From the NCBI GenBank assembly GCA_963756875.1, contig CAVWPA010000002.1:64001-128000 (forward strand): a stretch of 64,000 nucleotides of DNA. The letters are read 5' to 3'. The DNA comes from an uncultured Verrucomicrobiae bacterium. Its GTDB lineage: Bacteria; Verrucomicrobiota; Verrucomicrobiia; Chthoniobacterales; UBA10450. A model generated the notes under the pieces. The model had not been told where the DNA came from, did not search any database, and saw nothing but the letters and a program-made list of their open reading frames with translations. The position numbers and the translations under genes were made by a program. The stretch's first letter is position 1; the number at the start of each line of letters is the position of its first letter. This document shows, piece by piece, positions 1 to 64,000 of the stretch.

Positions 1-1
1 C

Positions 2-1108
2 GTACCGGATCTTGGCGGATTGAAGGTCATCGGCACGGAGCGACACGAGTCCCGCCGCATCGACCGCCAGCTGCGTGGGCGTTGCGCGCGCCAGGGCGAT
101 CCGGGCGCTTCGCGTTTTTACGTCAGCTTCGAAGACGACCTGATGCGCAATTTCGGTGCGGCCGATCGGATGACGCGAATCATGGAGCGTTTTGGTCTGG
201 AAGAAGGCCAGGAACTCGAGCACCGCTGGCTGAACAAATCGGTGGAAACGGCGCAGAAACGTGTCGAGCAGCGCAATTACCTCATCCGCAAGCGCACGCT
301 CGACATGGACGACGTCATGAACATGCAGCGCGAAGTGGTTTACACGTATCGCAACGAAGTGATCGATGCGGAAGAGCCGCGCACCCTGATTTACGAGGTC
401 ATCGACGAAGCCGTTCCGGCAAAAGTGAAGGAGTATCTCGAAATCGGGGAGCCAAACTACGCCGGCCTCATGCATTGGGTAAATACGACATTCCCCCTCG
501 GATTGACGAACGAGAAGGCGCAATTCGAGACGCGCACGGTGGATGAAAATGCGAAATTCCTGATCGGCAAAATCAAGGAGGCTTACGAGCGTAAATCGAG
601 TCACGAGGAACCAACCGCGGTCAAGGGTCTTGAGCGCTACATTATTCTGAATGCAATCGACCGGCTTTGGCAGGAGCATCTCTACGCGATGGATGCGCTG
701 CGCGAAGGCGTTTATCTCCGGGCCTATGCGCAAAAGGATCCGCTCGTCGAATACAAGGCCGAGGCTTACGACATCTTTGTCGAGCTGATGGCGAACATTA
801 AGAACGAAGTGCTGCACAATCTTTTCCGGAGCACGTCGAACCTTCAGGCATTCGAAAATTTCCTGGCCAGCCTTCCTCAATTTCTGCTCCGCGAGCAGGC
901 GCCACCCGCTTCAAATATCTCGGGCCGTACACGCCAGCCACAGCCGGTCGGTGCGATGGCCGCGGTGGGCGAAAACGGCGGCGATGGAGACGGCGAATTG
1001 ACTGTCGATCTCCCCGTTCGCCGCGCTCTGCCAAAAGTCGGTCGAAACGAGCCGTGCCCGTGCGGCAGTGGAAAGAAATACAAAAACTGCTGCGGCAGAA
1101 TGGCGTAG
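2..1108 (+). CDS. secA: Preprotein translocase subunit SecA, 3' part (gene starts before the window)
   Basis: [29 protein letters not shown] motif, [11 protein letters not shown]-terminal SEC-C zinc motif [13 protein letters not shown]; frame open to the window edge. Confidence 0.98.
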
Positions 1109-1176
1109 AGCGTATCACATCGCTGCCACTTGAAGTACAATCGCTGATGGGAACGCTGTCGAGTTGATGGGCCACG

Positions 1177-1281
1177 CTGGGGAGCGCAGGCTGCCAGCCT
1201 GCATTCGTCGGCAAGCTTGCCGACGAAAATTGTGTTCGGTAGGCTGCCGAACACCGCAGGCAAGCAGCCTGCGCTCCCCAG
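1177..1281. repeat. GGGGAGCG-type cruciform palindromic element, copy 1
   Basis: Perfect 18-bp terminal inverted repeat CTGGGGAGCGCAGGCTGC/GCAGCCTGCGCTCCCCAG enclosing two hairpins (TTCGTCGGCAAGCTTGCCGACGAA; GTGTTCGG..CCGAACAC); related copies at 7695 and 47256. Confidence 0.9.
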
Positions 1282-1368
1282 AGTTCACACATGCCTGCAT
1301 TTCTTAGCGGGCAAATGATTCACGGCTCGACTTTGAGTCAGCGGCGATTCTCATTAGAACGATAAACC

Positions 1369-2283
1369 ATGAAAACGCGTAAGATCGGGTCGCTGGAGGT
1401 CTCTGTTGTCGGACTGGGTTGCAATAACTTTGGCTGGCGCATCGATGCGGACGCAACCGCGAAGGTGGTCGATGCGGCGCTGGACGCCGGAATCAACTTC
1501 TTCGATACAGCAGACATTTACGGCAAAGGCCAAAGTGAAGAATTCCTGGGCCGGGCGCTCGGCAAGCGACGCGACCAGATCGTGATCGCGACCAAGTTCG
1601 GGATGGAGATGGAGAACCAGGGCAAAGGCGCGAAACCCGACTATGTCCTAAAAGCGGTGGAGGCGAGCCTGCAACGACTCGGCACGGATCGAATCGACTT
1701 GTATCAACTGCATCGGCCCGATCTAACAACGCCAATCGCCGATACCCTGGGCGTGCTCGACGAACTTGTTAAGCAGGGAAAAGTGCGCGAGATAGGCTGC
1801 TCCAATTTTACGGTCGAACAGATTCGCGAAGCGGCCGAGGCCGCGGCAAGCCGCACACAATTTGTCAGCGTGCAGAATGAATTTAACCTGATCCATCGTG
1901 AGCCGGAGAAAGATGTGTTGCCGGAATGCGAACGGCGGGGCCTTGCGTTCCTCCCATACTTCCCACTCGCGAGCGGACTGCTTACCGGCAAATACCGCCT
2001 CGGTCAGGAGCAGCCCCAAGGAAGCCGCGCCCGCGACAATTGGGGGCCGAAGATTTTCACCGACGAAAACCTGAAGCTGGTCGAAAAGCTGATCAGATTT
2101 GCGGAATCACGCAACCACACACTGCTCGATCTCGCATTCGCCTGGCTGCTGGCAAACCGGCCGGTTGCTTCCGTGATCGCCGGTGCGAGCAAACCGAGGC
2201 AGGTGGAGGCAAACGCCGCCGCCGTCGGCTGGGACCTGAGTGCCGATGATGTTGCGGGAATCGAGAAACTTCTCACCACATAG
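1369..2283 (+). CDS. Aldo/keto reductase
   Basis: GLGCNNFG, FFDTADIYG, IATKFG, LGTDRIDLYQLH, GKVREIGCSN, SVQNEFN motifs. Confidence 0.95.
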   Translation: MKTRKIGSLEVSVVGLGCNNFGWRIDADATAKVVDAALDAGINFFDTADIYGKGQSEEFLGRALGKRRDQIVIATKFGMEMENQGKGAKPDYVLKAVEASLQRLGTDRIDLYQLHRPDLTTPIADTLGVLDELVKQGKVREIGCSNFTVEQIREAAEAAASRTQFVSVQNEFNLIHREPEKDVLPECERRGLAFLPYFPLASGLLTGKYRLGQEQPQGSRARDNWGPKIFTDENLKLVEKLIRFAESRNHTLLDLAFAWLLANRPVASVIAGASKPRQVEANAAAVGWDLSADDVAGIEKLLTT

Positions 2284-2314
2284 CGAGCTTCGGAGGCCGG
2301 CGCGAATCGCCAGC

Positions 2315-2704
2315 CTAACGAGAGTCACTGACTGCGTAAGTTGTTATTTCGAGTTCGATCTCGTTTGGGTCACGAAAGTAAATTGAGTGCGAAATCTCGT
2401 GGTCTTGGAATTCGAACCTGATGCCGCGACGTTTTAATTCTTCTTGGGCGGCGAGAAAATTTTTGCGGTCTGCGCGGAAAGCCAGATGCAACATGCTCCT
2501 TTTCGCAGCACGCGCCCCCGATCCGGAATCGTCACGGACGGGAAAAAGCGCAATTGCCGTGGAACCCTTTCCGATAAAGCAGGGGACGCCATTCCACATC
2601 CCCTCGTAAAGCCGTTCAAATCCCAAAACTTCGACGTACCAATCGGCGGATTGCTCGACGTCGCGCACGGCCAGCGCTACGTGGTCGATGCCTTCGAGCT
2701 GCAT
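2315..2704 (-). CDS. VOC/glyoxalase family protein
   Basis: IDHVALAVRD..WY..VLGF, HLAF, SIYFRDPN..ELE; start taken at ATG 2704 (MQLEG), downstream of the cyclase stop. Confidence 0.9.
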   Translation of the reverse strand: MQLEGIDHVALAVRDVEQSADWYVEVLGFERLYEGMWNGVPCFIGKGSTAIALFPVRDDSGSGARAAKRSMLHLAFRADRKNFLAAQEELKRRGIRFEFQDHEISHSIYFRDPNEIELEITTYAVSDSR

Positions 2705-2718
2705 GCGCAGCGGCGGAT

Positions 2719-3567
2719 TCAGCCTGCCGCGGGCACGGGTTCGACGACCCATGCAACGGCGTGGGCCTGCACCGGACGATCGAAGCCTTTCAACTCAACT
2801 TTCCCTACATCCTGAAATGAGAAACCCTTCCCCAGACAAAGCTCGGCAATGGCGTTCGAGACCAGGATTTGCTCGGGTGACGCATGGGAACAGAGGCGGG
2901 CAGCCAGTTGGACTGTGCAACCAAAAAGATCGTCATGCTGCTCGACCGGCTCGCCGGCCGCGGCTCCAATTCGAATTTTAACCGGGCGTTTGACTTGATT
3001 TTTCTCATGCTTCGCCAGTTCGGACTGAATTTGAATGGCGCACTTAACTGCCGCCGCCGCGGACACAAACGAAGCCATGATGCCGTCGCCAGTGTGTTTG
3101 ATTTCGCGCCCACCCAACGCTGCCAAAGCATCTCTGACAATACTGTTGTGCAGATCGAGCATCGCCATGGCCGCCTCATCGCCCAGGATTTGCGTCAATG
3201 AGGTCGAGTCGACGATGTCAGTAAAGAGAATCGTTCGAATCCCTGGATCGCGCTCATGAGCGCCAGGAAGTAAGACTGCGCCGGCTCCATTGGTTTCGGC
3301 GCTGCCGAGCAATCCCTCGGCGACATCGGGCTGTATCTCAATGATTTTCTCGGCAACCATGCCATGGGCTTCCCGGTGCACGCAGCAGGCTGCCTCGGCA
3401 TTTGGCGCGTGGATCAGGCAGAACACTTTACCAGCGCTTTCATTGACCCAGTACTTGCGATATTCGACGCCATACTTCTTCTGAGTTTCCATATCTTTCG
3501 CGTGCGCCTTGGCGACATCCTCCGCCGTGACGCCGTGCAACTCATGAATGTCCATGTATAGCGGCAT
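2719..3567 (-). CDS. DUF4242 (SCO4226-like nickel-binding) domain fused to a class III nucleotide cyclase
   Basis: N-term YMDIH..AH.KD..Q.KYGV...YW...GKVFCL..AP...VHREAHG; C-term ILFTDIVDST, IKHTGDG, DLFG..VQLAARL, LKGF. Confidence 0.88.
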   Translation of the reverse strand: MPLYMDIHELHGVTAEDVAKAHAKDMETQKKYGVEYRKYWVNESAGKVFCLIHAPNAEAACCVHREAHGMVAEKIIEIQPDVAEGLLGSAETNGAGAVLLPGAHERDPGIRTILFTDIVDSTSLTQILGDEAAMAMLDLHNSIVRDALAALGGREIKHTGDGIMASFVSAAAAVKCAIQIQSELAKHEKNQVKRPVKIRIGAAAGEPVEQHDDLFGCTVQLAARLCSHASPEQILVSNAIAELCLGKGFSFQDVGKVELKGFDRPVQAHAVAWVVEPVPAAG

Positions 3568-3607
3568 ATTGACTCCTGAAAATTAACGCATGGTGACGGA
3601 CAACAAA

Positions 3608-4120
3608 CTACCGCGATGCCACGCGCCGGGCAATGTCGATCTTGGCCGGCCGGCTTAACGTCTGGAAAACGACGCAATATCGTTCCGTCAGTCGAAGCAA
3701 CATGGCGATCTGCTCTTCAGTGGCGTCGGTGTCCAGGTCGAAGTGCAATCGGATCTGCTGAAAACCGACCGGCGCATCCTTCGAAACCCCGAGTGTGCCG
3801 CGGAAGTCGAGCTCGCCCTCAGCCCGAACCGTCGCGTTCCGCAGCTGGATACCCAGAGCCGTAGCCACCGCTCGCATCGTGACGCCCGCGCATCCGACCA
3901 GCGCCTCTAACAGCATTTCCGCCGAACACGCGCTGAGTCCATCGCCGCCTGTCGCCGGATGCAGCCCCACCTGCACGGGTGTTTTTCCAGTCTCTATTGT
4001 GCACGTGATGCCCTCACCGATTCGACCCTCGGCGCGAAACATGATTAAGGCCGTTTCCGGATGCTTTCGATATCGATCCTTGATCGGCGTTTGCAATGCT
4101 CTCAACTCATCGGCAGTCAT
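3608..4120 (-). CDS. OsmC family protein
   Basis: GLHPATGGDG..CS.EMLLEAL..CAGVT, LDFRGTLGV....VGF, TERYCVVFQTL; start at ATG 4120 (MTADELR). Confidence 0.88.
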   Translation of the reverse strand: MTADELRALQTPIKDRYRKHPETALIMFRAEGRIGEGITCTIETGKTPVQVGLHPATGGDGLSACSAEMLLEALVGCAGVTMRAVATALGIQLRNATVRAEGELDFRGTLGVSKDAPVGFQQIRLHFDLDTDATEEQIAMLLRLTERYCVVFQTLSRPAKIDIARRVASR

Positions 4121-4362
4121 TTCGTTGTAATCCTCGTGGTAGTTTGTCGCTATGGAACGGAAGTCCTTGTCTTCCGGACCTGTCACTCTTCCGCGCTAAT
4201 TCGCCCTGAGTTCCTTGATGGCGTTTTCATCGGCCATATTAGAAACACTGATAAAGATCAGCCCTATTTCAATGTTTTATCTCCGGTTTCTAACAGACGT
4301 CGTTTTGGATTGTTAGGCGTCTTGGTCAAGACTACGATCCGGCGACGTCGAAAATTGAGACC

Positions 4363-5991
4363 ATGTCTTTTTCCGATAACTGCTGGACCCGACGTGATTT
4401 CGTGAAGCTCGTTGGCCAGGTCGCCCTGGTTGGGGCGGCTCCCGCTTTGGCAGACGCAGTTGCGGCGCTCGATTCCGATATTGTCCAAATTTCGGTTCTG
4501 CACACGACCGATTTACACGGCCATATTCTGCCGACCTTCGATTATCGCGGAAATCCCGATGTTGGGGGCTTGGCGCGCTGCGTTACCCAGATCCACCGGT
4601 GGCGGCGGCAGAATAGGAACTCCATCCTGATCGATGTGGGGGATGTTTATCAGGGCACCGATGTGGGCTTGCGCAGCAAGGGCGAGTTGATGATCGGCTT
4701 GTTCAATCACCTGAAATACGACGCATGGATCCTCGGAAATCACGAGTTTGACTGGGGGATTGAGCCGTTTCAGCAGGCGCTGGCAAGATCGGCAATGCCT
4801 GTTCTGGCGGCGAACACGGTGCTGGATGGAAAGCCATCCGGCGAATTTTCCGATACGAAGCATCCGTTCGCAAAAATTCAGCCGTTCGTCATGAAAGAAA
4901 TCGCGGGTATCAAGATCGCAATCATCGGGGTGACGACGCCGGGAATGAGTTTCTGGCTCCGTCCGGAATTTACGGCTGGAATCGGCTTCGAGGATCCGGT
5001 TGAACCGGTGCGGCGGGCCATGGCAAAAGCCAGGGGCGAAGGAGCAAATGCAATTGTGCTTGCCGGTCACATGGGGTTGAAAATGCGCACCGGCGGCGAC
5101 GATTTTGCCAACAGCGTCATGGCGTTGACCTCGGAGTTTCGGGATGCCGCCGTGTTTATCGCGGGCCACACACACCAGCCGGTTCAGAGTCGTCCGACGA
5201 ATGGCGTGCTGCTCACACAGGCAGATCATTTCGGAATTTACGCCGGTCGCGTCGATCTTTTCTTCGATCGTAATTCAAAAAAACTGCTGGATCGGCGGGC
5301 GCATTGCGAGTTGATGGATCGCCGTGTCCGTCTTAATCACGTGGTTCTTTCTCGCGCGAAAACCCAACTTGATGCATCTGTGGCCGCGCTGGCCGAGCCG
5401 ATTGGGGAACTGGCCGAAACATTGCACGTACACGCCCAACCGGGCCGGCCCAGCGATGTGGAGCTGTTGATAGGCGTCGCGATCGTGGAGTCGTTACGCG
5501 ATCGTGAAGTCGTTGTCGATGCCGTGTTCCACGGCCTGTTTGATAGCGAAAATAATTTCTCCGCCGGGCCGAAAACGGTGAGTGATATCTGGAATATTCT
5601 TCCGTACGAAAACTACCTGGTTACAGCCCAACTGACCGCGGACGAGATTAAGGTCGTGATGGAAGAAGCTTACGCGAGCCATGAACGCCGGAATTTAGTC
5701 GGGTTCGATATTCGAACAGTGGGACGCGGATATGAACGGCAAATTACGTCGATTACCTGGGCCGGCGGCCGCTCCCTGGACAGAGGCAAAAAGTACGTGA
5801 TTGCGTTCAATACGTTCGATTCGCGGAGCGGCGGTCATCGTTTCATGAAACTGCGTACGCTGCTTGAGACACCGGGCGCCAGTTGCACGCTGCATCCTGT
5901 GCAGACGCGGGACGCGCTGATCGATTATTTTCGGCGCCACGGGATTGTGCATAAGGTTGCGGCTTCGAAAGAGTTAGCCGCAGCGGCGTAA
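4363..5991 (+). CDS. Tat-exported bifunctional metallophosphoesterase / 5'-nucleotidase (UshA/CpdB family)
   Basis: Twin-arginine signal TRRDFVK; HTTDLHG, DVGD, GNHEFD, GHTH motifs; 5'-nucleotidase C-domain (ILPYEN). Confidence 0.92.
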   Translation: MSFSDNCWTRRDFVKLVGQVALVGAAPALADAVAALDSDIVQISVLHTTDLHGHILPTFDYRGNPDVGGLARCVTQIHRWRRQNRNSILIDVGDVYQGTDVGLRSKGELMIGLFNHLKYDAWILGNHEFDWGIEPFQQALARSAMPVLAANTVLDGKPSGEFSDTKHPFAKIQPFVMKEIAGIKIAIIGVTTPGMSFWLRPEFTAGIGFEDPVEPVRRAMAKARGEGANAIVLAGHMGLKMRTGGDDFANSVMALTSEFRDAAVFIAGHTHQPVQSRPTNGVLLTQADHFGIYAGRVDLFFDRNSKKLLDRRAHCELMDRRVRLNHVVLSRAKTQLDASVAALAEPIGELAETLHVHAQPGRPSDVELLIGVAIVESLRDREVVVDAVFHGLFDSENNFSAGPKTVSDIWNILPYENYLVTAQLTADEIKVVMEEAYASHERRNLVGFDIRTVGRGYERQITSITWAGGRSLDRGKKYVIAFNTFDSRSGGHRFMKLRTLLETPGASCTLHPVQTRDALIDYFRRHGIVHKVAASKELAAAA

Positions 5992-6017
5992 AATTTTTCC
6001 CGAATTTCGCTTGAGAT

Positions 6018-6209
6018 ATGAATGGAAATCCCACGAGCACAAAGGTGACCCGCGAAGATCCGACGGGCTACGGCTTTGCCGACGCGCTCCAAAAAGCCGC
6101 GCAACACGTGAAATATATTCCCGCTTATGGTAATGGCCACCCGGTTGCCTGTACCTTTTACGATCCGGAATACATTATATCAGGAAAATTCTTTGCCTAT
6201 AAGCGTTAG
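6018..6209 (+). pseudogene. Short fragment resembling the C-terminal TonB-like domain of the next gene
   Basis: 21/45 identical residues in a gapless manual alignment to the C-terminus of 6297..7067; in-frame TGA two codons upstream of the ATG. Confidence 0.6.
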
Positions 6210-6296
6210 CAGATGCTCCCGCCTGGTGCCGGCCGTAGCGGCATCACTTCCAGATTCCGCTTGAAAAAGTGGCTGGCCTCGCTTGCGTATCGGCCC

Positions 6297-7067
6297 ATGC
6301 GCGCGTCGACGTTTCTGGTCGCTATTTTGTTGTCGATAGTTAATCTGGCCTGGTCGCAGACAACGACTGTGCCTGCAGAAAAATCGGACAAGTTGCCGAT
6401 GTACCGGCCGATTCTGATGGGAACAGGACCGGACGCGTTGATCAATCGCATCGACACGCACGATTTGATCGCCAAGGGCCAAAAGGATGGCTTGGTCATG
6501 TTTACCTGTTTCGTGGACAAGGCAGGTCAGGTAACAACGAGCGGAATTTATCACGGCTCTAACGCGTCGAGTGTGCAAATTCTCGAGGCAGAACTGGAGA
6601 AACGCCTTTCGCCTGCGGCGAATCCCGCGTTTATTCCTGCCGTTTATGATCACGTTCCGGTAAGCGCGATTTACTTCGGGACGCTTACCTTTGCCGTCGT
6701 AGACGGGAAACCGCGACTACGCATTTTCTCCAATCAGCAGCCCGAGGAGGTAAGCAAGGAAACCGATTTCATTGGGCCGCAGCCGATCTTTGGCGGACCA
6801 TCCAAATTTACAGGACTGCATTATCCATTCAACGTGGGTGAGGCAATCGAAACGAACGGTTTTGTTGAGCTGGAGATGAAAATCGATGTAAACGGCAACC
6901 TTGAGGACATAAAAGTTGTCCGGGAAGAGCCCCCCATGGTCGGCTTCGGCAAAGCCGCAATTGGCGATTTTACGGGGGCGAAGTTTATCCCCGCGTTCCG
7001 CAATGGCCAGCCGGTGGCGTGCGATGTAAAGCTGCCATTCTATTATAACAAACGAAGCGTTTTTTAA
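6297..7067 (+). CDS. Secreted protein with two TonB C-terminal-like domains
   Basis: Signal peptide MRASTFLVAILLSIVNLAWS; repeats FVDKAGQV..FIPA...VPV and IDVNGNL..FIPAFRNGQPV. Confidence 0.75.
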   Translation: MRASTFLVAILLSIVNLAWSQTTTVPAEKSDKLPMYRPILMGTGPDALINRIDTHDLIAKGQKDGLVMFTCFVDKAGQVTTSGIYHGSNASSVQILEAELEKRLSPAANPAFIPAVYDHVPVSAIYFGTLTFAVVDGKPRLRIFSNQQPEEVSKETDFIGPQPIFGGPSKFTGLHYPFNVGEAIETNGFVELEMKIDVNGNLEDIKVVREEPPMVGFGKAAIGDFTGAKFIPAFRNGQPVACDVKLPFYYNKRSVF

Positions 7068-7084
7068 CGGATCCCATTTATTGA

Positions 7085-7663
7085 TTGGCTTGTGCCGTGC
7101 TTCGGAGGTCGTTTTTTTACGCTGATCCACTCACGTGCGCCCGGAAATTAATCGGCGCCCGCCTGATTTGGAACAAATGTTCGGGAATCGTTGTGGAAAC
7201 CGAAGCCTATCTGGCACAGGGCGATGAGGCTTCTCACACATTTTCGCGGCCCAGTGCGCGCAGTTTCATCCAGCGCAACAAAGCCGGCGCGGTCTACATT
7301 TACTTTAGTTACGGTGCCCATTGGATGCTGAACGTGCTGGTGAAGGGCAAGGTGGACGGCTTTGTCTTGGTCCGCGCGCTCCAGCCCGTCTCTGGAATCG
7401 AGCTTATGAAAAAGCGACGTGGCCTCGATGACGAAAGGGCTCTTTGTTCCGGACCGGGGAAACTCACTCAGGCCCTCGCTATTACAGATCGGCATCACGA
7501 AATGGATTTATGCGCCGATCCGCGATACTGTTTCGTCCGCGACGCAAACGCCGCCGCCGATGTCGTAGCAGACGCCCGAATCGGCATCTCGCGCGCCGCG
7601 CATCATCCATGGCGCTTCACATTGCGCGGCAGCAGGTTCGTGAGCCGCCCGGCGAAGGTGTAG
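7085..7663 (+). CDS. mpg: DNA-3-methyladenine glycosylase (MPG/AAG family)
   Basis: IVVETEAY...DEASH, YIYFSYGAHWMLN, VLVRALQP, LCSGPGKLTQAL, RIGIS...PWRF; start uncertain. Confidence 0.95.
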   Translation: MACAVLRRSFFYADPLTCARKLIGARLIWNKCSGIVVETEAYLAQGDEASHTFSRPSARSFIQRNKAGAVYIYFSYGAHWMLNVLVKGKVDGFVLVRALQPVSGIELMKKRRGLDDERALCSGPGKLTQALAITDRHHEMDLCADPRYCFVRDANAAADVVADARIGISRAAHHPWRFTLRGSRFVSRPAKV

Positions 7664-7694
7664 CGATCGCTCTATGGGTGGCGCGCTGCTTCTG

Positions 7695-7801
7695 TCCGGG
7701 GAGCACAGGCTGCCAGCCTGTCTTTTTCGGCAGCTTGCCGAAAAGGAGTTGTCGTCGGCAAGCTGCCGACGACTGCAGGCAAGCTGCCTGCGCTCCCCGG
7801 A
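7695..7801. repeat. GGGGAGCG-type cruciform element, copy 2 (preceded by a GTAG REP arm at 7659 overlapping the mpg stop)
   Basis: TCCGGGGAGCACAGGCTGC...GCCTGCGCTCCCCGGA with internal hairpins TTTTCGGCAGCTTGCCGAAAA and GTCGTCGGCAAGCTGCCGACGAC. Confidence 0.9.
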
Positions 7802-7840
7802 AAATTGACTCGCACGCTCATTTACCGAAGGTTTGCGCCA

Positions 7841-8971
7841 ATGAACAAACAAAGAGTCCTCCTCGGCATGAGCGGTGGAGTGGATTCCAGCGTTGCCGGA
7901 TATTTGCTACGCGAGCAGGGCTACGACGTCATCGGTGTGACAATGAAAGTCTGGCCGCAGGATTGCATCTCGCGGGCGGAAGACAAGTGCTGTGGTCCGC
8001 AGGCCGTGGCCGATGCGCGGAGCGTCGCTCATTCGTTAGGCATTCCACATTATGTGGTTGATGAGGCCGACCAGTTCGAGCAAACTGTGATTGACTATTT
8101 TGCCAGCGAATACCAGGCCGGACGCACGCCAAATCCATGCGTGATGTGCAATGAGAAGCTGAAGTTTGGCAATCTCTGGGGCAAGGCGCAGGCGCTCGGC
8201 TGCGACTATATTGCGACAGGTCATTACGCGATCATCGAACAGGAGAGCGATCGCGCCGTGCTGCGCAAAGGTGTCGATCCGCGCAAGGACCAGTCGTATT
8301 TCCTGTTCAGCCTTCGTCAGCCGCAACTGCGGCGGGCGCTCACCCCGCTGGGGGCCATGTTGAAACCGGAAATTCGACGGATCGCTCATTCGTTAGGGCT
8401 GAAAGTGGCCGACAAGACAGACAGTCAGGAGATCTGTTTCGTGCCCGGCAACGATTACAGGGCATTCCTTCGCTCGCATCTGGGTGGAAATGAATTCCAT
8501 CGCGGCGAGATCTACGATGTTGAAGGAAACTTTATCGGCAAACATGAGGGGATCGAGTTTTTTACAATCGGGCAGCGCAAAGGTCTGCCCGGCGGCTCGC
8601 TCCGGCCACGGTATGTCGTGGATCTTGATCCGGAGACAAACCGCGTAATCGTGGGTGACGCCGATGATTTGATTGTGGATGAATTCGAGGTCGATCGCGT
8701 GAACTGGCATCCTGCAGCCGGGGTCGATGGCCCCGTTCCGTGGCAAACCCCCATCGAAGCCACTGTTAAAATCCGCTACAGTCACCCAGGCACAAACGCG
8801 ACGCTGACGCCTCTCGAGAATGGTCGTGCGCGCATTCGCCTGCGCGAACCGCAGCGGGCCGTTACGCCGGGGCAGGCGGCGGTTTTTTACGACGGCGATC
8901 GGGTGCTCGGCGGCGGTTGGATTTGCCGAACGGAGCCGGTCGGGCATCGGGGACATCTCATTCCGATCTGA
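7841..8971 (+). CDS. mnmA: tRNA 2-thiouridine(34) synthase MnmA
   Basis: GMSGGVDSS, TPNPCVMCN, IATGHY, KDQSYFL, DSQEICF, FTIGQRKG, AVTPGQ. Confidence 0.98.
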   Translation: MNKQRVLLGMSGGVDSSVAGYLLREQGYDVIGVTMKVWPQDCISRAEDKCCGPQAVADARSVAHSLGIPHYVVDEADQFEQTVIDYFASEYQAGRTPNPCVMCNEKLKFGNLWGKAQALGCDYIATGHYAIIEQESDRAVLRKGVDPRKDQSYFLFSLRQPQLRRALTPLGAMLKPEIRRIAHSLGLKVADKTDSQEICFVPGNDYRAFLRSHLGGNEFHRGEIYDVEGNFIGKHEGIEFFTIGQRKGLPGGSLRPRYVVDLDPETNRVIVGDADDLIVDEFEVDRVNWHPAAGVDGPVPWQTPIEATVKIRYSHPGTNATLTPLENGRARIRLREPQRAVTPGQAAVFYDGDRVLGGGWICRTEPVGHRGHLIPI

Positions 8972-8974
8972 GCG

Positions 8975-9304
8975 ATGGGAGACGACGCGCTGGTTGCATT
9001 TTGCACATTTCCCGACGCGGAGACCGCCCGCAAAATCGTAAGAGAGATTGTTGAGCTCCGGCTCGCGGCATGCGGGAACATTTTACCGCAAGTTCATTCG
9101 ATCTACTGGTGGCAGGAAAAGGTTGAATCCGGCGATGAATCGCTCGCTATCTTCAAACTGGCGGCAAGCCGATACGGGGACTTTGAAACAACACTGCGCG
9201 CGCTTCACCCCTACGAAGTGCCGGAAATCATTGCCTGCCGAATCGACAAAGCATTGCCCGACTACTTGCGATGGGTGATCGCAAGCTGCCGCTCAGAAAG
9301 TTGA
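8975..9304 (+). CDS. cutA: Divalent-cation tolerance protein CutA
   Basis: LAACGNI....SIYWW, LHPYEVPEII, YLRWV. Confidence 0.95.
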   Translation: MGDDALVAFCTFPDAETARKIVREIVELRLAACGNILPQVHSIYWWQEKVESGDESLAIFKLAASRYGDFETTLRALHPYEVPEIIACRIDKALPDYLRWVIASCRSES

Positions 9305-9317
9305 CTGCTTAAAGCAG

Positions 9318-10745
9318 TCAAGCTTGAGCGGCAGCGCGGCGCCGTCGTCCGAGCACGAAAATGGTGACGCCGATCGCGTTCGCGACTGCGGTCACGCCTA
9401 TAATCTTGGCGCCGAAGATTAGCCGGCTGGGCACGTTGATGATCGGGTAGACCGTGAAAAAAATCGCGAGGAGGGAAACGCAGAACCCACAAATGGCTGC
9501 AAGCCGCAGCCACGGCCGCGCGCCGGATCGAATGGTTGCCGCGCCTGCGATGGGGATGGCGAAAAGAACGAGATAAACAATTCCGTAAAAAACATTCGCG
9601 GCGTTGTCGACCACCTGAAAGGCCTCCTGGATTCCGGCGCCGATCTGGCTGGCAATGGCGATGGTCAACGTTACGGCACCGACGAACAGGACCGAATTGA
9701 TCGGCGTTTTGTGTTGCGAATGTAAACGCGAGAACCAGTCGGGCAAAAGGTGGTCCCATCCGGCGACCATCGGCAACCGCGAACTGCCGGTGAGATGAAC
9801 GCTCGTGGCAGAGATGGTGCGCACGGTCATCATGATGATCCCAAATGATGCAATCGCGCCGGCGATCGGAAAGAAACGCAGCCCCAGTCGCAATGTCTGC
9901 GGCACCGGGCCGATGAGGTCGATCTGATTGTTTCCGACAAAAGCCAAAACCGAGCTGGTGCCGAGAATGAACATCAGCGCGATGATGGGAGAAGCGATCA
10001 TGACGGAACGGCCGATGTTGCGCGCGGGCGCATGCGCTTCGCCGGCGAGAATCGCGACGTACTCGAATCCACTGAGTGCGCCGACTCCCAGCTTGCTGAA
10101 GATGTTCAGGCAATAAAAGAGCGACACGGTTGGCGCGGCAATCTGGAGTGGGTGATATTCCTTCAGGTCCCCTCGCGCGAGACTAACGAACGGCAAAATA
10201 ATGAGCGCGCCATAGGCTAAAAACATGGCGAACGCGCCGATGTTGTGAAGCCATTTGCCTATCGACAAGCCGCGAATTGCCGTCCACGCAAGACCGGCCA
10301 CGAGCGCGCAGCTAATCAGCGAGACGCACCATTTGTTGTTCGGCATCCAGATCGCGCCCGGCCCGATCGCGTACGAGATATTCGTGGTTACAAACATTCC
10401 CCCCATCGCGATGACGGTGATCGAGAGCAACCAAAGATTCCACGCCACGATGAAGCCGGCGAAATCGTTGAAGCCTAGTTTCGCCCATTGGTATAGTCCG
10501 CCCTCCAGCGGCATCAGGCGGTTCAGATAGATGACCACGGCCGCCTGCGGGATGTAAAAGAGCAGAATCGCAAGCAGCCAGAAGAACAGATGTGACTCGC
10601 CCAGTTTGGCGGCGGTGCCGACCCAGCTGGAACCGACGACAAAGACGATCTGAGTAAAAACCAGGTCGCGCAGACCGAGCGGCTTCTTAAGAGCAACGCT
10701 ATGTTGCTCGATATCCCGCTCGGCGCGATCCAGGCCGCCGGTCAT
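9318..10745 (-). CDS. APC family amino acid permease
   Basis: About 12 TM segments, EGGLYQWAKLGF, GFEYVAILAGE, LPDWFSRLH..HKTP. Confidence 0.9.
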   Translation of the reverse strand: MTGGLDRAERDIEQHSVALKKPLGLRDLVFTQIVFVVGSSWVGTAAKLGESHLFFWLLAILLFYIPQAAVVIYLNRLMPLEGGLYQWAKLGFNDFAGFIVAWNLWLLSITVIAMGGMFVTTNISYAIGPGAIWMPNNKWCVSLISCALVAGLAWTAIRGLSIGKWLHNIGAFAMFLAYGALIILPFVSLARGDLKEYHPLQIAAPTVSLFYCLNIFSKLGVGALSGFEYVAILAGEAHAPARNIGRSVMIASPIIALMFILGTSSVLAFVGNNQIDLIGPVPQTLRLGLRFFPIAGAIASFGIIMMTVRTISATSVHLTGSSRLPMVAGWDHLLPDWFSRLHSQHKTPINSVLFVGAVTLTIAIASQIGAGIQEAFQVVDNAANVFYGIVYLVLFAIPIAGAATIRSGARPWLRLAAICGFCVSLLAIFFTVYPIINVPSRLIFGAKIIGVTAVANAIGVTIFVLGRRRRAAAQA

Positions 10746-10748
10746 GAG

Positions 10749-11300
10749 TTACACATGATTGACCCACGCAAAAAGCACGGTGCGAGGGCGCTGCAAACTC
10801 GAAGTGTCGTTGCTCTTTTTCGGTGGCGCCTCATGCCTGAATTCCGGATGACGAACACGGCCCCCCGCGTAAGCAATGTATCCCCCCACACCGACGACAA
10901 CGATGCCGAACAGAAGCACTGCGATCGCGAACAAGACTGCGGAGTTCGGCCATTTGATTGGCGCGAAGATCGCGGCTGCACTCAACAGGGCCAGCGCGTA
11001 GAAAAACCAGATTAAATGTTCGGCGCGTTCCTTGTGAGCGGACAACCAGGCGTCGCCCACGTTGTCGGCTCTTGAGTACATTACGTCGTATCCTTCTTCG
11101 CCGAATTTATACACCGGCAACGCCGAGGCGGCGCTGACCATCACAATCGCGAGCGCGACGATTTGTGCGGGCCGGCTGCGCAATGCAAGCGCGATGATCA
11201 GACCGAAGATTCCAACTCCCAGTCCGTAGATCGGCAGCGGATTGAGCAGCACATGGACATATTCCGGCTGCTGCAGGCTACGCAGGAAATGCCCGATCAT
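10749..11300 (-). CDS. Membrane protein, DUF2231-like
   Basis: Four TM segments, H..LNPLPI, H.ERA and GGRVRHPE patterns. Confidence 0.65.
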   Translation of the reverse strand: MIGHFLRSLQQPEYVHVLLNPLPIYGLGVGIFGLIIALALRSRPAQIVALAIVMVSAASALPVYKFGEEGYDVMYSRADNVGDAWLSAHKERAEHLIWFFYALALLSAAAIFAPIKWPNSAVLFAIAVLLFGIVVVGVGGYIAYAGGRVRHPEFRHEAPPKKSNDTSSLQRPRTVLFAWVNHV

Positions 11301-11301
11301 T

Positions 11302-12033
11302 TCAGGTTTTGGAGTTCTGGTTTTTCTGCGCGGAGGCTTTCAGCTTCTTCATATCGGATTTTGGCTTATCCGTGGCCCCCTTTGCTTCCGAAACCGGAAC
11401 GTATTTTTTCCAGTCGGCGGTGGTGAAATGCCACCACTCGATATGCAGCCCGTAGAAGTTGTTTCTCCCCATCGCCGCTTGAAGAAGAGCGAGATGATTC
11501 CTTATCACCGGGTCCTTTCCCTGATAATGCAACATGGCCGCCGGGGTGAACGAGTCGAACCCGGTCGGCATGCTTAGCTCCCGCCCCGAACCATCGACCA
11601 GGGTCGCATCGACCGAAACTCCCCAGGAATGGGTCGAACCGAAGCCGTTCCCGGGATCGGCCACGTAACCGCCCTTATGCGCCAGTTGCCAAAGCAAAAC
11701 CTGGGCTTCTTTCGGCCGGTAGGCATCCCAAATTTTGAGACCGTAGTGATATTCGCGAAGAAAATGCTCAGCCCCCGCCAATTGTTGAGCGACACTCGGA
11801 AGAATCAACGCTTGCATTCCGGGCGGATAGAGCGGGCGACCGGTAACGTTGTTCGGCGTGGCGTAACGCAAGTCGATGACGATCGATGGATCGACGGTTT
11901 TAATATCCACCAAATCGGGATCGGCGACGAGGTTCTGGGTCCCGACCGAGAGAAGGAACGCGCCGAGCGCAAGCGCGAAAGCGCGACGCGAGTTCGACCT
12001 GCGCGCATTGAGAAATGGAGTCATCGTGGCCAT
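11302..12033 (-). CDS. ddpX: D-alanyl-D-alanine dipeptidase (peptidase M15D, VanX/DdpX family), exported
   Basis: DLRYAT.NN.TG, IWDAYRP, STHSWGVSVD, MPTGFDSF, EWWHF; signal-like N-terminus. Confidence 0.9.
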   Translation of the reverse strand: MATMTPFLNARRSNSRRAFALALGAFLLSVGTQNLVADPDLVDIKTVDPSIVIDLRYATPNNVTGRPLYPPGMQALILPSVAQQLAGAEHFLREYHYGLKIWDAYRPKEAQVLLWQLAHKGGYVADPGNGFGSTHSWGVSVDATLVDGSGRELSMPTGFDSFTPAAMLHYQGKDPVIRNHLALLQAAMGRNNFYGLHIEWWHFTTADWKKYVPVSEAKGATDKPKSDMKKLKASAQKNQNSKT

Positions 12034-12076
12034 CTTAATTCAACCGGGTGGCAATCAAGCCTGAAAGCTTTCGGGG

Positions 12077-13948
12077 TCAATCGCCCGCTACCGTGGCGGG
12101 AGTGTCAGTCTTAGCAATGCGCTGGAGTAAAAGTCGAGCAGTATCCTCGGGAACATTCATGTGCAGTTCGAGATTTTCGCCCTGTTTGGTAACCTCCGGC
12201 GCCTTTTCGTAGAGCAAGAGATCGGAATCCTGCAGATGCAATATCCGCTGCGGTTCGTCGTGCAACCGGCGGGCTAACGCAGCGGCAGCGGCCGGCGATT
12301 TCATTTTCAAAAGCAGTCTTGCTTTGACCGGGTTTTGGAGGCTTAAAGCCAGTCCCAAAAGTTGCGAGCCGTCGAGCAACTCGGAAGTGAAAATTGGGTG
12401 AAAAACGCGCGCCAGATCGGGCGGATCCCGCGAAATTAAACGGAGCGCACTTTCGCGGTCGAGCGCCTGGAAGCGATCGAAAAGCTGACCGGTAATTTTG
12501 AGATCGCTTTGCAATCCAAGACGGACGCGGACCAGCTCATCAACCTCGGTCGCGGTTCCGACGGCCAGTGTCGTGGGGCCGACGCGGGCCAGTGCCAGGT
12601 CCGGCCGTTCCCACACCGCTAATCCACTGATTGTTCGACGCTGAAACGCGTTATCATGATCGACTGAGCGAACGACATGGGAAACGTCGCCGCGCGCTTC
12701 GACCAGGAAAAATTCGCGCACGACCCCGATGTCGTTGGTCGTAACGGCGCGCGTTATCCGCACTGTGTCATGTGCCAGATTCAAAACCGGGACCCGCACG
12801 GCGCTGCCGAGGAGGCCGTTCCAGACTTTCTGCCAGACATCCGGTTGTTCTTTCCGCCAGCGTTTGGGCAAGTCGTCGCGCTCGAACTGGTCTGTATTAA
12901 TTGAGAGGATGACGTCGGTTTCCTGCGGTAACCACTCGCGTTTCGCCGGAGATTGAAAGACGAGTGGAAGAATAATCGCGAGCAGCACAAGCACGGAGAA
13001 AATAACGAAATAAAATTGCCGCAGCTCCTGTTTGTCGATCTTGCTGGAAAGAAGCGCAAGCTCCGTAGTGTGCTCGAGATGCCGATCCACCGTTGTTCGA
13101 CGGTGTTGCACGTGTTCGAGCAGATGCGGCGCGTTGGGCGGCGCGATCCCTTGCGATGCGAGATGACGTCCAATGTTCAGGTAAGCCGGATTCTTGCGTT
13201 CTTCCACGACCTGATGATGGGCGCGTGACTCGCGAATCGCTTCCTGCTGGACGTGGATGTTATCGGTCAAACCACGATCGCGCGCTTCAAATTCTGTCCG
13301 GGTGCGTTCGATGTTCTTCTCGATGGCGGCGAGTTCTTCCTCGGCTGCGGCCAGTTTCTCCTTCGCCATCCGGGTGGCGTCGGCGCTTCCCATTCGCGCA
13401 CGAACCAATTCGGCGCGTTCCTCCGGCAAACGGGCGCGTTGTGCGGCGATGCCAGCCGTCTTCGATTCCAGATCGCCGGGCGGCGGCGCCTGGGCCTGAA
13501 GCTCGGACAGTCGTTTCAACAGATCGCGATCGGCGGTGTCGTTGTGACGGATCCGTTCTTCCACGGCGGCGAGTTCACGTTCGCAAAGTTCCGCCGCGCT
13601 CCTGGCATCGTTGCGACGCTGCAAAACCGGCTTTTTCTCGGCTTCCAACCTGGCGAGAGCTTCGTTTTGCTCCTGTCTGTTCTTCTCGCGTTGCTCTTCG
13701 ATTTTTTTGATTCCGTCCTCGATTTGCGCGATACGGAGCGCCACTTCTTTTTGCTCCTGCTCGAGTTTTTTAAGCGCGACAATCTCGTTGCGCAGCTCGG
13801 GAAAATTGGCGGCCTGGGAAGTGCCTTCGCGGCCGAGATTGATTTCACTCTTTTGCAGCAATCGCTTTTCATGCCGCAAAGCCATGCGAGTCCTTTGACG
13901 CCGGACCTTGAGTCCGATCTCCTGCAGCCCTGTGCGGATGAAGCTCAC
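12077..13948 (-). CDS. Hypothetical protein: long N-terminal coiled coil, one TM helix, C-terminal extracytoplasmic domain
   Basis: 623-aa ORF, E/K/R/Q-rich heptads for about 260 aa, TM FYFVIFSVLVLLAIILPLVF; lies 15 bp after acs. Confidence 0.8.
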   Translation of the reverse strand: MSFIRTGLQEIGLKVRRQRTRMALRHEKRLLQKSEINLGREGTSQAANFPELRNEIVALKKLEQEQKEVALRIAQIEDGIKKIEEQREKNRQEQNEALARLEAEKKPVLQRRNDARSAAELCERELAAVEERIRHNDTADRDLLKRLSELQAQAPPPGDLESKTAGIAAQRARLPEERAELVRARMGSADATRMAKEKLAAAEEELAAIEKNIERTRTEFEARDRGLTDNIHVQQEAIRESRAHHQVVEERKNPAYLNIGRHLASQGIAPPNAPHLLEHVQHRRTTVDRHLEHTTELALLSSKIDKQELRQFYFVIFSVLVLLAIILPLVFQSPAKREWLPQETDVILSINTDQFERDDLPKRWRKEQPDVWQKVWNGLLGSAVRVPVLNLAHDTVRITRAVTTNDIGVVREFFLVEARGDVSHVVRSVDHDNAFQRRTISGLAVWERPDLALARVGPTTLAVGTATEVDELVRVRLGLQSDLKITGQLFDRFQALDRESALRLISRDPPDLARVFHPIFTSELLDGSQLLGLALSLQNPVKARLLLKMKSPAAAAALARRLHDEPQRILHLQDSDLLLYEKAPEVTKQGENLELHMNVPEDTARLLLQRIAKTDTPATVAGD

Positions 13949-13963
13949 AGAATTAGTGGGAGC

Positions 13964-15910
13964 TTATTCGCCTGGCTCGGCCAGTTTCGCGAGCACGCTA
14001 AAGTCTTCTAGCGTTGTTGTGTCTCCAGTGACGCTTTCGCCAGCCGCGATTTCCTTGAGCAATCGTCGCATGATTTTGCCGCTGCGCGTTTTCGGCAGCG
14101 CTTCGGCAAAGCGGACTTCATCTGGTTTTGCGATTGCGCCGATGTGCGCCCCGACATGGTCGCGTAATTCGTTCTTGAGGCTCGGTGCGGGTATGACGCC
14201 ACTTTTCAGCGTGACAAATGCAACCACGCCCTGACCTTTGAGTTCATCCGGCCGCCCAACCACCGCCGCTTCCGCAACACGGGCATGACTCACAAGCGCG
14301 CTTTCGATTTCCGACGTGCCCAGACGATGTCCCGCCACGTTCAACACATCGTCGATGCGCCCGACTATCCAGAAATAACCGTCTTTGTCGCGTCTTGCGC
14401 CGTCCCCCGTGAGGTAGCTTCCCTTGAACTCGCTCCAGTACTGTTGCTTGTAGCGTTCGTTGTCACCATAGATGGTGCGGAGCATCGACGGCCACGGGCG
14501 CCGAATGATCAGCTTCCCCCCAATATTCGCCCGGACTTCGCGCCCTCTTTCATCGACAATCGCCGCGTCGACCCCAAAAAACGGCAGGGTTGCGCTGCCC
14601 GGTTTCGTCGGAATCGCGCCGGGCAATGGGGTAATCATGATTGCGCCCGTCTCTGTCTGCCACCACGTATCGACGATCGGGCAACGTTCCCGGCCGACGG
14701 TCTTGTGATACCAGATCCATGCCTCCGGATTGATCGGCTCGCCGACTGTCCCAAGCAATCGCAGCGAAGAAAGATCGTGCTTCGTAACCCAGCGATCTCC
14801 CCACCGGACGAACGCGCGGATAGCCGTCGGTGCTGTGTAAAAAATGTTGATGCGGTGTTGCTCGATGATTCGCCAAAAACGGTCCGGTTCCGGCCAGTTG
14901 GGCGCCCCTTCGTACATGAAAGTCGTGGCGCCGTTGGCCAGCGGTCCATACACAACGTAGCTGTGACCCGTCACCCAGCCGACATCGGCAGTGCACCAAA
15001 AAATATCTTCATCACGGAGGTCGAAAACGTATTTCGTCGAAGAATAAATGCCGACGAGATAACCACCGGTTGTGTGCAGAACTCCCTTCGGCTTTCCGGT
15101 CGACCCGCTGGTATAAAGAATGTAAAGCGGATGCTCGCTGTCGAGCGGCACCGGCGGACAATGGTCATCGACATATTCCAATTCGCGGTGCCACCAAACG
15201 TCGCGACCGCCTTCGATGTGGATTTCATTCCCGGCGCGGCGAAAAACGATCACCCGTTTGATGGACGTTTCACCCCGCAGCGCGTCGTCCACATGTTTTT
15301 TGAGCTGAACAATGGTGCCGCGACGAAAGCTCCCGTCCGCCGTGATGACGGCGACGGCGCCGCTGTCTGCGATGCGATCGCGAATACTGTCCGCGCTGAA
15401 GCCTGCAAAAACGACGGAGTGAACGGCGCCAATGCGCGCACAGGCAAGCATGGCGATCGCCGCCTCGGGAATCGTCGGCAGATAAATAATGACGCGGTCG
15501 CCCTTGTTAATCTTGTTCCGCTTCAGGACGTTGGCGAAGCGGCAGACTTCGCGGTGCAACTGCTGATAAGTCAGGGTGCGCCGTTCACCCGGCTCGCCTT
15601 CCCATAAAATAGCCGCCTTGTTGCGCCGGTGCGTGGTGAGGTGCCGGTCCAGGCAATTCTCGGAAACGTTCAGCTTTCCGCCGACAAACCATTTCGCAAA
15701 CGGCACCTTCCACTGCACAACCTTGCGCCACGGTTTTTGCCAGATCAGTTCGTGCGCCTCACGCGCCCAGAATTTCGCCGGCTGCTTGATCGATTCCCGA
15801 TACATCCGCCGATACTGAGCGATGTTCTTAATGCGCGCCCTTTCTGCAAAAGCCTTTGGCGGCCTGAAGACCCGCTTCTCTGTGAGGTGAGACTCGATCT
15901 GATCGTGCAT
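13964..15910 (-). CDS. acs: Acetyl-CoA synthetase
   Basis: [46 protein letters not shown]. Confidence 0.98.
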
Positions 15911-16056
15911 GCGCAGTTTAATATGCCGAAGATTTTTTTAGGGCAAGCGCCGTTCAGTTGGAAACATTAAACCGCCCCGTCAATCACCGATCACCGACAG
16001 GCCGATATTTCGCTCATTTCGTTTGTGTTCTGCGCAAGGTGATCAAAGAATTCCAC

Positions 16057-16266
16057 ATGAGCGATCATATTTATAAAAAGATTGAGTTGGTTGGTTCGTC
16101 GCCGGACGGGATCGAAGATGCGGTGAAGAATGCGCTGGCCCGCGCGAAAAAAAGCGTGCGCAACATGCGCTGGTTCGAAGTGTCCGAAATGCGCGGCTAT
16201 ATTGAGGAAGGAAAGGTTGCCCACTGGCAGGTGTCTCTCAAAGTCGGCTTCACCCTGGAAAGCTAA
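16057..16266 (+). CDS. Dodecin (flavin-binding protein)
   Basis: [15 protein letters not shown]...A..NA..RA....R..RWFEV...RG......HWQV.LKVGF. Confidence 0.93.
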
Positions 16267-16320
16267 TAGCGGGATCCACATCCTGTCGACGAATCATGGG
16301 CTGAAATCCCATGCCACGAC

Positions 16321-16602
16321 TTATTCTTCCTCTTGGATCGCCTGGTAAAGCTTGGTCGCCCCGTAAATGAGGACCGCTGGTTTGAGCGCGAACAAAAGCA
16401 GGCGGAAAACCGCGGCTACGATCCGCCCGATCGGCAAACGGTTCAAAATCAACCCGGCAAAAAACGCGTAAATCAACGACTGCCCCGGGTTTTCGCGAAC
16501 GTAATTTCCTGTCTGGTCAAGCATCTCGCCGAAGTGCTCCCGGGTATAGCGCAGTCCGCGCTCGGCAAGGTCTTCAGGGTTTTCGGCAAATTGCTCGTCC
16601 AT
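16321..16602 (-). CDS. Small membrane-anchored protein, ElaB/YqjD/DUF883-like
   Basis: YVRENPGQSL..AF.AGL pattern followed by a hydrophobic C-terminal segment. Confidence 0.65.
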   Translation of the reverse strand: MDEQFAENPEDLAERGLRYTREHFGEMLDQTGNYVRENPGQSLIYAFFAGLILNRLPIGRIVAAVFRLLLFALKPAVLIYGATKLYQAIQEEE

Positions 16603-16639
16603 TGTGAATATTGATATATCGACCGCGCCGCCGGTTTGG

Positions 16640-17566
16640 TCAACGCAAAGTCAACCATATCGAGCTGGCGCCGCTGCCGGGCGGAAAGTCGACCGGCTTG
16701 GGTTGTCGATGCAATCTTCCAGCCCGGCCGATCTTCGTCAGACCACCGCGCGCCATCACTTCCAGGACGCGCTCGCGCATGGTCGCGCAATTGCTCGACA
16801 GCAAAATCCGCGCGTCTCGCTCCGCGACGGCCAGTGCGTCGCGCAAAAGTTCTTCAAAATCGGTTTCGATGTGGAACGCTTTTCCATGCCCGGCACGTGA
16901 AAACGTCGGCGGATCAAGAACGATCATGTCGAACTTCTCACCCCGGCGTGCCAATCGCCGCAAAACGGGGCGCACGTCATCGACGATAAAACGATGATCG
17001 GTTGTCGGCAGGCTGTTCAGCGCGAAATTTTCTCGTCCGCGCAGCAGCGATTTTTTTGATAGATCCACGCTGACGGTCGCCGCTCCCACGCAAGCGGCTA
17101 CGACGGAAAACGAGCAGGTGTATGCGAAACAGTTGAGAAGGCGCTTTGGCTCCACTGCACGGACGTACCTGCGGTTTTCGCGTTGATCGAGAAACAGGCC
17201 AACCGAGTAACCGGCGGTGAAATCGATGCCATATTTGAGGAACTGCTCGCTCGCGATGGTGCGCAAATTTTCAGCAGAGCCGCCAAAGAGCAGCCGCGGC
17301 GCAGCGCGCTCTTCATTCTTCCTCGGCAGGTGTCGCCCAAAGATTCGATCGAACCTGAACCCTGCTGCTTTGCTCCACAGATAAAGTTCCTGAATCAATT
17401 GGTCGCAGATGGCGGTCGTCTTAAATGAGACAAGAATGTCGCGCCCAAAACGTTCCACCCAGCCGCCATTTGCGGTACAGAGCCGGTGGGCGTCGGTGCC
17501 TTCGGCCTCGAGGGCACGCAGCATGGGTTGGTCGATCCACTCGAACTTCATTTTCATTCGCGACAA
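16640..17566 (-). CDS. Class I SAM-dependent rRNA methyltransferase (RlmI/RlmK-like)
   Basis: GLFLDQRENR, LNCFAYTCSFS, SVDLS, FDMIVLDPPTF. Confidence 0.9.
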   Translation of the reverse strand: MSRMKMKFEWIDQPMLRALEAEGTDAHRLCTANGGWVERFGRDILVSFKTTAICDQLIQELYLWSKAAGFRFDRIFGRHLPRKNEERAAPRLLFGGSAENLRTIASEQFLKYGIDFTAGYSVGLFLDQRENRRYVRAVEPKRLLNCFAYTCSFSVVAACVGAATVSVDLSKKSLLRGRENFALNSLPTTDHRFIVDDVRPVLRRLARRGEKFDMIVLDPPTFSRAGHGKAFHIETDFEELLRDALAVAERDARILLSSNCATMRERVLEVMARGGLTKIGRAGRLHRQPKPVDFPPGSGASSIWLTLR

Positions 17567-17687
17567 CAGATTTACCGCAAACCTGCGAAATAGGAAACGC
17601 GGAAGGAGCGGTTGCCGCTCGTATTGAACGCATTACACTGCTGCCGCGCCGCCATATCGCAGTGCGATTCTCAACTGCCGGTTTTTT

Positions 17688-18575
17688 ATGCAACAAGTCA
17701 CGGTTCGCATTCCCGCGAGCACATCCAACCTCGGACCCGGGTTCGATTGTCTCGGACTGGCCCTTCGAGTTTACAACGATTTAACCGTGACTCGGGGAGC
17801 TGCAGCGCGTCTGCCACCAATCGTTCGCCAGGCCGCCGATTTATTTTTTCGTCAAACGCGGAGGCGGCCATTTTCTTTTTCGTGCTCGGTGATTGAAAGA
17901 ATTCCACGGATGCGCGGACTGGGTAGCAGCGCGACCATTCGTGTGGGCGTCCTGCATGCGTTGAATGAACTCACAGGAAATCCACTCGATCGGTCGTCGA
18001 TCTTTAACTTAAGCGCGCGGCTTGAGGGACATCCCGATAATGCGGCGCCTGCGATCTTTGGCGGCTTCACAGTTGTTCACCGTTGCGCGCCCGATGGCCT
18101 CACATTTCAGCGTTTCGCGGTCGCGGCGAAATTGTACCTTGTTCTCGTGATCCCCGACCTTGAAGTTGCGACATCGGAAGCGCGAAAAATTCTGCCCGCG
18201 CAAATCGCACGTCTGGATGCGGTTGAAAGCTGTGCGAACGCCTGTGCGATCACTGCCGCCTTTGCATCGCGCAATTACGAGAATCTGCGGAAAAAGTTCG
18301 GCGATCGACTTCATCAGCCGTTTCGGCGAAAACTCGTTCCGTTTCTGCCTCGCGTGATTCGCGCCGCGGAAAAGGGGGGCGCGCTCGGAGCCTTCCTCAG
18401 CGGCAGCGGATCTGGCATTTGCGCGGTCACGTTGCGTGATCCGCAAGCGATCGCCGCTGCCATGCGACGCGCCACGAGGCCGATATCGTCTGCCATGGTT
18501 ATCACCACGGCAGACAACCGTGGAGCGCATATTCTGCGTTCCCGCCATCCGCAATCCGCAATCCGCAATCGTTGA
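17688..18575 (+). CDS. thrB: Homoserine kinase
   Basis: PASTSNLGPGFDCLGLAL, P.MRGLGSSA, EGHPDN, DRLHQPFR, LSGSG; C-terminal tail runs through a (CCGCAAT)n tract. Confidence 0.96.
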   Translation: MQQVTVRIPASTSNLGPGFDCLGLALRVYNDLTVTRGAAARLPPIVRQAADLFFRQTRRRPFSFSCSVIERIPRMRGLGSSATIRVGVLHALNELTGNPLDRSSIFNLSARLEGHPDNAAPAIFGGFTVVHRCAPDGLTFQRFAVAAKLYLVLVIPDLEVATSEARKILPAQIARLDAVESCANACAITAAFASRNYENLRKKFGDRLHQPFRRKLVPFLPRVIRAAEKGGALGAFLSGSGSGICAVTLRDPQAIAAAMRRATRPISSAMVITTADNRGAHILRSRHPQSAIRNR

Positions 18576-18576
18576 G

Positions 18577-19773
18577 ATGGGCAGCTTGATCGAAAATCTC
18601 GAGCAATTCGCGATCGACGTCATTCTCGGGCGCCGTCGCGGGCTGCGTGCGTCCATTCTGCGCGGAATTCTTTATGGACTGTCGTTTGTCTATGAGCGGA
18701 TCGTTCAGTTGCGCCTCTATTTTTACCGGAAAAGGATTTTCCGCGAGCGCACACTTGGTTGTCTTGTTATCAGCATTGGAAATTTGACTGTCGGTGGCAC
18801 GGGCAAAACGCCCGTGGTCGAGAAATTTGCCCGCGCTCTGCAAATGGGCGGCCGCCGCGTTGCAATCCTGAGCCGCGGTTACAAGAGTGTGCCCCAGCCA
18901 AGCAAGCGCAACTGGCTGGATCGGTTGTTCAGGGAAGATGTCAGCCCCCCGCGAGTAGTTTCCGATGGGAAATCGCTTTTGCTCGATTCGCTGACAGCCG
19001 GCGACGAGCCTTACATGCTCGCACACAGTTTACGCGATGTGATCGTGCTGGTGGACAAGGACCGCGTCAAAAGCGGAAGATTTGCCATCGACAAGTGGAA
19101 AGTCGACACGCTGCTTCTCGACGACGGTTTACAGTATCTGCATCTCAAGCATCGGCTGGATATCGTACTCGTGGATCGCCAAGCGCCTTTCGGGAACGAG
19201 TTTCTGCTGCCGCGCGGCACCTTGCGCGAGCCGCCACGCAATTTGCGGCGTGCCAGTTATATTTTCATCACGAAAAACACCGGCCAATCGAACGAGGCGC
19301 TCGTGCAGCGAATTCGCAAGTACAATCGCGTTGCGGAGATTATCGAGTGCGCACACAAGCCGCTTTATCTGGAAAATATCTATACCGGCGAACGATTGTC
19401 ACTGGAACGGCTGCGTGACACTTTCGTCGGCTCGATCTGTGGGATCGCCGCGCCCGACAGCTTCGAAGATGCTTTGAGAAAACTAGGCGCACGCGTCGAC
19501 CTGGCGAAGCGTTATATCGATCACCACAGATATAGTGAGGCGGAGCTGCAAAGCTTTATCAACCGGTGCATCCGCCGCGACCTGGAAATGATTGTGACCA
19601 CCGAAAAGGACGCCGTGCGGATGCCGCGTTTGCCGGAAGCGGACGTTAAAGTGCCGATGTATTTTCTTCGCGTCGAAATCGAAATCGTGAGCGGGCACGA
19701 GAGCTGGGAGCAATGCGTTGCCCGCATTTGCAAGCCGCAACCCGTACTCTCGCCCGAGAGATTTTTTGCCTGA
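18577..19773 (+). CDS. lpxK: Tetraacyldisaccharide 4'-kinase
   Basis: [50 protein letters not shown]. Confidence 0.96.
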
Positions 19774-19781
19774 ACCGTTTC

Positions 19782-19861
19782 GCCACAGATGCACACAGAT
19801 AAAACACAGATTTAAAAAACGATTGGAATTTGATCTGTGAGAATCTGTGTCAATCTGTGGC
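19782..19861. repeat. Inverted array of ~10-mer tandem repeats (CACAGAT x3 / ATCTGTG x3)
   Basis: GCCACAGAT GCACACAGAT AAAACACAGAT ... ATCTGTGAGA ATCTGTGTCA ATCTGTGGC. Confidence 0.85.
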
Positions 19862-19876
19862 CAGGGATTTGGATCC

Positions 19877-20794
19877 ATGCCTGAAAAAGCCCAGCTTGTC
19901 GTCGAAGGGAAAAAGCTTTCTGTTTCGAATCTGAACAAGGTCCTTTATCCGAAAGCCGGTTTCTCCAAGGGCCAGGTGATCAATTATTACATTCGCATTG
20001 CGCCCTGCCTTTTGCCTCATCTGAAAGATCGGCCGCTGACGATGAAGCGTTATCCCGATGGCGTGGAAGGCGAATTTTTCTATGAAAAAAATTGTCCACA
20101 GCATCGGCCAAAGTGGGTAAAGACGGCGAAAGTCTGGAGCGAAGGCAACAATCGAATAATGAATTATTGTCTCGCACAAGATCTGCCGACGCTTGTTTGG
20201 GCTGCAAATCTCGCCGACCTGGAACTGCACACGTCGCTTTCGCGAAAACGGAATATTAAACGTCCAACCATGATGGTGTTCGATCTCGACCCGGGCGCGC
20301 CGGCCGACATCGTTCAATGCTGTCAGGTCGGGCTCTGGTTGCGGGATTTGTTAGGGAATATGGGACTGAAATCGTTGGCGAAAACGAGTGGGTCAAAAGG
20401 TCTGCAGGTTTATGTGCCGCTCAACACATCGGTAACCTACGCTCAGACCAAGAAACTGTCTCACGCTCTCGCGGAGCATCTTGAAAACAAGCATGGCGAT
20501 CTGGTGACATCGAACATGTCGAAGTCGCTGCGGAAGGGCAAAGTGTTCGTCGATTGGAGCCAGAACGACGAGCACAAGACCACAGTTTGCGTCTATTCGC
20601 TTCGTGCCAAGGAAGAGCCAACCGTCTCAACGCCGGTTACCTGGGAAGAGGTCGCAAATTGTCTCAAAAAGAAAAAGGCCGACCTCTTGAGATTCCGCTC
20701 CGACCGGGTGCTCAAACGTGTGGAGAAAATGGGTGACCTCTTCGAACCGGTTGAGAATCTAAAACAAAAGCTGCCGAAGAAATGGAAGCTATGA
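19877..20794 (+). CDS. ligD: Stand-alone LigD polymerase (primase-polymerase) domain
   Basis: LSVSNLNKVLYP, RPLTMKRYPDG, FFYEK, ELH, VFDLDP, KTSGSKG, VFVDWSQN, YSLRA, VSTPVTW; no ligase or phosphoesterase domain. Confidence 0.92.
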   Translation: MPEKAQLVVEGKKLSVSNLNKVLYPKAGFSKGQVINYYIRIAPCLLPHLKDRPLTMKRYPDGVEGEFFYEKNCPQHRPKWVKTAKVWSEGNNRIMNYCLAQDLPTLVWAANLADLELHTSLSRKRNIKRPTMMVFDLDPGAPADIVQCCQVGLWLRDLLGNMGLKSLAKTSGSKGLQVYVPLNTSVTYAQTKKLSHALAEHLENKHGDLVTSNMSKSLRKGKVFVDWSQNDEHKTTVCVYSLRAKEEPTVSTPVTWEEVANCLKKKKADLLRFRSDRVLKRVEKMGDLFEPVENLKQKLPKKWKL

Positions 20795-20872
20795 TTGGCA
20801 GACGTTTGCCTCAATCGGGTCGACCAAGAATTTTCTCGCCCGCACGTGACGCTGGGATTAACAGTTTCTCAT

Positions 20873-21358
20873 ATGCGCAAAGTAAACTTGAAAGATATTG
20901 AAGAACGGAAACGGCAATCGCCGAAAGGGAAGTTTGGGCGTGCATCCAGGGATATCTCGATTGCACTCGGGCGCGATCCGGAGTCGCTCGATCTGGCAGA
21001 GCGACATCCGTTCGATCTGGCGCTGGTGCGAATTGCGAAAGGCAGATCGCTTTGTCCGTACCATTCGCACTCGTCGGAATCGGAACTTTACCTTGTTGTG
21101 TCGGGGCGGGGAAGTATTCGCGACAAGGAGGGAACAACGGAAGTTGGACCGGGCGATGCGTTCTTCTTCGGGCCGGGCGAAGCCCACCAATTAACCAACG
21201 CCGGCGATGAGGATTTTGTTTACTACGTCATTGCCGATAATCCGCGCGGCGACTGCTGCTATTATCCCGACAGCGGTAAGTTCGCCGTGTGCAAGGAAGG
21301 CAGCGAAGAAGTAATCGTGAGAGGAACGGAGACTGATTACTTCGACGGAGAAGAATAG
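20873..21358 (+). CDS. Cupin domain protein
   Basis: PYHSH...ELYLVVSG.G, GDAFFF..GEAHQL.N, CYYPDSGK. Confidence 0.88.
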   Translation: MRKVNLKDIEERKRQSPKGKFGRASRDISIALGRDPESLDLAERHPFDLALVRIAKGRSLCPYHSHSSESELYLVVSGRGSIRDKEGTTEVGPGDAFFFGPGEAHQLTNAGDEDFVYYVIADNPRGDCCYYPDSGKFAVCKEGSEEVIVRGTETDYFDGEE

Positions 21359-21364
21359 AATCGC

Positions 21365-21835
21365 TTGTTCGGCAAAATCATCTCGGGAGGACAGACTGGC
21401 GTAGACCGCGCGGCGCTCGACGCCGCGCTAAAACACGGGATCGAGTGCGGCGGATGGTGTCCGGCGGGTCGGCTCGACGAGTTCGGCAAAATTCCCGCGG
21501 GTTATCCCGTTACAGAGCTACAGCAAGGGAGCTTCGCCGATCGCACCATGCGAAACGTGAAGGATTCCGACGGTACTCTCGTGGTTTTCTCGGGAGAACC
21601 GCGGGGTGGCACGCGGTTCACGCTCGAATGCTGCAAGCAGCTTCAGCGTCCGCACAGAATAATCGATGCATCTAGGGTTTCCGCCGAAGATGCCGCCCAG
21701 GCGGTTGTCGATTTTGTTCGCGGAAACAATATCGCTCTCCTGAACGTCGCAGGCCCACGGCGGAGCGAATGGCCGGAGGGATACGAATATGCGTTCCGCG
21801 CGCTCGATATTTTTCTCATAAACCCCGAGCTGTAG
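21365..21835 (+). CDS. SLOG superfamily protein (putative molybdenum carrier / YpsA-like)
   Basis: KIISGGQTGVDRAALD, GGWCP.GR, RT.RNV.DSDGT, GGT..T, LNVAGPR.S. Confidence 0.9.
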   Translation: MFGKIISGGQTGVDRAALDAALKHGIECGGWCPAGRLDEFGKIPAGYPVTELQQGSFADRTMRNVKDSDGTLVVFSGEPRGGTRFTLECCKQLQRPHRIIDASRVSAEDAAQAVVDFVRGNNIALLNVAGPRRSEWPEGYEYAFRALDIFLINPEL

Positions 21836-21893
21836 TGGCAGGCGTGCCGCCTGCTGCAGGAAGAAAATTGCAGCCGACACGCCTGCCACCACA
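21831..21893. repeat. GTAG-type REP doublet
   Basis: TGTAGTGGCAGGCGTGCCGCCTGC...GCAGCCGACACGCCTGCCACCACA; close copy at 38581..38642. Confidence 0.88.
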
Positions 21894-21924
21894 GCTTCAC
21901 CGTGATCGGCTCGTTCGCTTTATC

Positions 21925-23220
21925 TTACTCGTAGCGCAGCGCCTTGACCGGATCGAGGCGCGCCGCGAAGTAAGCGGGGATCAAAGCGGCAAGCGAACAA
22001 ATCAAAAACGCGCTGATACAAATAATCGCAACATCACGCGGCACGACTTGCGCGGGAATTGCGGAAAACTGATAAACCTCGCGCGGGAAGATCTCGATGT
22101 GCAACGCGGACGAAAGCCAGTGGCTAAATTCATTGCGATAACGAATCAGGGTCATGCCCAGGCCGAGCCCGGTCAGCGTTCCAAAGAGTCCGACGATTGT
22201 TCCCTGGCCCAGAAAAACCCATATGATTTGCCCGATATTCGCGCCGAGCGCCTTTACGATTCCGATCTCCCGCCGTTTTTGCACTGTCACGGTGATCAGC
22301 GTGCTCATGATGCCGAACGCGGCCACCACAACGATGAAGAAGAGCAGAAAAAACATTACGGTCCGCTCCAGCCGGACCGCTTCGAAATATTGATGGTTCA
22401 TGTCGATCCAGGTTTGGGCGTACTCGGGCGGAGTAAGGAAGCTTTCAATTTCTTCCTTTACCCGTTCCGCGTCGTAAGGATTGTCCGTCTTCACGGTAAT
22501 GCCGTGCAGCGCGTCGCCGAGGCCGTAAAGTTCCTGTCCGATGTAAAGCGGCACGAGTAGAAATTCCGAATCGTGCAGGTAATGGCCGGTCTCGAAAATG
22601 CCGGTAACAGTCAATTCCTTCGGCAAGATGACATCACGCAGCTGGTCGATGGCTTTCTGTTCTTCCGCACCGCCCTTGGTGCTCCCGAGCTTTTTGATTC
22701 CGTCGAGGATCTGCCCAAGGTTTCCGGGCGAATAGACGGTGAGCTTGTCGCCGATGCCAATGTGCAGGGTGCGGGCCAGCTCGATCCCGAGTACCGCCGA
22801 TTCGCCTTCGAGATCCAGTTTGCCTTCTTTAATAAACTTGCGGAGCGGGATGACTTTTTCTTCCTCGGTAGGATCGATCCCCCGGATCATCGGCGCGAGC
22901 CGGCGGTTTTGGAATTCGACGATGACCGGCCCCTGCACGTAAGGCGCGGTGGCGACGACTCCCGGTGTATGGTCGATTTTGGCCTTTAGCGGGCGCCAAT
23001 TGTGCAAAACGTCCTCCGTCGTGACCAGGATGTGCGCATCGAAATCAATTACCTTTTGGCGCAGCTCGCGATCGAACCCGGTCATGACGGAGATGACGAG
23101 AATCAGAACGGTCACGCCAAGCGTCACGCCCAGCACGGAGATCAGCGTGATGATGGAGAGGAAAGTGCGTTTCGGCTTTAAGTATCGAAGCGCGAGAAAG
23201 AGACTAAACGGCAGTTTCAA
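21925..23220 (-). CDS. lolE: Lipoprotein-releasing ABC transporter permease LolC/LolE
   Basis: LALRYL....TFLSIITLISVLGVTLGV..LI.V.SVMTGF, KRREIGI.KALGA, IPAYFAARLDPVKALRYE. Confidence 0.92.
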   Translation of the reverse strand: MKLPFSLFLALRYLKPKRTFLSIITLISVLGVTLGVTVLILVISVMTGFDRELRQKVIDFDAHILVTTEDVLHNWRPLKAKIDHTPGVVATAPYVQGPVIVEFQNRRLAPMIRGIDPTEEEKVIPLRKFIKEGKLDLEGESAVLGIELARTLHIGIGDKLTVYSPGNLGQILDGIKKLGSTKGGAEEQKAIDQLRDVILPKELTVTGIFETGHYLHDSEFLLVPLYIGQELYGLGDALHGITVKTDNPYDAERVKEEIESFLTPPEYAQTWIDMNHQYFEAVRLERTVMFFLLFFIVVVAAFGIMSTLITVTVQKRREIGIVKALGANIGQIIWVFLGQGTIVGLFGTLTGLGLGMTLIRYRNEFSHWLSSALHIEIFPREVYQFSAIPAQVVPRDVAIICISAFLICSLAALIPAYFAARLDPVKALRYE

Positions 23221-23252
23221 ACTGCCGATATGTTGGCCGCGAATGCGACTGT

Positions 23253-23999
23253 TTACAACCCAGCCGGGTGCCGCGCCTCAAAACCCCACGTGCTGCGGCC
23301 ATCGGTGTGCCAGCGGGGGCCGACGTCGCCGCCGTAACGGAAGTCGGTGGTATCGAGTCGCAAACCGGCAATCACGGCGAAGGTGTGACCGCGGCGTGAG
23401 TAAATTGTGATCCAGCGGCCGCGGCCGCGTTCGCCGTAGCGAAGAAGCTCGCTCGATGCCAATGGCTGGTGGAGCGCTCTTGCATAATGCAACGCGAACG
23501 AAACCGTGCCCGAACAATCATAACCGCGATCGTAAAACGATCCGTGTCCGCCGCCCCAGATGTACGGTTTTCGATGAATTGTATTCACCGCCCAGATTGC
23601 CGCTTTCACACGATCTGGAGCATTGGATGGCGCATAGGCAATACCGTTGCGCAATACGGCGCGATTTCCGCGAACAATTGGGTGTGACCCTCCCACATCG
23701 AGCCGTGGAGTCGTCTCGGAATCGTCTTCAGCGCGTTCGACTGGCTGCAGGCGGCGCAGCACGGAACGCGGCGAATAATATGCGACCTGCATCGCTGGAA
23801 CGGCCCCCGGCGATTCTCGCTCGAAAGAAAACGGTTGAAGCGGCACGTTTACCACATGCGCCGTGTAGACTTTCTTATGGTGATGCCTCCGGTGCGTATG
23901 CTTCGGCTGAGCTGCCAGCGTGGCGGCTGTCGACAACGCGATTAGTGCGATGCAAAGATTGCGTGTTATCCTCAATTCGCAGCGAAACCGTAGCCGCAT
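23253..23999 (-). CDS. Exported NlpC/P60-like peptidoglycan endopeptidase
   Basis: Signal-like N-terminus; PYIWGGGH, YDCSGTVS, GHTF catalytic pattern. Confidence 0.82.
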   Translation of the reverse strand: MRLRFRCELRITRNLCIALIALSTAATLAAQPKHTHRRHHHKKVYTAHVVNVPLQPFSFERESPGAVPAMQVAYYSPRSVLRRLQPVERAEDDSETTPRLDVGGSHPIVRGNRAVLRNGIAYAPSNAPDRVKAAIWAVNTIHRKPYIWGGGHGSFYDRGYDCSGTVSFALHYARALHQPLASSELLRYGERGRGRWITIYSRRGHTFAVIAGLRLDTTDFRYGGDVGPRWHTDGRSTWGFEARHPAGL

Positions 24000-24136
24000 G
24001 CATATCGAAAGAAGCTGTTTTCGCGCCAGATATACGGCTCTCCAGATTTTGTAGCGCTTCCAGCGCCGGGCCCAACGGCGGCCAAATTGACGGACGCGCG
24101 TTATTCTTCTGCGAGGTTGGTCTGCATGCAGCGGAC

Positions 24137-24496
24137 TTATTCGAGTGCATGGGCCTTTAGCTCCTCGAGAGTGACAAATTCGAGCGCGGAGGAATGTGTC
24201 GCCTCAAGATCGACAGGTGCAGCGACGCCGCGTTTGAGCGCATCTCTCCAGCGGGTGACGCAAACGCACCATTTGTCCCCCGGCTCAAGCCCCGGAAATC
24301 CCCATTCAGGATGCGGCGTTACCAAATCGTTTCCATCCAGCACCGAGAAATCCAGAAAGTCGCGTGTCACCTGCACGCAGACCGTGTGCTGTCCAATATC
24401 TTCCGGGCCGGTGCGACAAAAGCCGTCGCGATAGAACCCGGTCATCGGATCGCGACAGCAACATTTCAATTCTGTTCCGAGAACGTTTGTGGGCAT
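24137..24496 (-). CDS. DUF2237 family protein
   Basis: NVLG..L..C...PMTGFYRDG.C.T...D.G.H.VC, GNDL.TP...GFPGL.PGD.WC.C..RW. Confidence 0.9.
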   Translation of the reverse strand: MPTNVLGTELKCCCRDPMTGFYRDGFCRTGPEDIGQHTVCVQVTRDFLDFSVLDGNDLVTPHPEWGFPGLEPGDKWCVCVTRWRDALKRGVAAPVDLEATHSSALEFVTLEELKAHALE

Positions 24497-24679
24497 GCGG
24501 TGATGGTAGCACGCCCCGGGTGAATGGTTAAGTCGGCACAACATTTGACCCTTAGAGCGATTTTCCGCCTAACGGATTGCAGAAGTCATGAGGATTACTC
24601 ATTCGGCTTGACCGCATGGGAATGAGCCTGACAAGATCGTGCCCGGACGCGCTCATCGATTGAGCGTCTTGAACTGCCG

Positions 24680-25198
24680 ATGAAAAAGCGCGCAATCGCA
24701 TACTGGCTTGTTCCAAGCGGGAATGAGCGGGAACTGTTTCGCGAAGTCATCCGGATTCTTTGCGAGGAATTTGACGCGCCGGTTTTCAAACCGCATTTGA
24801 CGATTTTTGCGACGACGGAAAACCGGTCGCCCAAGAAGGTTTTGCAACAAATTCATTCCGGGCCCATTCGGCTCAGAGCAGGCGCCGTGGCCTTTTCCTC
24901 GCAATTTACGAAAACGCTCTTTGTGCGCCTCAAATCGACCACTGCTCTCAAAAAATTACTGGCGGATCTTTCCCGCCTCACGAAATCGCGCGGCAGACCT
25001 GTGCGGGACCTGCACCTGAGCTTGCTTTACAAAAAGCTGCCGGGTTCCATAAAGAAGGGGCTTTCCTCGACACTCCGGCTGCCGTTTCGTGATGTCGTTT
25101 TCGACTCGATAGAGGCGGTGCGCTGCGTATCCCCGACGAAAACGCGCGCGGACGTTGAGGGTTGGCGCGTGGTGGCGCGGAAATCCCTGACTGGGTAA
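24680..25198 (+). CDS. 2H phosphoesterase / cyclic phosphodiesterase-like protein
   Basis: Two HxT/S motifs (PHLT, LHLSL); YWLVP N-terminus. Confidence 0.8.
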   Translation: MKKRAIAYWLVPSGNERELFREVIRILCEEFDAPVFKPHLTIFATTENRSPKKVLQQIHSGPIRLRAGAVAFSSQFTKTLFVRLKSTTALKKLLADLSRLTKSRGRPVRDLHLSLLYKKLPGSIKKGLSSTLRLPFRDVVFDSIEAVRCVSPTKTRADVEGWRVVARKSLTG

Positions 25199-25213
25199 CG
25201 TGCGAATCGAAGG

Positions 25214-27106
25214 TTAGGGTCCTGGTACCGCTGCTGTGGCCGACGGCGAGGGCGGTGGACTGGATTTGCTCGGCGGTACTCCCGGCGACCTGGTGGCAAA
25301 AGGAGAGGGCGTGGGGCTTGGCGAGCTGCTCGTCTTGGCTAATGCATCTTCCAACAATCGCCTCTCTTCGACGTAAAGCTTACCATGTTGGGCCGCGTCG
25401 ATATAGCTCTTGGCGGCTTCCGTTTGATTGTCATCGAGCAAAAGAACGGCGACGTAAACCGCCGCATGCGGATCGTGCAACGGTTCGGGCGGCAGTTTGC
25501 TTATGACGTCGAGGCCTTCGCTGGTGCGACCGGTAGCGTAGAGCGACAATGCGTAAGTAACGGCGCAATTTACATCCAACGGGGCGCGGTCATAAGCTTC
25601 TTTGGCCAACTCCTGCGCCTCTTTTGTATTTTGATCGATATTGAGTCCAAGCCGGGCAAGCTTGGCGGTGATAGTGAATTCGTTAGGCGAAGTGTCGTGC
25701 AGGCGCTGGAGAACACCGTAGAGCTTTCTGAGATCGTTGCTCTCGCGATAAGTCTTGTAAAGAGCGTCCAGCGCTTCGCGCCGCGTCGGCGGGTTGTGAG
25801 AGAGCCGCGACCAAAGCTGTTCGGCTTCGATCGACAAATTCCATTTTGTTGCCAGACGGGCCAGTTTCACCAGGCGCTCCGGCTGTTCGTAAGTCGCCCG
25901 TTCGGCAGCGCTCCACAAAGACTCGAACTCCGCATCGGCGCTTGCCTGGCGCGATTGATGCGCGCTAAGCGCCTGGTAGGCGAGGCGGAGATCGTCCGCT
26001 TTGTCCCAGGACCCATTGCGGGTCCAACGTCGCAATCGCGACCAATTTTTTATTTCGGAGAAAGACTCGGCAACGGCGACCGCCACAGGCGCTTTGTCGG
26101 TGAGCTTGGGCGGCAGCTTGTCCATCCATTTGAGGGCGTCACGGGCGAGGCCGTTCTTGTTCATCCAATCCATGAGAAGTGCGGCGTCAGTCGGATCGTG
26201 CGCAGCGACCGTCTTCACTTTTTTCACAAGCGCATCGAATTTCTTTGCATCAAGCTTTCGATAAAAATTCAAACAAAGCAGGTAATCGGCGAAGGTAATA
26301 TCCTGAGAAAGCTGCAACTCTTGCGCAAACCCATCGGCGCCTGCCAGATCGTTGCGCTTCACTGCGTCATTGAGGAGAGCGCGCAATGCGCCAGTCCGCA
26401 GCGCAACATTCTTTTGTGCCAGGTGCTCAAGGGTGGCCTGCGCCGCCGCGCTTTTCGCCGCGTCCGCCGAAGCAATTTGCAAGGCGGCGAGATTGAATTG
26501 GTAAAGCTCATTCTGCGGCTCCTTTTTCAGCGCGGCGGCAAATTGCCGCTCCTGCTCGGTCGCATTTCCCTCGGCCCTCGCCAGCCAACCAGCTACGACA
26601 TGGTAGGATGCATGATCGCGCCGATTGTTTGGAATGTTTTGAAGCGCCTGCCGGGTGAGATCGAGCTGTCCGAAGCGCAGCGCCGCTGAGGCGAGATTAA
26701 GCTGGCTATCGATATTGTGCGGTAATAACCGGGCGATCTGAGCCCGCCAGACCACAGTTTCCTCGACGTTCTCTTTTTCAGTGGCTTCGGCCAAAACTTG
26801 ATAGGCCGGCAGGGAATCGCGATGGAGCTTCAAAACCTGGTGCGCCGTCGTGATCGCGCCGGGGAAATCCTTTTGTTGAAGCATCATCTCCGAGCGTTCC
26901 AACAACCGCGCCTCACGCCAGCTGTTATAAGCTTTTGACCCGTAGCTGAACAGAATCACGCTCACGACAACGGCAAGAGCCATTGCCACTGCAAGCAGGC
27001 CGAGCCGTGTAGGCGTCAAATGATGTCGGAACCGGGAGAAGGAGTCGACCCCGCGGAACGATCGAGCTCTCCGCTTCCGCCGAACACGTACAACTTTTAC
27101 CGCCAT
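25214..27106 (-). CDS. Membrane-anchored TPR-like protein
   Basis: N-terminal TM helix, Ala/Leu-rich helical repeats, Pro/Ser-rich tail. Confidence 0.78.
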   Translation of the reverse strand: MAVKVVRVRRKRRARSFRGVDSFSRFRHHLTPTRLGLLAVAMALAVVVSVILFSYGSKAYNSWREARLLERSEMMLQQKDFPGAITTAHQVLKLHRDSLPAYQVLAEATEKENVEETVVWRAQIARLLPHNIDSQLNLASAALRFGQLDLTRQALQNIPNNRRDHASYHVVAGWLARAEGNATEQERQFAAALKKEPQNELYQFNLAALQIASADAAKSAAAQATLEHLAQKNVALRTGALRALLNDAVKRNDLAGADGFAQELQLSQDITFADYLLCLNFYRKLDAKKFDALVKKVKTVAAHDPTDAALLMDWMNKNGLARDALKWMDKLPPKLTDKAPVAVAVAESFSEIKNWSRLRRWTRNGSWDKADDLRLAYQALSAHQSRQASADAEFESLWSAAERATYEQPERLVKLARLATKWNLSIEAEQLWSRLSHNPPTRREALDALYKTYRESNDLRKLYGVLQRLHDTSPNEFTITAKLARLGLNIDQNTKEAQELAKEAYDRAPLDVNCAVTYALSLYATGRTSEGLDVISKLPPEPLHDPHAAVYVAVLLLDDNQTEAAKSYIDAAQHGKLYVEERRLLEDALAKTSSSPSPTPSPFATRSPGVPPSKSSPPPSPSATAAVPGP

Positions 27107-27171
27107 TCGATCTTTTATGCAGATTGCGGGGGAGAATGCAACCCGCGCCAGAATTTGATTTGCACCAAAGC

Positions 27172-28530
27172 CTACACTTCCACGGGTCGTTGCGACTCGC
27201 TGGCAACGGGGATGTCCTCGGGAATCTCGGCAATTTGCTCACGGGTTCGCCTTCCCCAGACGTAACGCGTCAGCAGCACCTTGACAGTGGCAGTAAGCGG
27301 GACTGCGAGAATAGGACCGAGCAGGCCGCCGATCAGCAGACCCCAGACAAAGATCGACACGATCACGGTCATTGGATGAAGGCCCACCGAATTGCCCACG
27401 ATGCGTGGGGCGTAAAACATCCCTTCAAGATTCTGGATGATGATGAAAATGGCAGTCACGATCATGGGATGTGTCCAATCACCCCATTGAAATGCAGCGA
27501 TGAGGACCGCGGGCACCCAACAAATAACGATGCCGATGTAAGGAATCATCGTCAAAATTACGACGAGGGCGCCGATCAACGGCGCAAAATTCAAACCCAG
27601 TAAAGTAAGACTGCTTCCGATGAGTGTCCCATCGACCAGGCAAACCAGGAGTTGGCCGCGAAAATAGGCGATGATGTAGCTGTTGATCTGCGACAATGCC
27701 GCAGCGACTTCGTCCTTCAGCGGAGAAGCGCGCAATGGAAGGTAATGCTTCCACCGTTGCTCGATGCGCGGTCGCTCCTTTAAAAAGAAAAACAGGTAGA
27801 TCGGGACCATGATCAAGCTCAACAAAAAGCCGGTGACGCCGAGAAAGCCGCCGATGCTTTTTTTGAGAATATTCCAAAGCTTGTCGCTCCACGTCGGTAA
27901 TTGGCGTTCCAAATACGAAATTAGCTTTTCTACATCGGCTTGAACACGCTGGCGCTCTGCCGAGGTGATTTTCGACGTCGGAGCGGGCGCGATCGTCTCG
28001 GTTGCGCCGGGCGTCGCAGAATGGGGCGGCGGCGTAGCCTGCGGACGAGGGGGCGGTGTCCCGAGGAACAGGTCCACGACGTTGGTGGTAAACGATTTGT
28101 TTCTTCCGTGCGTGCCGGCCGGCTCTCCGAGCGCCCGGTTGTATTTTACAATCAAATCGACGACCCGGTCCCGCGCCTTTTGGGTATAGCCCGGAAGCTC
28201 TTTCGCGAAATTGGCGCTCTGCATCGAAATCGTGGGTACGAGCCACCAGATCAGGCCTCCGAAGGCGAAAAAAACGATCAAAAATATCAGAGCGATCGCC
28301 GATGTTCGCTGCAACTTCCCCGGGCGCGTCATTCGCGTGACCAGCGGATCGAGCAAATAAGCGAGGATCGCCGCGATGGCGACCGGAATCAGGATTGGCT
28401 GAAGGAAACTTATAATGTTGGCGCCGACCCAGATGCCGACTCCGGCAATGACGATGAGAAAAACAACGAACAGTGCGGTCAAAGCCGCCCACATCGTCTT
28501 TTCCTGCCATGGCGTCGGATAGTTGCTCAT
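27172..28530 (-). CDS. AI-2E family transporter
   Basis: P.AIA.ILAYLLDP.V, YFRGQ, IPYIG, QNLEG..YAPRIVG..VGLHP, ILAVPL. Confidence 0.92.
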   Translation of the reverse strand: MSNYPTPWQEKTMWAALTALFVVFLIVIAGVGIWVGANIISFLQPILIPVAIAAILAYLLDPLVTRMTRPGKLQRTSAIALIFLIVFFAFGGLIWWLVPTISMQSANFAKELPGYTQKARDRVVDLIVKYNRALGEPAGTHGRNKSFTTNVVDLFLGTPPPRPQATPPPHSATPGATETIAPAPTSKITSAERQRVQADVEKLISYLERQLPTWSDKLWNILKKSIGGFLGVTGFLLSLIMVPIYLFFFLKERPRIEQRWKHYLPLRASPLKDEVAAALSQINSYIIAYFRGQLLVCLVDGTLIGSSLTLLGLNFAPLIGALVVILTMIPYIGIVICWVPAVLIAAFQWGDWTHPMIVTAIFIIIQNLEGMFYAPRIVGNSVGLHPMTVIVSIFVWGLLIGGLLGPILAVPLTATVKVLLTRYVWGRRTREQIAEIPEDIPVASESQRPVEV

Positions 28531-28593
28531 GTGAATCGTCGAGCATGGCCCGGGCCGAACGGGACGGGTGTCGCCGTGATTGAACGTGCCGGG

Positions 28594-30451
28594 CTAGTGG
28601 ATCGAATTGCCATGAGGCGGCTGACCTTTGCTTACCTTGGTTTTCGCATGGTCGATCTTTTCGGCAAGTCGTTTATTCTTTAGATCCAGCGCCAGAGCCT
28701 TTTTCCACATTTCCAATGCCTGTGACATCCGATTCAGCTTCGCGTACGCATCGCCGATATGTTCGAAAACGACGGGGTCGTCATGCGCTATTTTCTCCCT
28801 GGCACGAAGTAAATCACGCAAGGCCTGGTCGAATTGCCCCTGCTGGAATTCAACCCAGCCGAGCGTATCGATGTAGGCGCCATTGTCCGGATCCAACTGC
28901 AGCGCATGTTGGATCATGTCCCGCGCTTCCTCCAGGTGTGATTTATGATCGGCCCACATGTAAGCCAGGTAGTTGCAGGCATCGGCGGCGTTTTCGGGAT
29001 CGAGAGCAATTGATTTCTTAAGGAGATCGGCCGCCTTGTCATACAAGCCCGCCGCTTCGGCGGCAATACCGTAATCGAAGTAAAATCGCGCGTTTGCCAT
29101 TTCGGCATCGCCCAACTCGGCTTCATGCAGAGCTTCCTCGAATGTGGCGACCGATTGTTCAGGGTGCTTCGCCTCACGCTGGGCGATGGCCAGATAATAG
29201 ATTATCTCCGGAATATCCGGGAAACGCTGACGAGCTTCGGTCAGGATTTTCATGGCACGTCCGCTTTCCTTTAATGGCCCGAGAAGGAGCTCCGCCAGGT
29301 GCATATAGGTGCTGGGACGCGTCGGATTGATCAGGAGGCTTTGCTCGTAGTTTGCAGCCGCCTTCGCGAACGCAGCTTTCGCCTGGGCGGTCTGTTTTTC
29401 TCGTTGCAGGGAGCGCCCGGTGTCGTCGAGTAATCCCGCGAGCAAATCGTAGGGCTGGTACTTTTTCCGGATGCTGCTTGATAATCTCTTCAAGCATGTC
29501 CACCGCTTTGTCGCGCTGATTCGTTAAAAGAAACCCATTGGCGAGCTTTTCCTGGGCGGCTGTATCATCAGGCTGCAGTTCCAGCAGGCGCAGGTAGATA
29601 GGGATCGCCTCTCTAATTTGCTGCGAAGCGGCATAATAATCGGCGATGTCTTTTAAAATGGCAGGATCGTCGTCCGCATGTTCGGCGGCCTTCTTGAAAA
29701 TCGCATTGATCTGAGCGATCTGCTCGGCTTTTGGCACTGAGTCCGGTTTGAAGGTAACCGCCGCGTAAAGCTTTCCCAGCCGGGTCCAGAATGCTCCGTC
29801 ATCGCTTTTAACTTTCGCCGCCCGTTCCAGGGCCTCGATAGCTTTCTTTTCATCTCCAGCCGCCATGGCGATCTCACAGAGTCGTTCGTACGCTTCAATA
29901 TTCTGTGGATCGAGAGCAATGGCGTGATTTGCATAATCGATCGCCTGATCGTTGCGCTTAAGATATTTCGCGTAGATAAGCGCCAGCTGGAGAAACGGTC
30001 GCGGCGCATTGGGGTTCGCCTTGATCGTGTCTTTCAAAACATCGATCGCCTGCGGAAAGTCCTCCTGCCTGGTGAGCAGGGCGGCTACGCGCGATGCCAG
30101 CTCGGATTGTCCAGGATCGACGTTGAGAACTTTGCGATAAGCCGTAAGCGCCTTGGTGATCTCGCCATTCTCTTCAAAGGATATCCCCTCGACGAAGTGA
30201 GCCAGTGCGTACGCTTTATGTTCTCCCTCCGTCCGGAGGAAAAGGTCTTTTGCCGGCTTCAGACTGAGCGAATCGTTCCGAAGCCGGGTCTCGTTCGGCG
30301 CCGCCGGCGACGGTGAAGGCAGGAGCCGGGGAGGGGATTTCTTGTGGGAACGCGCCGCGGCAGTGCTGAATCCGGCGAGAAAAATTGCCGCGAAAACAAA
30401 ATGGTGGAGCGGCCGGTGCAGCCAGTTCTTTGGCGCCGTCATGTTCGCCAT
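28594..30451 (-). pseudogene. Exported TPR protein split by a +1 frameshift (real lesion or assembly error)
   Basis: ORFs 29174..30478 and 28594..29493 join as ...QHPE-KYQPY... if one T is removed from the T5 run at 29462-29466; C-terminal NYLAY / YIDTLGWV / EHIGD TPR motifs. Confidence 0.85.
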
Positions 30452-30518
30452 TTTAACGGTCGGCGGCGGCGTGCGCAAACCACCCTCTCTTCGCCTAACG
30501 AGCGCAAATTTTGCGCGG

Positions 30519-30623
30519 CTACGATTTATAGCGGAGACGCTTTTTATGGCGATTCGCTTTCATGCGCTTGCGGCGCTTGTGTTTCGAAATCTTCGCCTTG
30601 CGTCGTTTTTTCAGAGAGCCCAT
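30519..30623 (-). CDS. Small basic protein, bS22 / AURKAIP1-COX24 (DUF1713) family
   Basis: Manual translation MGSLKKRRKAKISKHKRRKRMKANRHKKRLRYKS (34 aa); below the ORF-track cutoff. Confidence 0.9.
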   Translation of the reverse strand: MGSLKKRRKAKISKHKRRKRMKANRHKKRLRYKS

Positions 30624-30690
30624 GACAAAATCTTAAGCAGTTCCAATTCGTCGAATGCGAATGGAAGCACCTTTATCGTTGCGCTGCAAG

Positions 30691-31179
30691 TTAACTTCGC
30701 GCCTTCGCAAGCGCCTCGAGTAAGAGCTCGACGTGCTCGTCCGGCTTGACCCTTCGCAAAATCGCCGCGATTCGCCCCCGCCCATCGACGATAAATGTGC
30801 TGCGTTCGGTGCCCATGTATGTCTTGCCGAGAAAACTCTTTCGTACCCATACGCCGTACGCTTCGACCATCTTGTGATCGACATCCGCCAGCAACGGGAA
30901 AGGCAGAACGAATTTCTCGATGAATTTCCTGTGGGAGTCCGCGTTATCGATACTCACACCGAAAACTGCGGCCCGGCTTTTGATTTCCTTCCATGCGTCG
31001 CGCAAACCGCATGCCTGCCTGGTGCAGCCTGGAGTATTGTCCTTCGGATAGAAATAGAGAACCAGCGGCTCTCCGCGAAAATCCTTTAATGAGACTTTGC
31101 GATCAACTCCGTATTCTCCGCCGATCGCGGTTGCGCTAAAGTCCGGCGCTTTGTCGCCAGTTTTCAGTTTAGCGGCCAT
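30691..31179 (-). CDS. bcp: Thioredoxin-dependent peroxiredoxin BCP
   Basis: GDKAPDF, VLYFYPKDNTPGCTRQAC, GVS.D, ERSTF. Confidence 0.96.
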   Translation of the reverse strand: MAAKLKTGDKAPDFSATAIGGEYGVDRKVSLKDFRGEPLVLYFYPKDNTPGCTRQACGLRDAWKEIKSRAAVFGVSIDNADSHRKFIEKFVLPFPLLADVDHKMVEAYGVWVRKSFLGKTYMGTERSTFIVDGRGRIAAILRRVKPDEHVELLLEALAKARS

Positions 31180-31296
31180 GGCACGTTAAGGAAGAGCGGC
31201 GAGCGTCTGCACTGAATCTGCGAAGCCGGAATCGCTTTCCTCATATTCTCGTTTGGTTCGGCGGCATTGACCACTTGTTGCAACAGAAACTCTTCA

Positions 31297-31370
31297 TCGG
31301 GCTGGTGGGATTTGAACCCACGGCCTCCTGCACCCGAGGCAGGCGCTCTACCAAGCTGAGCCACAGCCCG
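31297..31370 (-). tRNA. tRNA-Pro (CGG), CCA not encoded
   Basis: CGGGCTG acceptor stem, GCTCAGCTTGGTAGAGC D-arm, CCTGC-CTCGGGT-GCAGG anticodon arm, GTTCAAATC T-loop. Confidence 0.96.
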
Positions 31371-31708
31371 TATAATGGTAACCGCTCCGACGTCGGTCGC
31401 GGTGGAGTTCGTTACATCGCGTATTTTCAAACTGCTGGCAAGGCTTATCAGCGCGGGGAGCGCTGAAGTGAAGTGTTGGCCAATTGCCACTTGAGGGGCA
31501 CGTCGTGCAACTGAGAATTGGCTGACACTGCCGCGGACCCTCGGCGCTAACAAATCCGTTTGACAAGCACTCCCGTTGCCTGCAAGGTCGTGACTCGTTT
31601 TTTGCAATGCTTGCCTCGCAACTTTCCCCGTCTGTTCTTGCAGCCGGCTCACCCACGATTCTCCAATTCCCGACGGAAGCGATCCGCGCCGTCAGATCCT
31701 TGCGCCAT

Positions 31709-31924
31709 ATGACGACTCAACTCCTCCAGGAAGCAGCTCAAGTCATTCCGAATCAGCAACTCCTGATCAACGTTGTCTCCAAGCGTGTGCGTCAGCTCGG
31801 CCTGGGACATCGGCCCATGGTGGAGACCACTCCGCGCATGTCGCTTACCGATATCGCGCTGAAGGAAATCATTGCCGGCAAGCTCACCTACGAATCTCTT
31901 CACGGTTCGGCCGACGACTCTTAG
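31709..31924 (+). CDS. rpoZ: RNA polymerase omega subunit
   Basis: LINVVSKRVRQL..G.RP, DIALKEI..GKL. Confidence 0.88.
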   Translation: MTTQLLQEAAQVIPNQQLLINVVSKRVRQLGLGHRPMVETTPRMSLTDIALKEIIAGKLTYESLHGSADDS

Positions 31925-31957
31925 GAGACACAGGGCGGGCCTTCTGCCCGTGCGTTT

Positions 31958-32419
31958 ATGGCCGCCGAGTCGATTGTTAATCGCAAGGCACTCCGCGATT
32001 TTCACATCCTTGATCGCTACGAAGCGGGCATCGAGCTGAAGGGCAGCGAGGTAAAGTCAATCCGGGCCGGCAAAGCCAACATCGGCGATGCATTCGCGCG
32101 CATCGAGAACGGCGAGGCCTTTCTATACAACGCCGATATCCAGCCATACGAAAAAGCCAGCATCGAGATCCCTCCTGCCAAACGTGTCCGCAAATTGTTG
32201 TTGCACCGGCAGGAAATCGACAAGCTTTACGGCGAAACGCAGGTTGCAGGACGCGCCCTGGTTGTCCTGAAGCTTTACTGGAAAAACGGGAAACTCAAAG
32301 CCGAGCTCGGCGTTGGGCAAGGCAAGGTTGCGCGCGACAAGCGCGCGGACTTGAAAAAGCGCACTGTCGATCGCGAGACCGCCCGCGAGGTCGCGCGTTT
32401 CAACCGCCGTCATTCTTAA
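31958..32419 (+). CDS. smpB: SsrA-binding protein SmpB
   Basis: NRKA..DF, EAGIEL.GSEVKSIR, RKLLLH..EI, DKR..LK. Confidence 0.97.
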   Translation: MAAESIVNRKALRDFHILDRYEAGIELKGSEVKSIRAGKANIGDAFARIENGEAFLYNADIQPYEKASIEIPPAKRVRKLLLHRQEIDKLYGETQVAGRALVVLKLYWKNGKLKAELGVGQGKVARDKRADLKKRTVDRETAREVARFNRRHS

Positions 32420-32421
32420 GC

Positions 32422-32477
32422 TGTAGCGGCGGTCTACTTGTCGCGCCGTAGCTGCGCGAAGGCGGACGACCGTCGCA
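32422..32477 (+). repeat. GTAG REP arm carrying a nested 30-bp module (32437..32466)
   Basis: TGTAGCGGCGGTCTA[CTTGTCGCGCCGTAGCTGCGCGAAGGCGGA]CGACCGTCGCA versus the empty arm at 45709. Confidence 0.88.
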
Positions 32478-32546
32478 CAAAATCGGGATTGGGTGCCCAC
32501 CGTGCTGTAGCTTGCGAACGGGGGTTGGCCACTCGACGTTTTCTGA

Positions 32547-33425
32547 ATGCCAGTCTTTTCGTTGGAGGACAAGGTCGCCCTGATCACCGGCGGCTCGCGT
32601 GGTCTGGGCCTGGTCATCGCGCGAGAACTGTGTCGTGCGCAGGCAAAAGTTGCGCTCCTTGCACGCGATCCGGAAGAGCTGGCGCGCGCAAAGGCCGATC
32701 TGGCTGGGAACGGCAGCGAAGTGCTGACGGTCCAATGCGATCTGCTCGATCGGGCTCAAATTGAATCGGCTGTTCGCCAAACTCTCGATCGATTCGGCGC
32801 GATCGATATTCTGATTAACAACGCCGGAGTCATTGTAGTCGGCCCGCTTGAGCATATGACTCGCGAAGATTTCGAGCGCAGCATGGGGGTGCATTTTTGG
32901 GCTCCGTTCGAATTGACGATGCAAATTGTTCCTGAAATGCGGCGTCGCGGCGGCGGTCGCATTGTTAATATTTCCTCAGTGGGCGGCAGGGTGGCTATCC
33001 CGCACATGGCGCCCTATGCAGCGAGCAAGTTCGCGTTAACAGGTTTCTCCGATGCGACTCGTGCCGAACTCGCCCGCCATAATATCCATGTCACCACCGT
33101 CACGCCGGGAATGATGAGGAGCGGCTCGCAGGTCCATGCGAAGTTCAAAGGTGCTCACCGTGCGGAATTCAATTGGTTCGAGTTGTCGACCAAACTTCCG
33201 CTGGCTTCCATTTCCGCCGAGCGTGCCGCCCGAAAGATTCTCGTTGCGTGCCGGCGAGGCCAGCCTGCGCTCATCATGCCGTGGCCAACGCGTTTGATCA
33301 TCGCGGCCAATTCGCTTTTTCCGGGTTTGACCGGCTACGCAATGAAAATCGTTAACCGATTCCTGCCCGCACCGACGGGCAAGGACGGCGACAAATCGAA
33401 GTCCGGTTCCGAAGTCCAAGGTTAA
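32547..33425 (+). CDS. Short-chain dehydrogenase/reductase (SDR)
   Basis: TGGSRGLG, NNAG, NISS, YAASK. Confidence 0.95.
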   Translation: MPVFSLEDKVALITGGSRGLGLVIARELCRAQAKVALLARDPEELARAKADLAGNGSEVLTVQCDLLDRAQIESAVRQTLDRFGAIDILINNAGVIVVGPLEHMTREDFERSMGVHFWAPFELTMQIVPEMRRRGGGRIVNISSVGGRVAIPHMAPYAASKFALTGFSDATRAELARHNIHVTTVTPGMMRSGSQVHAKFKGAHRAEFNWFELSTKLPLASISAERAARKILVACRRGQPALIMPWPTRLIIAANSLFPGLTGYAMKIVNRFLPAPTGKDGDKSKSGSEVQG

Positions 33426-33450
33426 TGTCTGCGTTGCCGCAAAATGTGCC

Positions 33451-34035
33451 ATGAATCGCCGGAGGCTTTTCGTAGCGATTGATTTGCCACAATCGATTCA
33501 GCAATTTCTCGTCCGCCTTGATCCGCATATTCGCGGTGTCCGTTGGACCGCCGGCGATCAAATGCATCTCACTCTCGGTTTTTTTCCGGAGGTGCCGGAG
33601 GATGTCGTCCTTATCTTGCGTGAAGAACTCGAGACGATCGAATTTCGCGCGTTCTTTCTGCCGGTCGAGAGTATTGGAACATTTCCCGCCAAGGGCGCAC
33701 CGAAAATCGTCTGGATCGGCGTTGGCGCGGCCCATCCACATCTTTTTCAACTTCACAAACGGATGCAGGACGCAGCGCTCGCTGCTGGACTCGAAGCCGA
33801 TTTGCGTCCGTGGCTTCCGCATATCAGTCTCGCGCGCTGTCGTGATGTTTCCGGCGGCGCGCTTCGCAAATTTCTCAAATCAAATGCCGATCTCGAGGTC
33901 GGAATGTTTCGCGTCGAAGCGTTTCATCTTTATTCGAGCGAACTGACATCCGCCGGCCCGATCCACACACGAGAACTGACAGTCCCCTGTAGCGGCGGTC
34001 TCCCTGTCACGCCGGAGCCACGCGAAGGCGGATGA
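33451..34035 (+). CDS. thpR: RNA 2',3'-cyclic phosphodiesterase (2'-5' RNA ligase family)
   Basis: RLFVAIDLP, HLTL.F, PHISLAR, F.LYSS.L...GP.H; last 15 codons are REP-derived. Confidence 0.92.
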   Translation: MNRRRLFVAIDLPQSIQQFLVRLDPHIRGVRWTAGDQMHLTLGFFPEVPEDVVLILREELETIEFRAFFLPVESIGTFPAKGAPKIVWIGVGAAHPHLFQLHKRMQDAALAAGLEADLRPWLPHISLARCRDVSGGALRKFLKSNADLEVGMFRVEAFHLYSSELTSAGPIHTRELTVPCSGGLPVTPEPREGG

Positions 34036-34104
34036 CAGTCGTATTAACTCTTTCTGCGAGCATTGAGTGCGGCCCGCCTACCGCAGCCAAGGGCAGCGGC
34101 TACA
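33988..34104. repeat. GTAG REP doublet between convergent thpR and MFS genes, with nested 30-bp module (34003..34032)
   Basis: TGTAGCGGCGGTCTC[CCTGTCACGCCGGAGCCACGCGAAGGCGGA]TGACAGTCG ... GCAGCGGCTACA; contains both genes' stop codons. Confidence 0.85.
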
Positions 34105-35548
34105 GCCCTTTGCTCGATAACGGCGCGGCGATCTGTTCGAGAGAGCGTCGCTCCGCGGGCACGCCGATCCATGCTTCAATCACCGCGCCAAAAATCATCA
34201 GCGCCGCAGCCACCAGATACCCGACAAACAGGGCGGTGCCGGATTTCGTGCCGATAATCCACCCGAACAATAACGGCGCGCCAACGCCGCCTGCCAGCGT
34301 CCCGATTGCATAAAAAATCGCGATCGCCAGAGCGCGAATCTCCAGCGGAAAAATCTCGCTTACCGTCAAGTAAGCAGAGCTGGCGGCTGCCGAGGCGATG
34401 AAGAAAATGATCGTCCAGGCGAGAGTTTGCGTTTCTGCAGTCAGTAATCCTGCATGAAAAAACCAGCCCGTGATCGCGAGTAAAACGCCGGCGAGCGCGT
34501 AAGTCGCCGCGATCATTTTTTTGCGGCCGATCGTGTCGAACAAATGCCCGAGCAGCAGTGGGCCAAGGACATTCCCTAGCGCGAACGGCAAAAGATAGGC
34601 GCCGACATTTTTTTCCGGCACGCCGTAAAACCGCATCAGAACAAGCGCGTAAGTGAAAAAAATCGCGTTGTAGAAAAAAGCCTGCGTCAGCATCAGCACA
34701 AAACCAAGAAACGAGCGGCGCCGATGTTCGTGTGCGATGGCGTTCCAAATCTCGTGCAAGGGAGTATGCGTGCGGGTGCGAATTCGGGTCGGAACTAACT
34801 CGCCGTAATTGGAATCAATGATCCCGTCGGGATTTGATGCCATAACTTTTCGTTCGACTTCACCCACGATTTTCTCCGCCTCTTCATTGCGTCCGTGGAT
34901 CATCAGCCAGCGTGGACTTTCCGGGATCCACCACCGAAAGAAAATCACCACCACGCCGAGGGTAGCGCCGATTCCGAACGCGCACCGCCAACCCAGCCAG
35001 ACTGGAAACCAGCGCGGATCAAGCAACACCAGGGTCGCCGCCGCTCCAAGCGCCGCACCAATCCAGTAGGAGCCGTTGATCATCAAATCCACCCGGCCGC
35101 GAACCCGCGCCGGAATCAGTTCGTCTATAGCCGAATTGATCGCTGCGTATTCACCGCCGATCCCTGCTCCGGTGATCGCCCGAAAAACCGCGTAACTCGC
35201 AAAATTCCAGGAGAACGCGCTAAGTCCCGTGGCGACGAGATAAACCGAGACAGTAATGAAGAATAATTTTTTTCGCCCCAGCCGGTCCGTTCCATAACCA
35301 AAGACCAGCGCGCCAAGGACTGCGCCCGCAAGATAGCAGGTCGCGGTCGCGCCCACCTGCGTATCGGTCAATCCCAGCGTTTCGGGGCGTGTTAGAATTC
35401 CGCCTAACGAGCCCGCCAGCGTGACTTCCAGTCCATCGAGAATCCAGGTCGCACCGAGAGCGCCCACGATGAGCCAGTGCCATCGGCTCCACGGAAGGCG
35501 ATCCAGACGTGCCGGCACGTATGACTTGATGATTTTGCCGCTCGTCAT
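34100..35548 (-). CDS. MFS transporter (sugar porter / aromatic acid-like)
   Basis: RLDRLPWS, DRLGRKK, GIGGEY, ELIPARVRG, PESPRWL, SEIFPLEIR. Confidence 0.93.
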   Translation of the reverse strand: MTSGKIIKSYVPARLDRLPWSRWHWLIVGALGATWILDGLEVTLAGSLGGILTRPETLGLTDTQVGATATCYLAGAVLGALVFGYGTDRLGRKKLFFITVSVYLVATGLSAFSWNFASYAVFRAITGAGIGGEYAAINSAIDELIPARVRGRVDLMINGSYWIGAALGAAATLVLLDPRWFPVWLGWRCAFGIGATLGVVVIFFRWWIPESPRWLMIHGRNEEAEKIVGEVERKVMASNPDGIIDSNYGELVPTRIRTRTHTPLHEIWNAIAHEHRRRSFLGFVLMLTQAFFYNAIFFTYALVLMRFYGVPEKNVGAYLLPFALGNVLGPLLLGHLFDTIGRKKMIAATYALAGVLLAITGWFFHAGLLTAETQTLAWTIIFFIASAAASSAYLTVSEIFPLEIRALAIAIFYAIGTLAGGVGAPLLFGWIIGTKSGTALFVGYLVAAALMIFGAVIEAWIGVPAERRSLEQIAAPLSSKGL

Positions 35549-35591
35549 CTTATTTCGGTTTCAGACGCCATTTGGCCTTGTTGAAATGGTA

Positions 35592-35782
35592 TGTCATTCC
35601 GAGTGGAGGAACAGCCTGCCCGCCGTGGCGGGAGGAATCTCTCATTGTTGTCAGACTGAACGCAGATGACAGCAAGAGATGTCTCCCATTCGACTCGCTA
35701 CGTTCGCTCAAGGCAGGCTTTCAATTTGGCGGCTTTGCCGCTATTAATTGGATGCAACGTCACGTTGCCGCTCGACATGATA
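35592..35782. repeat. GTCAT-ended palindromic element with internal insertions
   Basis: TGTCATTCCGAG..GAGGAATCTCT ... AGAGATGTCTC ... CTCGACATGATA; relatives at 53104 and 56308. Confidence 0.7.
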
Positions 35783-35796
35783 AGAGGACGTCAGAC

Positions 35797-36393
35797 TCAA
35801 CCAGGCGGTTTTGTCACTCTCTTGCCGTTGTTCGCCAGCCGCTCAAGTTCCCTGAGCACGCGATCGAGTTCCTGCACCAGTGGCTTGACGCGCCGTCCGC
35901 TAAAGGCGTTCACCAGTGCCCGGTAATACCAGAGGGTCCCTTGCTTTCCTCCTTTAAATCGGCCCCAGAGCTTTTCTCCATCCCGCCGATAGGCCATCAG
36001 CGAGGAGCGAACATTGTGCAGCTTGTCCGACGCGGAAACGAGTTGAGTTCTCTGCGAAGCATGACCGACATGCGCGACATACGCTTTCTTTCGCCGCAAC
36101 CACGGCGGTTTCGGCGTTTGATCCGTGTCCGTGCAACCGTCCACGATCTTCGCGACGGCTTTGCCGAATTGACGCTCGATGTCGCGTAATCGCTTCGAGC
36201 CGCCGCAGTCTTCGACGGCATCGTGCAAAAGGGCGCCGATCGCTTCCGTTTCGGTAGCGCCATACTCGAGCGCGATCGACGTTACGCCCAGGATGTGTGC
36301 GATGTAAGGGATCCTGGTTTTCTTTCGCAACTGGCCGCCATGAATTCGTGTGGCGTAAACCAGCGCGTTCTCAAATTTCGGCGACAATCGCAT
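35797..36393 (-). CDS. HD-domain small alarmone hydrolase-like protein (RelA/SpoT hydrolase, Mesh1-like)
   Basis: H.GQ.RK....PYIAH, LLHDAVED, DKLHN. Confidence 0.88.
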   Translation of the reverse strand: MRLSPKFENALVYATRIHGGQLRKKTRIPYIAHILGVTSIALEYGATETEAIGALLHDAVEDCGGSKRLRDIERQFGKAVAKIVDGCTDTDQTPKPPWLRRKKAYVAHVGHASQRTQLVSASDKLHNVRSSLMAYRRDGEKLWGRFKGGKQGTLWYYRALVNAFSGRRVKPLVQELDRVLRELERLANNGKRVTKPPG

Positions 36394-36432
36394 TCTTTCG
36401 TTTATTGAAGCGTCTCTGATGACAGCGCCTGT

Positions 36433-37819
36433 TCACAGCGTGCTGGATGGGACAAGGATCGCGTCGCTCATTCCGTGCAGAAATTTTTTGTCGGCGGGAA
36501 CGATTGTCGCGAGTGCGCCTCGCAATTTGACGCGATCGCTCTCGACGAAGAAATAGGGGCAAAGGCGCACGCGGCCTTTTATCGTTTTCAATTCGGTCGA
36601 TTCCGGATCCCAATATCGATGCTCGAACAGGCGGCCCTTGTGAAACTTCTGCATGATTGTGGGCGACGATTCGAATGTGGCGAGCGCGTGGTCGATTCGC
36701 TTTTCCCATTCAACATGCGGGAGATCGGCGCCGAGCGAGACACCGCGGCTGCCCCAGCCAAGCGGCGAAAATCCGCTCACTTTCAATAGAAGATCGCGAT
36801 CTTTCTGGCTAAACCTGGTGGCCTCGCGCCAATCGTGAATCTCAAGGCGTGGAATGACCGCATGCTGCGGCAACGGGGTGGGATCGAGCAGCCATGAATA
36901 GGGGATGACTTCCTGCAGCTTGAGAAAATATTTTTCGCCCAACTCGCGCCGCCAGAATTCACGCAACGGCTGCATCCAAAAGAGCGCAAACCACATTTTT
37001 TCTTCGAGGTACGGCTTGATCGGCGGTGTAATGGTGATGCGGCCTTCTGCATTCGCGCGCAGTGTCTTGTCGACGTTCGGGATGTTCGGCAGATCGAACA
37101 ACTCGAAGAAGCGGTAAACCGCGCGCCCATCCTCCGGCTCATAATTTTCCGCCGGCACGACGCGGAAAGAAGCCGATGCTGGATGTTGGATGCTGGATGC
37201 TGGATTTTCCGAGGCGGTGTCCGGCTTCTCATCCAGCATCAAGGATCCAGCATCCAGTATCTTCCGGTTGAGTCGCGCGGCCAGCCATTCCATCTCCGGA
37301 CGATAAGTTGCCGATTCCTGCGAAATCGCGACATCGCCGCCGTTGGGAAGAACGCTTTGAAATCCATCGAGCATTCCGTCCGTGCCACCAATGATTTCCT
37401 TTTCGAACGTCGAATAAGTTTGATTGAGCCACGCGGTTAAACCAATGCCGCCGGGTACAGAATCGATTTCCGCGATGATATAACCTTCGTCGGTGAGAAT
37501 GAGATCGGGGCGAATCACACGCGGCAGGTCTTCTCGAATCTCCTTGCGTCGGGAGAATTCGACGAGTTCCGGCGGTTTGCCGGCGTCCAGATACCGCGCA
37601 ATCCACGGCGGTTGCTTTCCCTTGATGCTCAACTGGTAAAGCTGGTTGCACGCGCGTTGAAAAACGAACAGGCGATGTCCAAGCTGTTCGAGCTCAGCCA
37701 CAAATGTCTTTCTCGACCGGAAACGCGTCGGGCGAAAGCAGCCAGTCCTTTTCCGCGAAGAGGCCCTCTTTCGGGAAGGCGGCACGAATGGCGGAAAGTC
37801 TGTCTTCTTGGACGAACAT
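36433..37819 (-). pseudogene. ATP-grasp-like (glutathionylspermidine synthase-like) protein with an early +1 frameshift
   Basis: IRPDLIL..G..IAEIDSVPGGIG, LLKVSG...WGSRGV..G, IMQKF; the N-terminus MFVQEDR..LSPDAFPVE joins KTFVAELEQ if one T is removed at 37709-37711. Confidence 0.7.
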
Positions 37820-37823
37820 TAAG

Positions 37824-37922
37824 AGCAAACGTCCAACGCCGAACGCCGAACGTCCAACGTCCAATGCAGAAAATTTCTGAATTCGACTTTCGGCGTTGGA
37901 CGTTGAGCGTTCGGCGTTTGCT
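37824..37922. repeat. Inverted heptamer tandem array (AACGYCS)n ... complementary tract
   Basis: AACGTCC AACGCCG AACGCCG AACGTCC AACGTCC ... CGGCGTT GGACGTT GAGCGTT CGGCGTT; fills the gap after ruvA. Confidence 0.88.
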
Positions 37923-37925
37923 GCA

Positions 37926-38537
37926 TTATCTCCCTGCGGCAATCCGCTTGAGCGCCAGCTTCACCAAATCCTCCGCCGATTGCGCTTCTCCTTTTTCCTG
38001 CAGATCGCGCACCGCTTTATGGGCATCGACCTGCTTGTAACCGAGCGCGATCAGGGCGAGCACCGCTTCGTTTGCCTGCTCCTGTTCGGGAGTAGGCGCG
38101 TGCGCCGCGCTTGCCACCTCCCATGCCGCGGCGACTCCAAGCTTGTCTTTCAATTCGAGAACGATTCGCTCGGCCGTTTTCTTGCCCAGGCCGCTGATTT
38201 TCGAAAGAGCCGCCACATCGGAATTCACGACCGCACTCTTGAAATTGGATACGCTCATTCCGCTTAACACAGCGAGCGCCAGCTTCGGCCCGATCCCGCT
38301 CACGTTGTTGACGAGCAGCCGAAAAAGATCGCGTTCCGGCGCGGTCATGAACCCGTAAAGCACATGGGCATCTTCACGGACGTGCAAGTGCGTCAGAATC
38401 CGGACCGCTTGACCAACCGCTGGAAGCCGATCGTAACTGGAAAGTGGAATGAGAACCTCGTAGCCGACTCCACCAACATCGACAATCGCCTGCGTTGGCA
38501 ACGCGCTAACCAGTTTGCCGTCGAGAAACGTGATCAT
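37926..38537 (-). CDS. ruvA: Holliday junction branch migration protein RuvA
   Basis: DVGGVGYEV, HVRED...LYGF, VSGIGPKLAL, GLGKKTAERIVLELKDK, LIALGY. Confidence 0.98.
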   Translation of the reverse strand: MITFLDGKLVSALPTQAIVDVGGVGYEVLIPLSSYDRLPAVGQAVRILTHLHVREDAHVLYGFMTAPERDLFRLLVNNVSGIGPKLALAVLSGMSVSNFKSAVVNSDVAALSKISGLGKKTAERIVLELKDKLGVAAAWEVASAAHAPTPEQEQANEAVLALIALGYKQVDAHKAVRDLQEKGEAQSAEDLVKLALKRIAAGR

Positions 38538-38580
38538 GTTTGGCCAATTCCTAACAGCGCGCGCTCAAACTGTAAACTAC

Positions 38581-38642
38581 TGTAGCGGCAGGCGTGCCGC
38601 CTGCGTTGTTGGATGAGCGCAGCCGACACGGCTGCCTCTACA
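38581..38642. repeat. GTAG-type REP doublet
   Basis: TGTAGCGGCAGGCGTGCCGCCTGC...GCAGCCGACACGGCTGCCTCTACA. Confidence 0.88.
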
Positions 38643-38646
38643 GAAT

Positions 38647-40110
38647 TCACTCCGGTTTCAGCAACAGCGTCAGTTCGACCCATTTGCCTTTCGGGATATT
38701 AAATCCGCGCGTTGAAAATGTTTTCCAGTTCGCCGGCGGGTCTGGAAACAGCTCTCGTTCGCGATCCGTCGGCATGATGACGAACCGTGGGCCCGGTCGC
38801 TCCATGAAACCGACTGTCCTGCGTGGATTGGGCGTGGTCATGAATCCGCGAATCCGGGAACGAAAATACCAGACCAAACTCGGCTCTGTGAAATCGGCGG
38901 CCGCGAATTCCATTGGGGCCAGCAACTGGGACCTCGCCTGTTGGTAAAGTTGCCATGAAGGGAAGAAACGGGCGGTAGCCGGCGCGACCAGCAGGGAGAT
39001 TCCAAGACAAAATGCGGCCATGCCGACGGCGAATTTCTTCAGCAGCGAAATCGAAAGTTCGCTGCGAATCCAGCTTCGTGTGAAGAGAAGCGCCAGCATT
39101 GGAAATGCGGGGAGCGTGTAATGCGGCAGTTTCGTTTTTACGAACGTAAAAATGAGGAAAATAATGGCCACGCGCCAGAGCAGGTAGGTATCGATGTGGT
39201 CGTGGTCTCGCCAAAGCGTTTTGGTCAGCCAGGGAAGTTTGATGGACCAGGGAAAAAAACTAAAAAACACCAGGACGAAGTAGTACGGAAGCATGAGCAG
39301 ATAGACGCCTAACGAGTTAGCACCGTGACCTTCCATCGCGCCAAACGAACGCTTGATGACGTGTCGCCCGATCCCGATCCTGAGAAACTCACCATGTGTT
39401 TGAACGAGCGCCGGAACTCCCCAAAGGGCGACGATGCCCAACATCAGCAGAATCCCGGAAACAAACTTGAAGCGATGGCTGAGCGGAAAACGTGGGCGAA
39501 AAAGTTTGGTCGATTCAGCGGTCAGTAACGGCGTCCATCCAATCGGCCCTTTCGCCAGGAATGCAAAAGCGAGCCCGAGATAGAAGGTCCACCACCAATA
39601 GGGCGATGGTTTCGACATTGAGCTCTGCGCGGCAGCAGTTTTTCCCAATCCCACCAGTTCGTGCCCGGCCCAGAACGCCAGCGTAACGAAGAGAACCAGC
39701 CACATGTCCGCCACCGCGGCCTTTGCGTGCACGAATGTTTGCAACGACAAGCTGAATATGATGGCCGCCCACCAGCCGAGTTTTGGACCGTCAATGCGCG
39801 ATCCCCATGCGAAAATCGCGAGAGCGATTAGAGCAGCCGCAATGGCCGATGGAAAACGGGCGGCGAAATCGTTTTGGCCAAAAATTTTGTAACTGACAAT
39901 CTGGGCCCAATAGGTGAAGGGCGGTTTATCGAGGCGAAAATGGTTGTTGAAGTAGGGAACGACGTAATTGCCGCGCTGGATCATTTCGCGTGACGCTTCC
40001 GAGAAGCGCGGCTCATCGCGATCGATCAACGGCAGGCTCCAGGTGCCGGCCATGTGGAACAACACACAGCCGATAAACAAAATTGCGTAATTGCGGGCTT
40101 CGGATTTCAA
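38647..40110 (-). CDS. ArnT/PMT-family (GT-C) glycosyltransferase
   Basis: D.DEPRF..ASREM, P.FN...R.DKPP..YW, ARFPSA, LAKGP, KTKLPHY.LP. Confidence 0.92.
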   Translation of the reverse strand: MKSEARNYAILFIGCVLFHMAGTWSLPLIDRDEPRFSEASREMIQRGNYVVPYFNNHFRLDKPPFTYWAQIVSYKIFGQNDFAARFPSAIAAALIALAIFAWGSRIDGPKLGWWAAIIFSLSLQTFVHAKAAVADMWLVLFVTLAFWAGHELVGLGKTAAAQSSMSKPSPYWWWTFYLGLAFAFLAKGPIGWTPLLTAESTKLFRPRFPLSHRFKFVSGILLMLGIVALWGVPALVQTHGEFLRIGIGRHVIKRSFGAMEGHGANSLGVYLLMLPYYFVLVFFSFFPWSIKLPWLTKTLWRDHDHIDTYLLWRVAIIFLIFTFVKTKLPHYTLPAFPMLALLFTRSWIRSELSISLLKKFAVGMAAFCLGISLLVAPATARFFPSWQLYQQARSQLLAPMEFAAADFTEPSLVWYFRSRIRGFMTTPNPRRTVGFMERPGPRFVIMPTDRERELFPDPPANWKTFSTRGFNIPKGKWVELTLLLKPE

Positions 40111-40112
40111 AT

Positions 40113-40393
40113 TAGTGTTGTGTAACCGGTATGGCTTGGCAATCGCCGCGAGGAGTTTGGACGAATTTCAAGAAGTGAGCGAAGCGCTGCCCCGAAAGCG
40201 TTCGGGGCTGGCCGAGCAAGCGACGCGGAAATTCGCTCAAAAAACTGCGGCCCGGAGGGTTGAGTTGAAAATGGCCCGGCGCCGGCGTTGCTCCTCGCTC
40301 ACAGGTCGCAGAGGACATGCTCCCTCGTCGCGCCTTGGCGGCGGGCCATTTTGAATTCAACGATTGGCAAGCCATACCGGTTACACAACACTA
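40113..40393. mobile_element. MITE, 281 bp including the flanking TA dinucleotides, 33-bp terminal inverted repeats
   Basis: TAGTGTTGTGTAACCGGTATGGCTTGGCAATCG versus the reverse complement of 40361..40393: 32/33 identical; internal 20-bp IR (40259-40278 / 40342-40361, 18/20); no transposase. Confidence 0.92.
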
Positions 40394-40439
40394 GCGATTG
40401 CAAAATAGCGCCCGAAGGCAGACAACGGGAATCTTATTC

Positions 40440-41060
40440 GTGAACCGAAAGACCGCTTTTTACTGGATCGCTGGAATTCTGATCGCGACGCTCGCCATCA
40501 TCGCGGCTTTTCATTTCGACGTGGCGGCGGAAAATTTCATGAAAGGACATCAAAACCGGGCGGTGCGGCATTTTATGCACAATGTAAGCCGGCTCGGTGA
40601 TTGGCCCCTGCACTTTGCGCTGGGGTTGGCGCTCGCTGCGATCGCATGGTGGCGGGGAAGCAAAAAATGGACGCGCATCTTTTTGGCGATGCTGATCGCT
40701 CTAGCGATTGCCGGCGTCGTTGGGCACGGCATCAAAATCGCGACCGGGCGCGCCCGTCCGTCGGTAAAAATGGAACAGGGTTGGAACGGCCCGAGTCTGA
40801 GCTCGAAGTATCATGCGTTTCCCTCCGGGCACGTGGCGGCTTCGACTGCGTTCTTTGCCGTTCTCCTTCTGGCCAATTGGCGAATCGGGCTTTTCTGTTT
40901 GCCGATTCCAGCCTTGATCGGCTTCGCCCGGATGTACATCTTCGCGCACTATCTGTCCGACGTCGTTTGCGCGGCAGTCCTTGGCGTCCTCTGCGCCCTG
41001 CTGGTCGCGCATTTTCTTCTTCCACCAATCCGCAATTCGCAATTGATTCGGCGGGAGTGA
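40440..41060 (+). CDS. PAP2 family membrane phosphatase (LpxE/LpxF/undecaprenyl-PP phosphatase-like)
   Basis: KIATGRARP, FPSGH, ARMYIFAHYLSD. Confidence 0.92.
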   Translation: MNRKTAFYWIAGILIATLAIIAAFHFDVAAENFMKGHQNRAVRHFMHNVSRLGDWPLHFALGLALAAIAWWRGSKKWTRIFLAMLIALAIAGVVGHGIKIATGRARPSVKMEQGWNGPSLSSKYHAFPSGHVAASTAFFAVLLLANWRIGLFCLPIPALIGFARMYIFAHYLSDVVCAAVLGVLCALLVAHFLLPPIRNSQLIRRE

Positions 41061-41292
41061 ACAACGTCCCATTCATCCTGCACTTTCACGTTCACGTGCA
41101 CTCTCTTTTCAAGAGCGGCAGCACGTGTAAGTGAAAGAGCAGGAGTAAAGATGGAAAGTGGCGGAGGGGTGAGATTATCCAAAGCTTTGGTTTGGCTATG
41201 GAGTTAGAGCTCTACAATAGCTGAAGTTTAACGTTCGCCACGGACGCCGACTTGCTCAACTTCGTCGCGGTGGCAAACTTGCTGCGCCGCGC

Positions 41293-41341
41293 TGTAGCCG
41301 CGGTCGTTGACCGCGGTCTGGCGTCAGAGACGCCGGTTACA
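41293..41341. repeat. GTAG-type REP directly upstream of tRNA-Ser
   Basis: TGTAGCCGCGGTCGTTGACCGCGG..GGCGTCAGAGACGCCGGTTACA. Confidence 0.8.
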
Positions 41342-41351
41342 GTTGAATCCC

Positions 41352-41439
41352 GGAGGGGTGGCAGAGTGGTTGATCGCGCCGGTCTTGAAAACCGGAAGGC
41401 CGAAAGGCCTCGTGAGTTCGAATCTCACCCCCTCCGCCA
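41352..41439 (+). tRNA. tRNA-Ser (TGA), CCA encoded
   Basis: GGAGGGG acceptor stem, CCGGT-CTTGAAA-ACCGG anticodon arm, long variable arm AGGCCGAAAGGCCT, GTTCGAATC T-loop, GCCA end. Confidence 0.98.
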
Positions 41440-41518
41440 CTATCGATCGCACGCCTGCGAGCTGTGTCGGCCACTCCTGGTTGTGCGAGCAAGTGAAAAT
41501 TCGACGTCGGACGAATCA

Positions 41519-41575
41519 TGCGACGGTCATCCGCCTTCGCGTGGCTCCGGCGCGACAAGTAGACCCCCCGCTACA
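41519..41575 (-). repeat. GTAG REP arm with nested 30-bp module (41530..41559)
   Basis: Reverse strand reads TGTAGCGGGGGGTCTA[CTTGTCGCGCCGGAGCCACGCGAAGGCGGA]TGACCGTCGCA. Confidence 0.88.
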
Positions 41576-41606
41576 GGAAAGAAGGATTCCACTCGACAGG
41601 CACGCA

Positions 41607-41620
41607 TGTTCATATGAACT
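41607..41620. promoter_or_regulatory. Putative Verrucomicrobia-type LexA (SOS) box
   Basis: TGTTC-ATAT-GAACT, one mismatch to TGTTC-N4-GAACA, ending 7 bp before the ATG of a SplB-like radical SAM gene. Confidence 0.75.
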
Positions 41621-41627
41621 TATTTGC

Positions 41628-42773
41628 ATGGTGAAGCGGAAATTCGTGCCGATTGTTGAGGAAACGCCCCCGCCATCACCGGCGGTTCGCGGTCGAGGAG
41701 CGTCGTGGAGCCCAGCGAACCGATTTGAAAAACTTCATGTCGATCTTGGCGATGTTGATGTCGTCCAGATCGATGGGGAGGACCCGTCTTCGCGCGGCTA
41801 CGGCGTGTCAGGCGAACGGCCGGCTCGCCAAACACAATATTTTCGTGATGGCACGAAAACGATCATTACCCGCAACAACAGCCCGGACGTCGGATTCGAG
41901 ACCAGCCTGAATCCATACCGGGGTTGCGAACACGGCTGCATTTATTGTTACGCGCGGCCGACGCACGAGTATCTCGGCTTATCCGCCGGACTCGATTTCG
42001 AGAGCAAGATCATGGTGAAAACGAATGCTCCGGAACTGCTAAAGGCGGAACTGGAGTCGCCGCAGTGGCAGCCGCAAACGCTCGTGATGAGCGGCGTGAC
42101 AGATCCCTATCAGCCGGTTGAAAGAAAATTGCGGATCACGCGGGGTTGCCTCGAAGTGTTGGCAAAATTTCGTAACCCGGTCGCGATCATCACCAAAAAT
42201 CGCCTCGTAACGCGCGATATCGATCTCCTGCGCGAGCTCGTAGATCATCATGCCACAGCGGTAAACATTTCGGTCACGTCGCTTGATCCGAAATTGCAGC
42301 GCGTCCTTGAACCGCGCACCTCTTCTCCCGATGCGCGACTGGATGCGATCAAGCAACTCCGGGACGCGCGCATTCCGGTCGGTGTCATGGTTGCGCCGAT
42401 TATTCCCGGCCTGACTGATCACGAAGTTCCGAAAATTCTTGATGCCTGCGCGAAAGCGGGCGCGCAGTTCGCCGGATACACGATTGTGCGTTTGCCCTGG
42501 GCCGTGGCGCCGCTGTTCGAGCATTGGCTCGAAGAACATTTCCCTGATCGCAAAGAAAAGGTGCTCGGACGCATTCGGCACCTCCGCGGAAACGGCCGGC
42601 TCAACAATTCGAAATGGCACGCGCGCATGAAAGGCGAGGGGATCTTTGCGGAGCAAATCCGGTCTTTGTTCGAAGTCAGTTGCCATCGTTCCAGCATTGG
42701 TGCCCGGCCGACACTTTCGAACGCATCATTTCGCCGGACGAGAACACAGCTCGATCTCTTTGCAGGTGGTTAA
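41628..42773 (+). CDS. Radical SAM protein, PA0069/Rv2578c (SplB-like) family
   Basis: RGRGA....NRFE, SLNPYRGCEHGCIYCYARPTHEY, GVTDPYQP.E, LEPRT, C-terminal QLDLF (beta-clamp-binding-like motif). Confidence 0.94.
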   Translation: MVKRKFVPIVEETPPPSPAVRGRGASWSPANRFEKLHVDLGDVDVVQIDGEDPSSRGYGVSGERPARQTQYFRDGTKTIITRNNSPDVGFETSLNPYRGCEHGCIYCYARPTHEYLGLSAGLDFESKIMVKTNAPELLKAELESPQWQPQTLVMSGVTDPYQPVERKLRITRGCLEVLAKFRNPVAIITKNRLVTRDIDLLRELVDHHATAVNISVTSLDPKLQRVLEPRTSSPDARLDAIKQLRDARIPVGVMVAPIIPGLTDHEVPKILDACAKAGAQFAGYTIVRLPWAVAPLFEHWLEEHFPDRKEKVLGRIRHLRGNGRLNNSKWHARMKGEGIFAEQIRSLFEVSCHRSSIGARPTLSNASFRRTRTQLDLFAGG

Positions 42774-42790
42774 TCTGCTATGCGGAAAAT

Positions 42791-42846
42791 TGCAGGGCGT
42801 TTCTGTGAACCCCGAAAGCCTTCGGGGCTGACACAGACGCCCTACA
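42791..42846. repeat. GTAG-type REP doublet whose loop is the CCCCGAAAGCNTTCGGGG hairpin
   Basis: TGCAGGGCGTTTCTGTGAA-CCCCGAAAGCCTTCGGGG-CTGACACAGACGCCCTACA; inverted copy within 54085..54197. Confidence 0.85.
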
Positions 42847-42859
42847 AAAGGCGATGATG

Positions 42860-44194
42860 CTACACCTCGCCTGGGTGTGGCTGCTTCGTTAGGCTGACCC
42901 GGCCAAAAATCGTCAGCATCAGCACTCCACCAATCAGACCGAATGGCGCCATGAAATAAAAATAATTGTTCCAGCTGCGGTCGAGAAGGGCGCCGAGGGC
43001 GATTCCCGCGAGGCTTCCGCCAAAGTATTGGAACGAATCGATTACGCCGGAAGCGAAGCCGGCCATTTTTGCGCCTCCAATGTCCATCGCTGCGGCTGTG
43101 CCCAGGATTGAGTGTGTGGAGTTGGCAGTCAGTGAAATCAGAACGAGAAACAAGACCGCGGCGTTGGCGCTGTGAAATTGCGCCGCACAAAGAATGATAA
43201 TCGTTTCGAGAAAGTAAAGACCGGCGGCAACCGGCGCGCGCCGGCCTCTAAATATGGTATCCGAAATGTAACCAGACAGAAGCGAGCCGACTGACGCGAC
43301 GAATGGAATCAAAAAGCCGAGGAATTGAAATTGTGCCGACTGAAAATCGACGTGATGCACTTCCTGCATGAATCGCGGAAACCATTGATCGATTCCCTGG
43401 CGTACTGCGCCGGTGCAGGCATATGCGCAGGCAATGATCCAGATGACTGGATTGCTGACGATGATTTTAAAAACGTCGGACACTTTGGACCGGACCTGTC
43501 CGCGTGTTTCTTCGTGCGGATTTACCGGCGGGAAATTCAGTTCCTCGGGCGTGTCCTTCACGATGAGCGCCATGCAGGTCCCAACGACCACGGCGATTCC
43601 TGCGGGGATCCAGAACAGCCAGCGCCAGTGAAGGGGCGGGATTCGAATGAGGCCAAGAAAAGTAAATCCGGCGAGCAATGCCGGACCGAGTTTAAAAATC
43701 CCGAAACGGCCGAGATTGATCATGAAGCCAAAGATTCCTGCGAAACGCCCGCGTTCCGTATGACGAAACCAGGCGGCATTGATCTTGACCATGCCGGGCG
43801 CGCCAAAGGATTGCATGTAACCGTCGATTCCGCGGATAACGACAAAGAGCCACAGCAAACCCCAAAAGGACGCGGCGCCGAAAAGAATGTTCATGACGAC
43901 GGTCCCGACCGTGCCGATGAGCATTGCGCGCTTTCCGCCAAGCCGGTCCGTGAGCAATCCGTTAACGATTTGACCGCAGGCGTACGCAAACAGCGCGGTG
44001 GTGATGATCGCGCCCATCTGCTCTTTACTGAAACCGAACTGATTGCTGATGTTCTTGTTCGCCAGCGACAGGTTATACCGGCACATGTAGAACGACGTGT
44101 ACAGCAGACCCACAAACGCCCAGTTCAATCCGCGGCGTGGCCGAAAGCCGGGCGGATGTGGAATGGAAACAGAAGCGCGCGTCGATTCGGGCAT
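42860..44194 (-). CDS. MFS transporter, OPA (GlpT/UhpC-like) family
   Basis: Y.SFY.CR.N, Y..GQ..NG...DR.G, WF...ERG, GYISD....RR, G.ASG.I....Y.G. Confidence 0.88.
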   Translation of the reverse strand: MPESTRASVSIPHPPGFRPRRGLNWAFVGLLYTSFYMCRYNLSLANKNISNQFGFSKEQMGAIITTALFAYACGQIVNGLLTDRLGGKRAMLIGTVGTVVMNILFGAASFWGLLWLFVVIRGIDGYMQSFGAPGMVKINAAWFRHTERGRFAGIFGFMINLGRFGIFKLGPALLAGFTFLGLIRIPPLHWRWLFWIPAGIAVVVGTCMALIVKDTPEELNFPPVNPHEETRGQVRSKVSDVFKIIVSNPVIWIIACAYACTGAVRQGIDQWFPRFMQEVHHVDFQSAQFQFLGFLIPFVASVGSLLSGYISDTIFRGRRAPVAAGLYFLETIIILCAAQFHSANAAVLFLVLISLTANSTHSILGTAAAMDIGGAKMAGFASGVIDSFQYFGGSLAGIALGALLDRSWNNYFYFMAPFGLIGGVLMLTIFGRVSLTKQPHPGEV

Positions 44195-44336
44195 GGTTGA
44201 AGAGGATGCGTTAAAACCGCGAGTCGGCGCAATGGGAAATCAAAAGCGGCGGATTTCCAGAATGCTACCGCCGCTACAAAAGAGCTGTATGAACGCCATG
44301 CTCGTGTTCATTCGTGGTCGGCGATCGCCAAATGTC

Positions 44337-45701
44337 TCACCCGATGCAGATCGTCTTTGCGTTTACGAACTCGCGGATGCCATGGCCGCCGAGTTCTCTT
44401 CCAAAACCGGAGCGTTTGACTCCTCCAAACGGCAGTCTCGGATCGGACGCGACCATCGCATTGATGAAAACCATTCCGGTTTCAAGCTCAGACTCGAATA
44501 ATTCTCGTTCGGCCGGGTCGTTTGTCCATGCGCTTGCTCCCAGACCAAAGCTGCTGTCGTTTGCTGCGGCCACCGCTTCGGCAGCGTTGCTCACGCGGAA
44601 AATAGATGCAACCGGGCCAAAAACCTCTTCCCGCCAGGCAGGCGCCGTTTTCGGAACGTCGACGAGCACGGTCGGTTCATAAAAAAATCCCGGGCCGTGA
44701 ATCCGGTTTCCACCGGTCAGCAACTTCGCGCCGGCGGCAATCGATTTTTGAACCTGTTCGTTCAAACCGTTCAGGATCTGTTCCGTGGCAAGCGGCCCAA
44801 TATCGGTCGCTTCGTCGAGCGGGTCGCCGACTTTCAGCCAGCGCATGCGCTCGACAAATTCGCGAACGAATCGGTCGTAAAGTTTGTCGGCGACAAGAAA
44901 TCGCTTTGCAGCAATGCACGACTGACCGGTGTTGAGAGTGCGGGCCTTCACGGCGGTGGAGATGGCGTTCTCGAAATCCGCGCTCGGCATCACGATAAAT
45001 GCGTCGCTGCCACCCAGTTCGAGAACAGCTTTCTTTATTTCGCGTCCAGCCACGCTGGCCACCGCGCTTCCTGCACGCTCGCTGCCGGTAAGGGTGACGG
45101 CTTTGATTCGTGGATCGACGAGTACCCCTTCCACTTGCTCCGCTTCGATCAACAAGGTTTGAAAAACGCCTTCCTCGAAACCGGCACGGCAAAAGATCTG
45201 TTCAATATCGAGCGCACACTGCGGAACATTCGCCGCATGTTTGAGCAATCCGACGTTTCCCGCCATCAAGGCAGGCACGGCGAACCGGAACACCTGCCAG
45301 AACGGAAAATTCCATGGCATGATTGCGAGGACCGGCCCGAGCGGCTCGTAGTGCACATAACTGCGGGCGGCGTCGGTTTGCACCGCTTCGTCCTCCAGAA
45401 ATCGATCTGCGTTCTCCGCATAATAACGGCAGGCACGCGCGCATTTTTCTACTTCTTCGACCGCTGCCCGAAGAAGTTTGCCCATTTCGAGCGTCATCGT
45501 GCGCGCAAACTTTTCCTTTTCCTGGTGCAACAATGCAGCTGTCGCCGTCATCAATTCCGCGCGCTCGGCGAACGGCTTTTTTCGATAGCGCGCAAATGCC
45601 TGCTCGGCACAATCGAGACGCTTGCCGATCTCCTTATCGTCGAAGGTCGGAAATTTCTTCAGCGTTTTGCCGGTAGCTGGATTAATCGAAGCGATGGCCA
45701 T
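44337..45701 (-). CDS. NAD(P)-dependent succinate-semialdehyde dehydrogenase (Sad/GabD1-like)
   Basis: IMPWNFPFWQ, LTGSERAG, LELGGSD, GQSCIAAKR, EEVFGP, PFGGVKRSGFGREL. Confidence 0.93.
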   Translation of the reverse strand: MAIASINPATGKTLKKFPTFDDKEIGKRLDCAEQAFARYRKKPFAERAELMTATAALLHQEKEKFARTMTLEMGKLLRAAVEEVEKCARACRYYAENADRFLEDEAVQTDAARSYVHYEPLGPVLAIMPWNFPFWQVFRFAVPALMAGNVGLLKHAANVPQCALDIEQIFCRAGFEEGVFQTLLIEAEQVEGVLVDPRIKAVTLTGSERAGSAVASVAGREIKKAVLELGGSDAFIVMPSADFENAISTAVKARTLNTGQSCIAAKRFLVADKLYDRFVREFVERMRWLKVGDPLDEATDIGPLATEQILNGLNEQVQKSIAAGAKLLTGGNRIHGPGFFYEPTVLVDVPKTAPAWREEVFGPVASIFRVSNAAEAVAAANDSSFGLGASAWTNDPAERELFESELETGMVFINAMVASDPRLPFGGVKRSGFGRELGGHGIREFVNAKTICIG

Positions 45702-45708
45702 TTCTTAC

Positions 45709-45768
45709 TGTAGCGGCGCTCTATGACCGTCGCATTTATTAGTCCGACGCTCATAGAGCGCCGCTACA
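45709..45768. repeat. GTAG REP doublet (the empty form lacking the 30-bp module)
   Basis: Perfect IR TGTAGCGGCGCTCTATGA / TCATAGAGCGCCGCTACA; its TAG is the stop of the ABC gene. Confidence 0.92.
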
Positions 45769-47410
45769 GCCGAAGTCCTTTTGGAATCAAAACGCGGTCG
45801 AGAAGATCGAAAAGCCACTGAACCAGCAACGCCAGAAGCGCCGCTGGAATCGCGCCTTCCAGAATAGTGACGTGATCGTTCAGGTTCAGTCCGCTCAAGA
45901 TCGGTTCGCCCAACCCGCCGGCGCCGATCAAGGCGGCGAGAGTGGCCGTGCCGATGCTGATTACCGCGCTGGTTTTGATTCCTGCCAGAATGGATCGCGA
46001 AGCGAGTGGCAAATAAATCTTTCGTAGACGCGCTCCCGGTCCCAGGCCAAGCGCGATCGCCGAGTCGCGAACCGGTTGAGCGATGTCCTGCAAGCCGCTG
46101 GCCGTGTTGCGCACGATCGGCAGAAGCCCGTAAAGAAAAAGCGCGACGATAGCAGTCCGCGTGCTGATTCCAAAAAACGGCAGCGGCACGAGCAACGCCA
46201 GCAACGCCAGCGCTGGAATCGTTTGCACCATCCCCGTAAAGCCGAGGATCACGTGGCCGACCGCGCCGCCGCGACTGGCGAAGATGCCGAGCGGAATTCC
46301 GATCAGCACCGACAGGAGGAGGGCGGCCCCGGCAAGTTCGAGGTGGCGCAAAGTCCAGCGCGCGAGTTTATGCCAAAATGTTTCGCCGAAAGCGGCTGTC
46401 TTTCCGGCAGCGGTTCCAAAATACAAGCTCGCCGCTCGCGAGTAATTTTTCGTTCGCTCGGCTTCCGCGTTCAATCGAATCATCCGTTGCTCATCGATTG
46501 TTCCCTCCAGTTTGTGCAGTACGTCGATCGCTGGCATTGGAAGCGCGAGGCGATATAGAAACACGGCATCGTAACGCGGAAAAAACTTCAGATTATCCTC
46601 GAGCGTGACCAGATCGTATTCGGCAAGTTTGGCATCGGTTGAGTAGGCGTCCTTTACATCAATAGAACCGCTCTTCAGCGCGGCATAACCAAGCGCGTGA
46701 TCGATCCCGATTACGGTCTGCGGATGCAATTGATAATCCTCCGCGAGCGGCCGCCAGCCGTCGTTTCGATCCAGAAATTCGTGCGTAAGCCCGAATCTGA
46801 GCTCGGGATGCGCCCGCAGGTCGCTGATGGTGTGAATGCCAAGTTGCTGCGCCTGATTTCGCCGCATGACCAGCGCGTAGGTGTTGTTGAAGCCAAGCGG
46901 CTTTGTCATGCCCACGCCAAATTTTTGAAGCGCGTCGCGAATTTCGCGGTTCGACAACCGGTTATTCGTTTTCAAGATCTCCTGTGTGATCGTTCCCGTG
47001 TATTCGGGATAGGTGTCGATCTGTGCGCCGCGCAACGCTTCCCAGAGAATGATCGTGCCGCCCATTCCTTGACGATGTTCCGCGGGAATACCGGCGTTGA
47101 TAAGTGCGTGTTTCGCTACTTCTCCAAGCACGTAAGACTCAGTGAATTTTTTTGAGCCAATTGTAATGGGCTTCGCATGCGCGCTATGCAAACCGATCAG
47201 AAGATTTGCAACGATTAGCACGTGGTAACGAACAGATCGACGGATGAGCGCGATTTCCGGGGAGCGCACGCTCCCTCGCGTGCGGCGCTTGGCGCCCTCG
47301 CCAGGCGCATACCCGGTGCGTGGCGTTACCGCGCACGAGGTTTTCGGCGGGGGCGCCGAAAACGGCACGCGAGGCGCGCGCGCTCCCCGGAGCTCTCGCG
47401 TCGCCGTCAT
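45764..47410 (-). CDS. Quaternary-amine (betaine/osmoprotectant-type) ABC transporter, fused substrate-binding + permease
   Basis: IGSKKFTESY, YPEYTGT, FNNTYAL, YSTD, FFPRY (OpuAC-like) followed by permease QTIPALAL / LIGAGGLG; ATG overlaps the ATPase stop (ATGA); start uncertain. Confidence 0.9.
   Translation of the reverse strand: MTATRELRGARAPRVPFSAPPPKTSCAVTPRTGYAPGEGAKRRTRGSVRSPEIALIRRSVRYHVLIVANLLIGLHSAHAKPITIGSKKFTESYVLGEVAKHALINAGIPAEHRQGMGGTIILWEALRGAQIDTYPEYTGTITQEILKTNNRLSNREIRDALQKFGVGMTKPLGFNNTYALVMRRNQAQQLGIHTISDLRAHPELRFGLTHEFLDRNDGWRPLAEDYQLHPQTVIGIDHALGYAALKSGSIDVKDAYSTDAKLAEYDLVTLEDNLKFFPRYDAVFLYRLALPMPAIDVLHKLEGTIDEQRMIRLNAEAERTKNYSRAASLYFGTAAGKTAAFGETFWHKLARWTLRHLELAGAALLLSVLIGIPLGIFASRGGAVGHVILGFTGMVQTIPALALLALLVPLPFFGISTRTAIVALFLYGLLPIVRNTASGLQDIAQPVRDSAIALGLGPGARLRKIYLPLASRSILAGIKTSAVISIGTATLAALIGAGGLGEPILSGLNLNDHVTILEGAIPAALLALLVQWLFDLLDRVLIPKGLRL
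47256..47391. repeat. GGGGAGCG-type cruciform element, copy 3, within the 5' end of the ABC gene
   Basis: TCCGGGGAGCGCACGC...GCGCGCGCTCCCCGGA with internal hairpin GTTTTCGGCG..CGCCGAAAAC. Confidence 0.85.
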
Positions 47411-48150
47411 ATGGTTACGATGCTGCGCTGCGCGTTGATGAATTCAGACACGAAAGCGTTCGCCGGCCTTTCGCGAAGGTCGGCAATCGAGCCTTGTTGC
47501 ACGATCCGGCCTTCGTTCATCAGCACGATTCCATCGCCGAGATAAACGGCCTCGGCGAGATCGTGTGTGACCAGCAACGCCGTTTGCTGCAAGCGCGCGA
47601 AGATTTCTTTCAGGTCCTGTTGCAATGATGCGCGCACAAGTGGATCGAGCGCGCCGAGAGGTTCGTCGAGCAGCAACAGTTCGGGCGAAAGCATGAGCGC
47701 GCGCATCAGACCGACGCGCTGGCGCTGGCCGCCGGAAAGTTCAACTGGATAACGCGCCAGCAAATTTTCGGAAAAGCGCGTTAATTCGCACAGTTCCGAT
47801 AGACGTGGCTTGGTTTCATTTTCGGATTTCCCGAGGTGCCGCGCCAAAAGCAATATGTTGGCGTGCGCGGTCAGATGTGGAAACAGACCGCCTTCCTGAA
47901 TGACGTATCCTATTCGGTGCCGCAACATTTCGACGTTTTCCTGTGTGATCTGAACGCCGTCGAAAGCGACAGTCCCGGTGTCGGGCGCGATTAATCGGAT
48001 GATCAGCCTGAGGAGCGTCGACTTTCCGCAGCCACTGGGGCCGATCAAGACGGTTGTCTTGCCACGCTCGACGGAAAGATTGGTCGGATGCAACGCAGGC
48101 TGATCCGCGTAGCGCTTCGAAACATCGGCAATTTCAACCAGGGGATTCAT
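47407..48150 (-). CDS. ABC transporter ATP-binding protein (OpuA/ProV-like)
   Basis: GPSGCGKST, IGYVIQ..GLFPH, LSGGQRQR, LLLDEP.GALDP, VTHD. Confidence 0.95.
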   Translation of the reverse strand: MNPLVEIADVSKRYADQPALHPTNLSVERGKTTVLIGPSGCGKSTLLRLIIRLIAPDTGTVAFDGVQITQENVEMLRHRIGYVIQEGGLFPHLTAHANILLLARHLGKSENETKPRLSELCELTRFSENLLARYPVELSGGQRQRVGLMRALMLSPELLLLDEPLGALDPLVRASLQQDLKEIFARLQQTALLVTHDLAEAVYLGDGIVLMNEGRIVQQGSIADLRERPANAFVSEFINAQRSIVTI

Positions 48151-48155
48151 GGCGT

Positions 48156-48236
48156 TGTAGACGCTTTCCTCCGGGAAGCGCGAAGCTGTAGTATCAAGGA
48201 CGCGCGGGTCGCGCCTCGCAGAGCGAAGCGGCTACA
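48156..48236. repeat. GTAG REP doublet between egtD and the ABC ATPase
   Basis: TGTAGACGCTTTCCTCCGGGAAGCG ... GCGAAGCGGCTACA; supplies the egtD TAG. Confidence 0.75.
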
Positions 48237-49203
48237 GGGTTGTAAAATAAAAGACGCCAAACAAGCGTGAATCGTCGGTCCACAGTTTTTGAAAGTCGAA
48301 TCCGGCACTGTGGGCAAGCGCCGCGAAGCTATCCGGCGTGTATTTGTAGGAATACTCGGTAAGAATTCTTTCGCCGGCTGCGAAATGAAATTTCCGGTCC
48401 TGGATATGGACCGCCTGGTCGTCGTTACTAACCAGATAAATCTCGATCCGGCCCTCGCTCGAATTGTAAACGGCCGAATGGTGCCAATGTTTTAAGTCGA
48501 AATCCGCATCGAGCTCGCGGTTTGCGCGAGCAAGCAGATTTAGATTGAACTGCGCCGTCACACCGGCGCTGTCGTTGTAAGCGCTTTCCAGAACGTGTCT
48601 CTCCTTTTGCAGATCGACACCAATCAAAAGCCCGCCGCCGTGCCCGCAATGCTGGGCGACGCGCTTTAAAAACGCCGCCGCGGCCCCGAGCTCAAAGTTG
48701 CCGACGGTAGACCCTGGAAAGTAAACAACTTTGCGCGCGGGTTTTCGTGTCGGGGAAGGCAAATCGAATGGTTCCAGGTAATCGGCGCAAACGGGCAGAA
48801 CTTCCAGGTCCGCAAACCTTTTCCGAAACCAGACGGTGGATTCTTCCAGTTGCTCCTTCGAAATATCCACCGGGATATAGGCGACCGGTTTCTCCAGCCC
48901 TTCAAGAAGCAGGCGGGTCTTTGTTCCTGCGCCAGTGCCGAGTCCGATTAGCTCCACGCCGCGGCCGAGCAGCGCTGAGATTTCATCAGAATAACGGTCG
49001 AGAATCTGCAACTCGGTCCGGGTTGGATAATATTCCGGCAGCTCGCAAATTTTTTGAAACAGGGCTGCGCCAGTGGCGTCGTAAAAATATTTGCACGGCA
49101 GGCTGCGGGGCCGGCTGAAAAGACCGTCAACGACTTCGGAAAGGAAATCCGATTTCGCCGGCTCGAGATCGAGAACAGCCGTTCGATTTAAGTTGCGGTT
49201 CAT
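48232..49203 (-). CDS. egtD: L-histidine N-alpha-methyltransferase EgtD
   Basis: LPCKYFYD..G..LF..I..LPEYYPTRTE, LG.G...KT..L, FPGST.GN, AYND..GVTA.FN.N, TEYSYKY. Confidence 0.95.
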   Translation of the reverse strand: MNRNLNRTAVLDLEPAKSDFLSEVVDGLFSRPRSLPCKYFYDATGAALFQKICELPEYYPTRTELQILDRYSDEISALLGRGVELIGLGTGAGTKTRLLLEGLEKPVAYIPVDISKEQLEESTVWFRKRFADLEVLPVCADYLEPFDLPSPTRKPARKVVYFPGSTVGNFELGAAAAFLKRVAQHCGHGGGLLIGVDLQKERHVLESAYNDSAGVTAQFNLNLLARANRELDADFDLKHWHHSAVYNSSEGRIEIYLVSNDDQAVHIQDRKFHFAAGERILTEYSYKYTPDSFAALAHSAGFDFQKLWTDDSRLFGVFYFTTL

Positions 49204-50579
49204 GCGACATCGTGTCCGAGCCGGATCCCGCTGAATTGCCAGCGCTTGTCCGGTTGGAAGAAATTGCGATAGGTTTTACGGATGTGCGTGCGCGATGTTG
49301 CGCAGGAACCGCCGCGCAACACGTACTGATTGCACATAAACTTTCCATTGTATTCACCGAGCGCCCCCGGCGCCGCGCGATAACCGGGATAGGGCGAATA
49401 GGCGCTGCGGGTCCATTCCCAAACATCCCCAAAGAGCTGGTGCAGCTTGTTAGAGCCGGTTCCATGCGTGTTGTTTCCCTCACCTGGCGCTTTGCGTCCT
49501 CCTCTCCCTGAGGGAGAGGATTGAGGTGAGGGCGTGCCGGAACTGGCGGCCGGGTGGAACCGCTCGGTCTCGACGAAATTTCCATCAAGCGGAACGTTTG
49601 CGGCCGCGCGCTCCCATTCGAACTCGGTGGGAAGCCGCGCTTTCGCCCAATTGGCGTAGGCATCGGCTTCGAAATAACTCACGTGGGTGACAGGCTCGTT
49701 TTCGTCGACAGGACGAAATCCGGAGAGCGTGAAGTTCCACCAGGCGTCGTCGCGTTTCGTCCAATAAAGTGGCGCCTGCCAGCGCTGTTCGTTCACTGTC
49801 GTCCAGCCTAACGAAAGCCAAAATTCGGAACGCGCGTAGCCGTTGTCCTCGATGAACCGAAGAAACTCTCCGTTGGTCACGAGTCGCGGAGCAAGCGAGA
49901 AAGCCGGCACCAGGGCGCGATGACGGGGACCTTCGTTATCATAGGAAAATCCACGGCCGTCGTGACCGATCTCAAGCGTCGCTTCGTCGAACTCGACAAA
50001 GCTTACTGGCGAAACGTTACCAGATTCCTTGTCGACATTGCGTTTGCGATAAACCGGATGAAGCGGGTTTTGCGCGAAGACATGCTTGATATCGGTGACC
50101 AGCAACTCCTGATGTTGCTGCTCATGATGGATGCCGAGAATGACAATCGGCTCGATTTCGCGGAACAGTTTTTCGTCTGCGCCGGAGAGAAGTTTATTAA
50201 TGGACGAATCGACCGACGAACGGTAGCGCCGCGTTTCGTCGACCGTAGGTCGCGAGATCAACCCGCGAAGGTCGCGCCGGTGCATGTCACCGGCCGCATT
50301 ATAATAGGAATTAAAAAGATAAGCGTACTCCGGAACCTCCGGCTTATAGCCGGGCAGCCATTTTTTTAAGAGGAACGTTTCAAAGAACCAGGTGGTATGC
50401 GCGAGATGCCACTTCGTGGGGCTGACTTCCGGCATCGATTGAACGACACAATCCTCCGGCGCCAGTCCCTGGCAGAGTTCTGTCGTAAGGTTTCGGACGT
50501 CATGAAATCGGTTGAGTAGAGACGGAAGGCGCGACGAGGCGGCCGGCGAGCGCGACGGCGCGGCCGTTGCCTTTTCCAT
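49200..50579 (-). CDS. egtB: Ergothioneine biosynthesis sulfoxide synthase EgtB
   Basis: VQSMP..SPTKWHLAHT.WFFE, FNSYY, R..RG...RP, HHEQQHQE, DNEGP.H, GDVWEWT, GEYNGKFM, YRNFF; 4-bp overlap with egtD. Confidence 0.96.
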   Translation of the reverse strand: MEKATAAPSRSPAASSRLPSLLNRFHDVRNLTTELCQGLAPEDCVVQSMPEVSPTKWHLAHTTWFFETFLLKKWLPGYKPEVPEYAYLFNSYYNAAGDMHRRDLRGLISRPTVDETRRYRSSVDSSINKLLSGADEKLFREIEPIVILGIHHEQQHQELLVTDIKHVFAQNPLHPVYRKRNVDKESGNVSPVSFVEFDEATLEIGHDGRGFSYDNEGPRHRALVPAFSLAPRLVTNGEFLRFIEDNGYARSEFWLSLGWTTVNEQRWQAPLYWTKRDDAWWNFTLSGFRPVDENEPVTHVSYFEADAYANWAKARLPTEFEWERAAANVPLDGNFVETERFHPAASSGTPSPQSSPSGRGGRKAPGEGNNTHGTGSNKLHQLFGDVWEWTRSAYSPYPGYRAAPGALGEYNGKFMCNQYVLRGGSCATSRTHIRKTYRNFFQPDKRWQFSGIRLGHDVA

Positions 50580-50599
50580 TGTTGCAGCTCCCGTCGAAC

Positions 50600-51001
50600 T
50601 CAAGTGATTTCGCCTTCTTGTTCCAGTTCTTCCCTTCGCGCCTCGACCATTTGATCGTGCTCGGCTTCTTCCAATCCGTCGTTCACCAGATGTTCGCCAA
50701 GCGTTTCTTCTTCCTCTGCTCCCGGTCGAGGGGCACGGTGACCCTTGGAACCGGCAACCACGTTCCATTCCTCGGTCACGTCTGCATTGCTGGGCGTTTC
50801 CTCCGGCGGGGTGTTAAATTCCGCGCCCATCAGCTCCTGTCGGGCCTGGTTCCAGTCCTGGTCCGTGAAATCGTCGGGGTTGCGCTCGTCGATTAACGCA
50901 ATTTCCCGGGCGCGTTTTTCTACTTCTTCCGGCGACGGCACGCCCATCCCGCTGCCATGCAGGAAAATTTTGCCGCTGGGCGGTTCTGATTGGTCGTTCA
51001 T
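50600..51001 (-). CDS. Acidic hypothetical protein upstream of egtB
   Basis: 133-aa ORF, E/D-rich, RAREIA..DW.QA..EL pattern; 20 bp from the egtB start. Confidence 0.75.
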   Translation of the reverse strand: MNDQSEPPSGKIFLHGSGMGVPSPEEVEKRAREIALIDERNPDDFTDQDWNQARQELMGAEFNTPPEETPSNADVTEEWNVVAGSKGHRAPRPGAEEEETLGEHLVNDGLEEAEHDQMVEARREELEQEGEIT

Positions 51002-51066
51002 AATCGTTTAATACAAGAAAATAAGATGCAGAATGTGGAGGTAGTCGAGGAGATTTAGAAATTAAA

Positions 51067-51942
51067 GTGACGTCGGAAACGAGATCGGTTCCACTGAAAC
51101 GAGGCGGTCACCTTGCGTACGGCGAGTACGGCGTCCCCCAAGGGATTCCCACATTTTTTTTCCACGGCTGGCCCAGTTCGCGAACAATGGCCGAATTGAC
51201 GGATGCGGCGGCGCGCGATCTCGGTGTGCGAATCATTTCGCCCGATCGTCCCGGGATCTGCGAGTCGGCATTTCAAATGAATCGCATGTTGCTCGATTGG
51301 CCTGAGGTTTTGGAGACGTTGGCCGATCATTTGCAGATCGACCGGTTTCACTTGCTCGCGATCTCAGGCGGCGCGCCGTACGCTTATGCGAGCGCGTGGC
51401 GAATGCCGGAGCGCGTGCGTGCGATCGCAATCGTCAGCGGCGCTCCGCCGATTGCAGATCTGAGCGATCATAGTGGACTGCTGCCGCTTTATCGGCGCAT
51501 GCTGGCGCTGGATCGCAAGCATCCGAAACTATTGCGCACGCTTTTCTATATGGTGCGCCCATTCGCCATGTTTCGGATGCCATTTCGTTATATGCGAGTG
51601 CTCCTGAACATGTTGCAACCTTGCGACAGGGAAGCGTTGAGTGATTCGGTCGCGTTTGATGCATGTTTCGAAAGCCAGCGACGAGCATGGCGGGGGTCGG
51701 GTGAAGGTGTCTTGGCCGATGCGCAAATTTACGCCCAGCCGTGGGGTTTTCGATTGGAGGACGTCAAAGTGCCCGTCCGGCTTTGGCATGGGAAGCAGGA
51801 CCGCGCGTTTTCATTTCACGTCGCGGAGGAAGTCGCCGGGCGGCTGCCGAATTGCACAGCGCGTTACGTCGATAGCGAAGGCCATTACTCGTTGCCGATC
51901 CGCCACATGCACGAAATTCTGGCCGATTTGGTCGCCATATAA
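51067..51942 (+). CDS. Alpha/beta hydrolase
   Basis: LAY.EYG...G, FHGWPSSR, PDRPG, ISGGAPY, WHG..D, EGH. Confidence 0.92.
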   Translation: MTSETRSVPLKRGGHLAYGEYGVPQGIPTFFFHGWPSSRTMAELTDAAARDLGVRIISPDRPGICESAFQMNRMLLDWPEVLETLADHLQIDRFHLLAISGGAPYAYASAWRMPERVRAIAIVSGAPPIADLSDHSGLLPLYRRMLALDRKHPKLLRTLFYMVRPFAMFRMPFRYMRVLLNMLQPCDREALSDSVAFDACFESQRRAWRGSGEGVLADAQIYAQPWGFRLEDVKVPVRLWHGKQDRAFSFHVAEEVAGRLPNCTARYVDSEGHYSLPIRHMHEILADLVAI

Positions 51943-51981
51943 CTTGCCGCGGGTCATTTTAGCGCTCAGTGGCGATAGGAA

Positions 51982-53085
51982 TTGCAGCCGGCACAGCTCC
52001 CTCTACAGTTCGGCGTGGAAGATTTCACAGCAGGCGCGATTCAAGCGCAACCGGCCCGAAGACAATGGAGCGTCGAACCGCCGTTCGATGCGCGTATTCA
52101 GGAATTGGTGCGTGAATGGGGAGCGGAAACGCCCGAACTGATCGAAGAAATCATCGTGACTGCGTTAAAAATGGCGCGGGACGAGATGAGCGTGGCGGAC
52201 CTGAAGCTGATCAACCGTTCGGTAAAGGAGATGCGGTACGCGGCCAAGGTTTTCGCGCCCTATGCCCACTTTCGGAAAGTGGCGATCTTTGGATCGGCAA
52301 GAATTCCCCCCGAAGCGCCGGAGTTCCGGGTGGCGGAAGATTTCGCGCGGGAGATGGTCGCGCACAATTACATGATCATTACCGGCGGCGGTGATGGAAT
52401 CATGGGCGCGGCGCAGCGCGGCGCCGGTCGCGATCGCAGTTTCGGCCTGAACATCCGGCTGCCGTTCGAACAGCGGGCGAACGAAGTGATCGATGGCGAT
52501 CGAAAGCTGATCAACTTCAATTATTTTTTCACACGCAAACTGAATTTTGTGAAAGAGACCCATGCCTTCGCGCTCTTTCCCGGCGGCTTCGGGACGATGG
52601 ATGAGACATTCGAAGCGCTCACTTTGATGCAGACGGGCAAGGCGCGCGTTATTCCGGTCGTGCTGCTCGACCAACCGAACGGACATTACTGGAAAACATG
52701 GATGAAATTTGTTACCGAGCATTTGCTGAAGTTAAATCTGGTTTCTCCGGAGGATTTTTCCCTGTTCAAGACCGCCAATAGCGTGAACGAAGCGGTGGAA
52801 GAAATCCTGCGATTTTACCGTATTTATCACTCTTCGCGCTGGGTGGGCCAGCAGCTCGTTATTCGCATCAACGAGCCGTTGGCAAATAAAGCGGTTGCAG
52901 CTCTGAATGAAAACTTCTCAGACTTCCTTCGCAAAGGCCGGATCGTGCAGAGCGGCGCATTGCCTCAAGAGGAGAACGAACCTGAGATATTGAATTTGCC
53001 GCGACTTGTTTTCACGCCGCATCGGTCGAGGTTTGGGCGTTTGCGGCAGTTAATCGACGCGATCAATTCGTCCTCTCAAGCCTAA
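51982..53085 (+). CDS. LOG family (TIGR00730-like) nucleotide monophosphate nucleosidase, extended form
   Basis: IFGSAR, ITGGG.GIM.A, LNI.LPFEQ..N, F.YFF.RK, PGGFGTMDE; start uncertain. Confidence 0.92.
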   Translation: MQPAQLPLQFGVEDFTAGAIQAQPARRQWSVEPPFDARIQELVREWGAETPELIEEIIVTALKMARDEMSVADLKLINRSVKEMRYAAKVFAPYAHFRKVAIFGSARIPPEAPEFRVAEDFAREMVAHNYMIITGGGDGIMGAAQRGAGRDRSFGLNIRLPFEQRANEVIDGDRKLINFNYFFTRKLNFVKETHAFALFPGGFGTMDETFEALTLMQTGKARVIPVVLLDQPNGHYWKTWMKFVTEHLLKLNLVSPEDFSLFKTANSVNEAVEEILRFYRIYHSSRWVGQQLVIRINEPLANKAVAALNENFSDFLRKGRIVQSGALPQEENEPEILNLPRLVFTPHRSRFGRLRQLIDAINSSSQA

Positions 53086-53103
53086 TCGGATCAATTCTCG
53101 CCT

Positions 53104-53217
53104 GTCATCCCGAACGGAGTGAGGGACCTCACCCAAGGCGACGGATACGCTAGCGGCCGCTAGTATGACCTTTCACGCAATGAGGGGTTCCTCGCCGTCT
53201 TCGCGGCTCGGGATGAC
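53104..53217. repeat. GTCAT-ended palindromic element
   Basis: GTCATCCCGA...GAGGGACCTCA ... TGAGGGGTTCCTC ... TCGGGATGAC (10-bp perfect terminal IR). Confidence 0.82.
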
Positions 53218-53306
53218 CGCGTCAACGCGTCGACGTTCGTTGCCATATGACCGGTGCGATGGTCGCGCGCCGCGCCTTGCCAAAAACTTAATGCCGACCT
53301 GGCGCC

Positions 53307-53582
53307 TCAGTTCTGATCGAGTGCCGCGCGTTTCTCGAGAATGTAATCGTGTATCGTGTTGACCGTCTGCAACGCTTTGCCCGCGACTTCGGAATTGGGC
53401 ACGCTGACTCCGAACGTTTTTTCCATGCTCACGGCAATTTCCAAGGCGTCAATCGAATCGAGGCCGAGGCCGTTTGGGCCGAAAAGCGGCAGATCGTCTC
53501 CGATCTGATCCGCGGTGGTTTGCAGCATCAAATTTTTGACCAGCATCTCTTTGATGCGCGCGCGTAGGTCGGAGTCGGACAT
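53307..53582 (-). CDS. Acyl carrier protein
   Basis: LFG..GLGLDSIDALE phosphopantetheine motif. Confidence 0.92.
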   Translation of the reverse strand: MSDSDLRARIKEMLVKNLMLQTTADQIGDDLPLFGPNGLGLDSIDALEIAVSMEKTFGVSVPNSEVAGKALQTVNTIHDYILEKRAALDQN

Positions 53583-53696
53583 AAAACGAATGCGGAAATT
53601 GCCGCATCAAATCGAACAGGTCAATCGAAACAGATGAGGAAACCGATCGCCCAGTGCTCTGGCCAATTTTTTCTTTGCGTCCCGCAGAGCCCGCGG

Positions 53697-54023
53697 CTAC
53701 GCCTGACCGGCCGTGTCGCTGGGGGCGGCCGTTTGGGTTGGATTGGCCTGCGGCGCATCGCTGGCCGAGGAATTGTCGATTCGCGGGACGGTTGATTGGG
53801 CGGGTTGCGCAGTCGGTTTAGCGGCAGTGGTGTCGGTTTGGCCTGCCTTGTGCAGTTCGTCCGTGAACTCATCCTTGGCCTTTTGGAACTCACGAATGGC
53901 CTGGCCCATTCCCCGCGCCAGCTCGGGCAACTTCTTGGCGCCGAAGAGCAGCAAAATGACCAGGAGAATGAGAAACAAATCCCCTCCCGAGAAGAGGTTC
54001 GTTAGGCTGGCAACCAGGCTCAT
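53697..54023 (-). CDS. tatA: Twin-arginine translocase TatA/E
   Basis: ILLLFGAKKLPELARGMGQAIREFQKA. Confidence 0.95.
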   Translation of the reverse strand: MSLVASLTNLFSGGDLFLILLVILLLFGAKKLPELARGMGQAIREFQKAKDEFTDELHKAGQTDTTAAKPTAQPAQSTVPRIDNSSASDAPQANPTQTAAPSDTAGQA

Positions 54024-54084
54024 ATACAGCTGAAAAGATCAGGCCGTTTCCGCAAGTTGCAAGGCATTTTCCAGGAACCATCCC

Positions 54085-54197
54085 TGTAGACGCTTAGATC
54101 TGCGCCGTCGCCGAACCCCAAAAGCTTTCGGGGAAGGAGACTGCCAGGCGTCTGTGCCAGCCCCGAAAGCATTCGGGGTTCACAGAAACGCCCTACA
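54085..54197. repeat. Composite GTAG REP containing two CCCCGAAAGC-type hairpins
   Basis: TGTAGACGC...CCCCAAAAGCTTTCGGGG...CCCCGAAAGCATTCGGGG-TTCACAGAAACGCCCTACA. Confidence 0.8.
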
Positions 54198-54254
54198 ATG
54201 CTGCAATCAGCGGATCCAACGAGTCCTGGCCTGTCCACTTCTGCATCCGGCATG

Positions 54255-55676
54255 TCACACGTCGTAATACATGCTGAATTCGTACGGGTGCGGCCTCAGG
54301 CGCAAGGCATCGTATTCCTTCTGTTTCATGTCGATCCAGTTGGCGATGAAGTCGGCGTTGAAGACGTCGCCGCGCAGCAGGAAGGAATGATCGTTGCGCA
54401 GGGCTTCGATTGCGCCGCTGAGCGAATCGGGCACGCTGGCGATTTGCGCGAGCTCTTCCGGCGGGAGTTCGTAAAGGTTCTTGTCCAACGGATCGCCGGG
54501 GTCGATTCGATTCTGGACTCCATCGAGGCCAGCGAGGAGCATCGCGGAAAACGCGAGATACGGATTGGCTGCCGCGTCCGGTGTGCGGAACTCGATTCGT
54601 TTTGCTTTGGGGCTGGGCGAATAAGTCGGGATGCGAATTGCAGCGGACCGGTTGCGCGCGGAGTACGCCAGATTGACCGGCGCTTCGAATCCGGGCACGA
54701 GGCGTTTGTAGCTGTTCGTGATCGGGTTCGTCAGGCAGGTCAGCGCGGGCGCGTGTTTCAAAATTCCGCCGATAAAAAAGAGCGCCATGTCGCTTAACCC
54801 GGCGTAGCCGTTTCCGGCGAAAAGCGGCTTATCGCCGTTCCAGAGAGATATGTGGGTGTGCATGCCCGAGCCGTTATCGCCGAAGAGCGGCTTGGGCATG
54901 AAGGTTACGCTTTTGTTATGTTTTTTGCCGACGTTGCGCAGGATGTATTTGTAATACTGCAAATTGTCGGCCATGCGTTTGAGCGGCGCGAAACGGATAT
55001 CGATTTCGGCCTGGCCGGCGGTGGCGACTTCGTGGTGCTGACGTTCGATGGGTATGCCGGCGCGCTCCAGCTCCAGGCACATCTCGTTGCGTATGTCCTG
55101 CAAACTGTCCAGTGGCGCAGCCGGGAAGTAACCTTCCTTTGCGCGGATTTTATAACCAAGGTTTGGAAATTCCTCGCGCGCGCTGTTCCAATGCCCCTCG
55201 ACGCTGTCGACGTGATGGAATGACGAGTTGCCGTTGTAACTGAAACGCACGTCGTCAAAAATGAAAAACTCCGCTTCCGGCCCGAAGAACGCCGTGTCCG
55301 CGATACCGGTGCTTTTCAAATAAGCCTCCGCTTTTTCGGCAACGCCGCGGGGGTCGCGATCGTAAGGCTCGCGGGTGATTGGATCGACAATCGTGCAGAT
55401 GAGGCTCAGCGTCGGTTCGGCGTTGAAGATGTCGATCCACGCGGTCGACGCATCGGGAATAACGAGCATGTCCGAGGCGTTGATCACTCTCCAGCCGCGG
55501 ATACTGGAACCGTCGAATCCGAGACCGTCTGTAAAGATTTCCTCGTTGTATTCGGTCAGTGTGGTCGTGAAATGCTGCCAGGCGCCGAGAAGGTCCGTGA
55601 ACTTGAAGTCGATCAATTTCACGTTGTGGTCTTTGATCAATTTACTGACGTCAGATGGGGTTTTGTCTTTAGCCAT
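54255..55676 (-). CDS. glnA: Glutamine synthetase type I
   Basis: [50 protein letters not shown] adenylylation-site motif. Confidence 0.99.
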
Positions 55677-55720
55677 GGGGTTTTGAGTCGCGGGTTGCTG
55701 ATTGAGAACTTGGAAACAAG

Positions 55721-55844
55721 AAATGACGAAATCCGAATGGCGAATGCCGAAAGAATGACTGAATGACGAATAGCGCGGTGGCGCGGAATTGCGTCATTCG
55801 AATTTGGTCATTGGTTCTGGCTTCGCAATTCGAGCTTCGTCACT
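55721..55844. repeat. Inverted heptamer tandem array (AATGACG-like) between glnB and glnA
   Basis: AAATGACGAA..CGAATGG CGAATGC..GAATGACT GAATGAC GAAT ... GTCATTCG..GTCATT..TTCGTCAC; same family at 63774. Confidence 0.8.
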
Positions 55845-55855
55845 AAAGTCACACG

Positions 55856-56230
<375 letters not shown>

Positions 56231-56307
56231 TCAAAAGCTGAGCGCAGCACGCGCTCTCTTAGCAATGTCCCGTTGCAAATGCAATCACGATTTTTTGCAA
56301 AAGCTTC

Positions 56308-56396
56308 TGTCATCCTGAGCGGGGTGAAGGACTTCGCAGTCGAAGCACCGGCTTCCGGCGAAGCCGAGACCGCGCAAGGTGTTTGTGTGAGGTTCC
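56308..56396. repeat. Truncated GTCAT-ended palindromic element
   Basis: TGTCATCCTGAGCGGGGTGAAGGACTTCGC ... GTGAGGTTCC; right end missing. Confidence 0.6.
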
Positions 56397-56428
56397 GTCC
56401 TGCCTGCTTGCTCGCTCGCCTCGTAAAT

Positions 56429-56459
56429 TTGACGCCGCCCCCTTGACCGGTTTTATAAT
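56429..56459 (+). promoter_or_regulatory. Putative sigma70 promoter of dnaE
   Basis: Perfect TATAAT at 56454-56459, 6 nt before the ATG; TTGACG 19 bp upstream (suboptimal spacing). Confidence 0.55.
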
Positions 56460-56465
56460 CGTTCA

Positions 56466-59400
56466 ATGCCCCGCGACTCGTTCGTCCACCTGCACCTGCA
56501 TACCGAGTACTCGCTGCTCGACGGTGCGATTCGGATGAAGCAGCTGATGAAAAAGGCGGCGGAATTCAAGATGCCGGCGGTGGCGATGACCGATCACGGC
56601 AATCTTTTCGGGGCGATTGAATTTTATCAGGAAGCGAAGCGCGCGGGCATCAAGCCGATCATCGGTTGCGAGGCTTATATCGCGCCCGGTTCGCACCGGG
56701 AGCATGCCAACTCGCGGCGAGGCGCGGCTTATCATTTCACTTTGCTGGCGCAAGACGAGACCGGCTATCGAAACCTGGTCAAGTTGATCACGACTGCGCA
56801 TCTCGATGGATTTCATTACGCGCCGAGGATCGACAAGGAGCTTCTCGCCCAGCACTCGAAGGGACTGATCGGTCTGAGCGGTTGTCTTGCCGGCGAGATC
56901 AATTCGGCGATTCAATCGAATAATCTCGAGAAGGCGAAGCAGGCCGCGGCCCAGTATCGCGACATCCTGGGCCCTGAAAATTTCTTTATCGAACTGCACA
57001 ACCACGGCCTGGAGGAGCAGCAATGGTGCAACGCCGTCCTGCCGAAAATTGCGAAGGACCTGGGCCTCGGACTGGTTGCGGCGAACGACGTTCATTTTCT
57101 CCGGCGGAGCGATCATGACGCGCACGATGTCATGCTTTGCATCGGCACCGGCAAGATGGTGCAGGACGAACACCGGATGCACTACGCGCCGGAACTTTAC
57201 TTCAAATCGCCTGCGGAAATGCAGGAGTTGTTTCGCGATTTTCCGGAAGCGCTGACCAATACGCTTGAGATCGCCGAGCGTTGTAATCTCACGATCGAAT
57301 TCGGCAAGTCGAAGTATCCGCAGTATCCGGCTCCGGAAGGCAAAACGCGGGAGGGCTACCTGCGCGACCTTTGTTGCCGGGGTTTGGAGGAACGCTACGG
57401 TGAACGCGCGCGGAACGACGATCATCTTCGGCAACGTCTCGATTACGAACTGAGCGTGCTCGAAAAAACCGGTTTCGTCAGTTACATCCTGATCGTCTGG
57501 GATTTCATCCGCTTTGCGAAGGACAGAAAAATCCCGGTTGGACCGGGGCGCGGTTCCGCGGCGGGATCGCTGGTGGCCTATGTGCTTGGGATCACGGACA
57601 TCGATCCGCTGCAATATGGGCTCATCTTCGAACGCTTTCTGAATCCGGACCGCGTTTCGCCCCCGGATATCGATGTCGATTTTTGCGAAACCCGCCGCAG
57701 CGAAGTCCTTGAGTACGTTCGCCAAAAATACGGCGAACGCCGGGTCGCGCAGATCATCACGTTTGGAAAATTGAAGGCCAAGAGCGTGGTGCGCGACGTG
57801 GGCCGTGTCATGGGCCTGAGTTATCGCGACGCCGACCGCATCGCGAAGATGATTCCAAACGAACTGAATATCACGCTCGAGTCCGCCGCGAAAAAAAATG
57901 TGGAACTGGAGCGTGCGATCGCGAATGAGCCGCAAACGAAGCAACTTTTCGAATACGGAAAAACGCTGGAAGGCTTGTCGCGCAATGCCGGCGTTCATGC
58001 GGCCGGTGTCGTGATCGCCGATCGCGACCTGACGGATTACATCCCGCTTTGCCGCGACGTCAAAGGCAACGACGTCATCAGCCAGTATTCGATGGGGCCG
58101 CTCAACGATCTCGGGTTGCTGAAAATGGATTTTCTGGGGCTAAAAACGCTCACTGTAATCGAAGACACACTCACGTTGATTCGCGAGCACGAGGCCGATT
58201 TTTCGCTCAAAGGCATTCCGCTCGACGATGCGGCTTCCTTCGGGCTCTACAATCGCGGCGAGACCACCGGACTGTTCCAGATGGAATCAGGCGGCATGAC
58301 TTCGGTTTCCAAGCAATTCGACGTCGGGAAAATCGATGACATCATTGCGCTGATTGCGCTTTATCGTCCCGGCCCCATGGATCTCATCGGCGACTATATC
58401 CAGCGCAAGAAAGGCCTCACAAAAATCCGGTACGAGCATCCCTTGCTGGAAGAAATTTGTGCCGATACCTGCGGCGTGATGATTTATCAGGAACAAGTAA
58501 TGGCGGCCGCCAGCAAGCTGGGCGGCTACTCACTCGCGCAAGCCGATCTTCTTCGCCGGGCGATGGGGAAGAAAGACAAGGAAAAGATGGCGAAAGAGCG
58601 CAAGAATTTCATCGAAGGCTGCGCGCGCACGAACAAGATCCCTGAAAAAAAGGCGAATGCGATTTTCGATTTGCTCGAGAAATTCGCCGGGTACGGATTC
58701 AATAAGAGCCACAGCGCGGCGTACGGACTGATCAGCTACCAGACTGCGTATTTGAAGGCGCATTTTCCGGTCGAGTTCATGGCCGGTTTGCTCAGCAACG
58801 AAATCAGCAACACCGAAAAAATTTCGGTGTTCGTCGCCGAATGCAAACGGATGGGCATCTCGATCCTGGCGCCGGACATCAATCGAAGCGGGTTGAAGTT
58901 TGTTCCGGAAAAACGTGGCGCCTGCATCCTCCCCGTGAAACCGGAAGATCATCGGCAAGATGCCGATGCCACATTCAATGCGATTCGTTACGGGCTGGCC
59001 GCGATCAAGAACGTTGGCCAGGCGGCGATGGAAATGTCGATCCAGGAACGCGAACGGGGAGGGGATTACACGTCGCTGGAAGATTTTTGCGGGCGGCTCG
59101 GAACGCGCGTCGCGAACCGCAAAATGCTGGAGAGCCTGATCAAAGCGGGCGCATTCGATTTTCTCGGACGCGATCGCGCGGAACTTTCCGCCTGTATCGA
59201 CGAAGCACTGGCGGCCGCGGCGGCAGCCCATCGCGATCGAGCCGCGGGCCAGGTCTCATTGTTCGACGAAGCGATGCATGCGGCGACAACGACCACGCGC
59301 AAGCAGGTGAAACCGTGGAGCGATCATGAAAAGCTCTCTTACGAGAAAGAGCTGCTCGGGTTTTACGTGAGCGGCCATCCGCTCGATGCTTATGCCGATC

Positions 59401-60008
59401 TTCTCGCGGCGAAAAATTATCAATCGGTCGGTTCGTTAGGTGAGCTGAGCGATCGCGCGCTCTTCAAGACCGCCGGCGCCATCGCCCAGGTCGACAAAAA
59501 GTTTACGCGAAGGGATGGCAAACCGTTCGCGGTCATGTGGCTCGAAGACTTGAGCGGCACGCTTGAGGTAGTGGTTTGGAACGATCTTTACGTGAAGGTT
59601 GCGGAGACGCTTGCGCCCGGACGCGTCGTGGAAGTACAGGGAACAATCGACGCACGCGGCGACTCGCTGCGCGCAACGGCGCAACGGGTGAAGGTGCTCA
59701 GCTCGGAAAGACCAAACGGATCGGCTCGCGGGAATGGAGAGTCGGCGAGTGGGTCGAAGGAATCGGTCGTGCTTCTGCAATTTTCGCCCGCGGCCACCGG
59801 CGATGAGCTGCGCGAGGTGCGCGAAATTCTGGCGAGTTCTCCGGGAGATCGTCGCGTGCAATTGCTGTTTGCGCGCGCCGGCGACGATCCGCTGCGGGTC
59901 GACGCCGGTGATGACGTTCGAGTGGATTTGACGCGTGACCTTGAAGCGAAGCTCGCCCGCTGGCTGGTAAGTACCAAGTCGGAGCGGCGCAGCGCAATGA
60001 ACGCCTAA
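56466..60008 (+). CDS. dnaE: DNA polymerase III alpha subunit
   Basis: FVHLHLHTEYSLLDG PHP domain, GPGRGSAAGS, PPDIDVDF, KMDFLGL, YGFNKSHS, EKELLGFY.SGHP. Confidence 0.99.
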   Translation: MPRDSFVHLHLHTEYSLLDGAIRMKQLMKKAAEFKMPAVAMTDHGNLFGAIEFYQEAKRAGIKPIIGCEAYIAPGSHREHANSRRGAAYHFTLLAQDETGYRNLVKLITTAHLDGFHYAPRIDKELLAQHSKGLIGLSGCLAGEINSAIQSNNLEKAKQAAAQYRDILGPENFFIELHNHGLEEQQWCNAVLPKIAKDLGLGLVAANDVHFLRRSDHDAHDVMLCIGTGKMVQDEHRMHYAPELYFKSPAEMQELFRDFPEALTNTLEIAERCNLTIEFGKSKYPQYPAPEGKTREGYLRDLCCRGLEERYGERARNDDHLRQRLDYELSVLEKTGFVSYILIVWDFIRFAKDRKIPVGPGRGSAAGSLVAYVLGITDIDPLQYGLIFERFLNPDRVSPPDIDVDFCETRRSEVLEYVRQKYGERRVAQIITFGKLKAKSVVRDVGRVMGLSYRDADRIAKMIPNELNITLESAAKKNVELERAIANEPQTKQLFEYGKTLEGLSRNAGVHAAGVVIADRDLTDYIPLCRDVKGNDVISQYSMGPLNDLGLLKMDFLGLKTLTVIEDTLTLIREHEADFSLKGIPLDDAASFGLYNRGETTGLFQMESGGMTSVSKQFDVGKIDDIIALIALYRPGPMDLIGDYIQRKKGLTKIRYEHPLLEEICADTCGVMIYQEQVMAAASKLGGYSLAQADLLRRAMGKKDKEKMAKERKNFIEGCARTNKIPEKKANAIFDLLEKFAGYGFNKSHSAAYGLISYQTAYLKAHFPVEFMAGLLSNEISNTEKISVFVAECKRMGISILAPDINRSGLKFVPEKRGACILPVKPEDHRQDADATFNAIRYGLAAIKNVGQAAMEMSIQERERGGDYTSLEDFCGRLGTRVANRKMLESLIKAGAFDFLGRDRAELSACIDEALAAAAAAHRDRAAGQVSLFDEAMHAATTTTRKQVKPWSDHEKLSYEKELLGFYVSGHPLDAYADLLAAKNYQSVGSLGELSDRALFKTAGAIAQVDKKFTRRDGKPFAVMWLEDLSGTLEVVVWNDLYVKVAETLAPGRVVEVQGTIDARGDSLRATAQRVKVLSSERPNGSARGNGESASGSKESVVLLQFSPAATGDELREVREILASSPGDRRVQLLFARAGDDPLRVDAGDDVRVDLTRDLEAKLARWLVSTKSERRSAMNA

Positions 60009-62839
60009 CGACGGTGTCTGGCGCGTCGTCGATGGCGCGTCGTCGCCGTCTGCGCTCGTGTTTCGCATCCGATAAGCAGGGTCTGGGATCCTTCTCCCGA
60101 ACAAACCCGCAAGATCCGTGTCGCCCCGGCCTCGTCCATCGCGCCGAACGGATGGCCGTTGCGGCTTTCGGTCAACATCAGGAACCAATCCGGATGAAAT
60201 GCGTTCCCGTGCAGCTCGATTCGATCGATTTTGGGGAACGTCGTTTCATCCACGGAAACCGGCAGCAATTGGAAACCATTTACACAATTTGCCGACTGGG
60301 CCGGCATCGCGTCGATAATCGGCTCGATCCCGGTTAGCTTTATTGAAACATCGTCCGAATCATGGAAATCGATTGTGCCGCGGACAAAGAGATCGGCCTC
60401 CCTGGTAATTAGACGCGCGAAATCGAGAGATGCCGTTTCGCCATGGAAGCGAATCAGGCTGGACACGCCGCTTGCATGGAGCGGTGTTGCGCCCAGTTTC
60501 CCGTCGATCAATTGCAGGTCGCCGGAGATTTTCGGATGACGCAACGTTTCGGTAAAAAGCATTTTCCCGCTCAAAATTCCACCTCGCATCCAATCGTGGA
60601 TGAGATAGCGCGGAACGCGCGCCAGAAAGACCGCCGGGAAATCGAGCTGGGCTGAAATCGGTTCCAGAGCGGCCCGGCCGCGTTCCTTGCCGAGAAGAAG
60701 CTGCGAAGTAAAACCGAGCGAAATCGGGTCGCAGTCGCGGAAGGTGAGATCGGCATTGGCGCTCAGTTTCCCGGAAGCGAAGCGCGTATGTGCGTCGGCA
60801 GACCAAGGCGCTTCATCGGAAATGGTAAAGTCACGGAGCCGCATTTCGGACCAGCCCTGCAACGCGTCAAGACCGCCGAAGATCGACAGCCGCGCCGTCA
60901 AATTTCCGCTCAGAGAAGTGCGGCCGGTGATCGCTTGTGAGAGCTCGGTAAGGTCGGTCGGCTCGACAGCCAGATCGACATCGGCGTTTTGTTCCGGATC
61001 GACCGCATCCAGCAGATGGCTTCCGTGGAGGACCTTGGAAATTGAAAGTGGAATAAAAAAATTGCCGCGCAGTTTCGGTTTGGCGTTTAGATCGAAAGCG
61101 ACGGCCTGACCTTGCAGGTAATTGGCCGCGACGGTGAGAAAACCATTGAGCGACGCGTGCTGATTGGAGAAATGGAGTTGCTGAAAGAAGACCTTCCCGG
61201 GCGAATAATCGGCACTCAGTTCGACGTCGAACGGAAGAAGGTCTGAGCCTATGGTAGCGCGTATTCCGCGGCCGCCTACATGGAGCGTGCCGGAGTGCGC
61301 GCCGGCATTTCCCTTTCCCGACCATTCGCCATGGAGAAGCCCGGCGTGGAGAAAACTCCAGGAAGCCGGGATCATCTTCGCATAATCGGCAATGTTCTTA
61401 ATCGCGGCGTTCGCCGTGCCGGAGTAATTGTGCTCGTTGGAGACGTCCACCGTACCCTGCGCATGTAACGAATCTTCCTTGCGCTTTAACTCCAGCTGCT
61501 CGATTTCGAGCTCGCTCGCCTTCAAATTCAATTTTGCCGCGCAACTGTCGATCTTTGTCCGGAAGATCGACAACGAACTGCCGCTCACCGTGAGACGACC
61601 GCCTATTTTTCGGTTCCCCGCGTTCACGGTTCCTTCGATTGCTACTGCGCCTGCAAAATCGCCTGGCTGCGCACCGAAAAGGCGAGCGAAGGAGCCAAGA
61701 TCGTCGATTGACCCGGAAACGTTTGCCCGGAAATCGGGATTCCACCAATCGGTCGGCTTCGCATGCAACGAGCCTTCGCCGCTGAGCGTCAGCTCATTTT
61801 GCCGCTGTTTTACGTAAAGCTGCTGAAGCTGAATCTGGCGATTGTAGAGCGCAGCGCCCAGCATGATTAGCTCAGCGGAACGGTTTTCCCAACTCAGGTC
61901 TGTCACTTCGGTCCAAACAGAAGCGGTCGCGTGGCTCAGATCGCGAGGGTCGCCGTGAAAAGTGAATTTGCCCGCGTGAAGCGAGCCTCCGAGTTGATCG
62001 TTGAACCCGAGGGCTTTGGACGTTTGCGCCAGAGAGATATCGTTGGCCGATGCGACGAAATCCCAGATCGACTGCCCATGCTGCCATTCATTGGAAAAGC
62101 TGGCGCGCAGCTTTCCGCCAAACGTATCGAGGTCGAATTGCAGATCGGCTTGTCGCTTGCCGAGGCGCGAGAGATCCATGGTCATCCATTGAAGGTCGAG
62201 CCCGCGGCTGAGAGTGATTCCTGCAAGAGTGAGACTGGCCTCCTGCCATTTCGTTGCGCCGCGAAGGTGGGAGAACGTTTGATGAAACAAGAGCGACGCA
62301 ACCGTGAACTCATCGGCACTAAAGCGGCCGCTTTCGACTTCGCTGCCCGAGAGCGATGCGTTTCGAAGCAGGATTACCGTGCTCCCGTCTTCAAGTCGCA
62401 GGTTGAGATTCGCGAAATTGAAGTTTTCCGGAAGCAACCTTTCCAGCATTGGCCAGGCAAGATCCAGCTTGCCGGATTTGCTCTGGGAATTGCTGCTGAC
62501 CCGGACGCTGAGCTTTTCAACCGATAACGACCGGATGGCACGTCCGCGAACCCCGATTAAAATCCGCGCCATGTTCAGGCCGAGAACGGCCCGATCGGCA
62601 TCGATCTCGATACGAAATGGCGCGTTCTGCGCGTCGGTGATGCGCAGGTGATGAATTACGATCGGCCTCAAGAACGGCGCATCGATTTTTCCAAGCTCCA
62701 CATGCAGCCCTTGTTTCCGTCCCTCCCACCAGGACCAAACGCGAAAGCCGGTCGAAAGAGTAATGGGCGCAAAAAGAACAGCGACCAGCGCGACGAGCAA
62801 AAGCACCGAACCAAGGATGACAAGACGCTTTTTCCGCAT
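60005..62839 (-). CDS. Large membrane-anchored beta-rich protein, AsmA/TamB-like
   Basis: N-terminal basic + TM anchor, about 900 aa of repeated amphipathic beta-strand/Gly patterns. Confidence 0.65.
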   Translation of the reverse strand: MRKKRLVILGSVLLLVALVAVLFAPITLSTGFRVWSWWEGRKQGLHVELGKIDAPFLRPIVIHHLRITDAQNAPFRIEIDADRAVLGLNMARILIGVRGRAIRSLSVEKLSVRVSSNSQSKSGKLDLAWPMLERLLPENFNFANLNLRLEDGSTVILLRNASLSGSEVESGRFSADEFTVASLLFHQTFSHLRGATKWQEASLTLAGITLSRGLDLQWMTMDLSRLGKRQADLQFDLDTFGGKLRASFSNEWQHGQSIWDFVASANDISLAQTSKALGFNDQLGGSLHAGKFTFHGDPRDLSHATASVWTEVTDLSWENRSAELIMLGAALYNRQIQLQQLYVKQRQNELTLSGEGSLHAKPTDWWNPDFRANVSGSIDDLGSFARLFGAQPGDFAGAVAIEGTVNAGNRKIGGRLTVSGSSLSIFRTKIDSCAAKLNLKASELEIEQLELKRKEDSLHAQGTVDVSNEHNYSGTANAAIKNIADYAKMIPASWSFLHAGLLHGEWSGKGNAGAHSGTLHVGGRGIRATIGSDLLPFDVELSADYSPGKVFFQQLHFSNQHASLNGFLTVAANYLQGQAVAFDLNAKPKLRGNFFIPLSISKVLHGSHLLDAVDPEQNADVDLAVEPTDLTELSQAITGRTSLSGNLTARLSIFGGLDALQGWSEMRLRDFTISDEAPWSADAHTRFASGKLSANADLTFRDCDPISLGFTSQLLLGKERGRAALEPISAQLDFPAVFLARVPRYLIHDWMRGGILSGKMLFTETLRHPKISGDLQLIDGKLGATPLHASGVSSLIRFHGETASLDFARLITREADLFVRGTIDFHDSDDVSIKLTGIEPIIDAMPAQSANCVNGFQLLPVSVDETTFPKIDRIELHGNAFHPDWFLMLTESRNGHPFGAMDEAGATRILRVCSGEGSQTLLIGCETRAQTATTRHRRRARHRR

Positions 62840-62973
62840 GGACCCCTACTGGTTTAATGGCAAAGCGCCTCCGCGGAAAGCCGCTTTCTCGTCGAGGACG
62901 CTTCTTTGGGGATAGGCGAGATTTTGCGGATTCGGCTGCTCGCGAGCAAGCTTTGCGACAATTTTCGTAACAA

Positions 62974-63036
62974 CCCTCACCCGGTCCGGCGGCTGCCGGA
63001 TTTTCCTCACCCTCAAGGAGAGGAGGGAGGTGAGGG
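62974..63036. repeat. CCCTCACC-type palindromic element overlapping the end of the DUF4230-like gene
   Basis: CCCTCACC...CCTCACCCTCAAGGAGAGG..GGTGAGGG; relative inside egtB at 49477..49532. Confidence 0.75.
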
Positions 63037-63774
63037 CGAGCCCACTTGCAAATCAACACCCTGCTGCTTCTGCTCTTTGGCCACCGGGACCTCGTCTGTT
63101 GTTTTGGCGGTAAACACCAGCCGAATGGGCTGCGTTGCATGAACTCTCGCCTCGAGTTGCTGCTTTAACGCGCGCTCGGCTTCGGCAGGCAATTTGGCTT
63201 CCGTGGCTTTTTCCCGAGCTAACCTGGGCAGGACCGCCAGTTCGCTTTGCACATCGTCTGCCGATATCCGGTTCCAATATCCATTTTCAAAAGAAAGCAC
63301 ATCCAGGTGCTCCTGTTCGACTCCGAGAACCCTGGCATGCGGGAGGTGCACCACAATTTCATTCGGGTTCACATCGACGGCCACATTCTGCCGTAAATCG
63401 AAACCGGCTTTCACAAGGAACGTTCCATGCAGCTTTACTCGCTTCGAGCTGCCGGCCCATGTGTTTTGAAATTCGTGTTCGATTTCGATTCGTCGCGAGA
63501 CCATCGCCAACTCGGTCGTCGGCATTGTTTGTTCCAGATAGACGCGATTATCGATCGTGATGCGCGGTTGTAGATGTGCAACGTCAACGAACGCCGAGCG
63601 GAGGTCTCTGCCGATCCGTTCCAGATCTCCAGTTCCCTGTTCGGCAGTGCGGGCCGGCCAGCTCTCCAGGCGCAGAAAAATGACGAGGATAACCGCCGCG
63701 ATGATGAGCGCGACCAGCGTCAGGGCGACCGGCCAGGATATTCGTCCCGACCTTGAAGTGGAATAACGAAGCAC
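63013..63774 (-). CDS. DUF4230-like membrane-anchored protein
   Basis: TM helix, then G...VKAGFDL......V....I.V.LP..., AE..L...L pattern; start uncertain. Confidence 0.75.
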   Translation of the reverse strand: MLRYSTSRSGRISWPVALTLVALIIAAVILVIFLRLESWPARTAEQGTGDLERIGRDLRSAFVDVAHLQPRITIDNRVYLEQTMPTTELAMVSRRIEIEHEFQNTWAGSSKRVKLHGTFLVKAGFDLRQNVAVDVNPNEIVVHLPHARVLGVEQEHLDVLSFENGYWNRISADDVQSELAVLPRLAREKATEAKLPAEAERALKQQLEARVHATQPIRLVFTAKTTDEVPVAKEQKQQGVDLQVGSPSPPSSP

Positions 63775-63870
63775 GAATGACGAATGCCGAATTAATGACG
63801 AATGACAAATGACGAATGAACAGACGAAGCGATTTTCTTTGGCTATTCCCGCTTTGTCATTCGGATTTCG
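63774..63870. repeat. Inverted heptamer tandem array (AATGACG-like)
   Basis: CGAATGA CGAATGC CGAATT AATGA CGAATGA CAAATGA CGAATGA ... TTTGTCATTCGGATTTCG. Confidence 0.8.
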
Positions 63871-63875
63871 CCACC

Positions 63876-63918
63876 AAAAAAGTACCGCCCCCCACGCCCG
63901 ATGGACGTGAAGGGCGGC
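63876..63918 (-). terminator. Probable intrinsic terminator of a minus-strand transcript starting beyond the window
   Basis: GCCGCCCTTCACGTCC-ATC-GGGCGTGGGGGGCGGT hairpin (G-U pairs only on the minus strand) followed by ACTTTTTT. Confidence 0.7.
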
Positions 63919-64000
63919 TGTTCCCCCCAGAACAATCTACAAAGCTGCGCTGGTAGTAGCCGAGCTTAAACGATGCCGCAACAAAATTCTGCGTGAATTA

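Follow-up and report, generated by a model that had tools for sequence, protein, structure and literature searches.

A miniature hairpin repeat of 28-33 nt in REP loops and genes of an uncultured Verrucomicrobiae bacterium

GTAG-tagged REPs and REPINs are imperfect palindromes of 20-40 nt with an unpaired 5' GTAG, present in high copy number and frequently arranged as inverted doublets, and REPs are normally lineage-specific. In a REPtron, a Y1 (RAYT) gene is flanked by copies of the repeat. The module analysed here, which we call M, is close to two groups of repeats described in 2013 by Di Nocera, De Gregorio and Rocco (PMC3733652), namely the CGTC/TGTC-tagged REPs and the large-loop REP variants. 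In the sections of that survey used here, the CGTC-tagged superfamily, which includes Neisseria dRS3 and Rickettsia RPE-4 and RPE-6, has a terminal tag that is often altered to TGTC (TGTC or CCTC variants are allowed), and its four described families show 8-9-bp stems opening with complementary A-T pairs, loops of 4-5 nt and a CCA tail. The large-loop GTAG REPs (GTAG-3, GTAG-14; 'GRCG/CGYC', 'GCGG/CCGC type') carry either a short loop or a long one, self-complementary with GC ends and up to 27 bp in size; these loops are treated there as types within a REP family and are common to REP families of different species. The same sections describe repeats centred in palindromes (T. roseum GTAG-23, H. 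neapolitanus CGTC-1 dimers and A. variabilis GTAG-15), as well as Rickettsia palindromic elements (RPE) and intragenic REPs of Opitutus terrae that are tolerated in frame as extra peptide.

M is a miniature hairpin repeat of 28-33 nt and was first seen as a 30-mer in the window, the whole 64,000-nt stretch of DNA under analysis (C2:64001-128000). A sequence-only reading had reported four 30-bp copies in the window, and all of them are present: at 32437-32466 (+; nhmmer E 6.7e-06), 34003-34032 (+; E 1.2e-05), 41530-41559 (-; E 8.1e-06) and 41783-41812 (-). The first three lie in the apical loops of GTAG REPs. REP 1 (GTAGCGGCGGTCTA...CGACCGTCGCA; 32423-32477, +) begins 4 nt past the stop codon of the ORF at 31958-32419, REP 2 spans 33989-34043 (+), and REP 3 (41519-41575, -) is placed between a tRNA gene (41352-41436) and a radical SAM gene. 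As had been proposed, the three copies share one spot, between ...GGTCTA and TGACCGTCGCA, and its empty form is found at 45710-45734. This empty unit belongs to a REPIN-like doublet (45710-45767) of two inverted GTAG REP units, 45710-45734 (+) and 45744-45767 (-), with a 3-nt loop (TAT/ATA) at the place that M takes in the filled copies; the doublet folds into a single hairpin of -29.1 kcal/mol (z -9.8). With up to three mismatches, the first 30-mer matches at 32437 and 41530, against an expectation of 0.00 in 100 shuffles, while the 34003 copy, more diverged from it, came up in a consensus search of the whole genome and with nhmmer. The fourth copy is solo, degenerate and situated within the radical SAM coding sequence. 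Re-reading agreed with its 25/30 identity to the 34003 copy; it aligns to model positions 1-29 with a genome-wide nhmmer E of 0.012 (17.8 bits), no longer folds (z +1.36) and, read from the opposite strand, encodes PSSRGYGVSG.

Genome-wide, nhmmer finds 56 confident, near-full-length copies at E<0.5 and 68 at a looser cut of E<3, which supplies the further independent loci that the sequence-only reading had asked for, distributed over at least five host hairpin families and sites in coding sequences. The consensus is CYTGYC-R-CGCC-GWAG-C(loop)G-CGAAG-GCGG-R. The length is not fixed at 30 bp, as had been supposed; it ranges from 28 to 33 nt with a mode of 30 (33/56 copies). M begins with CYTG (CCTG in 32 and CTTG in 15 of 56), a short 5' tag that overlaps TGTC/TGCC; in this genome the tag is TGTC in type A and TGCC in type B. 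Of the 56 copies, 14 lie between convergent genes and 11 in divergent intergenic regions, and in tandem-gene regions a crude gene call puts M antisense in 14 cases and sense in 5.

The stem of M is formed by the pairs Y5-R30 and C6-G29, a bulged purine and then CGCC/GGCG. Above it lies a conserved, non-complementary 3x3 internal loop, G-W-A over G-A-A, owing to which GWAG/GAAG occurs in both arms, and a 2-bp GC/GC helix that bears a variable apical loop. Pair 5-30 is Watson-Crick in 53/56 copies (C-G 31, T-A 22; shuffles mean 28.4, maximum 39), and pair 16-20 is C-G in 44, T-A in 5 and T.G in 5 of the 56. For three window copies both the MFE and the centroid structure (ViennaRNA) are this hairpin, and the folding energy of single window copies is no better than that of shuffles (z -0.5 to -1.3). 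Because M itself is a hairpin with internal inverted symmetry, the earlier remark that no terminal inverted repeats were obvious needs correction. Like the CGTC superfamily (PMC3733652), M is a short tagged palindrome that occurs in several phyla and in frame within ORFs; it forms head-to-head dimers at some Acidobacteriota loci, and neither M nor, as far as the survey describes, the superfamily has a dedicated transposase flanked by the repeats, a negative feature and as such weak evidence. On the other hand, its YC(R)CGCC/GGCGGR stem, its 3x3 internal loop and its second small helix differ from the stems and loops of the four CGTC families, M is followed by T in 45/56 copies rather than by a CCA tail, and the five phyla listed in the sections used here are without Verrucomicrobia, Acidobacteria and CPR.

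M favours the single-stranded tips of other hairpins, GTAG REPs of several families and GGAGGGAC hairpins, and at least five different hairpin families, GTAG REPs or others, have it there. The REP that hosts it in the window, GTAGCGGCGSTC-TAT-GASCGYCG, is a classic GTAG-tagged REP/REPIN with 103 units in the genome and the inverted doublet at 45710-45767. Its loop is the empty 3-nt form in 82/103 units and holds M in 14 according to a scan that missed the third filled copy of the window, which adds to the 14. Other hairpins with filled examples are GTAGCGGCAGGC, GTAGCCACCGGCC, GTAGCCACGGCG, GTAGCCGCCCGC and GGAGGGAC. The sequences flanking M form an inverted repeat with a score of at least 5 in 26/56 copies vs. 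8.4% of 5000 random sites, and with a score of at least 8 in 13/56 vs. 0.6%. GTAG lies upstream on the strand of M in 21/56 copies, and the inverted arrangement occurs in 0/56. The bordering bases (CG 21, TG 13 and TA 12 on the left, T 45 on the right; n=56) give a junction preference of YR^T.

That M lacks a target duplication was borne out at its REP-loop and CDS junctions. M also occurs at YR^T junctions between short tandem direct repeats: abutting direct repeats of 6-14 nt, mostly part of longer tandem tracts, flank 12/56 copies, and this subclass would fit a duplication-making mechanism. MITEs, which derive from DDE transposases, have terminal inverted repeats and a target-site duplication of fixed length; M differs from them in the absence of a duplication at REP-loop and CDS sites and in the variable length of the flanking repeats elsewhere.

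At least five genes contain M in frame, either alone or together with its host hairpin. In the radical SAM gene (41628-42773, +; Pfam PF04055, residues 95-273) the 10-codon insert falls in a variable N-terminal acidic linker, and excision of the 30 nt joins GED directly to ERP, as the sequence-only reading had it. The ten residues are present in 0/19 orthologues, the comparison which that reading had named as a test, and all 19 are 8-18 residues shorter at the site. A solo insert without REP arms sits within the Lactamase_B_2 domain of an MBL-fold gene; exactly 10 residues are missing there in 9/9 orthologues, so that the boundaries, also put forward as a test, are sharp. The insert in a MeaB fusion linker is missing from 9/9 orthologues, L192 showing a clean gap of 10 residues, and the one in a GT9 domain from 9/9, among which L202 retains the host hairpin and has a gap of 9 residues. 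In a YyaL/DUF255 gene, a REP doublet occupies one site in three genera; its second loop is empty (CTCA-C-AGAG) in G015 and contains M of 30 nt in this genome (G000) and of 31 nt in G012, and all 30 residues of the doublet are absent from 4/9 orthologues. At orthologous sites, M behaves as a discrete unit that is either present or absent. Within populations, filled/empty polymorphism was not seen, the contigs from the sole holder runs either matching the window exactly or being too distant.

The copies in enzyme domains are in frame on either strand, and the closely examined CDS copies are 30 nt long in 6/6 cases, which fits selection against frame-breaking copies. Frame-neutrality by length, which had been suggested for the element, is not a property of M because its lengths span 28 to 33 nt; genic copies survive only where they amount to whole codons and the linker or loop tolerates them. 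As in-frame palindromes that are absent from orthologues, these copies resemble RPE and the Opitutus terrae inserts. The survey, in the sections used here, calls RPE-1 a 'longer palindromic insertion' and describes most intragenic REP inserts as dimers encoding 20-30 residues (PMC3733652), whereas M alone adds just 10.

The repeat is not confined to this genome. Its exact core pattern occurs in 40/61 genomes of the family, with 0 to 47 copies each and reversed-pattern controls of 0 or 1 per genome; congeners differ, as in genus g10 with 10, 3 and 47 copies. Across phyla, the hairpin is present at more than 122 loci in genome_contigs, and more than 126 viral contigs match it (IMG/VR). A Bradyrhizobium jicamae genome has 46 copies (control 0), an Acidobacteriota MAG has 39 (control 3), and two 0.4-Mb CPR genomes have two each. 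The closing pair, which the search pattern leaves unconstrained, is Watson-Crick in 101/121 classifiable cross-phylum matches (shuffles mean 50.4, maximum 68). The four bases before the stem in these 121 are TGTC in 35, TGCC in 26 and CGTC in 11, under a pairing model in which the last two tag bases count as paired. About 20 core bases are near-identical across phyla, which is unusual for REPs. Together with the virus contigs, the near-identical copies in many phyla suggest that M is a REP-type mobile element of unusually small size; conserved function could be an alternative.

From these observations we consider M, with a probability of roughly 0.6, to be a miniature, non-autonomous, REP-like hairpin element; that it is a discrete inserted and proliferating element is quite probable. 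The original idea of an ultra-short element parasitising other repeats stands insofar as M is a discrete unit in repeats and solo in a gene, while the accounts of its symmetry and length have been amended and its range extends beyond this genome.

The likeness of M to known loops raises the question of whether it could be a long-loop REP variant, born inside a REP and spreading only as a composite through RAYT-driven REP/REPIN mobility or gene conversion between homologous REP arms, with the empty and filled forms as loop alleles. Self-complementary loops with GC-rich ends of up to 27 bp are known from Bradyrhizobium GTAG-14 REPs and loop sequences are common to REP families of different species, as the survey describes (PMC3733652); judged by description, the published large loop is probably identical with M, and at four Bradyrhizobium loci (L073, L074, L103, L150) the hairpin does lie within GTAGGGTGGGCA...TGCCCACC. 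Moreover, the filled copies of the window's REP family in this genome show one orientation of M and one subtype (T5-A30), which indicates that composite spread or gene conversion contributes; within one REP family it cannot be separated from new insertion. The caveat that a single insertion was followed by spread of the composite cannot explain the copies in unrelated REP families, the solo copies in coding sequences or the filled and empty forms at the YyaL site. The host hairpins have unrelated stems, other copies lie between tandem direct repeats, the MBL-fold and radical SAM inserts have no REP arms, and 104/125 cross-phylum matches have neither GTAG upstream nor CTAC downstream. Unlike the loop types of the survey, M is also found in non-REP hairpins and in taxa where that REP is missing, and orthologous REPs may have it or lack it; the nested REPs and REP dimers described there occupy one fixed target palindrome, and M the loops of several REP families. 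Taken together, this makes the loop-variant origin improbable.

Equally improbable, in our estimate, is that M is a selected cis-acting motif and not a selfish one, an RNA or ssDNA hairpin whose GWA/GAA loop may serve as a factor binding or processing site, recruited repeatedly or kept for transcript stabilisation or processing or for DNA organisation. Across phyla, both the GWA/GAA loop and the CGCC/GGCG stem stay conserved, with covariation in the apical helix and the closing pair, and the apical loops are often stable and tetraloop-like (CTTG in 20/125 cross-phylum matches). Copies in an rRNA spacer, beside tRNA genes and as hairpin P3 of an RNase P RNA, and the 14/56 between convergent genes, also suit such a role. 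A selected motif would sit poorly, however, with 0 to 47 copies in one family and unequal congeners, with in-frame copies on either strand of enzyme domains, and with the 11/56 divergent and the 14 antisense vs. 5 sense placements of the crude gene call. Rfam likewise offers no family for M, either in window positions 30000-47000 at E<=1 or in 20 cross-phylum loci at E<=5, where the matches are to neighbouring tRNA and RNase P genes, plus a weak one to P26 (E 0.78).

Insertion sequences that target REP loops exist, and M might be a by-product, either the excision footprint of a larger hairpin-loop-targeting element or repair filler at hairpin tips. Hairpin apices are indeed its favoured site, and the 12/56 copies with abutting direct repeats resemble target duplications. 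Yet no larger element with M-like ends was present at any inspected site, duplications are absent at REP and CDS sites, and a footprint would not preserve, from phylum to phylum, a hairpin that covaries, with its internal loop conserved and its apical loop variable; we regard this origin as very improbable. Chance similarity in GC-rich sequence, especially for the radical SAM copy, was tested and rejected, since despite a G+C-rich core and single-copy fold energies no better than shuffles, shuffles predict 0.00 matches, the weakest window copy still reaches E 0.012 genome-wide, reversed-pattern controls yield 0-1 per genome vs. up to 47, and the gap in the radical SAM orthologues coincides exactly with the matching 30 nt.

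How could a miniature element of this kind move? In line with the sequence-only reading, which placed the mobilising enzyme outside the window, no Y1 transposase gene lies within it, the closest being at C2:136900 and C2:26294. The genome carries six Y1_Tnp loci, and a search for a transposase gene consistently flanked by M, which had been suggested, gave M (E<0.5) within 3 kb of 1/6 (C1:672335, about 1.5 kb off and on one side), an arrangement other than that of a REPtron. Across 61 genomes, the numbers of Y1 genes and M copies show no clean tracking (G006 has 8 M and 0 Y1; G003, G020 and G065 have 6-7 Y1 and 0 M). Elements of the IS200/IS605 type, with their PATE-like derivatives, insert strand-specifically 3' of a short ssDNA target without duplication and have subterminal hairpins and an orientation bias to the lagging-strand template. 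The corresponding observations for M are a lack of duplication, a YR^T junction, an apex preference, a 21:0 polarity relative to GTAG and a strand bias of 34 lagging to 22 leading (n=56, own count). This bias is weak and strand-specific wobble is absent (G.T 10 vs. A.C 8 over eight pairs of M); neither directly supports a route via ssDNA.

M shares with the REPIN/RAYT systems (compare PMC3337134 and PMC3479197) its hosts, which are classic REPs with a GTAG tag and inverted doublets and whose arrays flank a Y1 gene (C3:12137), as well as an internal GTAG/GAAG and a single orientation relative to the host GTAG. It differs in having no terminal GTAG and no pairs flanking a Y1 gene and in being about one REP arm long; its GTAG/GAAG lies inside the hairpin (positions 12-15 and 22-25), so M is not itself a GTAG-tagged REP. 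The six Y1_Tnp loci and this RAYT-type tetranucleotide suggest that M may travel as single-stranded DNA, with an HUH/Y1 enzyme of the RAYT/IS200 type acting in trans to cut and paste or copy it, and insert into single-stranded sites without target duplication. To movement by a ssDNA mechanism via Y1/RAYT we give somewhat less than even odds. Alternatively, a host replication or repair activity might move M, an idea already raised for the CGTC-tagged REPs, which lack a transposase; filled loops may also spread when homologous REP arms undergo gene conversion, and carriage on phage or prophage DNA would account for the cross-phylum distribution. In its boldest and rather unlikely form, the proposal would make M the smallest self-propagating bacterial DNA unit yet seen, a pan-bacterial hairpin of 28-33 nt that homes strand-specifically to ssDNA hairpin tips and slipped tandem repeats, uses a resident RAYT-type enzyme via its internal GTAG or the universal replication and repair machinery, is phage-borne between phyla including CPR, and seeds ten-residue inserts in enzymes and RNA helices such as P3 of RNase P.

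REP 'loop variants' can be separate passengers and not alleles, which changes how REP and REPIN populations are counted and modelled. In the annotation of many phyla, copies of M also give rise to spurious ORFs and to the peptide motifs PPSRGYGAxG and RLSRRSxAKAx, and M adds clean 10-residue indels to conserved enzymes and extra helices to genes for structural RNAs. If M is mobile alone, the size limit of a transposable unit would drop to one hairpin of about 30 nt, and the repeat would be a testable substrate for the question raised in 2013 of how tagged palindromes spread without a dedicated transposase.

The sequence-only reading had claimed four copies of one 30-mer in the window, three of them nested in a GTAG-tagged palindromic repeat (REP) that also occurs empty, and both observations are confirmed. 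All four copies are present at the claimed positions. The three nested ones are flanked by GTAGCGGCGGTCTA and TGACCGTCGCA, and the empty form of this REP lies at 45710-45734 with its inverted partner at 45744-45767, a doublet that forms a single, strong hairpin (-29.1 kcal/mol, z -9.8). A search with the first 30-mer returned the copy at 32437 (+) exactly and that at 41530 (-) with 3 mismatches (0 matches in 100 shuffles). The more diverged copies, at 34003 and in the radical SAM ORF, were both recovered by a genome-wide consensus search and an nhmmer profile, the ORF copy with a genome-wide E of 0.012 (2.69 Mb) and an alignment to model positions 1-29. The genome is assembled in three contigs (C1, C2 and C3) with 57% G+C, and the window corresponds to C2:64001-128000. 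The window also contains GTAG REPs of other families at 38580, 41292 and 44268 (GTAGCGGCAGGCGTGCCGCCTGC..., GTAGCCGCGGTCGTTGACCGCGG... and the minus-strand head TTGTAGCGGCGG), all unfilled, and two tRNA genes, at 31297-31370 (-) and 41352-41436 (+), the latter 82 nt upstream of a REP-plus-module and ~190 nt before the start of the radical SAM gene.

Genome-wide, nhmmer found 68 near-full-length copies of this module (M) at E<3 and 56 at E<0.5; a looser regular expression gave 456 matches, mostly spurious, which were left out of the counts. The end-aligned consensus is C-Y-T-G-Y-C-R-C-G-C-C-G-W-A-G-C, a loop of 1-6 nt, and G-C-G-A-A-G-G-C-G-G-R, and the 56 copies measure 28 nt (n=4), 29 nt (n=3), 30 nt (n=33), 31 nt (n=13), 32 nt (n=2) or 33 nt (n=1). 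M is a hairpin. Its four CGCC/GGCG pairs are nearly invariant, the pair 16-20 is C-G in 44 copies, T-A in 5 and T.G in 5, and the closing pair 5-30 is C-G in 31/56 and T-A in 22/56 (shuffle mean 28.4, maximum 39). A looser cut adds three copies with G at position 5, and two of these three have C at position 30. The two helices are separated by a 3x3 loop that is conserved and non-complementary (GTA/GAA 24, GAA/GAA 11, GTA/GTA 4). For the three REP-borne window copies, the ViennaRNA MFE and centroid are exactly this structure, with fold energies no better than those of shuffles (z -0.5 to -1.3); the fold is lost in the copy within the radical SAM ORF. Wobble pairs are symmetric between the strands (G.T 10 vs A.C 8), which makes them uninformative as a test of RNA versus DNA.

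The covarying pairs and the ViennaRNA structure correct the earlier statement that M has no TIR, because M folds as a hairpin and is itself one small imperfect palindrome. The absence of a target duplication stands, as the REP-loop and CDS junctions show none. As to its relation to known structures, searches against Rfam gave no family matching M. The 5′ half is reminiscent of the 5′ end of E. coli 5S rRNA, but the 5S of this genome (C1:201588-201703) is unlike M, and a derivation from 5S was rejected. On inspection of the sequence, readings of M as a K-turn, group II intron domain 5, attC, a CRISPR repeat or a MITE were set aside, as their defining motifs are lacking.

The flanks of M were compared with 5000 random sites. 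Inverted-repeat flanks with a score of at least 5 surround 26/56 copies vs 8.4% of the random sites, and those with a score of at least 8 surround 13/56 vs 0.6%. The REP family of the window has 103 units in this genome, with a 3-nt loop in 82 and M in 14; the third filled copy of the window is absent from those 14 because two mismatches in its arm hid it from the scan. M also fills REPs whose stems are quite different (GTAGCGGCAGGC, GTAGCCACCGGCC, GTAGCCACGGCG and GTAGCCGCCCGC) as well as GGAGGGAC...GTCCC hairpins, and in these other host families the majority of members are unfilled. GTAG lies upstream on the strand of M in 21/56 copies, and the inverted arrangement occurs in 0/56. The junction is mostly YR^T, with CG (21), TG (13) or TA (12) on the left and T (45) on the right (n=56).

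M is also found between short tandem direct repeats, for example TTGGGCG, TCATTCG, ATTCGCG and TTTTTTAGCG. Abutting direct repeats with a score of at least 7 flank 12/56 copies vs 0.6% of random sites, and all 12 belong to the subtype closed by C5-G30. Heptamer tracts exist away from M too, and TRF, noisy at the low threshold used, reported 2928 arrays of period 6-11, 12 of them at most 15 nt from an M. The heptamer context of the copies in this genome recurs at locus L102, from a Chthoniobacterales MAG. The tandem repeats may be targets, duplications that have accumulated, or products of slippage. Tandem repeats of period 7-10 and of lineage-specific sequence flank M copies in several phyla (loci L076, L096, L129, L162, L171 and L172 in other genomes); in this genome, they occur at C1:501102, C3:862670 and C2:4508 and in the flanks of type B copies (tag TGCC), and such repeats are seen away from M as well. 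A crude gene call assigns 12 copies to CDSs and the others to intergenic positions, of which 14 are convergent, 11 divergent and 19 tandem (14 antisense, 5 sense), and the replication-strand bias is weak (34 lagging vs 22 leading).

Besides M, a second and different nested loop unit, GGAGGGACGAC-[CGAAGCCAGCCCGCCGGGGCGGGT]-GTCGTCCC, occurs in about six copies (e.g. C1:283679, C1:643766, C3:1592957, C3:390772 and C3:268944), and a further mosaic, GTAGGGACATC-GCGCTGCGATGTCCGGACGCCGCAGCGC-GGCGTCCC, in about eight. Mosaics of hairpins within hairpins are thus a general feature of this genome.

Six M copies, all of 30 nt, lie deep in ORFs with Pfam domains. At the radical SAM site of the window, 19/19 same-family orthologues (G002, flagged unpublished, among them) are 8-18 residues shorter, and PSSRGYGVSG is found in none. 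In the Lactamase_B_2 domain encoded by an MBL-fold gene, 9/9 orthologues lack precisely the ten residues LSRRSRAKAE. The insert of a B12-binding/MeaB fusion is also missing in 9/9 orthologues, and for it locus L192 has a clean gap of 10 residues between the conserved ...TSN and AQRPTSK; both sets of nine include G007, flagged unpublished. The insert of a lipid-A acyltransferase/GT9 fusion is likewise missing in 9/9 orthologues, and at locus L202, from G014 alone (flagged unpublished), the host hairpin is kept (WRDA...RRVP) with a 9-residue gap in place of M. For the copy in an AMP-binding gene (C3:569779) 9 orthologues vary too much in the region for a clean indel call; with GTAGAGGCCGCCG upstream, it may be a REP-plus-M composite. 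Read on the opposite strand in one phase, M encodes PPS(R/P)GYGA(A/T)G in three genes, and on its own strand RLSRRS(R/S)AKA(E/D) in two.

The sixth site, in a YyaL/DUF255 gene (C3:1514800-1514900; L052-L056 in relatives), holds a whole REP doublet plus M, and all 30 residues are missing in 4/9 orthologues. The GTAGCGGCG-type doublet is shared with the related genomes G012 and G015; in G015 its second REP is unfilled, and in G012 a 31-nt M belonging to the other subtype fills it. Genera differ in the REP found here, as G008 carries another one, GTAGCCGGGATCGACGATCCCGGCCACAG, and G010 has no REP; the site resembles a hot spot for insertion in a surface linker. In the doublet, the first REP is a variant, GTAGCGGCCCCGAAAGCRTTCGGGGTCGCA, a hairpin from a different inner palindrome, which is seen at C3:1514790-1514825, C1:82739 and C1:452839.

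M is also found near RNA genes. The copy CCTGCCGCGCCGTAGTGGCGTAGGCGGA at C1:201793-201820 (-) (L183:1706-1733) lies ~90 nt upstream of the 5S rRNA gene, presumably in the 23S-5S spacer, and would therefore belong to the rRNA precursor. In a Sphingorhabdus MAG (L123:80-223), a bacterial class A RNase P RNA that is truncated by the end of the locus (85.9 bits) has, just 5′ of GGAAAGTCCGGGCTCC, a module-like P3 hairpin, GTCCGCCGAAGCTTTAGCGAAGGCGGA, which may be an insertion or the ancestral P3. At two cross-phylum loci M adjoins tRNA genes.

Is M peculiar to one genome? The exact core pattern CGCCGWAGY-N2-8-GCGWAGGCGG is present in 40/61 genomes of the family, at 0 to 47 copies and unequally between congeners; no genome has more than 1 match to the reversed-pattern control. 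Outside the family, with one genome per species, there are at least 122 loci; the taxa among the matches listed are Verrucomicrobiota, Acidobacteriota, Alphaproteobacteria, Planctomycetota, Bacteroidota, Nitrospirota, Kiritimatiellia, Lentisphaerae and several CPR/Patescibacteria groups. The search pattern left the closing pair unconstrained, and it is Watson-Crick in 101/121 classifiable cases among the matches listed (shuffle mean 50.4, maximum 68), so far above the shuffles that the cross-phylum matches are not due to chance. Also among the matches listed (121), the four preceding bases are TGTC in 35, TGCC in 26 and CGTC in 11, and longer apical loops are self-complementary. Bradyrhizobium jicamae has 46 copies (reversed-pattern control 0), an Acidobacteriota MAG 39 (control 3), Niastella 4 (control 0) and two CPR genomes of 0.4 Mb 2 each (controls 0 and 1). 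In IMG/VR at least 126 viral contigs match, one with three copies, and the closing pair is Watson-Crick in 91/114 classifiable cases among the matches listed. Multicopy M in distant phyla, with CPR genomes and viral contigs among its carriers, thus contradicts restriction to a single genome. The proposal of an ultra-short element keeps its core and is amended on three counts: M folds as a hairpin, is of variable length and occurs beyond one genome. In one soil-metagenome study searched for filled/empty polymorphism, no read joint skipped M, and contigs were either short and identical to the window or from distant relatives; a contig over 32360-32650 was identical with M intact. The best run matched 0.11 of the words, and none of the runs found was RNA, so that these reads bear on neither mobility nor expression.

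In the text of Di Nocera et al. (2013, PMC3733652), REPs fall into GTAG- and CGTC-tagged superfamilies, the tag CGTC is often altered to TGTC, and CGTC repeats have no dedicated transposase. The same text describes in-frame genic REPs, chiefly in the verrucomicrobium O. terrae and in R. conorii (RPE-4/-6), REPs nested within other palindromes, loop sequences common to families of different species, and Bradyrhizobium GTAG-14 REPs with 'GCGG/CCGC type' loops of up to 27 bp with complementary residues. Compared by this description, the long GTAG-14 loop is probably M, because four Bradyrhizobium loci hold M inside GTAGGGTGGGCA...TGCCCACC. M differs from the stem, loop and tail definitions that the text gives for the four CGTC families, and unlike GTAG REPs it has no terminal GTAG. 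We therefore class M outside the named families, as a new variant of tagged palindromic repeats and possibly a new family in relation to that text. Sequence and topic searches of the literature, with the text of PMC3733652, gave no report of the loop unit existing alone, of M entering genes alone as ten codons, of the loops of several REP families filled in one genome with one polarity, of M presence/absence at an orthologous REP, of multicopy M in distant phyla, or of M in small CPR genomes (2 copies each) and in viral contigs.

The evidence shows that M is a discrete hairpin unit, present or absent at orthologous positions. It entered unrelated host sequences without duplication and favours single-strand-prone sites, its orientation with respect to the REP tag is fixed, and closely related genomes differ widely in their number of copies. 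A small, non-autonomous, REP-type mobile element behaves in this way. Insertion without duplication, the preference for hairpin apices, the YR^T junctions and the polarity relative to GTAG would all fit transposition of M as single-stranded DNA by an HUH/Y1 enzyme, and filled loops probably spread within a REP family through gene conversion between REP arms. No enzyme linked to M was found: of the six Y1_Tnp loci in this genome, one has an M within 3 kb, none lies in the window, and some are flanked by their own REP arrays. Across the 61 genomes, related and hence not independent, Y1 and M counts have no clean relation. One RAYT-like Y1_Tnp gene, at C3:12137-12349 (-), has tandem arrays of GTAGAGGCAGGCGTGTCGCCTGC...GCAGCCGGCACGGCTGC REP doublets with a ~83-bp period on both sides (C3:11700-12650) and is, with them, a textbook REPtron. 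Another Y1_Tnp-like stretch, at C2:26294-26587, lies within a very long open frame (1542 aa) and recurs in relatives in frames of 1000-1500 aa (at least 20 hits); the carriers include genomes without M, so this type is a large, conserved protein that contains an HUH-like domain. The independence of M, its nesting polarity and its cross-phylum conservation at such a small size would surprise a specialist, and they make the problem of the 'transposase-less REP' testable.

Follow-up and report, generated by a model that had tools for sequence, protein, structure and literature searches.

The DNA polymerase III α-subunit gene of an uncultured Verrucomicrobiae bacterium carries a palindromic element that is very probably a repetitive extragenic palindromic (REP) doublet, that is, a REPIN-like mobile palindrome of the GTAG superfamily in its GTGG variant, which is translated in frame as a passenger in a loop of DnaE that acts as a turnover hot spot. 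The element lies in the window, by which we mean the whole 64,000-nucleotide stretch of DNA analysed here. The features of the gene and of the element are as follows.

56466..60008, plus strand: dnaE, DNA polymerase III alpha subunit, DnaE1 type (1180-aa ORF and profile matches)
58902..58982, plus strand: variable loop of DnaE, aa 813-839, VPEKRGACILPVKPEDHRQDADATFNA (alignment to relatives; within the Pfam HHH_6 match)
58915..58937, plus strand: left REP arm, GTGG tag and decayed hairpin, encoding GACILPV (5 mismatches to the intact left arm of the relative L001)
58938..58949, plus strand: 12-nt spacer, encoding KPED (arm layout)
58950..58972, plus strand: right REP arm, perfect 8-bp stem, 3-nt loop, and CCAC tag (GTGG on the other strand), encoding HRQDADAT (fold; 23/23 identity to the right arm of L001)

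The ORF of 1180 aa is uninterrupted, and Pfam recognizes PHP, DNA_pol3_alpha, finger, HHH_6, and OB domains in its product. The protein scored 1439 bits against the NCBIfam equivalog NF004226 (cut-off 1002) and 1384.5 against NF005298 (cut-off 1260), and reached 652 with the error-prone DnaE2 model NF004225, whose cut-off is 939. Since it stands above the equivalog cut-off and below that for DnaE2, the enzyme is, by its profile scores, a DnaE1, the replicative Pol III alpha subunit. The HHH_6 match covers aa 797-907, or 111 residues against a 90-position profile, and contains the variable loop, which has 27 residues with the delimiters chosen in this analysis. According to alignments, the loop has approximately 5-7 residues in the DnaE proteins of E. 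coli and T. aquaticus, the structures of which have been solved; it has at most 8 residues in 82 of the 128 parsable sequences among 150 diverse DnaE representatives retrieved, and 24 of the 28 sequences that fall outside the insert-bearing clade have 9-12 aa. The ancestral DnaE loop is short, as judged from these alignments. The first-pass annotation, made from the window alone, had described the loop as normally only a few residues long, and the outgroup loops are indeed short and without the palindrome.

Base-by-base comparison of the arms resolved positions 58915-58972 into an inverted pair of 23 + 12 + 23 nt with 16 of 23 positions complementary, reproducing the pairing and spacing reported in the first-pass annotation, as well as its reading of the right arm as a hairpin in itself. 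The codons at 58914-58973 encode RGACILPVKPEDHRQDADAT, which corresponds to aa 817-836 of DnaE and lies, as had been proposed, in frame between SGLKF and a downstream motif (SGLKF-VPEK on the upstream side and FNA-IRYGLAAIKNVG on the downstream side). The predicted tryptic peptides specific to the insert, located within it or across its downstream junction, are GACILPVKPEDHR and QDADATFNAIR. When folded as single-stranded DNA, the right arm gave -8.7 kcal/mol (z -4.74, none of 200 shuffles folding as well) and the entire 58-nt element gave z -1.94 (11 of 200 shuffles as good); the element folded as RNA with z -0.97, and Rfam and tRNA scans returned no match at the element. On the minus strand, the right arm reads as GTGG followed by a perfect 8-bp stem with a 3-nt loop, which is the tagged architecture of the GTAG superfamily. 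The left arm has 3 mismatches to a degenerate pattern built from the right arm, and this pattern matches twice against 0.02 matches expected. Two inverted REPs with a short spacer that are able to pair constitute the layout of a REPIN, with 16/23 pairing in the window and both hairpins intact in L001; a spacer of 12 nt is also seen in relatives, where alleles of families A, C, and F have it, and in an intergenic family-C doublet of the window. This architecture bears out the earlier proposal that a REP doublet became about 20 aa of DnaE. Unlike MITEs, which have IS-type terminal inverted repeats and a target-site duplication, the inserts are flanked by no direct repeat at the junctions inspected, and part of the ancestral loop is missing, not duplicated.

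The comparison with relatives was based on a Chthoniobacterales clade of 53 rows (SH-aLRT 100) and 28 sequences outside it. The reading frame is open across the loop in 81 of 81 DNA sequences. In-frame inserts are found in 46 of the 53 clade rows, and the other 7 have a loop of 7-10 aa. Most of the inserts are REP doublets or singlets, palindromic and tagged with GTAG or GTGG, that have stems of approximately 8 bp and 3-nt loops and represent at least six families; manual classification (n = 46) assigned 19 to family D, 11 to B, 6 to C, 4 to F, 2 to A, 1 to E, and 3 to other types. The loop of L053 contains a palindrome with a perfect 26-bp stem (z -11), and L001 carries the family of the window, family A, with both hairpins intact (z -6.5). 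In P0002, the closest relative, the loop has 27 aa as in the window and the left arm is decayed in a different manner, which, together with the intact hairpins of L001, supports the earlier suggestion that the left arm of the window has decayed. The family-A loop peptides contain GTGILPV or GTGVPPV followed by HRQDADAT or HAQDARAT. Right arms of the window and L001 are identical at 23/23 positions, whereas their flanks are only about 78% identical; this identity is not predicted by pure neutral decay and suggests constraint, recent conversion, or recent transfer.

The state of the loop differs even between sister sequences. P0003, the sister of the window (93% identity), has a family-C insert; L035 is empty, while its sisters L047 and L049 carry B and D, respectively; L008 (C) is paired with the empty L009, and L001 (A) with L030 (C). 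Sister pairs with different alleles are 87-95% identical in the flanks up to the loop edges. Because the state (empty, A, B, C, D, or F) changes between sisters and the flanks do not, the loop is considered to be a turnover hot spot. In addition, the grouping of all insert-bearing rows into one clade was rejected by the AU test (p 6.8e-52). Within clades of the same loop length, amino acid identity is 60-65% in the insert versus 90-94% in the flanks, and this faster evolution suggests that the insert is near-neutral filler. The insert-bearing alleles lack approximately 9-18 nt from the middle of the ancestral loop and are therefore not clean insertions.

Copies of the REP families outside dnaE were sought in 1.244 Mb comprising the window and the flanks of the relatives' loci. 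The window contains a family-C doublet and a probable singlet.

16295..16317, minus strand: probable REP singlet, GTGG and an 8-bp stem with 1 mismatch and a TTC loop, downstream of a dodecin gene (single-stranded DNA fold z -2.93, 3 of 200 shuffles folding as well)
45708..45769, no strand assigned: family-C REP doublet, GTAG-tagged, intergenic (fold -28.1 kcal/mol, z -9.67)

The singlet is the intergenic arm that the first-pass annotation had placed at 16296-16318, one base off its actual position. With 5 mismatches to the left arm of L001, its membership of family A is suggestive, and the expected intergenic relatives of the DnaE arm are thus weakly represented by this one sequence. Families A, B, E, and F gave no copy outside the dnaE loops at up to 4 mismatches in the 1.244 Mb; matches at 5-6 mismatches were weak, and apart from the probable singlet no further copy of family A emerged in 1.24 Mb, of which 64 kb are from the genome of the window. 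The best other match outside dnaE (18794-18816) was dismissed as a chance match, being the coding sequence of the LpxK Walker-A motif (GGTGKTPV). On the other hand, families C and D have 9 and 5 copies outside dnaE, respectively, at up to 4 mismatches, versus 0 in shuffled sequence, and one dispersed copy matches the DnaE arm of L055 at 26/26 positions elsewhere in the L055 locus. Family C, represented in the window by the doublet at 45708..45769, also occupies the DnaE loop of L053, L030, L003, L017, L008, and L002, and the GTAG terminus of the window's doublet supplies a TAG stop codon at 45764-45766. Structures of the form GT[AG]G plus an 8-bp hairpin numbered 110 in 1.24 Mb, 33 of them within dnaE loops, whereas one shuffled control had 18. 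Outside dnaE, 28 of 76 REP-like hairpins lie inside ORFs of at least 300 aa, and most of these 28 appear to be fortuitous structures within conserved genes. The only other convincing intra-ORF site is in an MFS transporter, one cytoplasmic loop of which behaves like the DnaE loop. No REP-associated tyrosine transposase (RAYT) was found among the 62 ORFs of the window (Pfam, E up to 1e-5) or in any of the loci by a crude motif scan, a single-copy gene being unlikely to fall within so small a sample.

Based on these comparisons, a probable course of events can be proposed. A REP doublet very probably inserted into a permissive, putative surface loop of DnaE in an ancestor of this Chthoniobacterales lineage and was kept in frame, with about 20 additional residues simply being translated. 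The peptide is probably a passenger that the protein tolerates and does not need, and the palindrome in the DNA would decay following insertion; the window retains only the right hairpin. The resident REP might then draw further REP events, such as replacement, conversion, partial deletion, and duplication, by means of RAYTs or of recombination between REP copies. Tolerance of insertions, together with the pull of a resident REP on others, would make the loop a hot spot, and only in-frame outcomes would persist because the dnaE gene is needed.

The strongest competitor to this mechanism does without recurrent insertion or exchange at the site; a small set of old insertion alleles (empty, A, B, C, D, E, and F) would have been shuffled among related lineages by homologous recombination or sorted from long-lived polymorphism. 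We consider this plausible but somewhat less probable than its negation. Junctions and lengths are common to the alleles of one family across distant rows, as expected of such shuffling; two residues separate PE from GTG in all family-A loops, and 11 of the 14 rows classed A have 26-27 aa. The 23/23 identity of the right arm between the window and L001 would also fit, and near-flank distances within a class are about 1 percentage point smaller than more remote regions of the gene would predict (permutation p 0.001-0.02), although this effect is small and the permutation ignores phylogeny. However, sister pairs with different alleles show no divergent tract beside the loop, their 87-95% identity extending to its edges, and the left-flank codons of L008 (family C) are those of its empty sister L009, not those of other family-C alleles. 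Furthermore, the pristine palindromes of L053, L049, and L055 look recent. A bolder form of the mobile-doublet mechanism can also be envisaged, in which the DnaE loop and the MFS cytoplasmic loop are self-renewing landing pads where other REP families replace the resident in place, by RAYT-mediated exchange or REP-to-REP conversion, at a pace near that of species divergence. We regard this extension as unlikely; if true, an essential gene would serve as a natural recorder of REPIN activity, and REPs would be interchangeable cassettes that diversify a surface loop of the replicase.

Selection at the protein level, with REPs as ready-made cassettes for a variable loop of the HhH region that modulates contacts with DNA, the clamp, or partners, or that diversifies under selection such as inhibitor escape, is improbable. 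The insert is kept in 46 of 53 clade members with the frame always preserved, HRQDADAT is unchanged in 6 of 14 rows classed A (the window, P0002, P0006, P0009, P0014, and P0038), and intragenic REPs are over-represented among genes for replication and repair according to the portions of Di Nocera et al. (PMC3733652) used here, all of which an adaptive role could explain. Nevertheless, 7 close relatives thrive with the ancestral loop of 7-10 aa, the insert sequences diverge far faster than the flanks, and unrelated peptides are interchangeable at the site. The like behavior of the MFS transporter loop also points to a property of the repeats, not of DnaE.

It is more improbable still that the hairpin is a functional nucleic-acid element within dnaE, affecting mRNA stability, processing, translational pausing, or DNA structure, with the peptide as a by-product. 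In favor of such a role, the window and L001 share the same perfect hairpin in the right arm, and REPs downstream of genes have been reported as RNA elements (PMC3733652, in the portions used here). However, the palindrome is missing in sister species and is decayed in the left arm of the window and in L002, L007, L020, and L021; the whole element was matched by 11 of 200 shuffles as DNA and had a z of -0.97 as RNA, and the region is devoid of Rfam matches.

Within the window alone, the statistics do not distinguish the element from chance. Inverted 23-mers with at least 16/23 matches at identical spacing number 8, GTGG plus a perfect hairpin of at least 6 bp occurs 5 times (shuffle mean 1.9, maximum 5), and GTAG-tagged hairpins occur twice (shuffle mean 1.0); the enrichment of tagged hairpins is not significant. 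The element is taken as real because relatives carry it. An ordinary lineage-specific extension by local indels, a chance palindrome, or an assembly artefact, for which these weak window-only statistics might speak, has a negligible probability and appears to be refuted already, as far as these data can do so, by the intact two-hairpin element of L001 (z -6.5), by REP palindromes at the same loop, all in frame, across dozens of independent assemblies, by the dispersed copies matching families C and D with 0 in shuffles, and by the count of 110 tagged hairpins versus 18 in one shuffled control of 1.24 Mb.

In-frame intragenic REP insertion is itself an already published kind of event (Di Nocera et al. 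2013, PMC3733652). What is new here, as read from the aligned loops, is the scale of re-use of one site, at which relatives swap REP families unusually fast. A literature search found no paper on repetitive extragenic palindromic sequences in Udaeobacter, and a search on intragenic REP insertion and DnaE gave Di Nocera 2013 as the only relevant paper among those listed. Chthoniobacterales, an abundant soil lineage near Candidatus Udaeobacter whose members are mostly uncultured, would add its replicative polymerase to the essential proteins with translated selfish palindromes. The DnaE loop is a rare natural system for REP dynamics, since a single orthologous site under frame constraint records gains, losses, partial deletions, duplications, and changes of family in hundreds of metagenome-assembled genomes. 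It bears on the target choice of REPINs, on the speed of their turnover, and on whether the published excess in replication and repair genes is due to chance. In practical terms, loops of this kind make proteins look more divergent than they are and can give rise to spurious homology among unrelated proteins.

Rickettsia palindromic elements (RPEs) were reportedly described by Ogata and colleagues in 2000 and 2002 and by Claverie and Ogata in 2003. RPE-1 is longer than the element described here and is specific to Rickettsia. The parallel with RPEs drawn in the first-pass annotation holds insofar as a palindrome lies in frame in an intact gene, in the window a DnaE of 1180 aa with the frame open in 81/81 sequences; the closer precedent is that of the GTAG- and GTGG-tagged intragenic REPs of Opitutus terrae. 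According to the sections of Di Nocera et al. considered, the palindromic repeats of Rickettsia likewise lie in frame in genes that stay functional, presumably at tolerated surface positions, and the CGTC-tagged superfamily includes two short elements, RPE-4 and RPE-6 (PMC3733652). The tag here is GTGG or GTAG instead of CGTC, which, judged by the described tag and not by RPE sequence, places the element outside the RPE families, and the host phylum and lifestyle also differ.

REPINs, as presented in the parts of Bertels and Rainey used here (2011, PLoS Genet 7:e1002132, PMC3116915), are extragenic and abundant, with a single-copy RAYT per family, a Y1 transposase gene flanked by the REPs; it is the doublet that replicates as a unit, and excision has also been seen. 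The elements in dnaE resemble them in possessing two inverted REPs with a short spacer that may form a hairpin or "clover" in single-stranded DNA. In contrast to REPINs, the element of the window is intragenic and in the coding frame, and the elements here measure 58-62 nt, compared with the GI REPIN of approximately 71 nt and more (PMC3116915).

The closest likeness is found in the work of Di Nocera, De Gregorio, and Rocco (2013, BMC Genomics 14:522, PMC3733652), the compared portions of which list approximately 70 intragenic GTAG-type REPs in O. terrae, DnaE2 included. Members of the GTAG superfamily are stem-loops with a stem of 6-9 bp and one end tagged GTAG or degenerate GTRG or GTGG, and most elements of one O. 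terrae family carry the mutated tag GTGG in place of GTAG. The same source reports a CGTC-type REP at residues 853-861 of the 1181 in R. conorii DnaE and, for recB, different REPs at nearly the same position in two species of Xanthomonas. O. terrae belongs to the same phylum as the organism of the window, and its REPs share with the present elements the tetranucleotide tag, the 6-9 bp stem, and the inverted dimers encoding 20-30 aa in frame. At the level of peptides, which alone were compared, the O. terrae dimers GTGVPPV-x-HGRDARAT resemble GACILPV-KPED-HRQDADAT of the window and GTGVPPV and HAQDARAT of its relatives, and VAGVADPG...PGY resembles family D. The O. terrae REPs, moreover, often hit genes for replication and repair, with DnaE2, UvrA, and a ligase among the examples, and their GTAG termini provide TAG stop codons, as at 45764-45766 in the window. 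The present case differs from that set in two respects. The element sits in the gene for the replicative DnaE1 of a Chthoniobacterales bacterium, a host gene absent from the part of the list compared, and at least six families and the empty state alternate at one loop among approximately 50 related species, sister sequences included.

The element lies in the gene for the replicative polymerase DnaE, whose product passes the NCBIfam DnaE equivalog model NF004226 (1439 bits; cut-off 1002) and falls below the cut-off of the NCBIfam model for the error-prone DnaE2 (652; cut-off 939).

56466-60008, + strand: DNA polymerase III alpha subunit, 1180 aa (ORF translation)
58915-58972, + strand: element, with a left arm of 23 nt, a spacer of 12 nt and a right arm of 23 nt

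A base-by-base comparison of the arms gave the complementarity of 16/23 that had been counted in the first-pass annotation. In the right arm, a perfect 8-bp stem encloses a 3-nt loop and CCAC follows; on the other strand this reads as GTGG plus the hairpin. Codons 58914-58973 encode RGACILPVKPEDHRQDADAT (aa 817-836), which is part of a variable loop of 27 residues (aa 813-839) bounded by ...SGLKF and IRYGLAAIKNVG. The Pfam HHH_6 match (aa 797-907) spreads 111 residues over 90 profile positions, so the extra loop residues are located inside the HHH_6 domain.

On the evidence of the window alone, the element is not beyond chance. Eight inverted 23-mers in the 64-kb window match at 16/23 or more positions with equal spacing, the 58-nt element folds as single-stranded DNA at -10.5 kcal/mol (z -1.94; 11 of 200 shuffles equally good), and the 81-nt region gives a fold z of -0.97 as RNA. 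The one exception is the right-arm hairpin taken by itself (z -4.74), which none of 200 shuffles equalled. The similar intergenic arm mentioned in the first-pass annotation does exist, one base away from the coordinates given there.

16295-16317: intergenic look-alike with the architecture of the element arm, namely GTGG, a one-mismatch 8-bp stem and a TTC loop

This look-alike is placed between a dodecin gene and the next ORF, differs from a relative's intact left arm by five mismatches and contains a compensatory stem change. An equally close match at 18794-18816, which mimics the window's REP (tagged palindrome) family with GTGG and an 8-bp stem with one mismatch, is Walker-A coding sequence (GGTGKTPV) of LpxK and was rejected as a chance look-alike; near-matches of such quality therefore arise by chance. 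Genuine REP dimers inside LpxK of Opitutus terrae appear in the accessible part of the list of Di Nocera et al. 2013 (PMC3733652).

The context of the element becomes clear from related DnaE proteins. The best 120 homologues are Chthoniobacterales DnaEs with 76-90% identity across aa 700-960, and their loops are hypervariable, yet fall into discrete peptide classes; an initial loop pattern matched 116 of the 120, three of which have a 10-aa loop. A scan of species-representative genomes, in which the window's genome is absent and the best match is 80% identical, yielded 80 loci with DNA (L-numbers), and a tree of 81 DnaE sequences was built with the loop removed (IQ-TREE, quick mode). Outside one well-supported clade, the loop has 9-12 aa in 24 of 28 rows and is a non-palindromic stretch of 16-19 aa in the remaining four, while the clade itself (53 rows, SH-aLRT 100) carries inserts in 46 rows and a loop of the outgroup pattern (7-10 aa, xPExxDGKMA) in seven. 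About 5-7 residues are found at this position in the solved structures of E. coli and Taq DnaE, and among 150 diverse DnaE cluster representatives, 128 of which were parsable, the loop has at most 8 residues in 82, 9-12 in 15, 13-19 in seven and at least 20 in 24. The loop is thus normally short, as had been stated in the first reading, and because it is extended in other lineages too, the site is generally permissive. In an unrelated lineage, five DnaE proteins (P0156, P0177, P0182, P0229 and P0267) share a conserved extension of 30-31 aa at the same loop (EIQ...DPSL.Y.FPVP..SA), so that the site is lengthened outside Verrucomicrobiota also, apparently as a stable feature.

In the insert-bearing loci, the loop DNA is palindromic: it combines a GTAG or GTGG tag with a roughly 8-bp stem closed by a 3-nt loop, and repeats this unit in inverted form after a spacer that often measures 12 nt. 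Six families were assigned manually.

REP families in the DnaE loop (family; rows; tag; peptide)
A; 2 (window, L001); GTGG; GTGILPV...HRQDADAT
B; 11; GTGG; WEGPQRP...GTEAAPT
C; 6; GTAG; TVAAVYDRR...GAHRAPLQ
D; 19; GTAG; VAGIADPG...GIIDPGY
E; 1; GTAG; no peptide given
F; 4; GTGG; GASVSLA...SEDARAT

Three more alleles are unclassified, including that of L048, where a 67-aa loop insert (437-637) derives from a different, larger palindrome (-56.8 kcal/mol over 201 nt) with no second copy in the relatives' loci searched. The insert copies range from pristine, as in L053 (26-bp perfect stem, -35.4 kcal/mol, z -11.0), to decayed. Both hairpins are intact in L001 (-20.3 kcal/mol, z -6.5), whose right arm is identical to that of the window at 23/23 positions and whose left arm differs at 5/23, and the closest relative, the protein P0002 (89% identical overall), has an equal 27-aa loop in which the left arm is decayed differently. 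The intact and the differently decayed copies support the earlier proposal of a REP doublet with a decayed left arm. The palindromic repeat in frame inside DnaE, as described in the first-pass annotation, is confirmed, and the interpretation given there is supported.

The loop state is scattered across the tree of DnaE sequences. One tight clade (support 100) contains an empty loop without insert (L035), family B (L047) and family D (L049), and a second (support 100) contains an empty loop (L037), a D singlet (L044), a D doublet (L055), F (L040) and B (L045); sister pairs also differ in state (L008 C and L009 empty, support 98; L002 C and L010 empty, 99; L001 A and L030 C, 100). In a larger FastTree tree of 189 rows, the sister of the window is P0003, which is 93% identical and carries family C (support 99), and their five-row clade reads A, A, C, C, B. 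Family A, with 14 rows, needs at least 11 changes on this tree; for the classes combined the minimum is 70, where shuffling gives a mean of 121. A tree joining the 46 insert-bearing rows, a group defined after inspection of the tree, is rejected by the AU test (delta lnL 1643, p 6.8e-52). The flanks of the sister pairs are 87-95% identical up to the loop edge, with no divergent tract. The insertions were not clean, since about 9-18 nt from the middle of the ancestral loop are missing in alleles with an insert. L044 looks like a doublet cut down to a singlet. The right arm is duplicated in P0009 and P0021, and P0073 has two different elements adjacent; these alleles indicate both duplication at this loop and insertion into or beside an existing element. 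When allele class was tested for linkage to the near flanks, the effect was small, at about 1 percentage point (p 0.001-0.02, phylogeny not controlled for). The turnover could represent either in-place replacement or recombinational shuffling of older alleles.

The reading frame is open through the loop in all 81 DNA sequences. Among clades sharing one insert length, amino acid identity is 60-65% in the insert versus 90-94% in the ±150-nt flanks, and nucleotide identity is 77-78% versus 87-93% in three of four sets and 84% versus 82% in the fourth. These identities and the open frame fit a tolerated, weakly constrained peptide. Weak constraint leaves a single observation unexplained, the identity of the right arms in the window and L001.

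Families C and D are dispersed repeats, and the window's own family A is among those without a convincing dispersed copy. In a search at up to 4 mismatches in 1.244 Mb (window and relatives' loci), nine copies of family C and five of family D were found outside dnaE loops (shuffled controls 0 for each), one of the latter matching the DnaE arm of L055 at 26/26 positions elsewhere in the L055 locus; for families A, B, E and F, no such copy was found save the LpxK chance match for A. Two of the nine family-C copies are as follows.

45708-45769: family-C intergenic doublet
41294-41316: family-C singlet

The motif GT[AG]G plus an 8-bp stem and a loop of 3-5 nt was counted 110 times in this sequence and 18 times in a single shuffled control, and 33 of its occurrences lie in dnaE loops. 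No RAYT (REP-associated tyrosine transposase) was found in the window, or in the relatives' loci by a crude motif scan. The pristine doublet at 45708-45769 (z -9.67) is located between an aldehyde dehydrogenase gene and an OpuAC/permease gene, and its CTACAG end provides ORF 45764-47410 with its TAG stop codon (45764-45766, minus strand); the same is reported for GTAG REPs, whose termini contribute TAG stop codons (accessible text of PMC3733652). Directly upstream of tRNA-Ser (41352-41439), a REP heterodimer (41292-41341) combines a GTAG-tagged hairpin with an inverted GTAA-tagged one. Other intergenic structures are a 107-nt composite palindrome (7695-7801; 47-nt arms 81% complementary, several small hairpins) between a methylpurine glycosylase gene and mnmA; an inverted pair (21828-21896; 27-nt arms 89% complementary, CTGTAG and GTGG motifs at the ends), probably a further REP-type doublet, with a cpYpsA-family gene on one side and a MacB/FtsX-like permease gene on the other; and two inverted repeats of other sequence types, one separating lpxK from a LigD primase-polymerase gene (19782-19861) and one separating tatA from glnA (54113-54181).

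A second in-frame site is found in a transporter gene.

34100-35548, - strand: MFS transporter ORF containing an in-frame REP
34805-34828, - strand: decayed family-D singlet in a transporter loop, in frame (...PDGIIDSNYG...)

At the same position, an equal 81-nt segment holds an intact family-D singlet in L005 (2216-2296) and L013 (2044-2124) and a family-C singlet in L023 (2256-2336). The insert of L041 at this position (1575-1670) is unrelated and spans 32 aa (96 nt). DnaE is therefore not alone in having one site re-used by different families.

Short tandem and inverted repeat arrays with units like GGATGCT and AACGNCG (37175-37261 and 37828-37918) lie inside and just past a 450-aa ORF (36433-37785, - strand) without a Pfam match. 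Neighboring genes at 48232-50768 (- strand) encode Methyltransf_33 (histidine-specific methyltransferase) and FGE-sulfatase plus DinB_2 domains, a pair typical of ergothioneine synthesis (EgtD/EgtB); these genes are unrelated to the DnaE finding.

The literature search returned nothing linking Udaeobacter and REP, and for intragenic REP and DnaE, Di Nocera et al. 2013 was the sole relevant paper among the matches listed. REPINs (inverted REP pairs) were defined, and their excision was reported, in the accessible text of Bertels and Rainey 2011 (PMC3116915). According to the accessible parts of PMC3733652, several families of the GTAG-tagged REP superfamily occur together in the verrucomicrobium O. 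terrae, including a GTGG tag variant; this species has the most intragenic REPs, with dimers encoding 20-30 aa. Genes for replication and repair are over-represented among the hosts of intragenic REPs, examples being DnaE2, UvrA, a ligase and, with a CGTC-type REP, DnaE of R. conorii. The same parts describe recB of two Xanthomonas species as carrying REPs that differ but occupy roughly one position. No published account was found of site re-use to this degree, where at least six families and an empty state alternate at one replicative-polymerase loop among close relatives. The element itself is a translated intragenic REP dimer of the GTAG/GTGG type in Verrucomicrobiota, a published kind. On the peptides accessible in PMC3733652, the O. 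terrae dimers GTGVPPV...HGRDARAT correspond to family A, the GTGG-tagged O. terrae family being GTAG-20 in the main text and the matching peptides being labeled GTAG-19 in the supplement, and VAGVADPG...PGY corresponds to family D.
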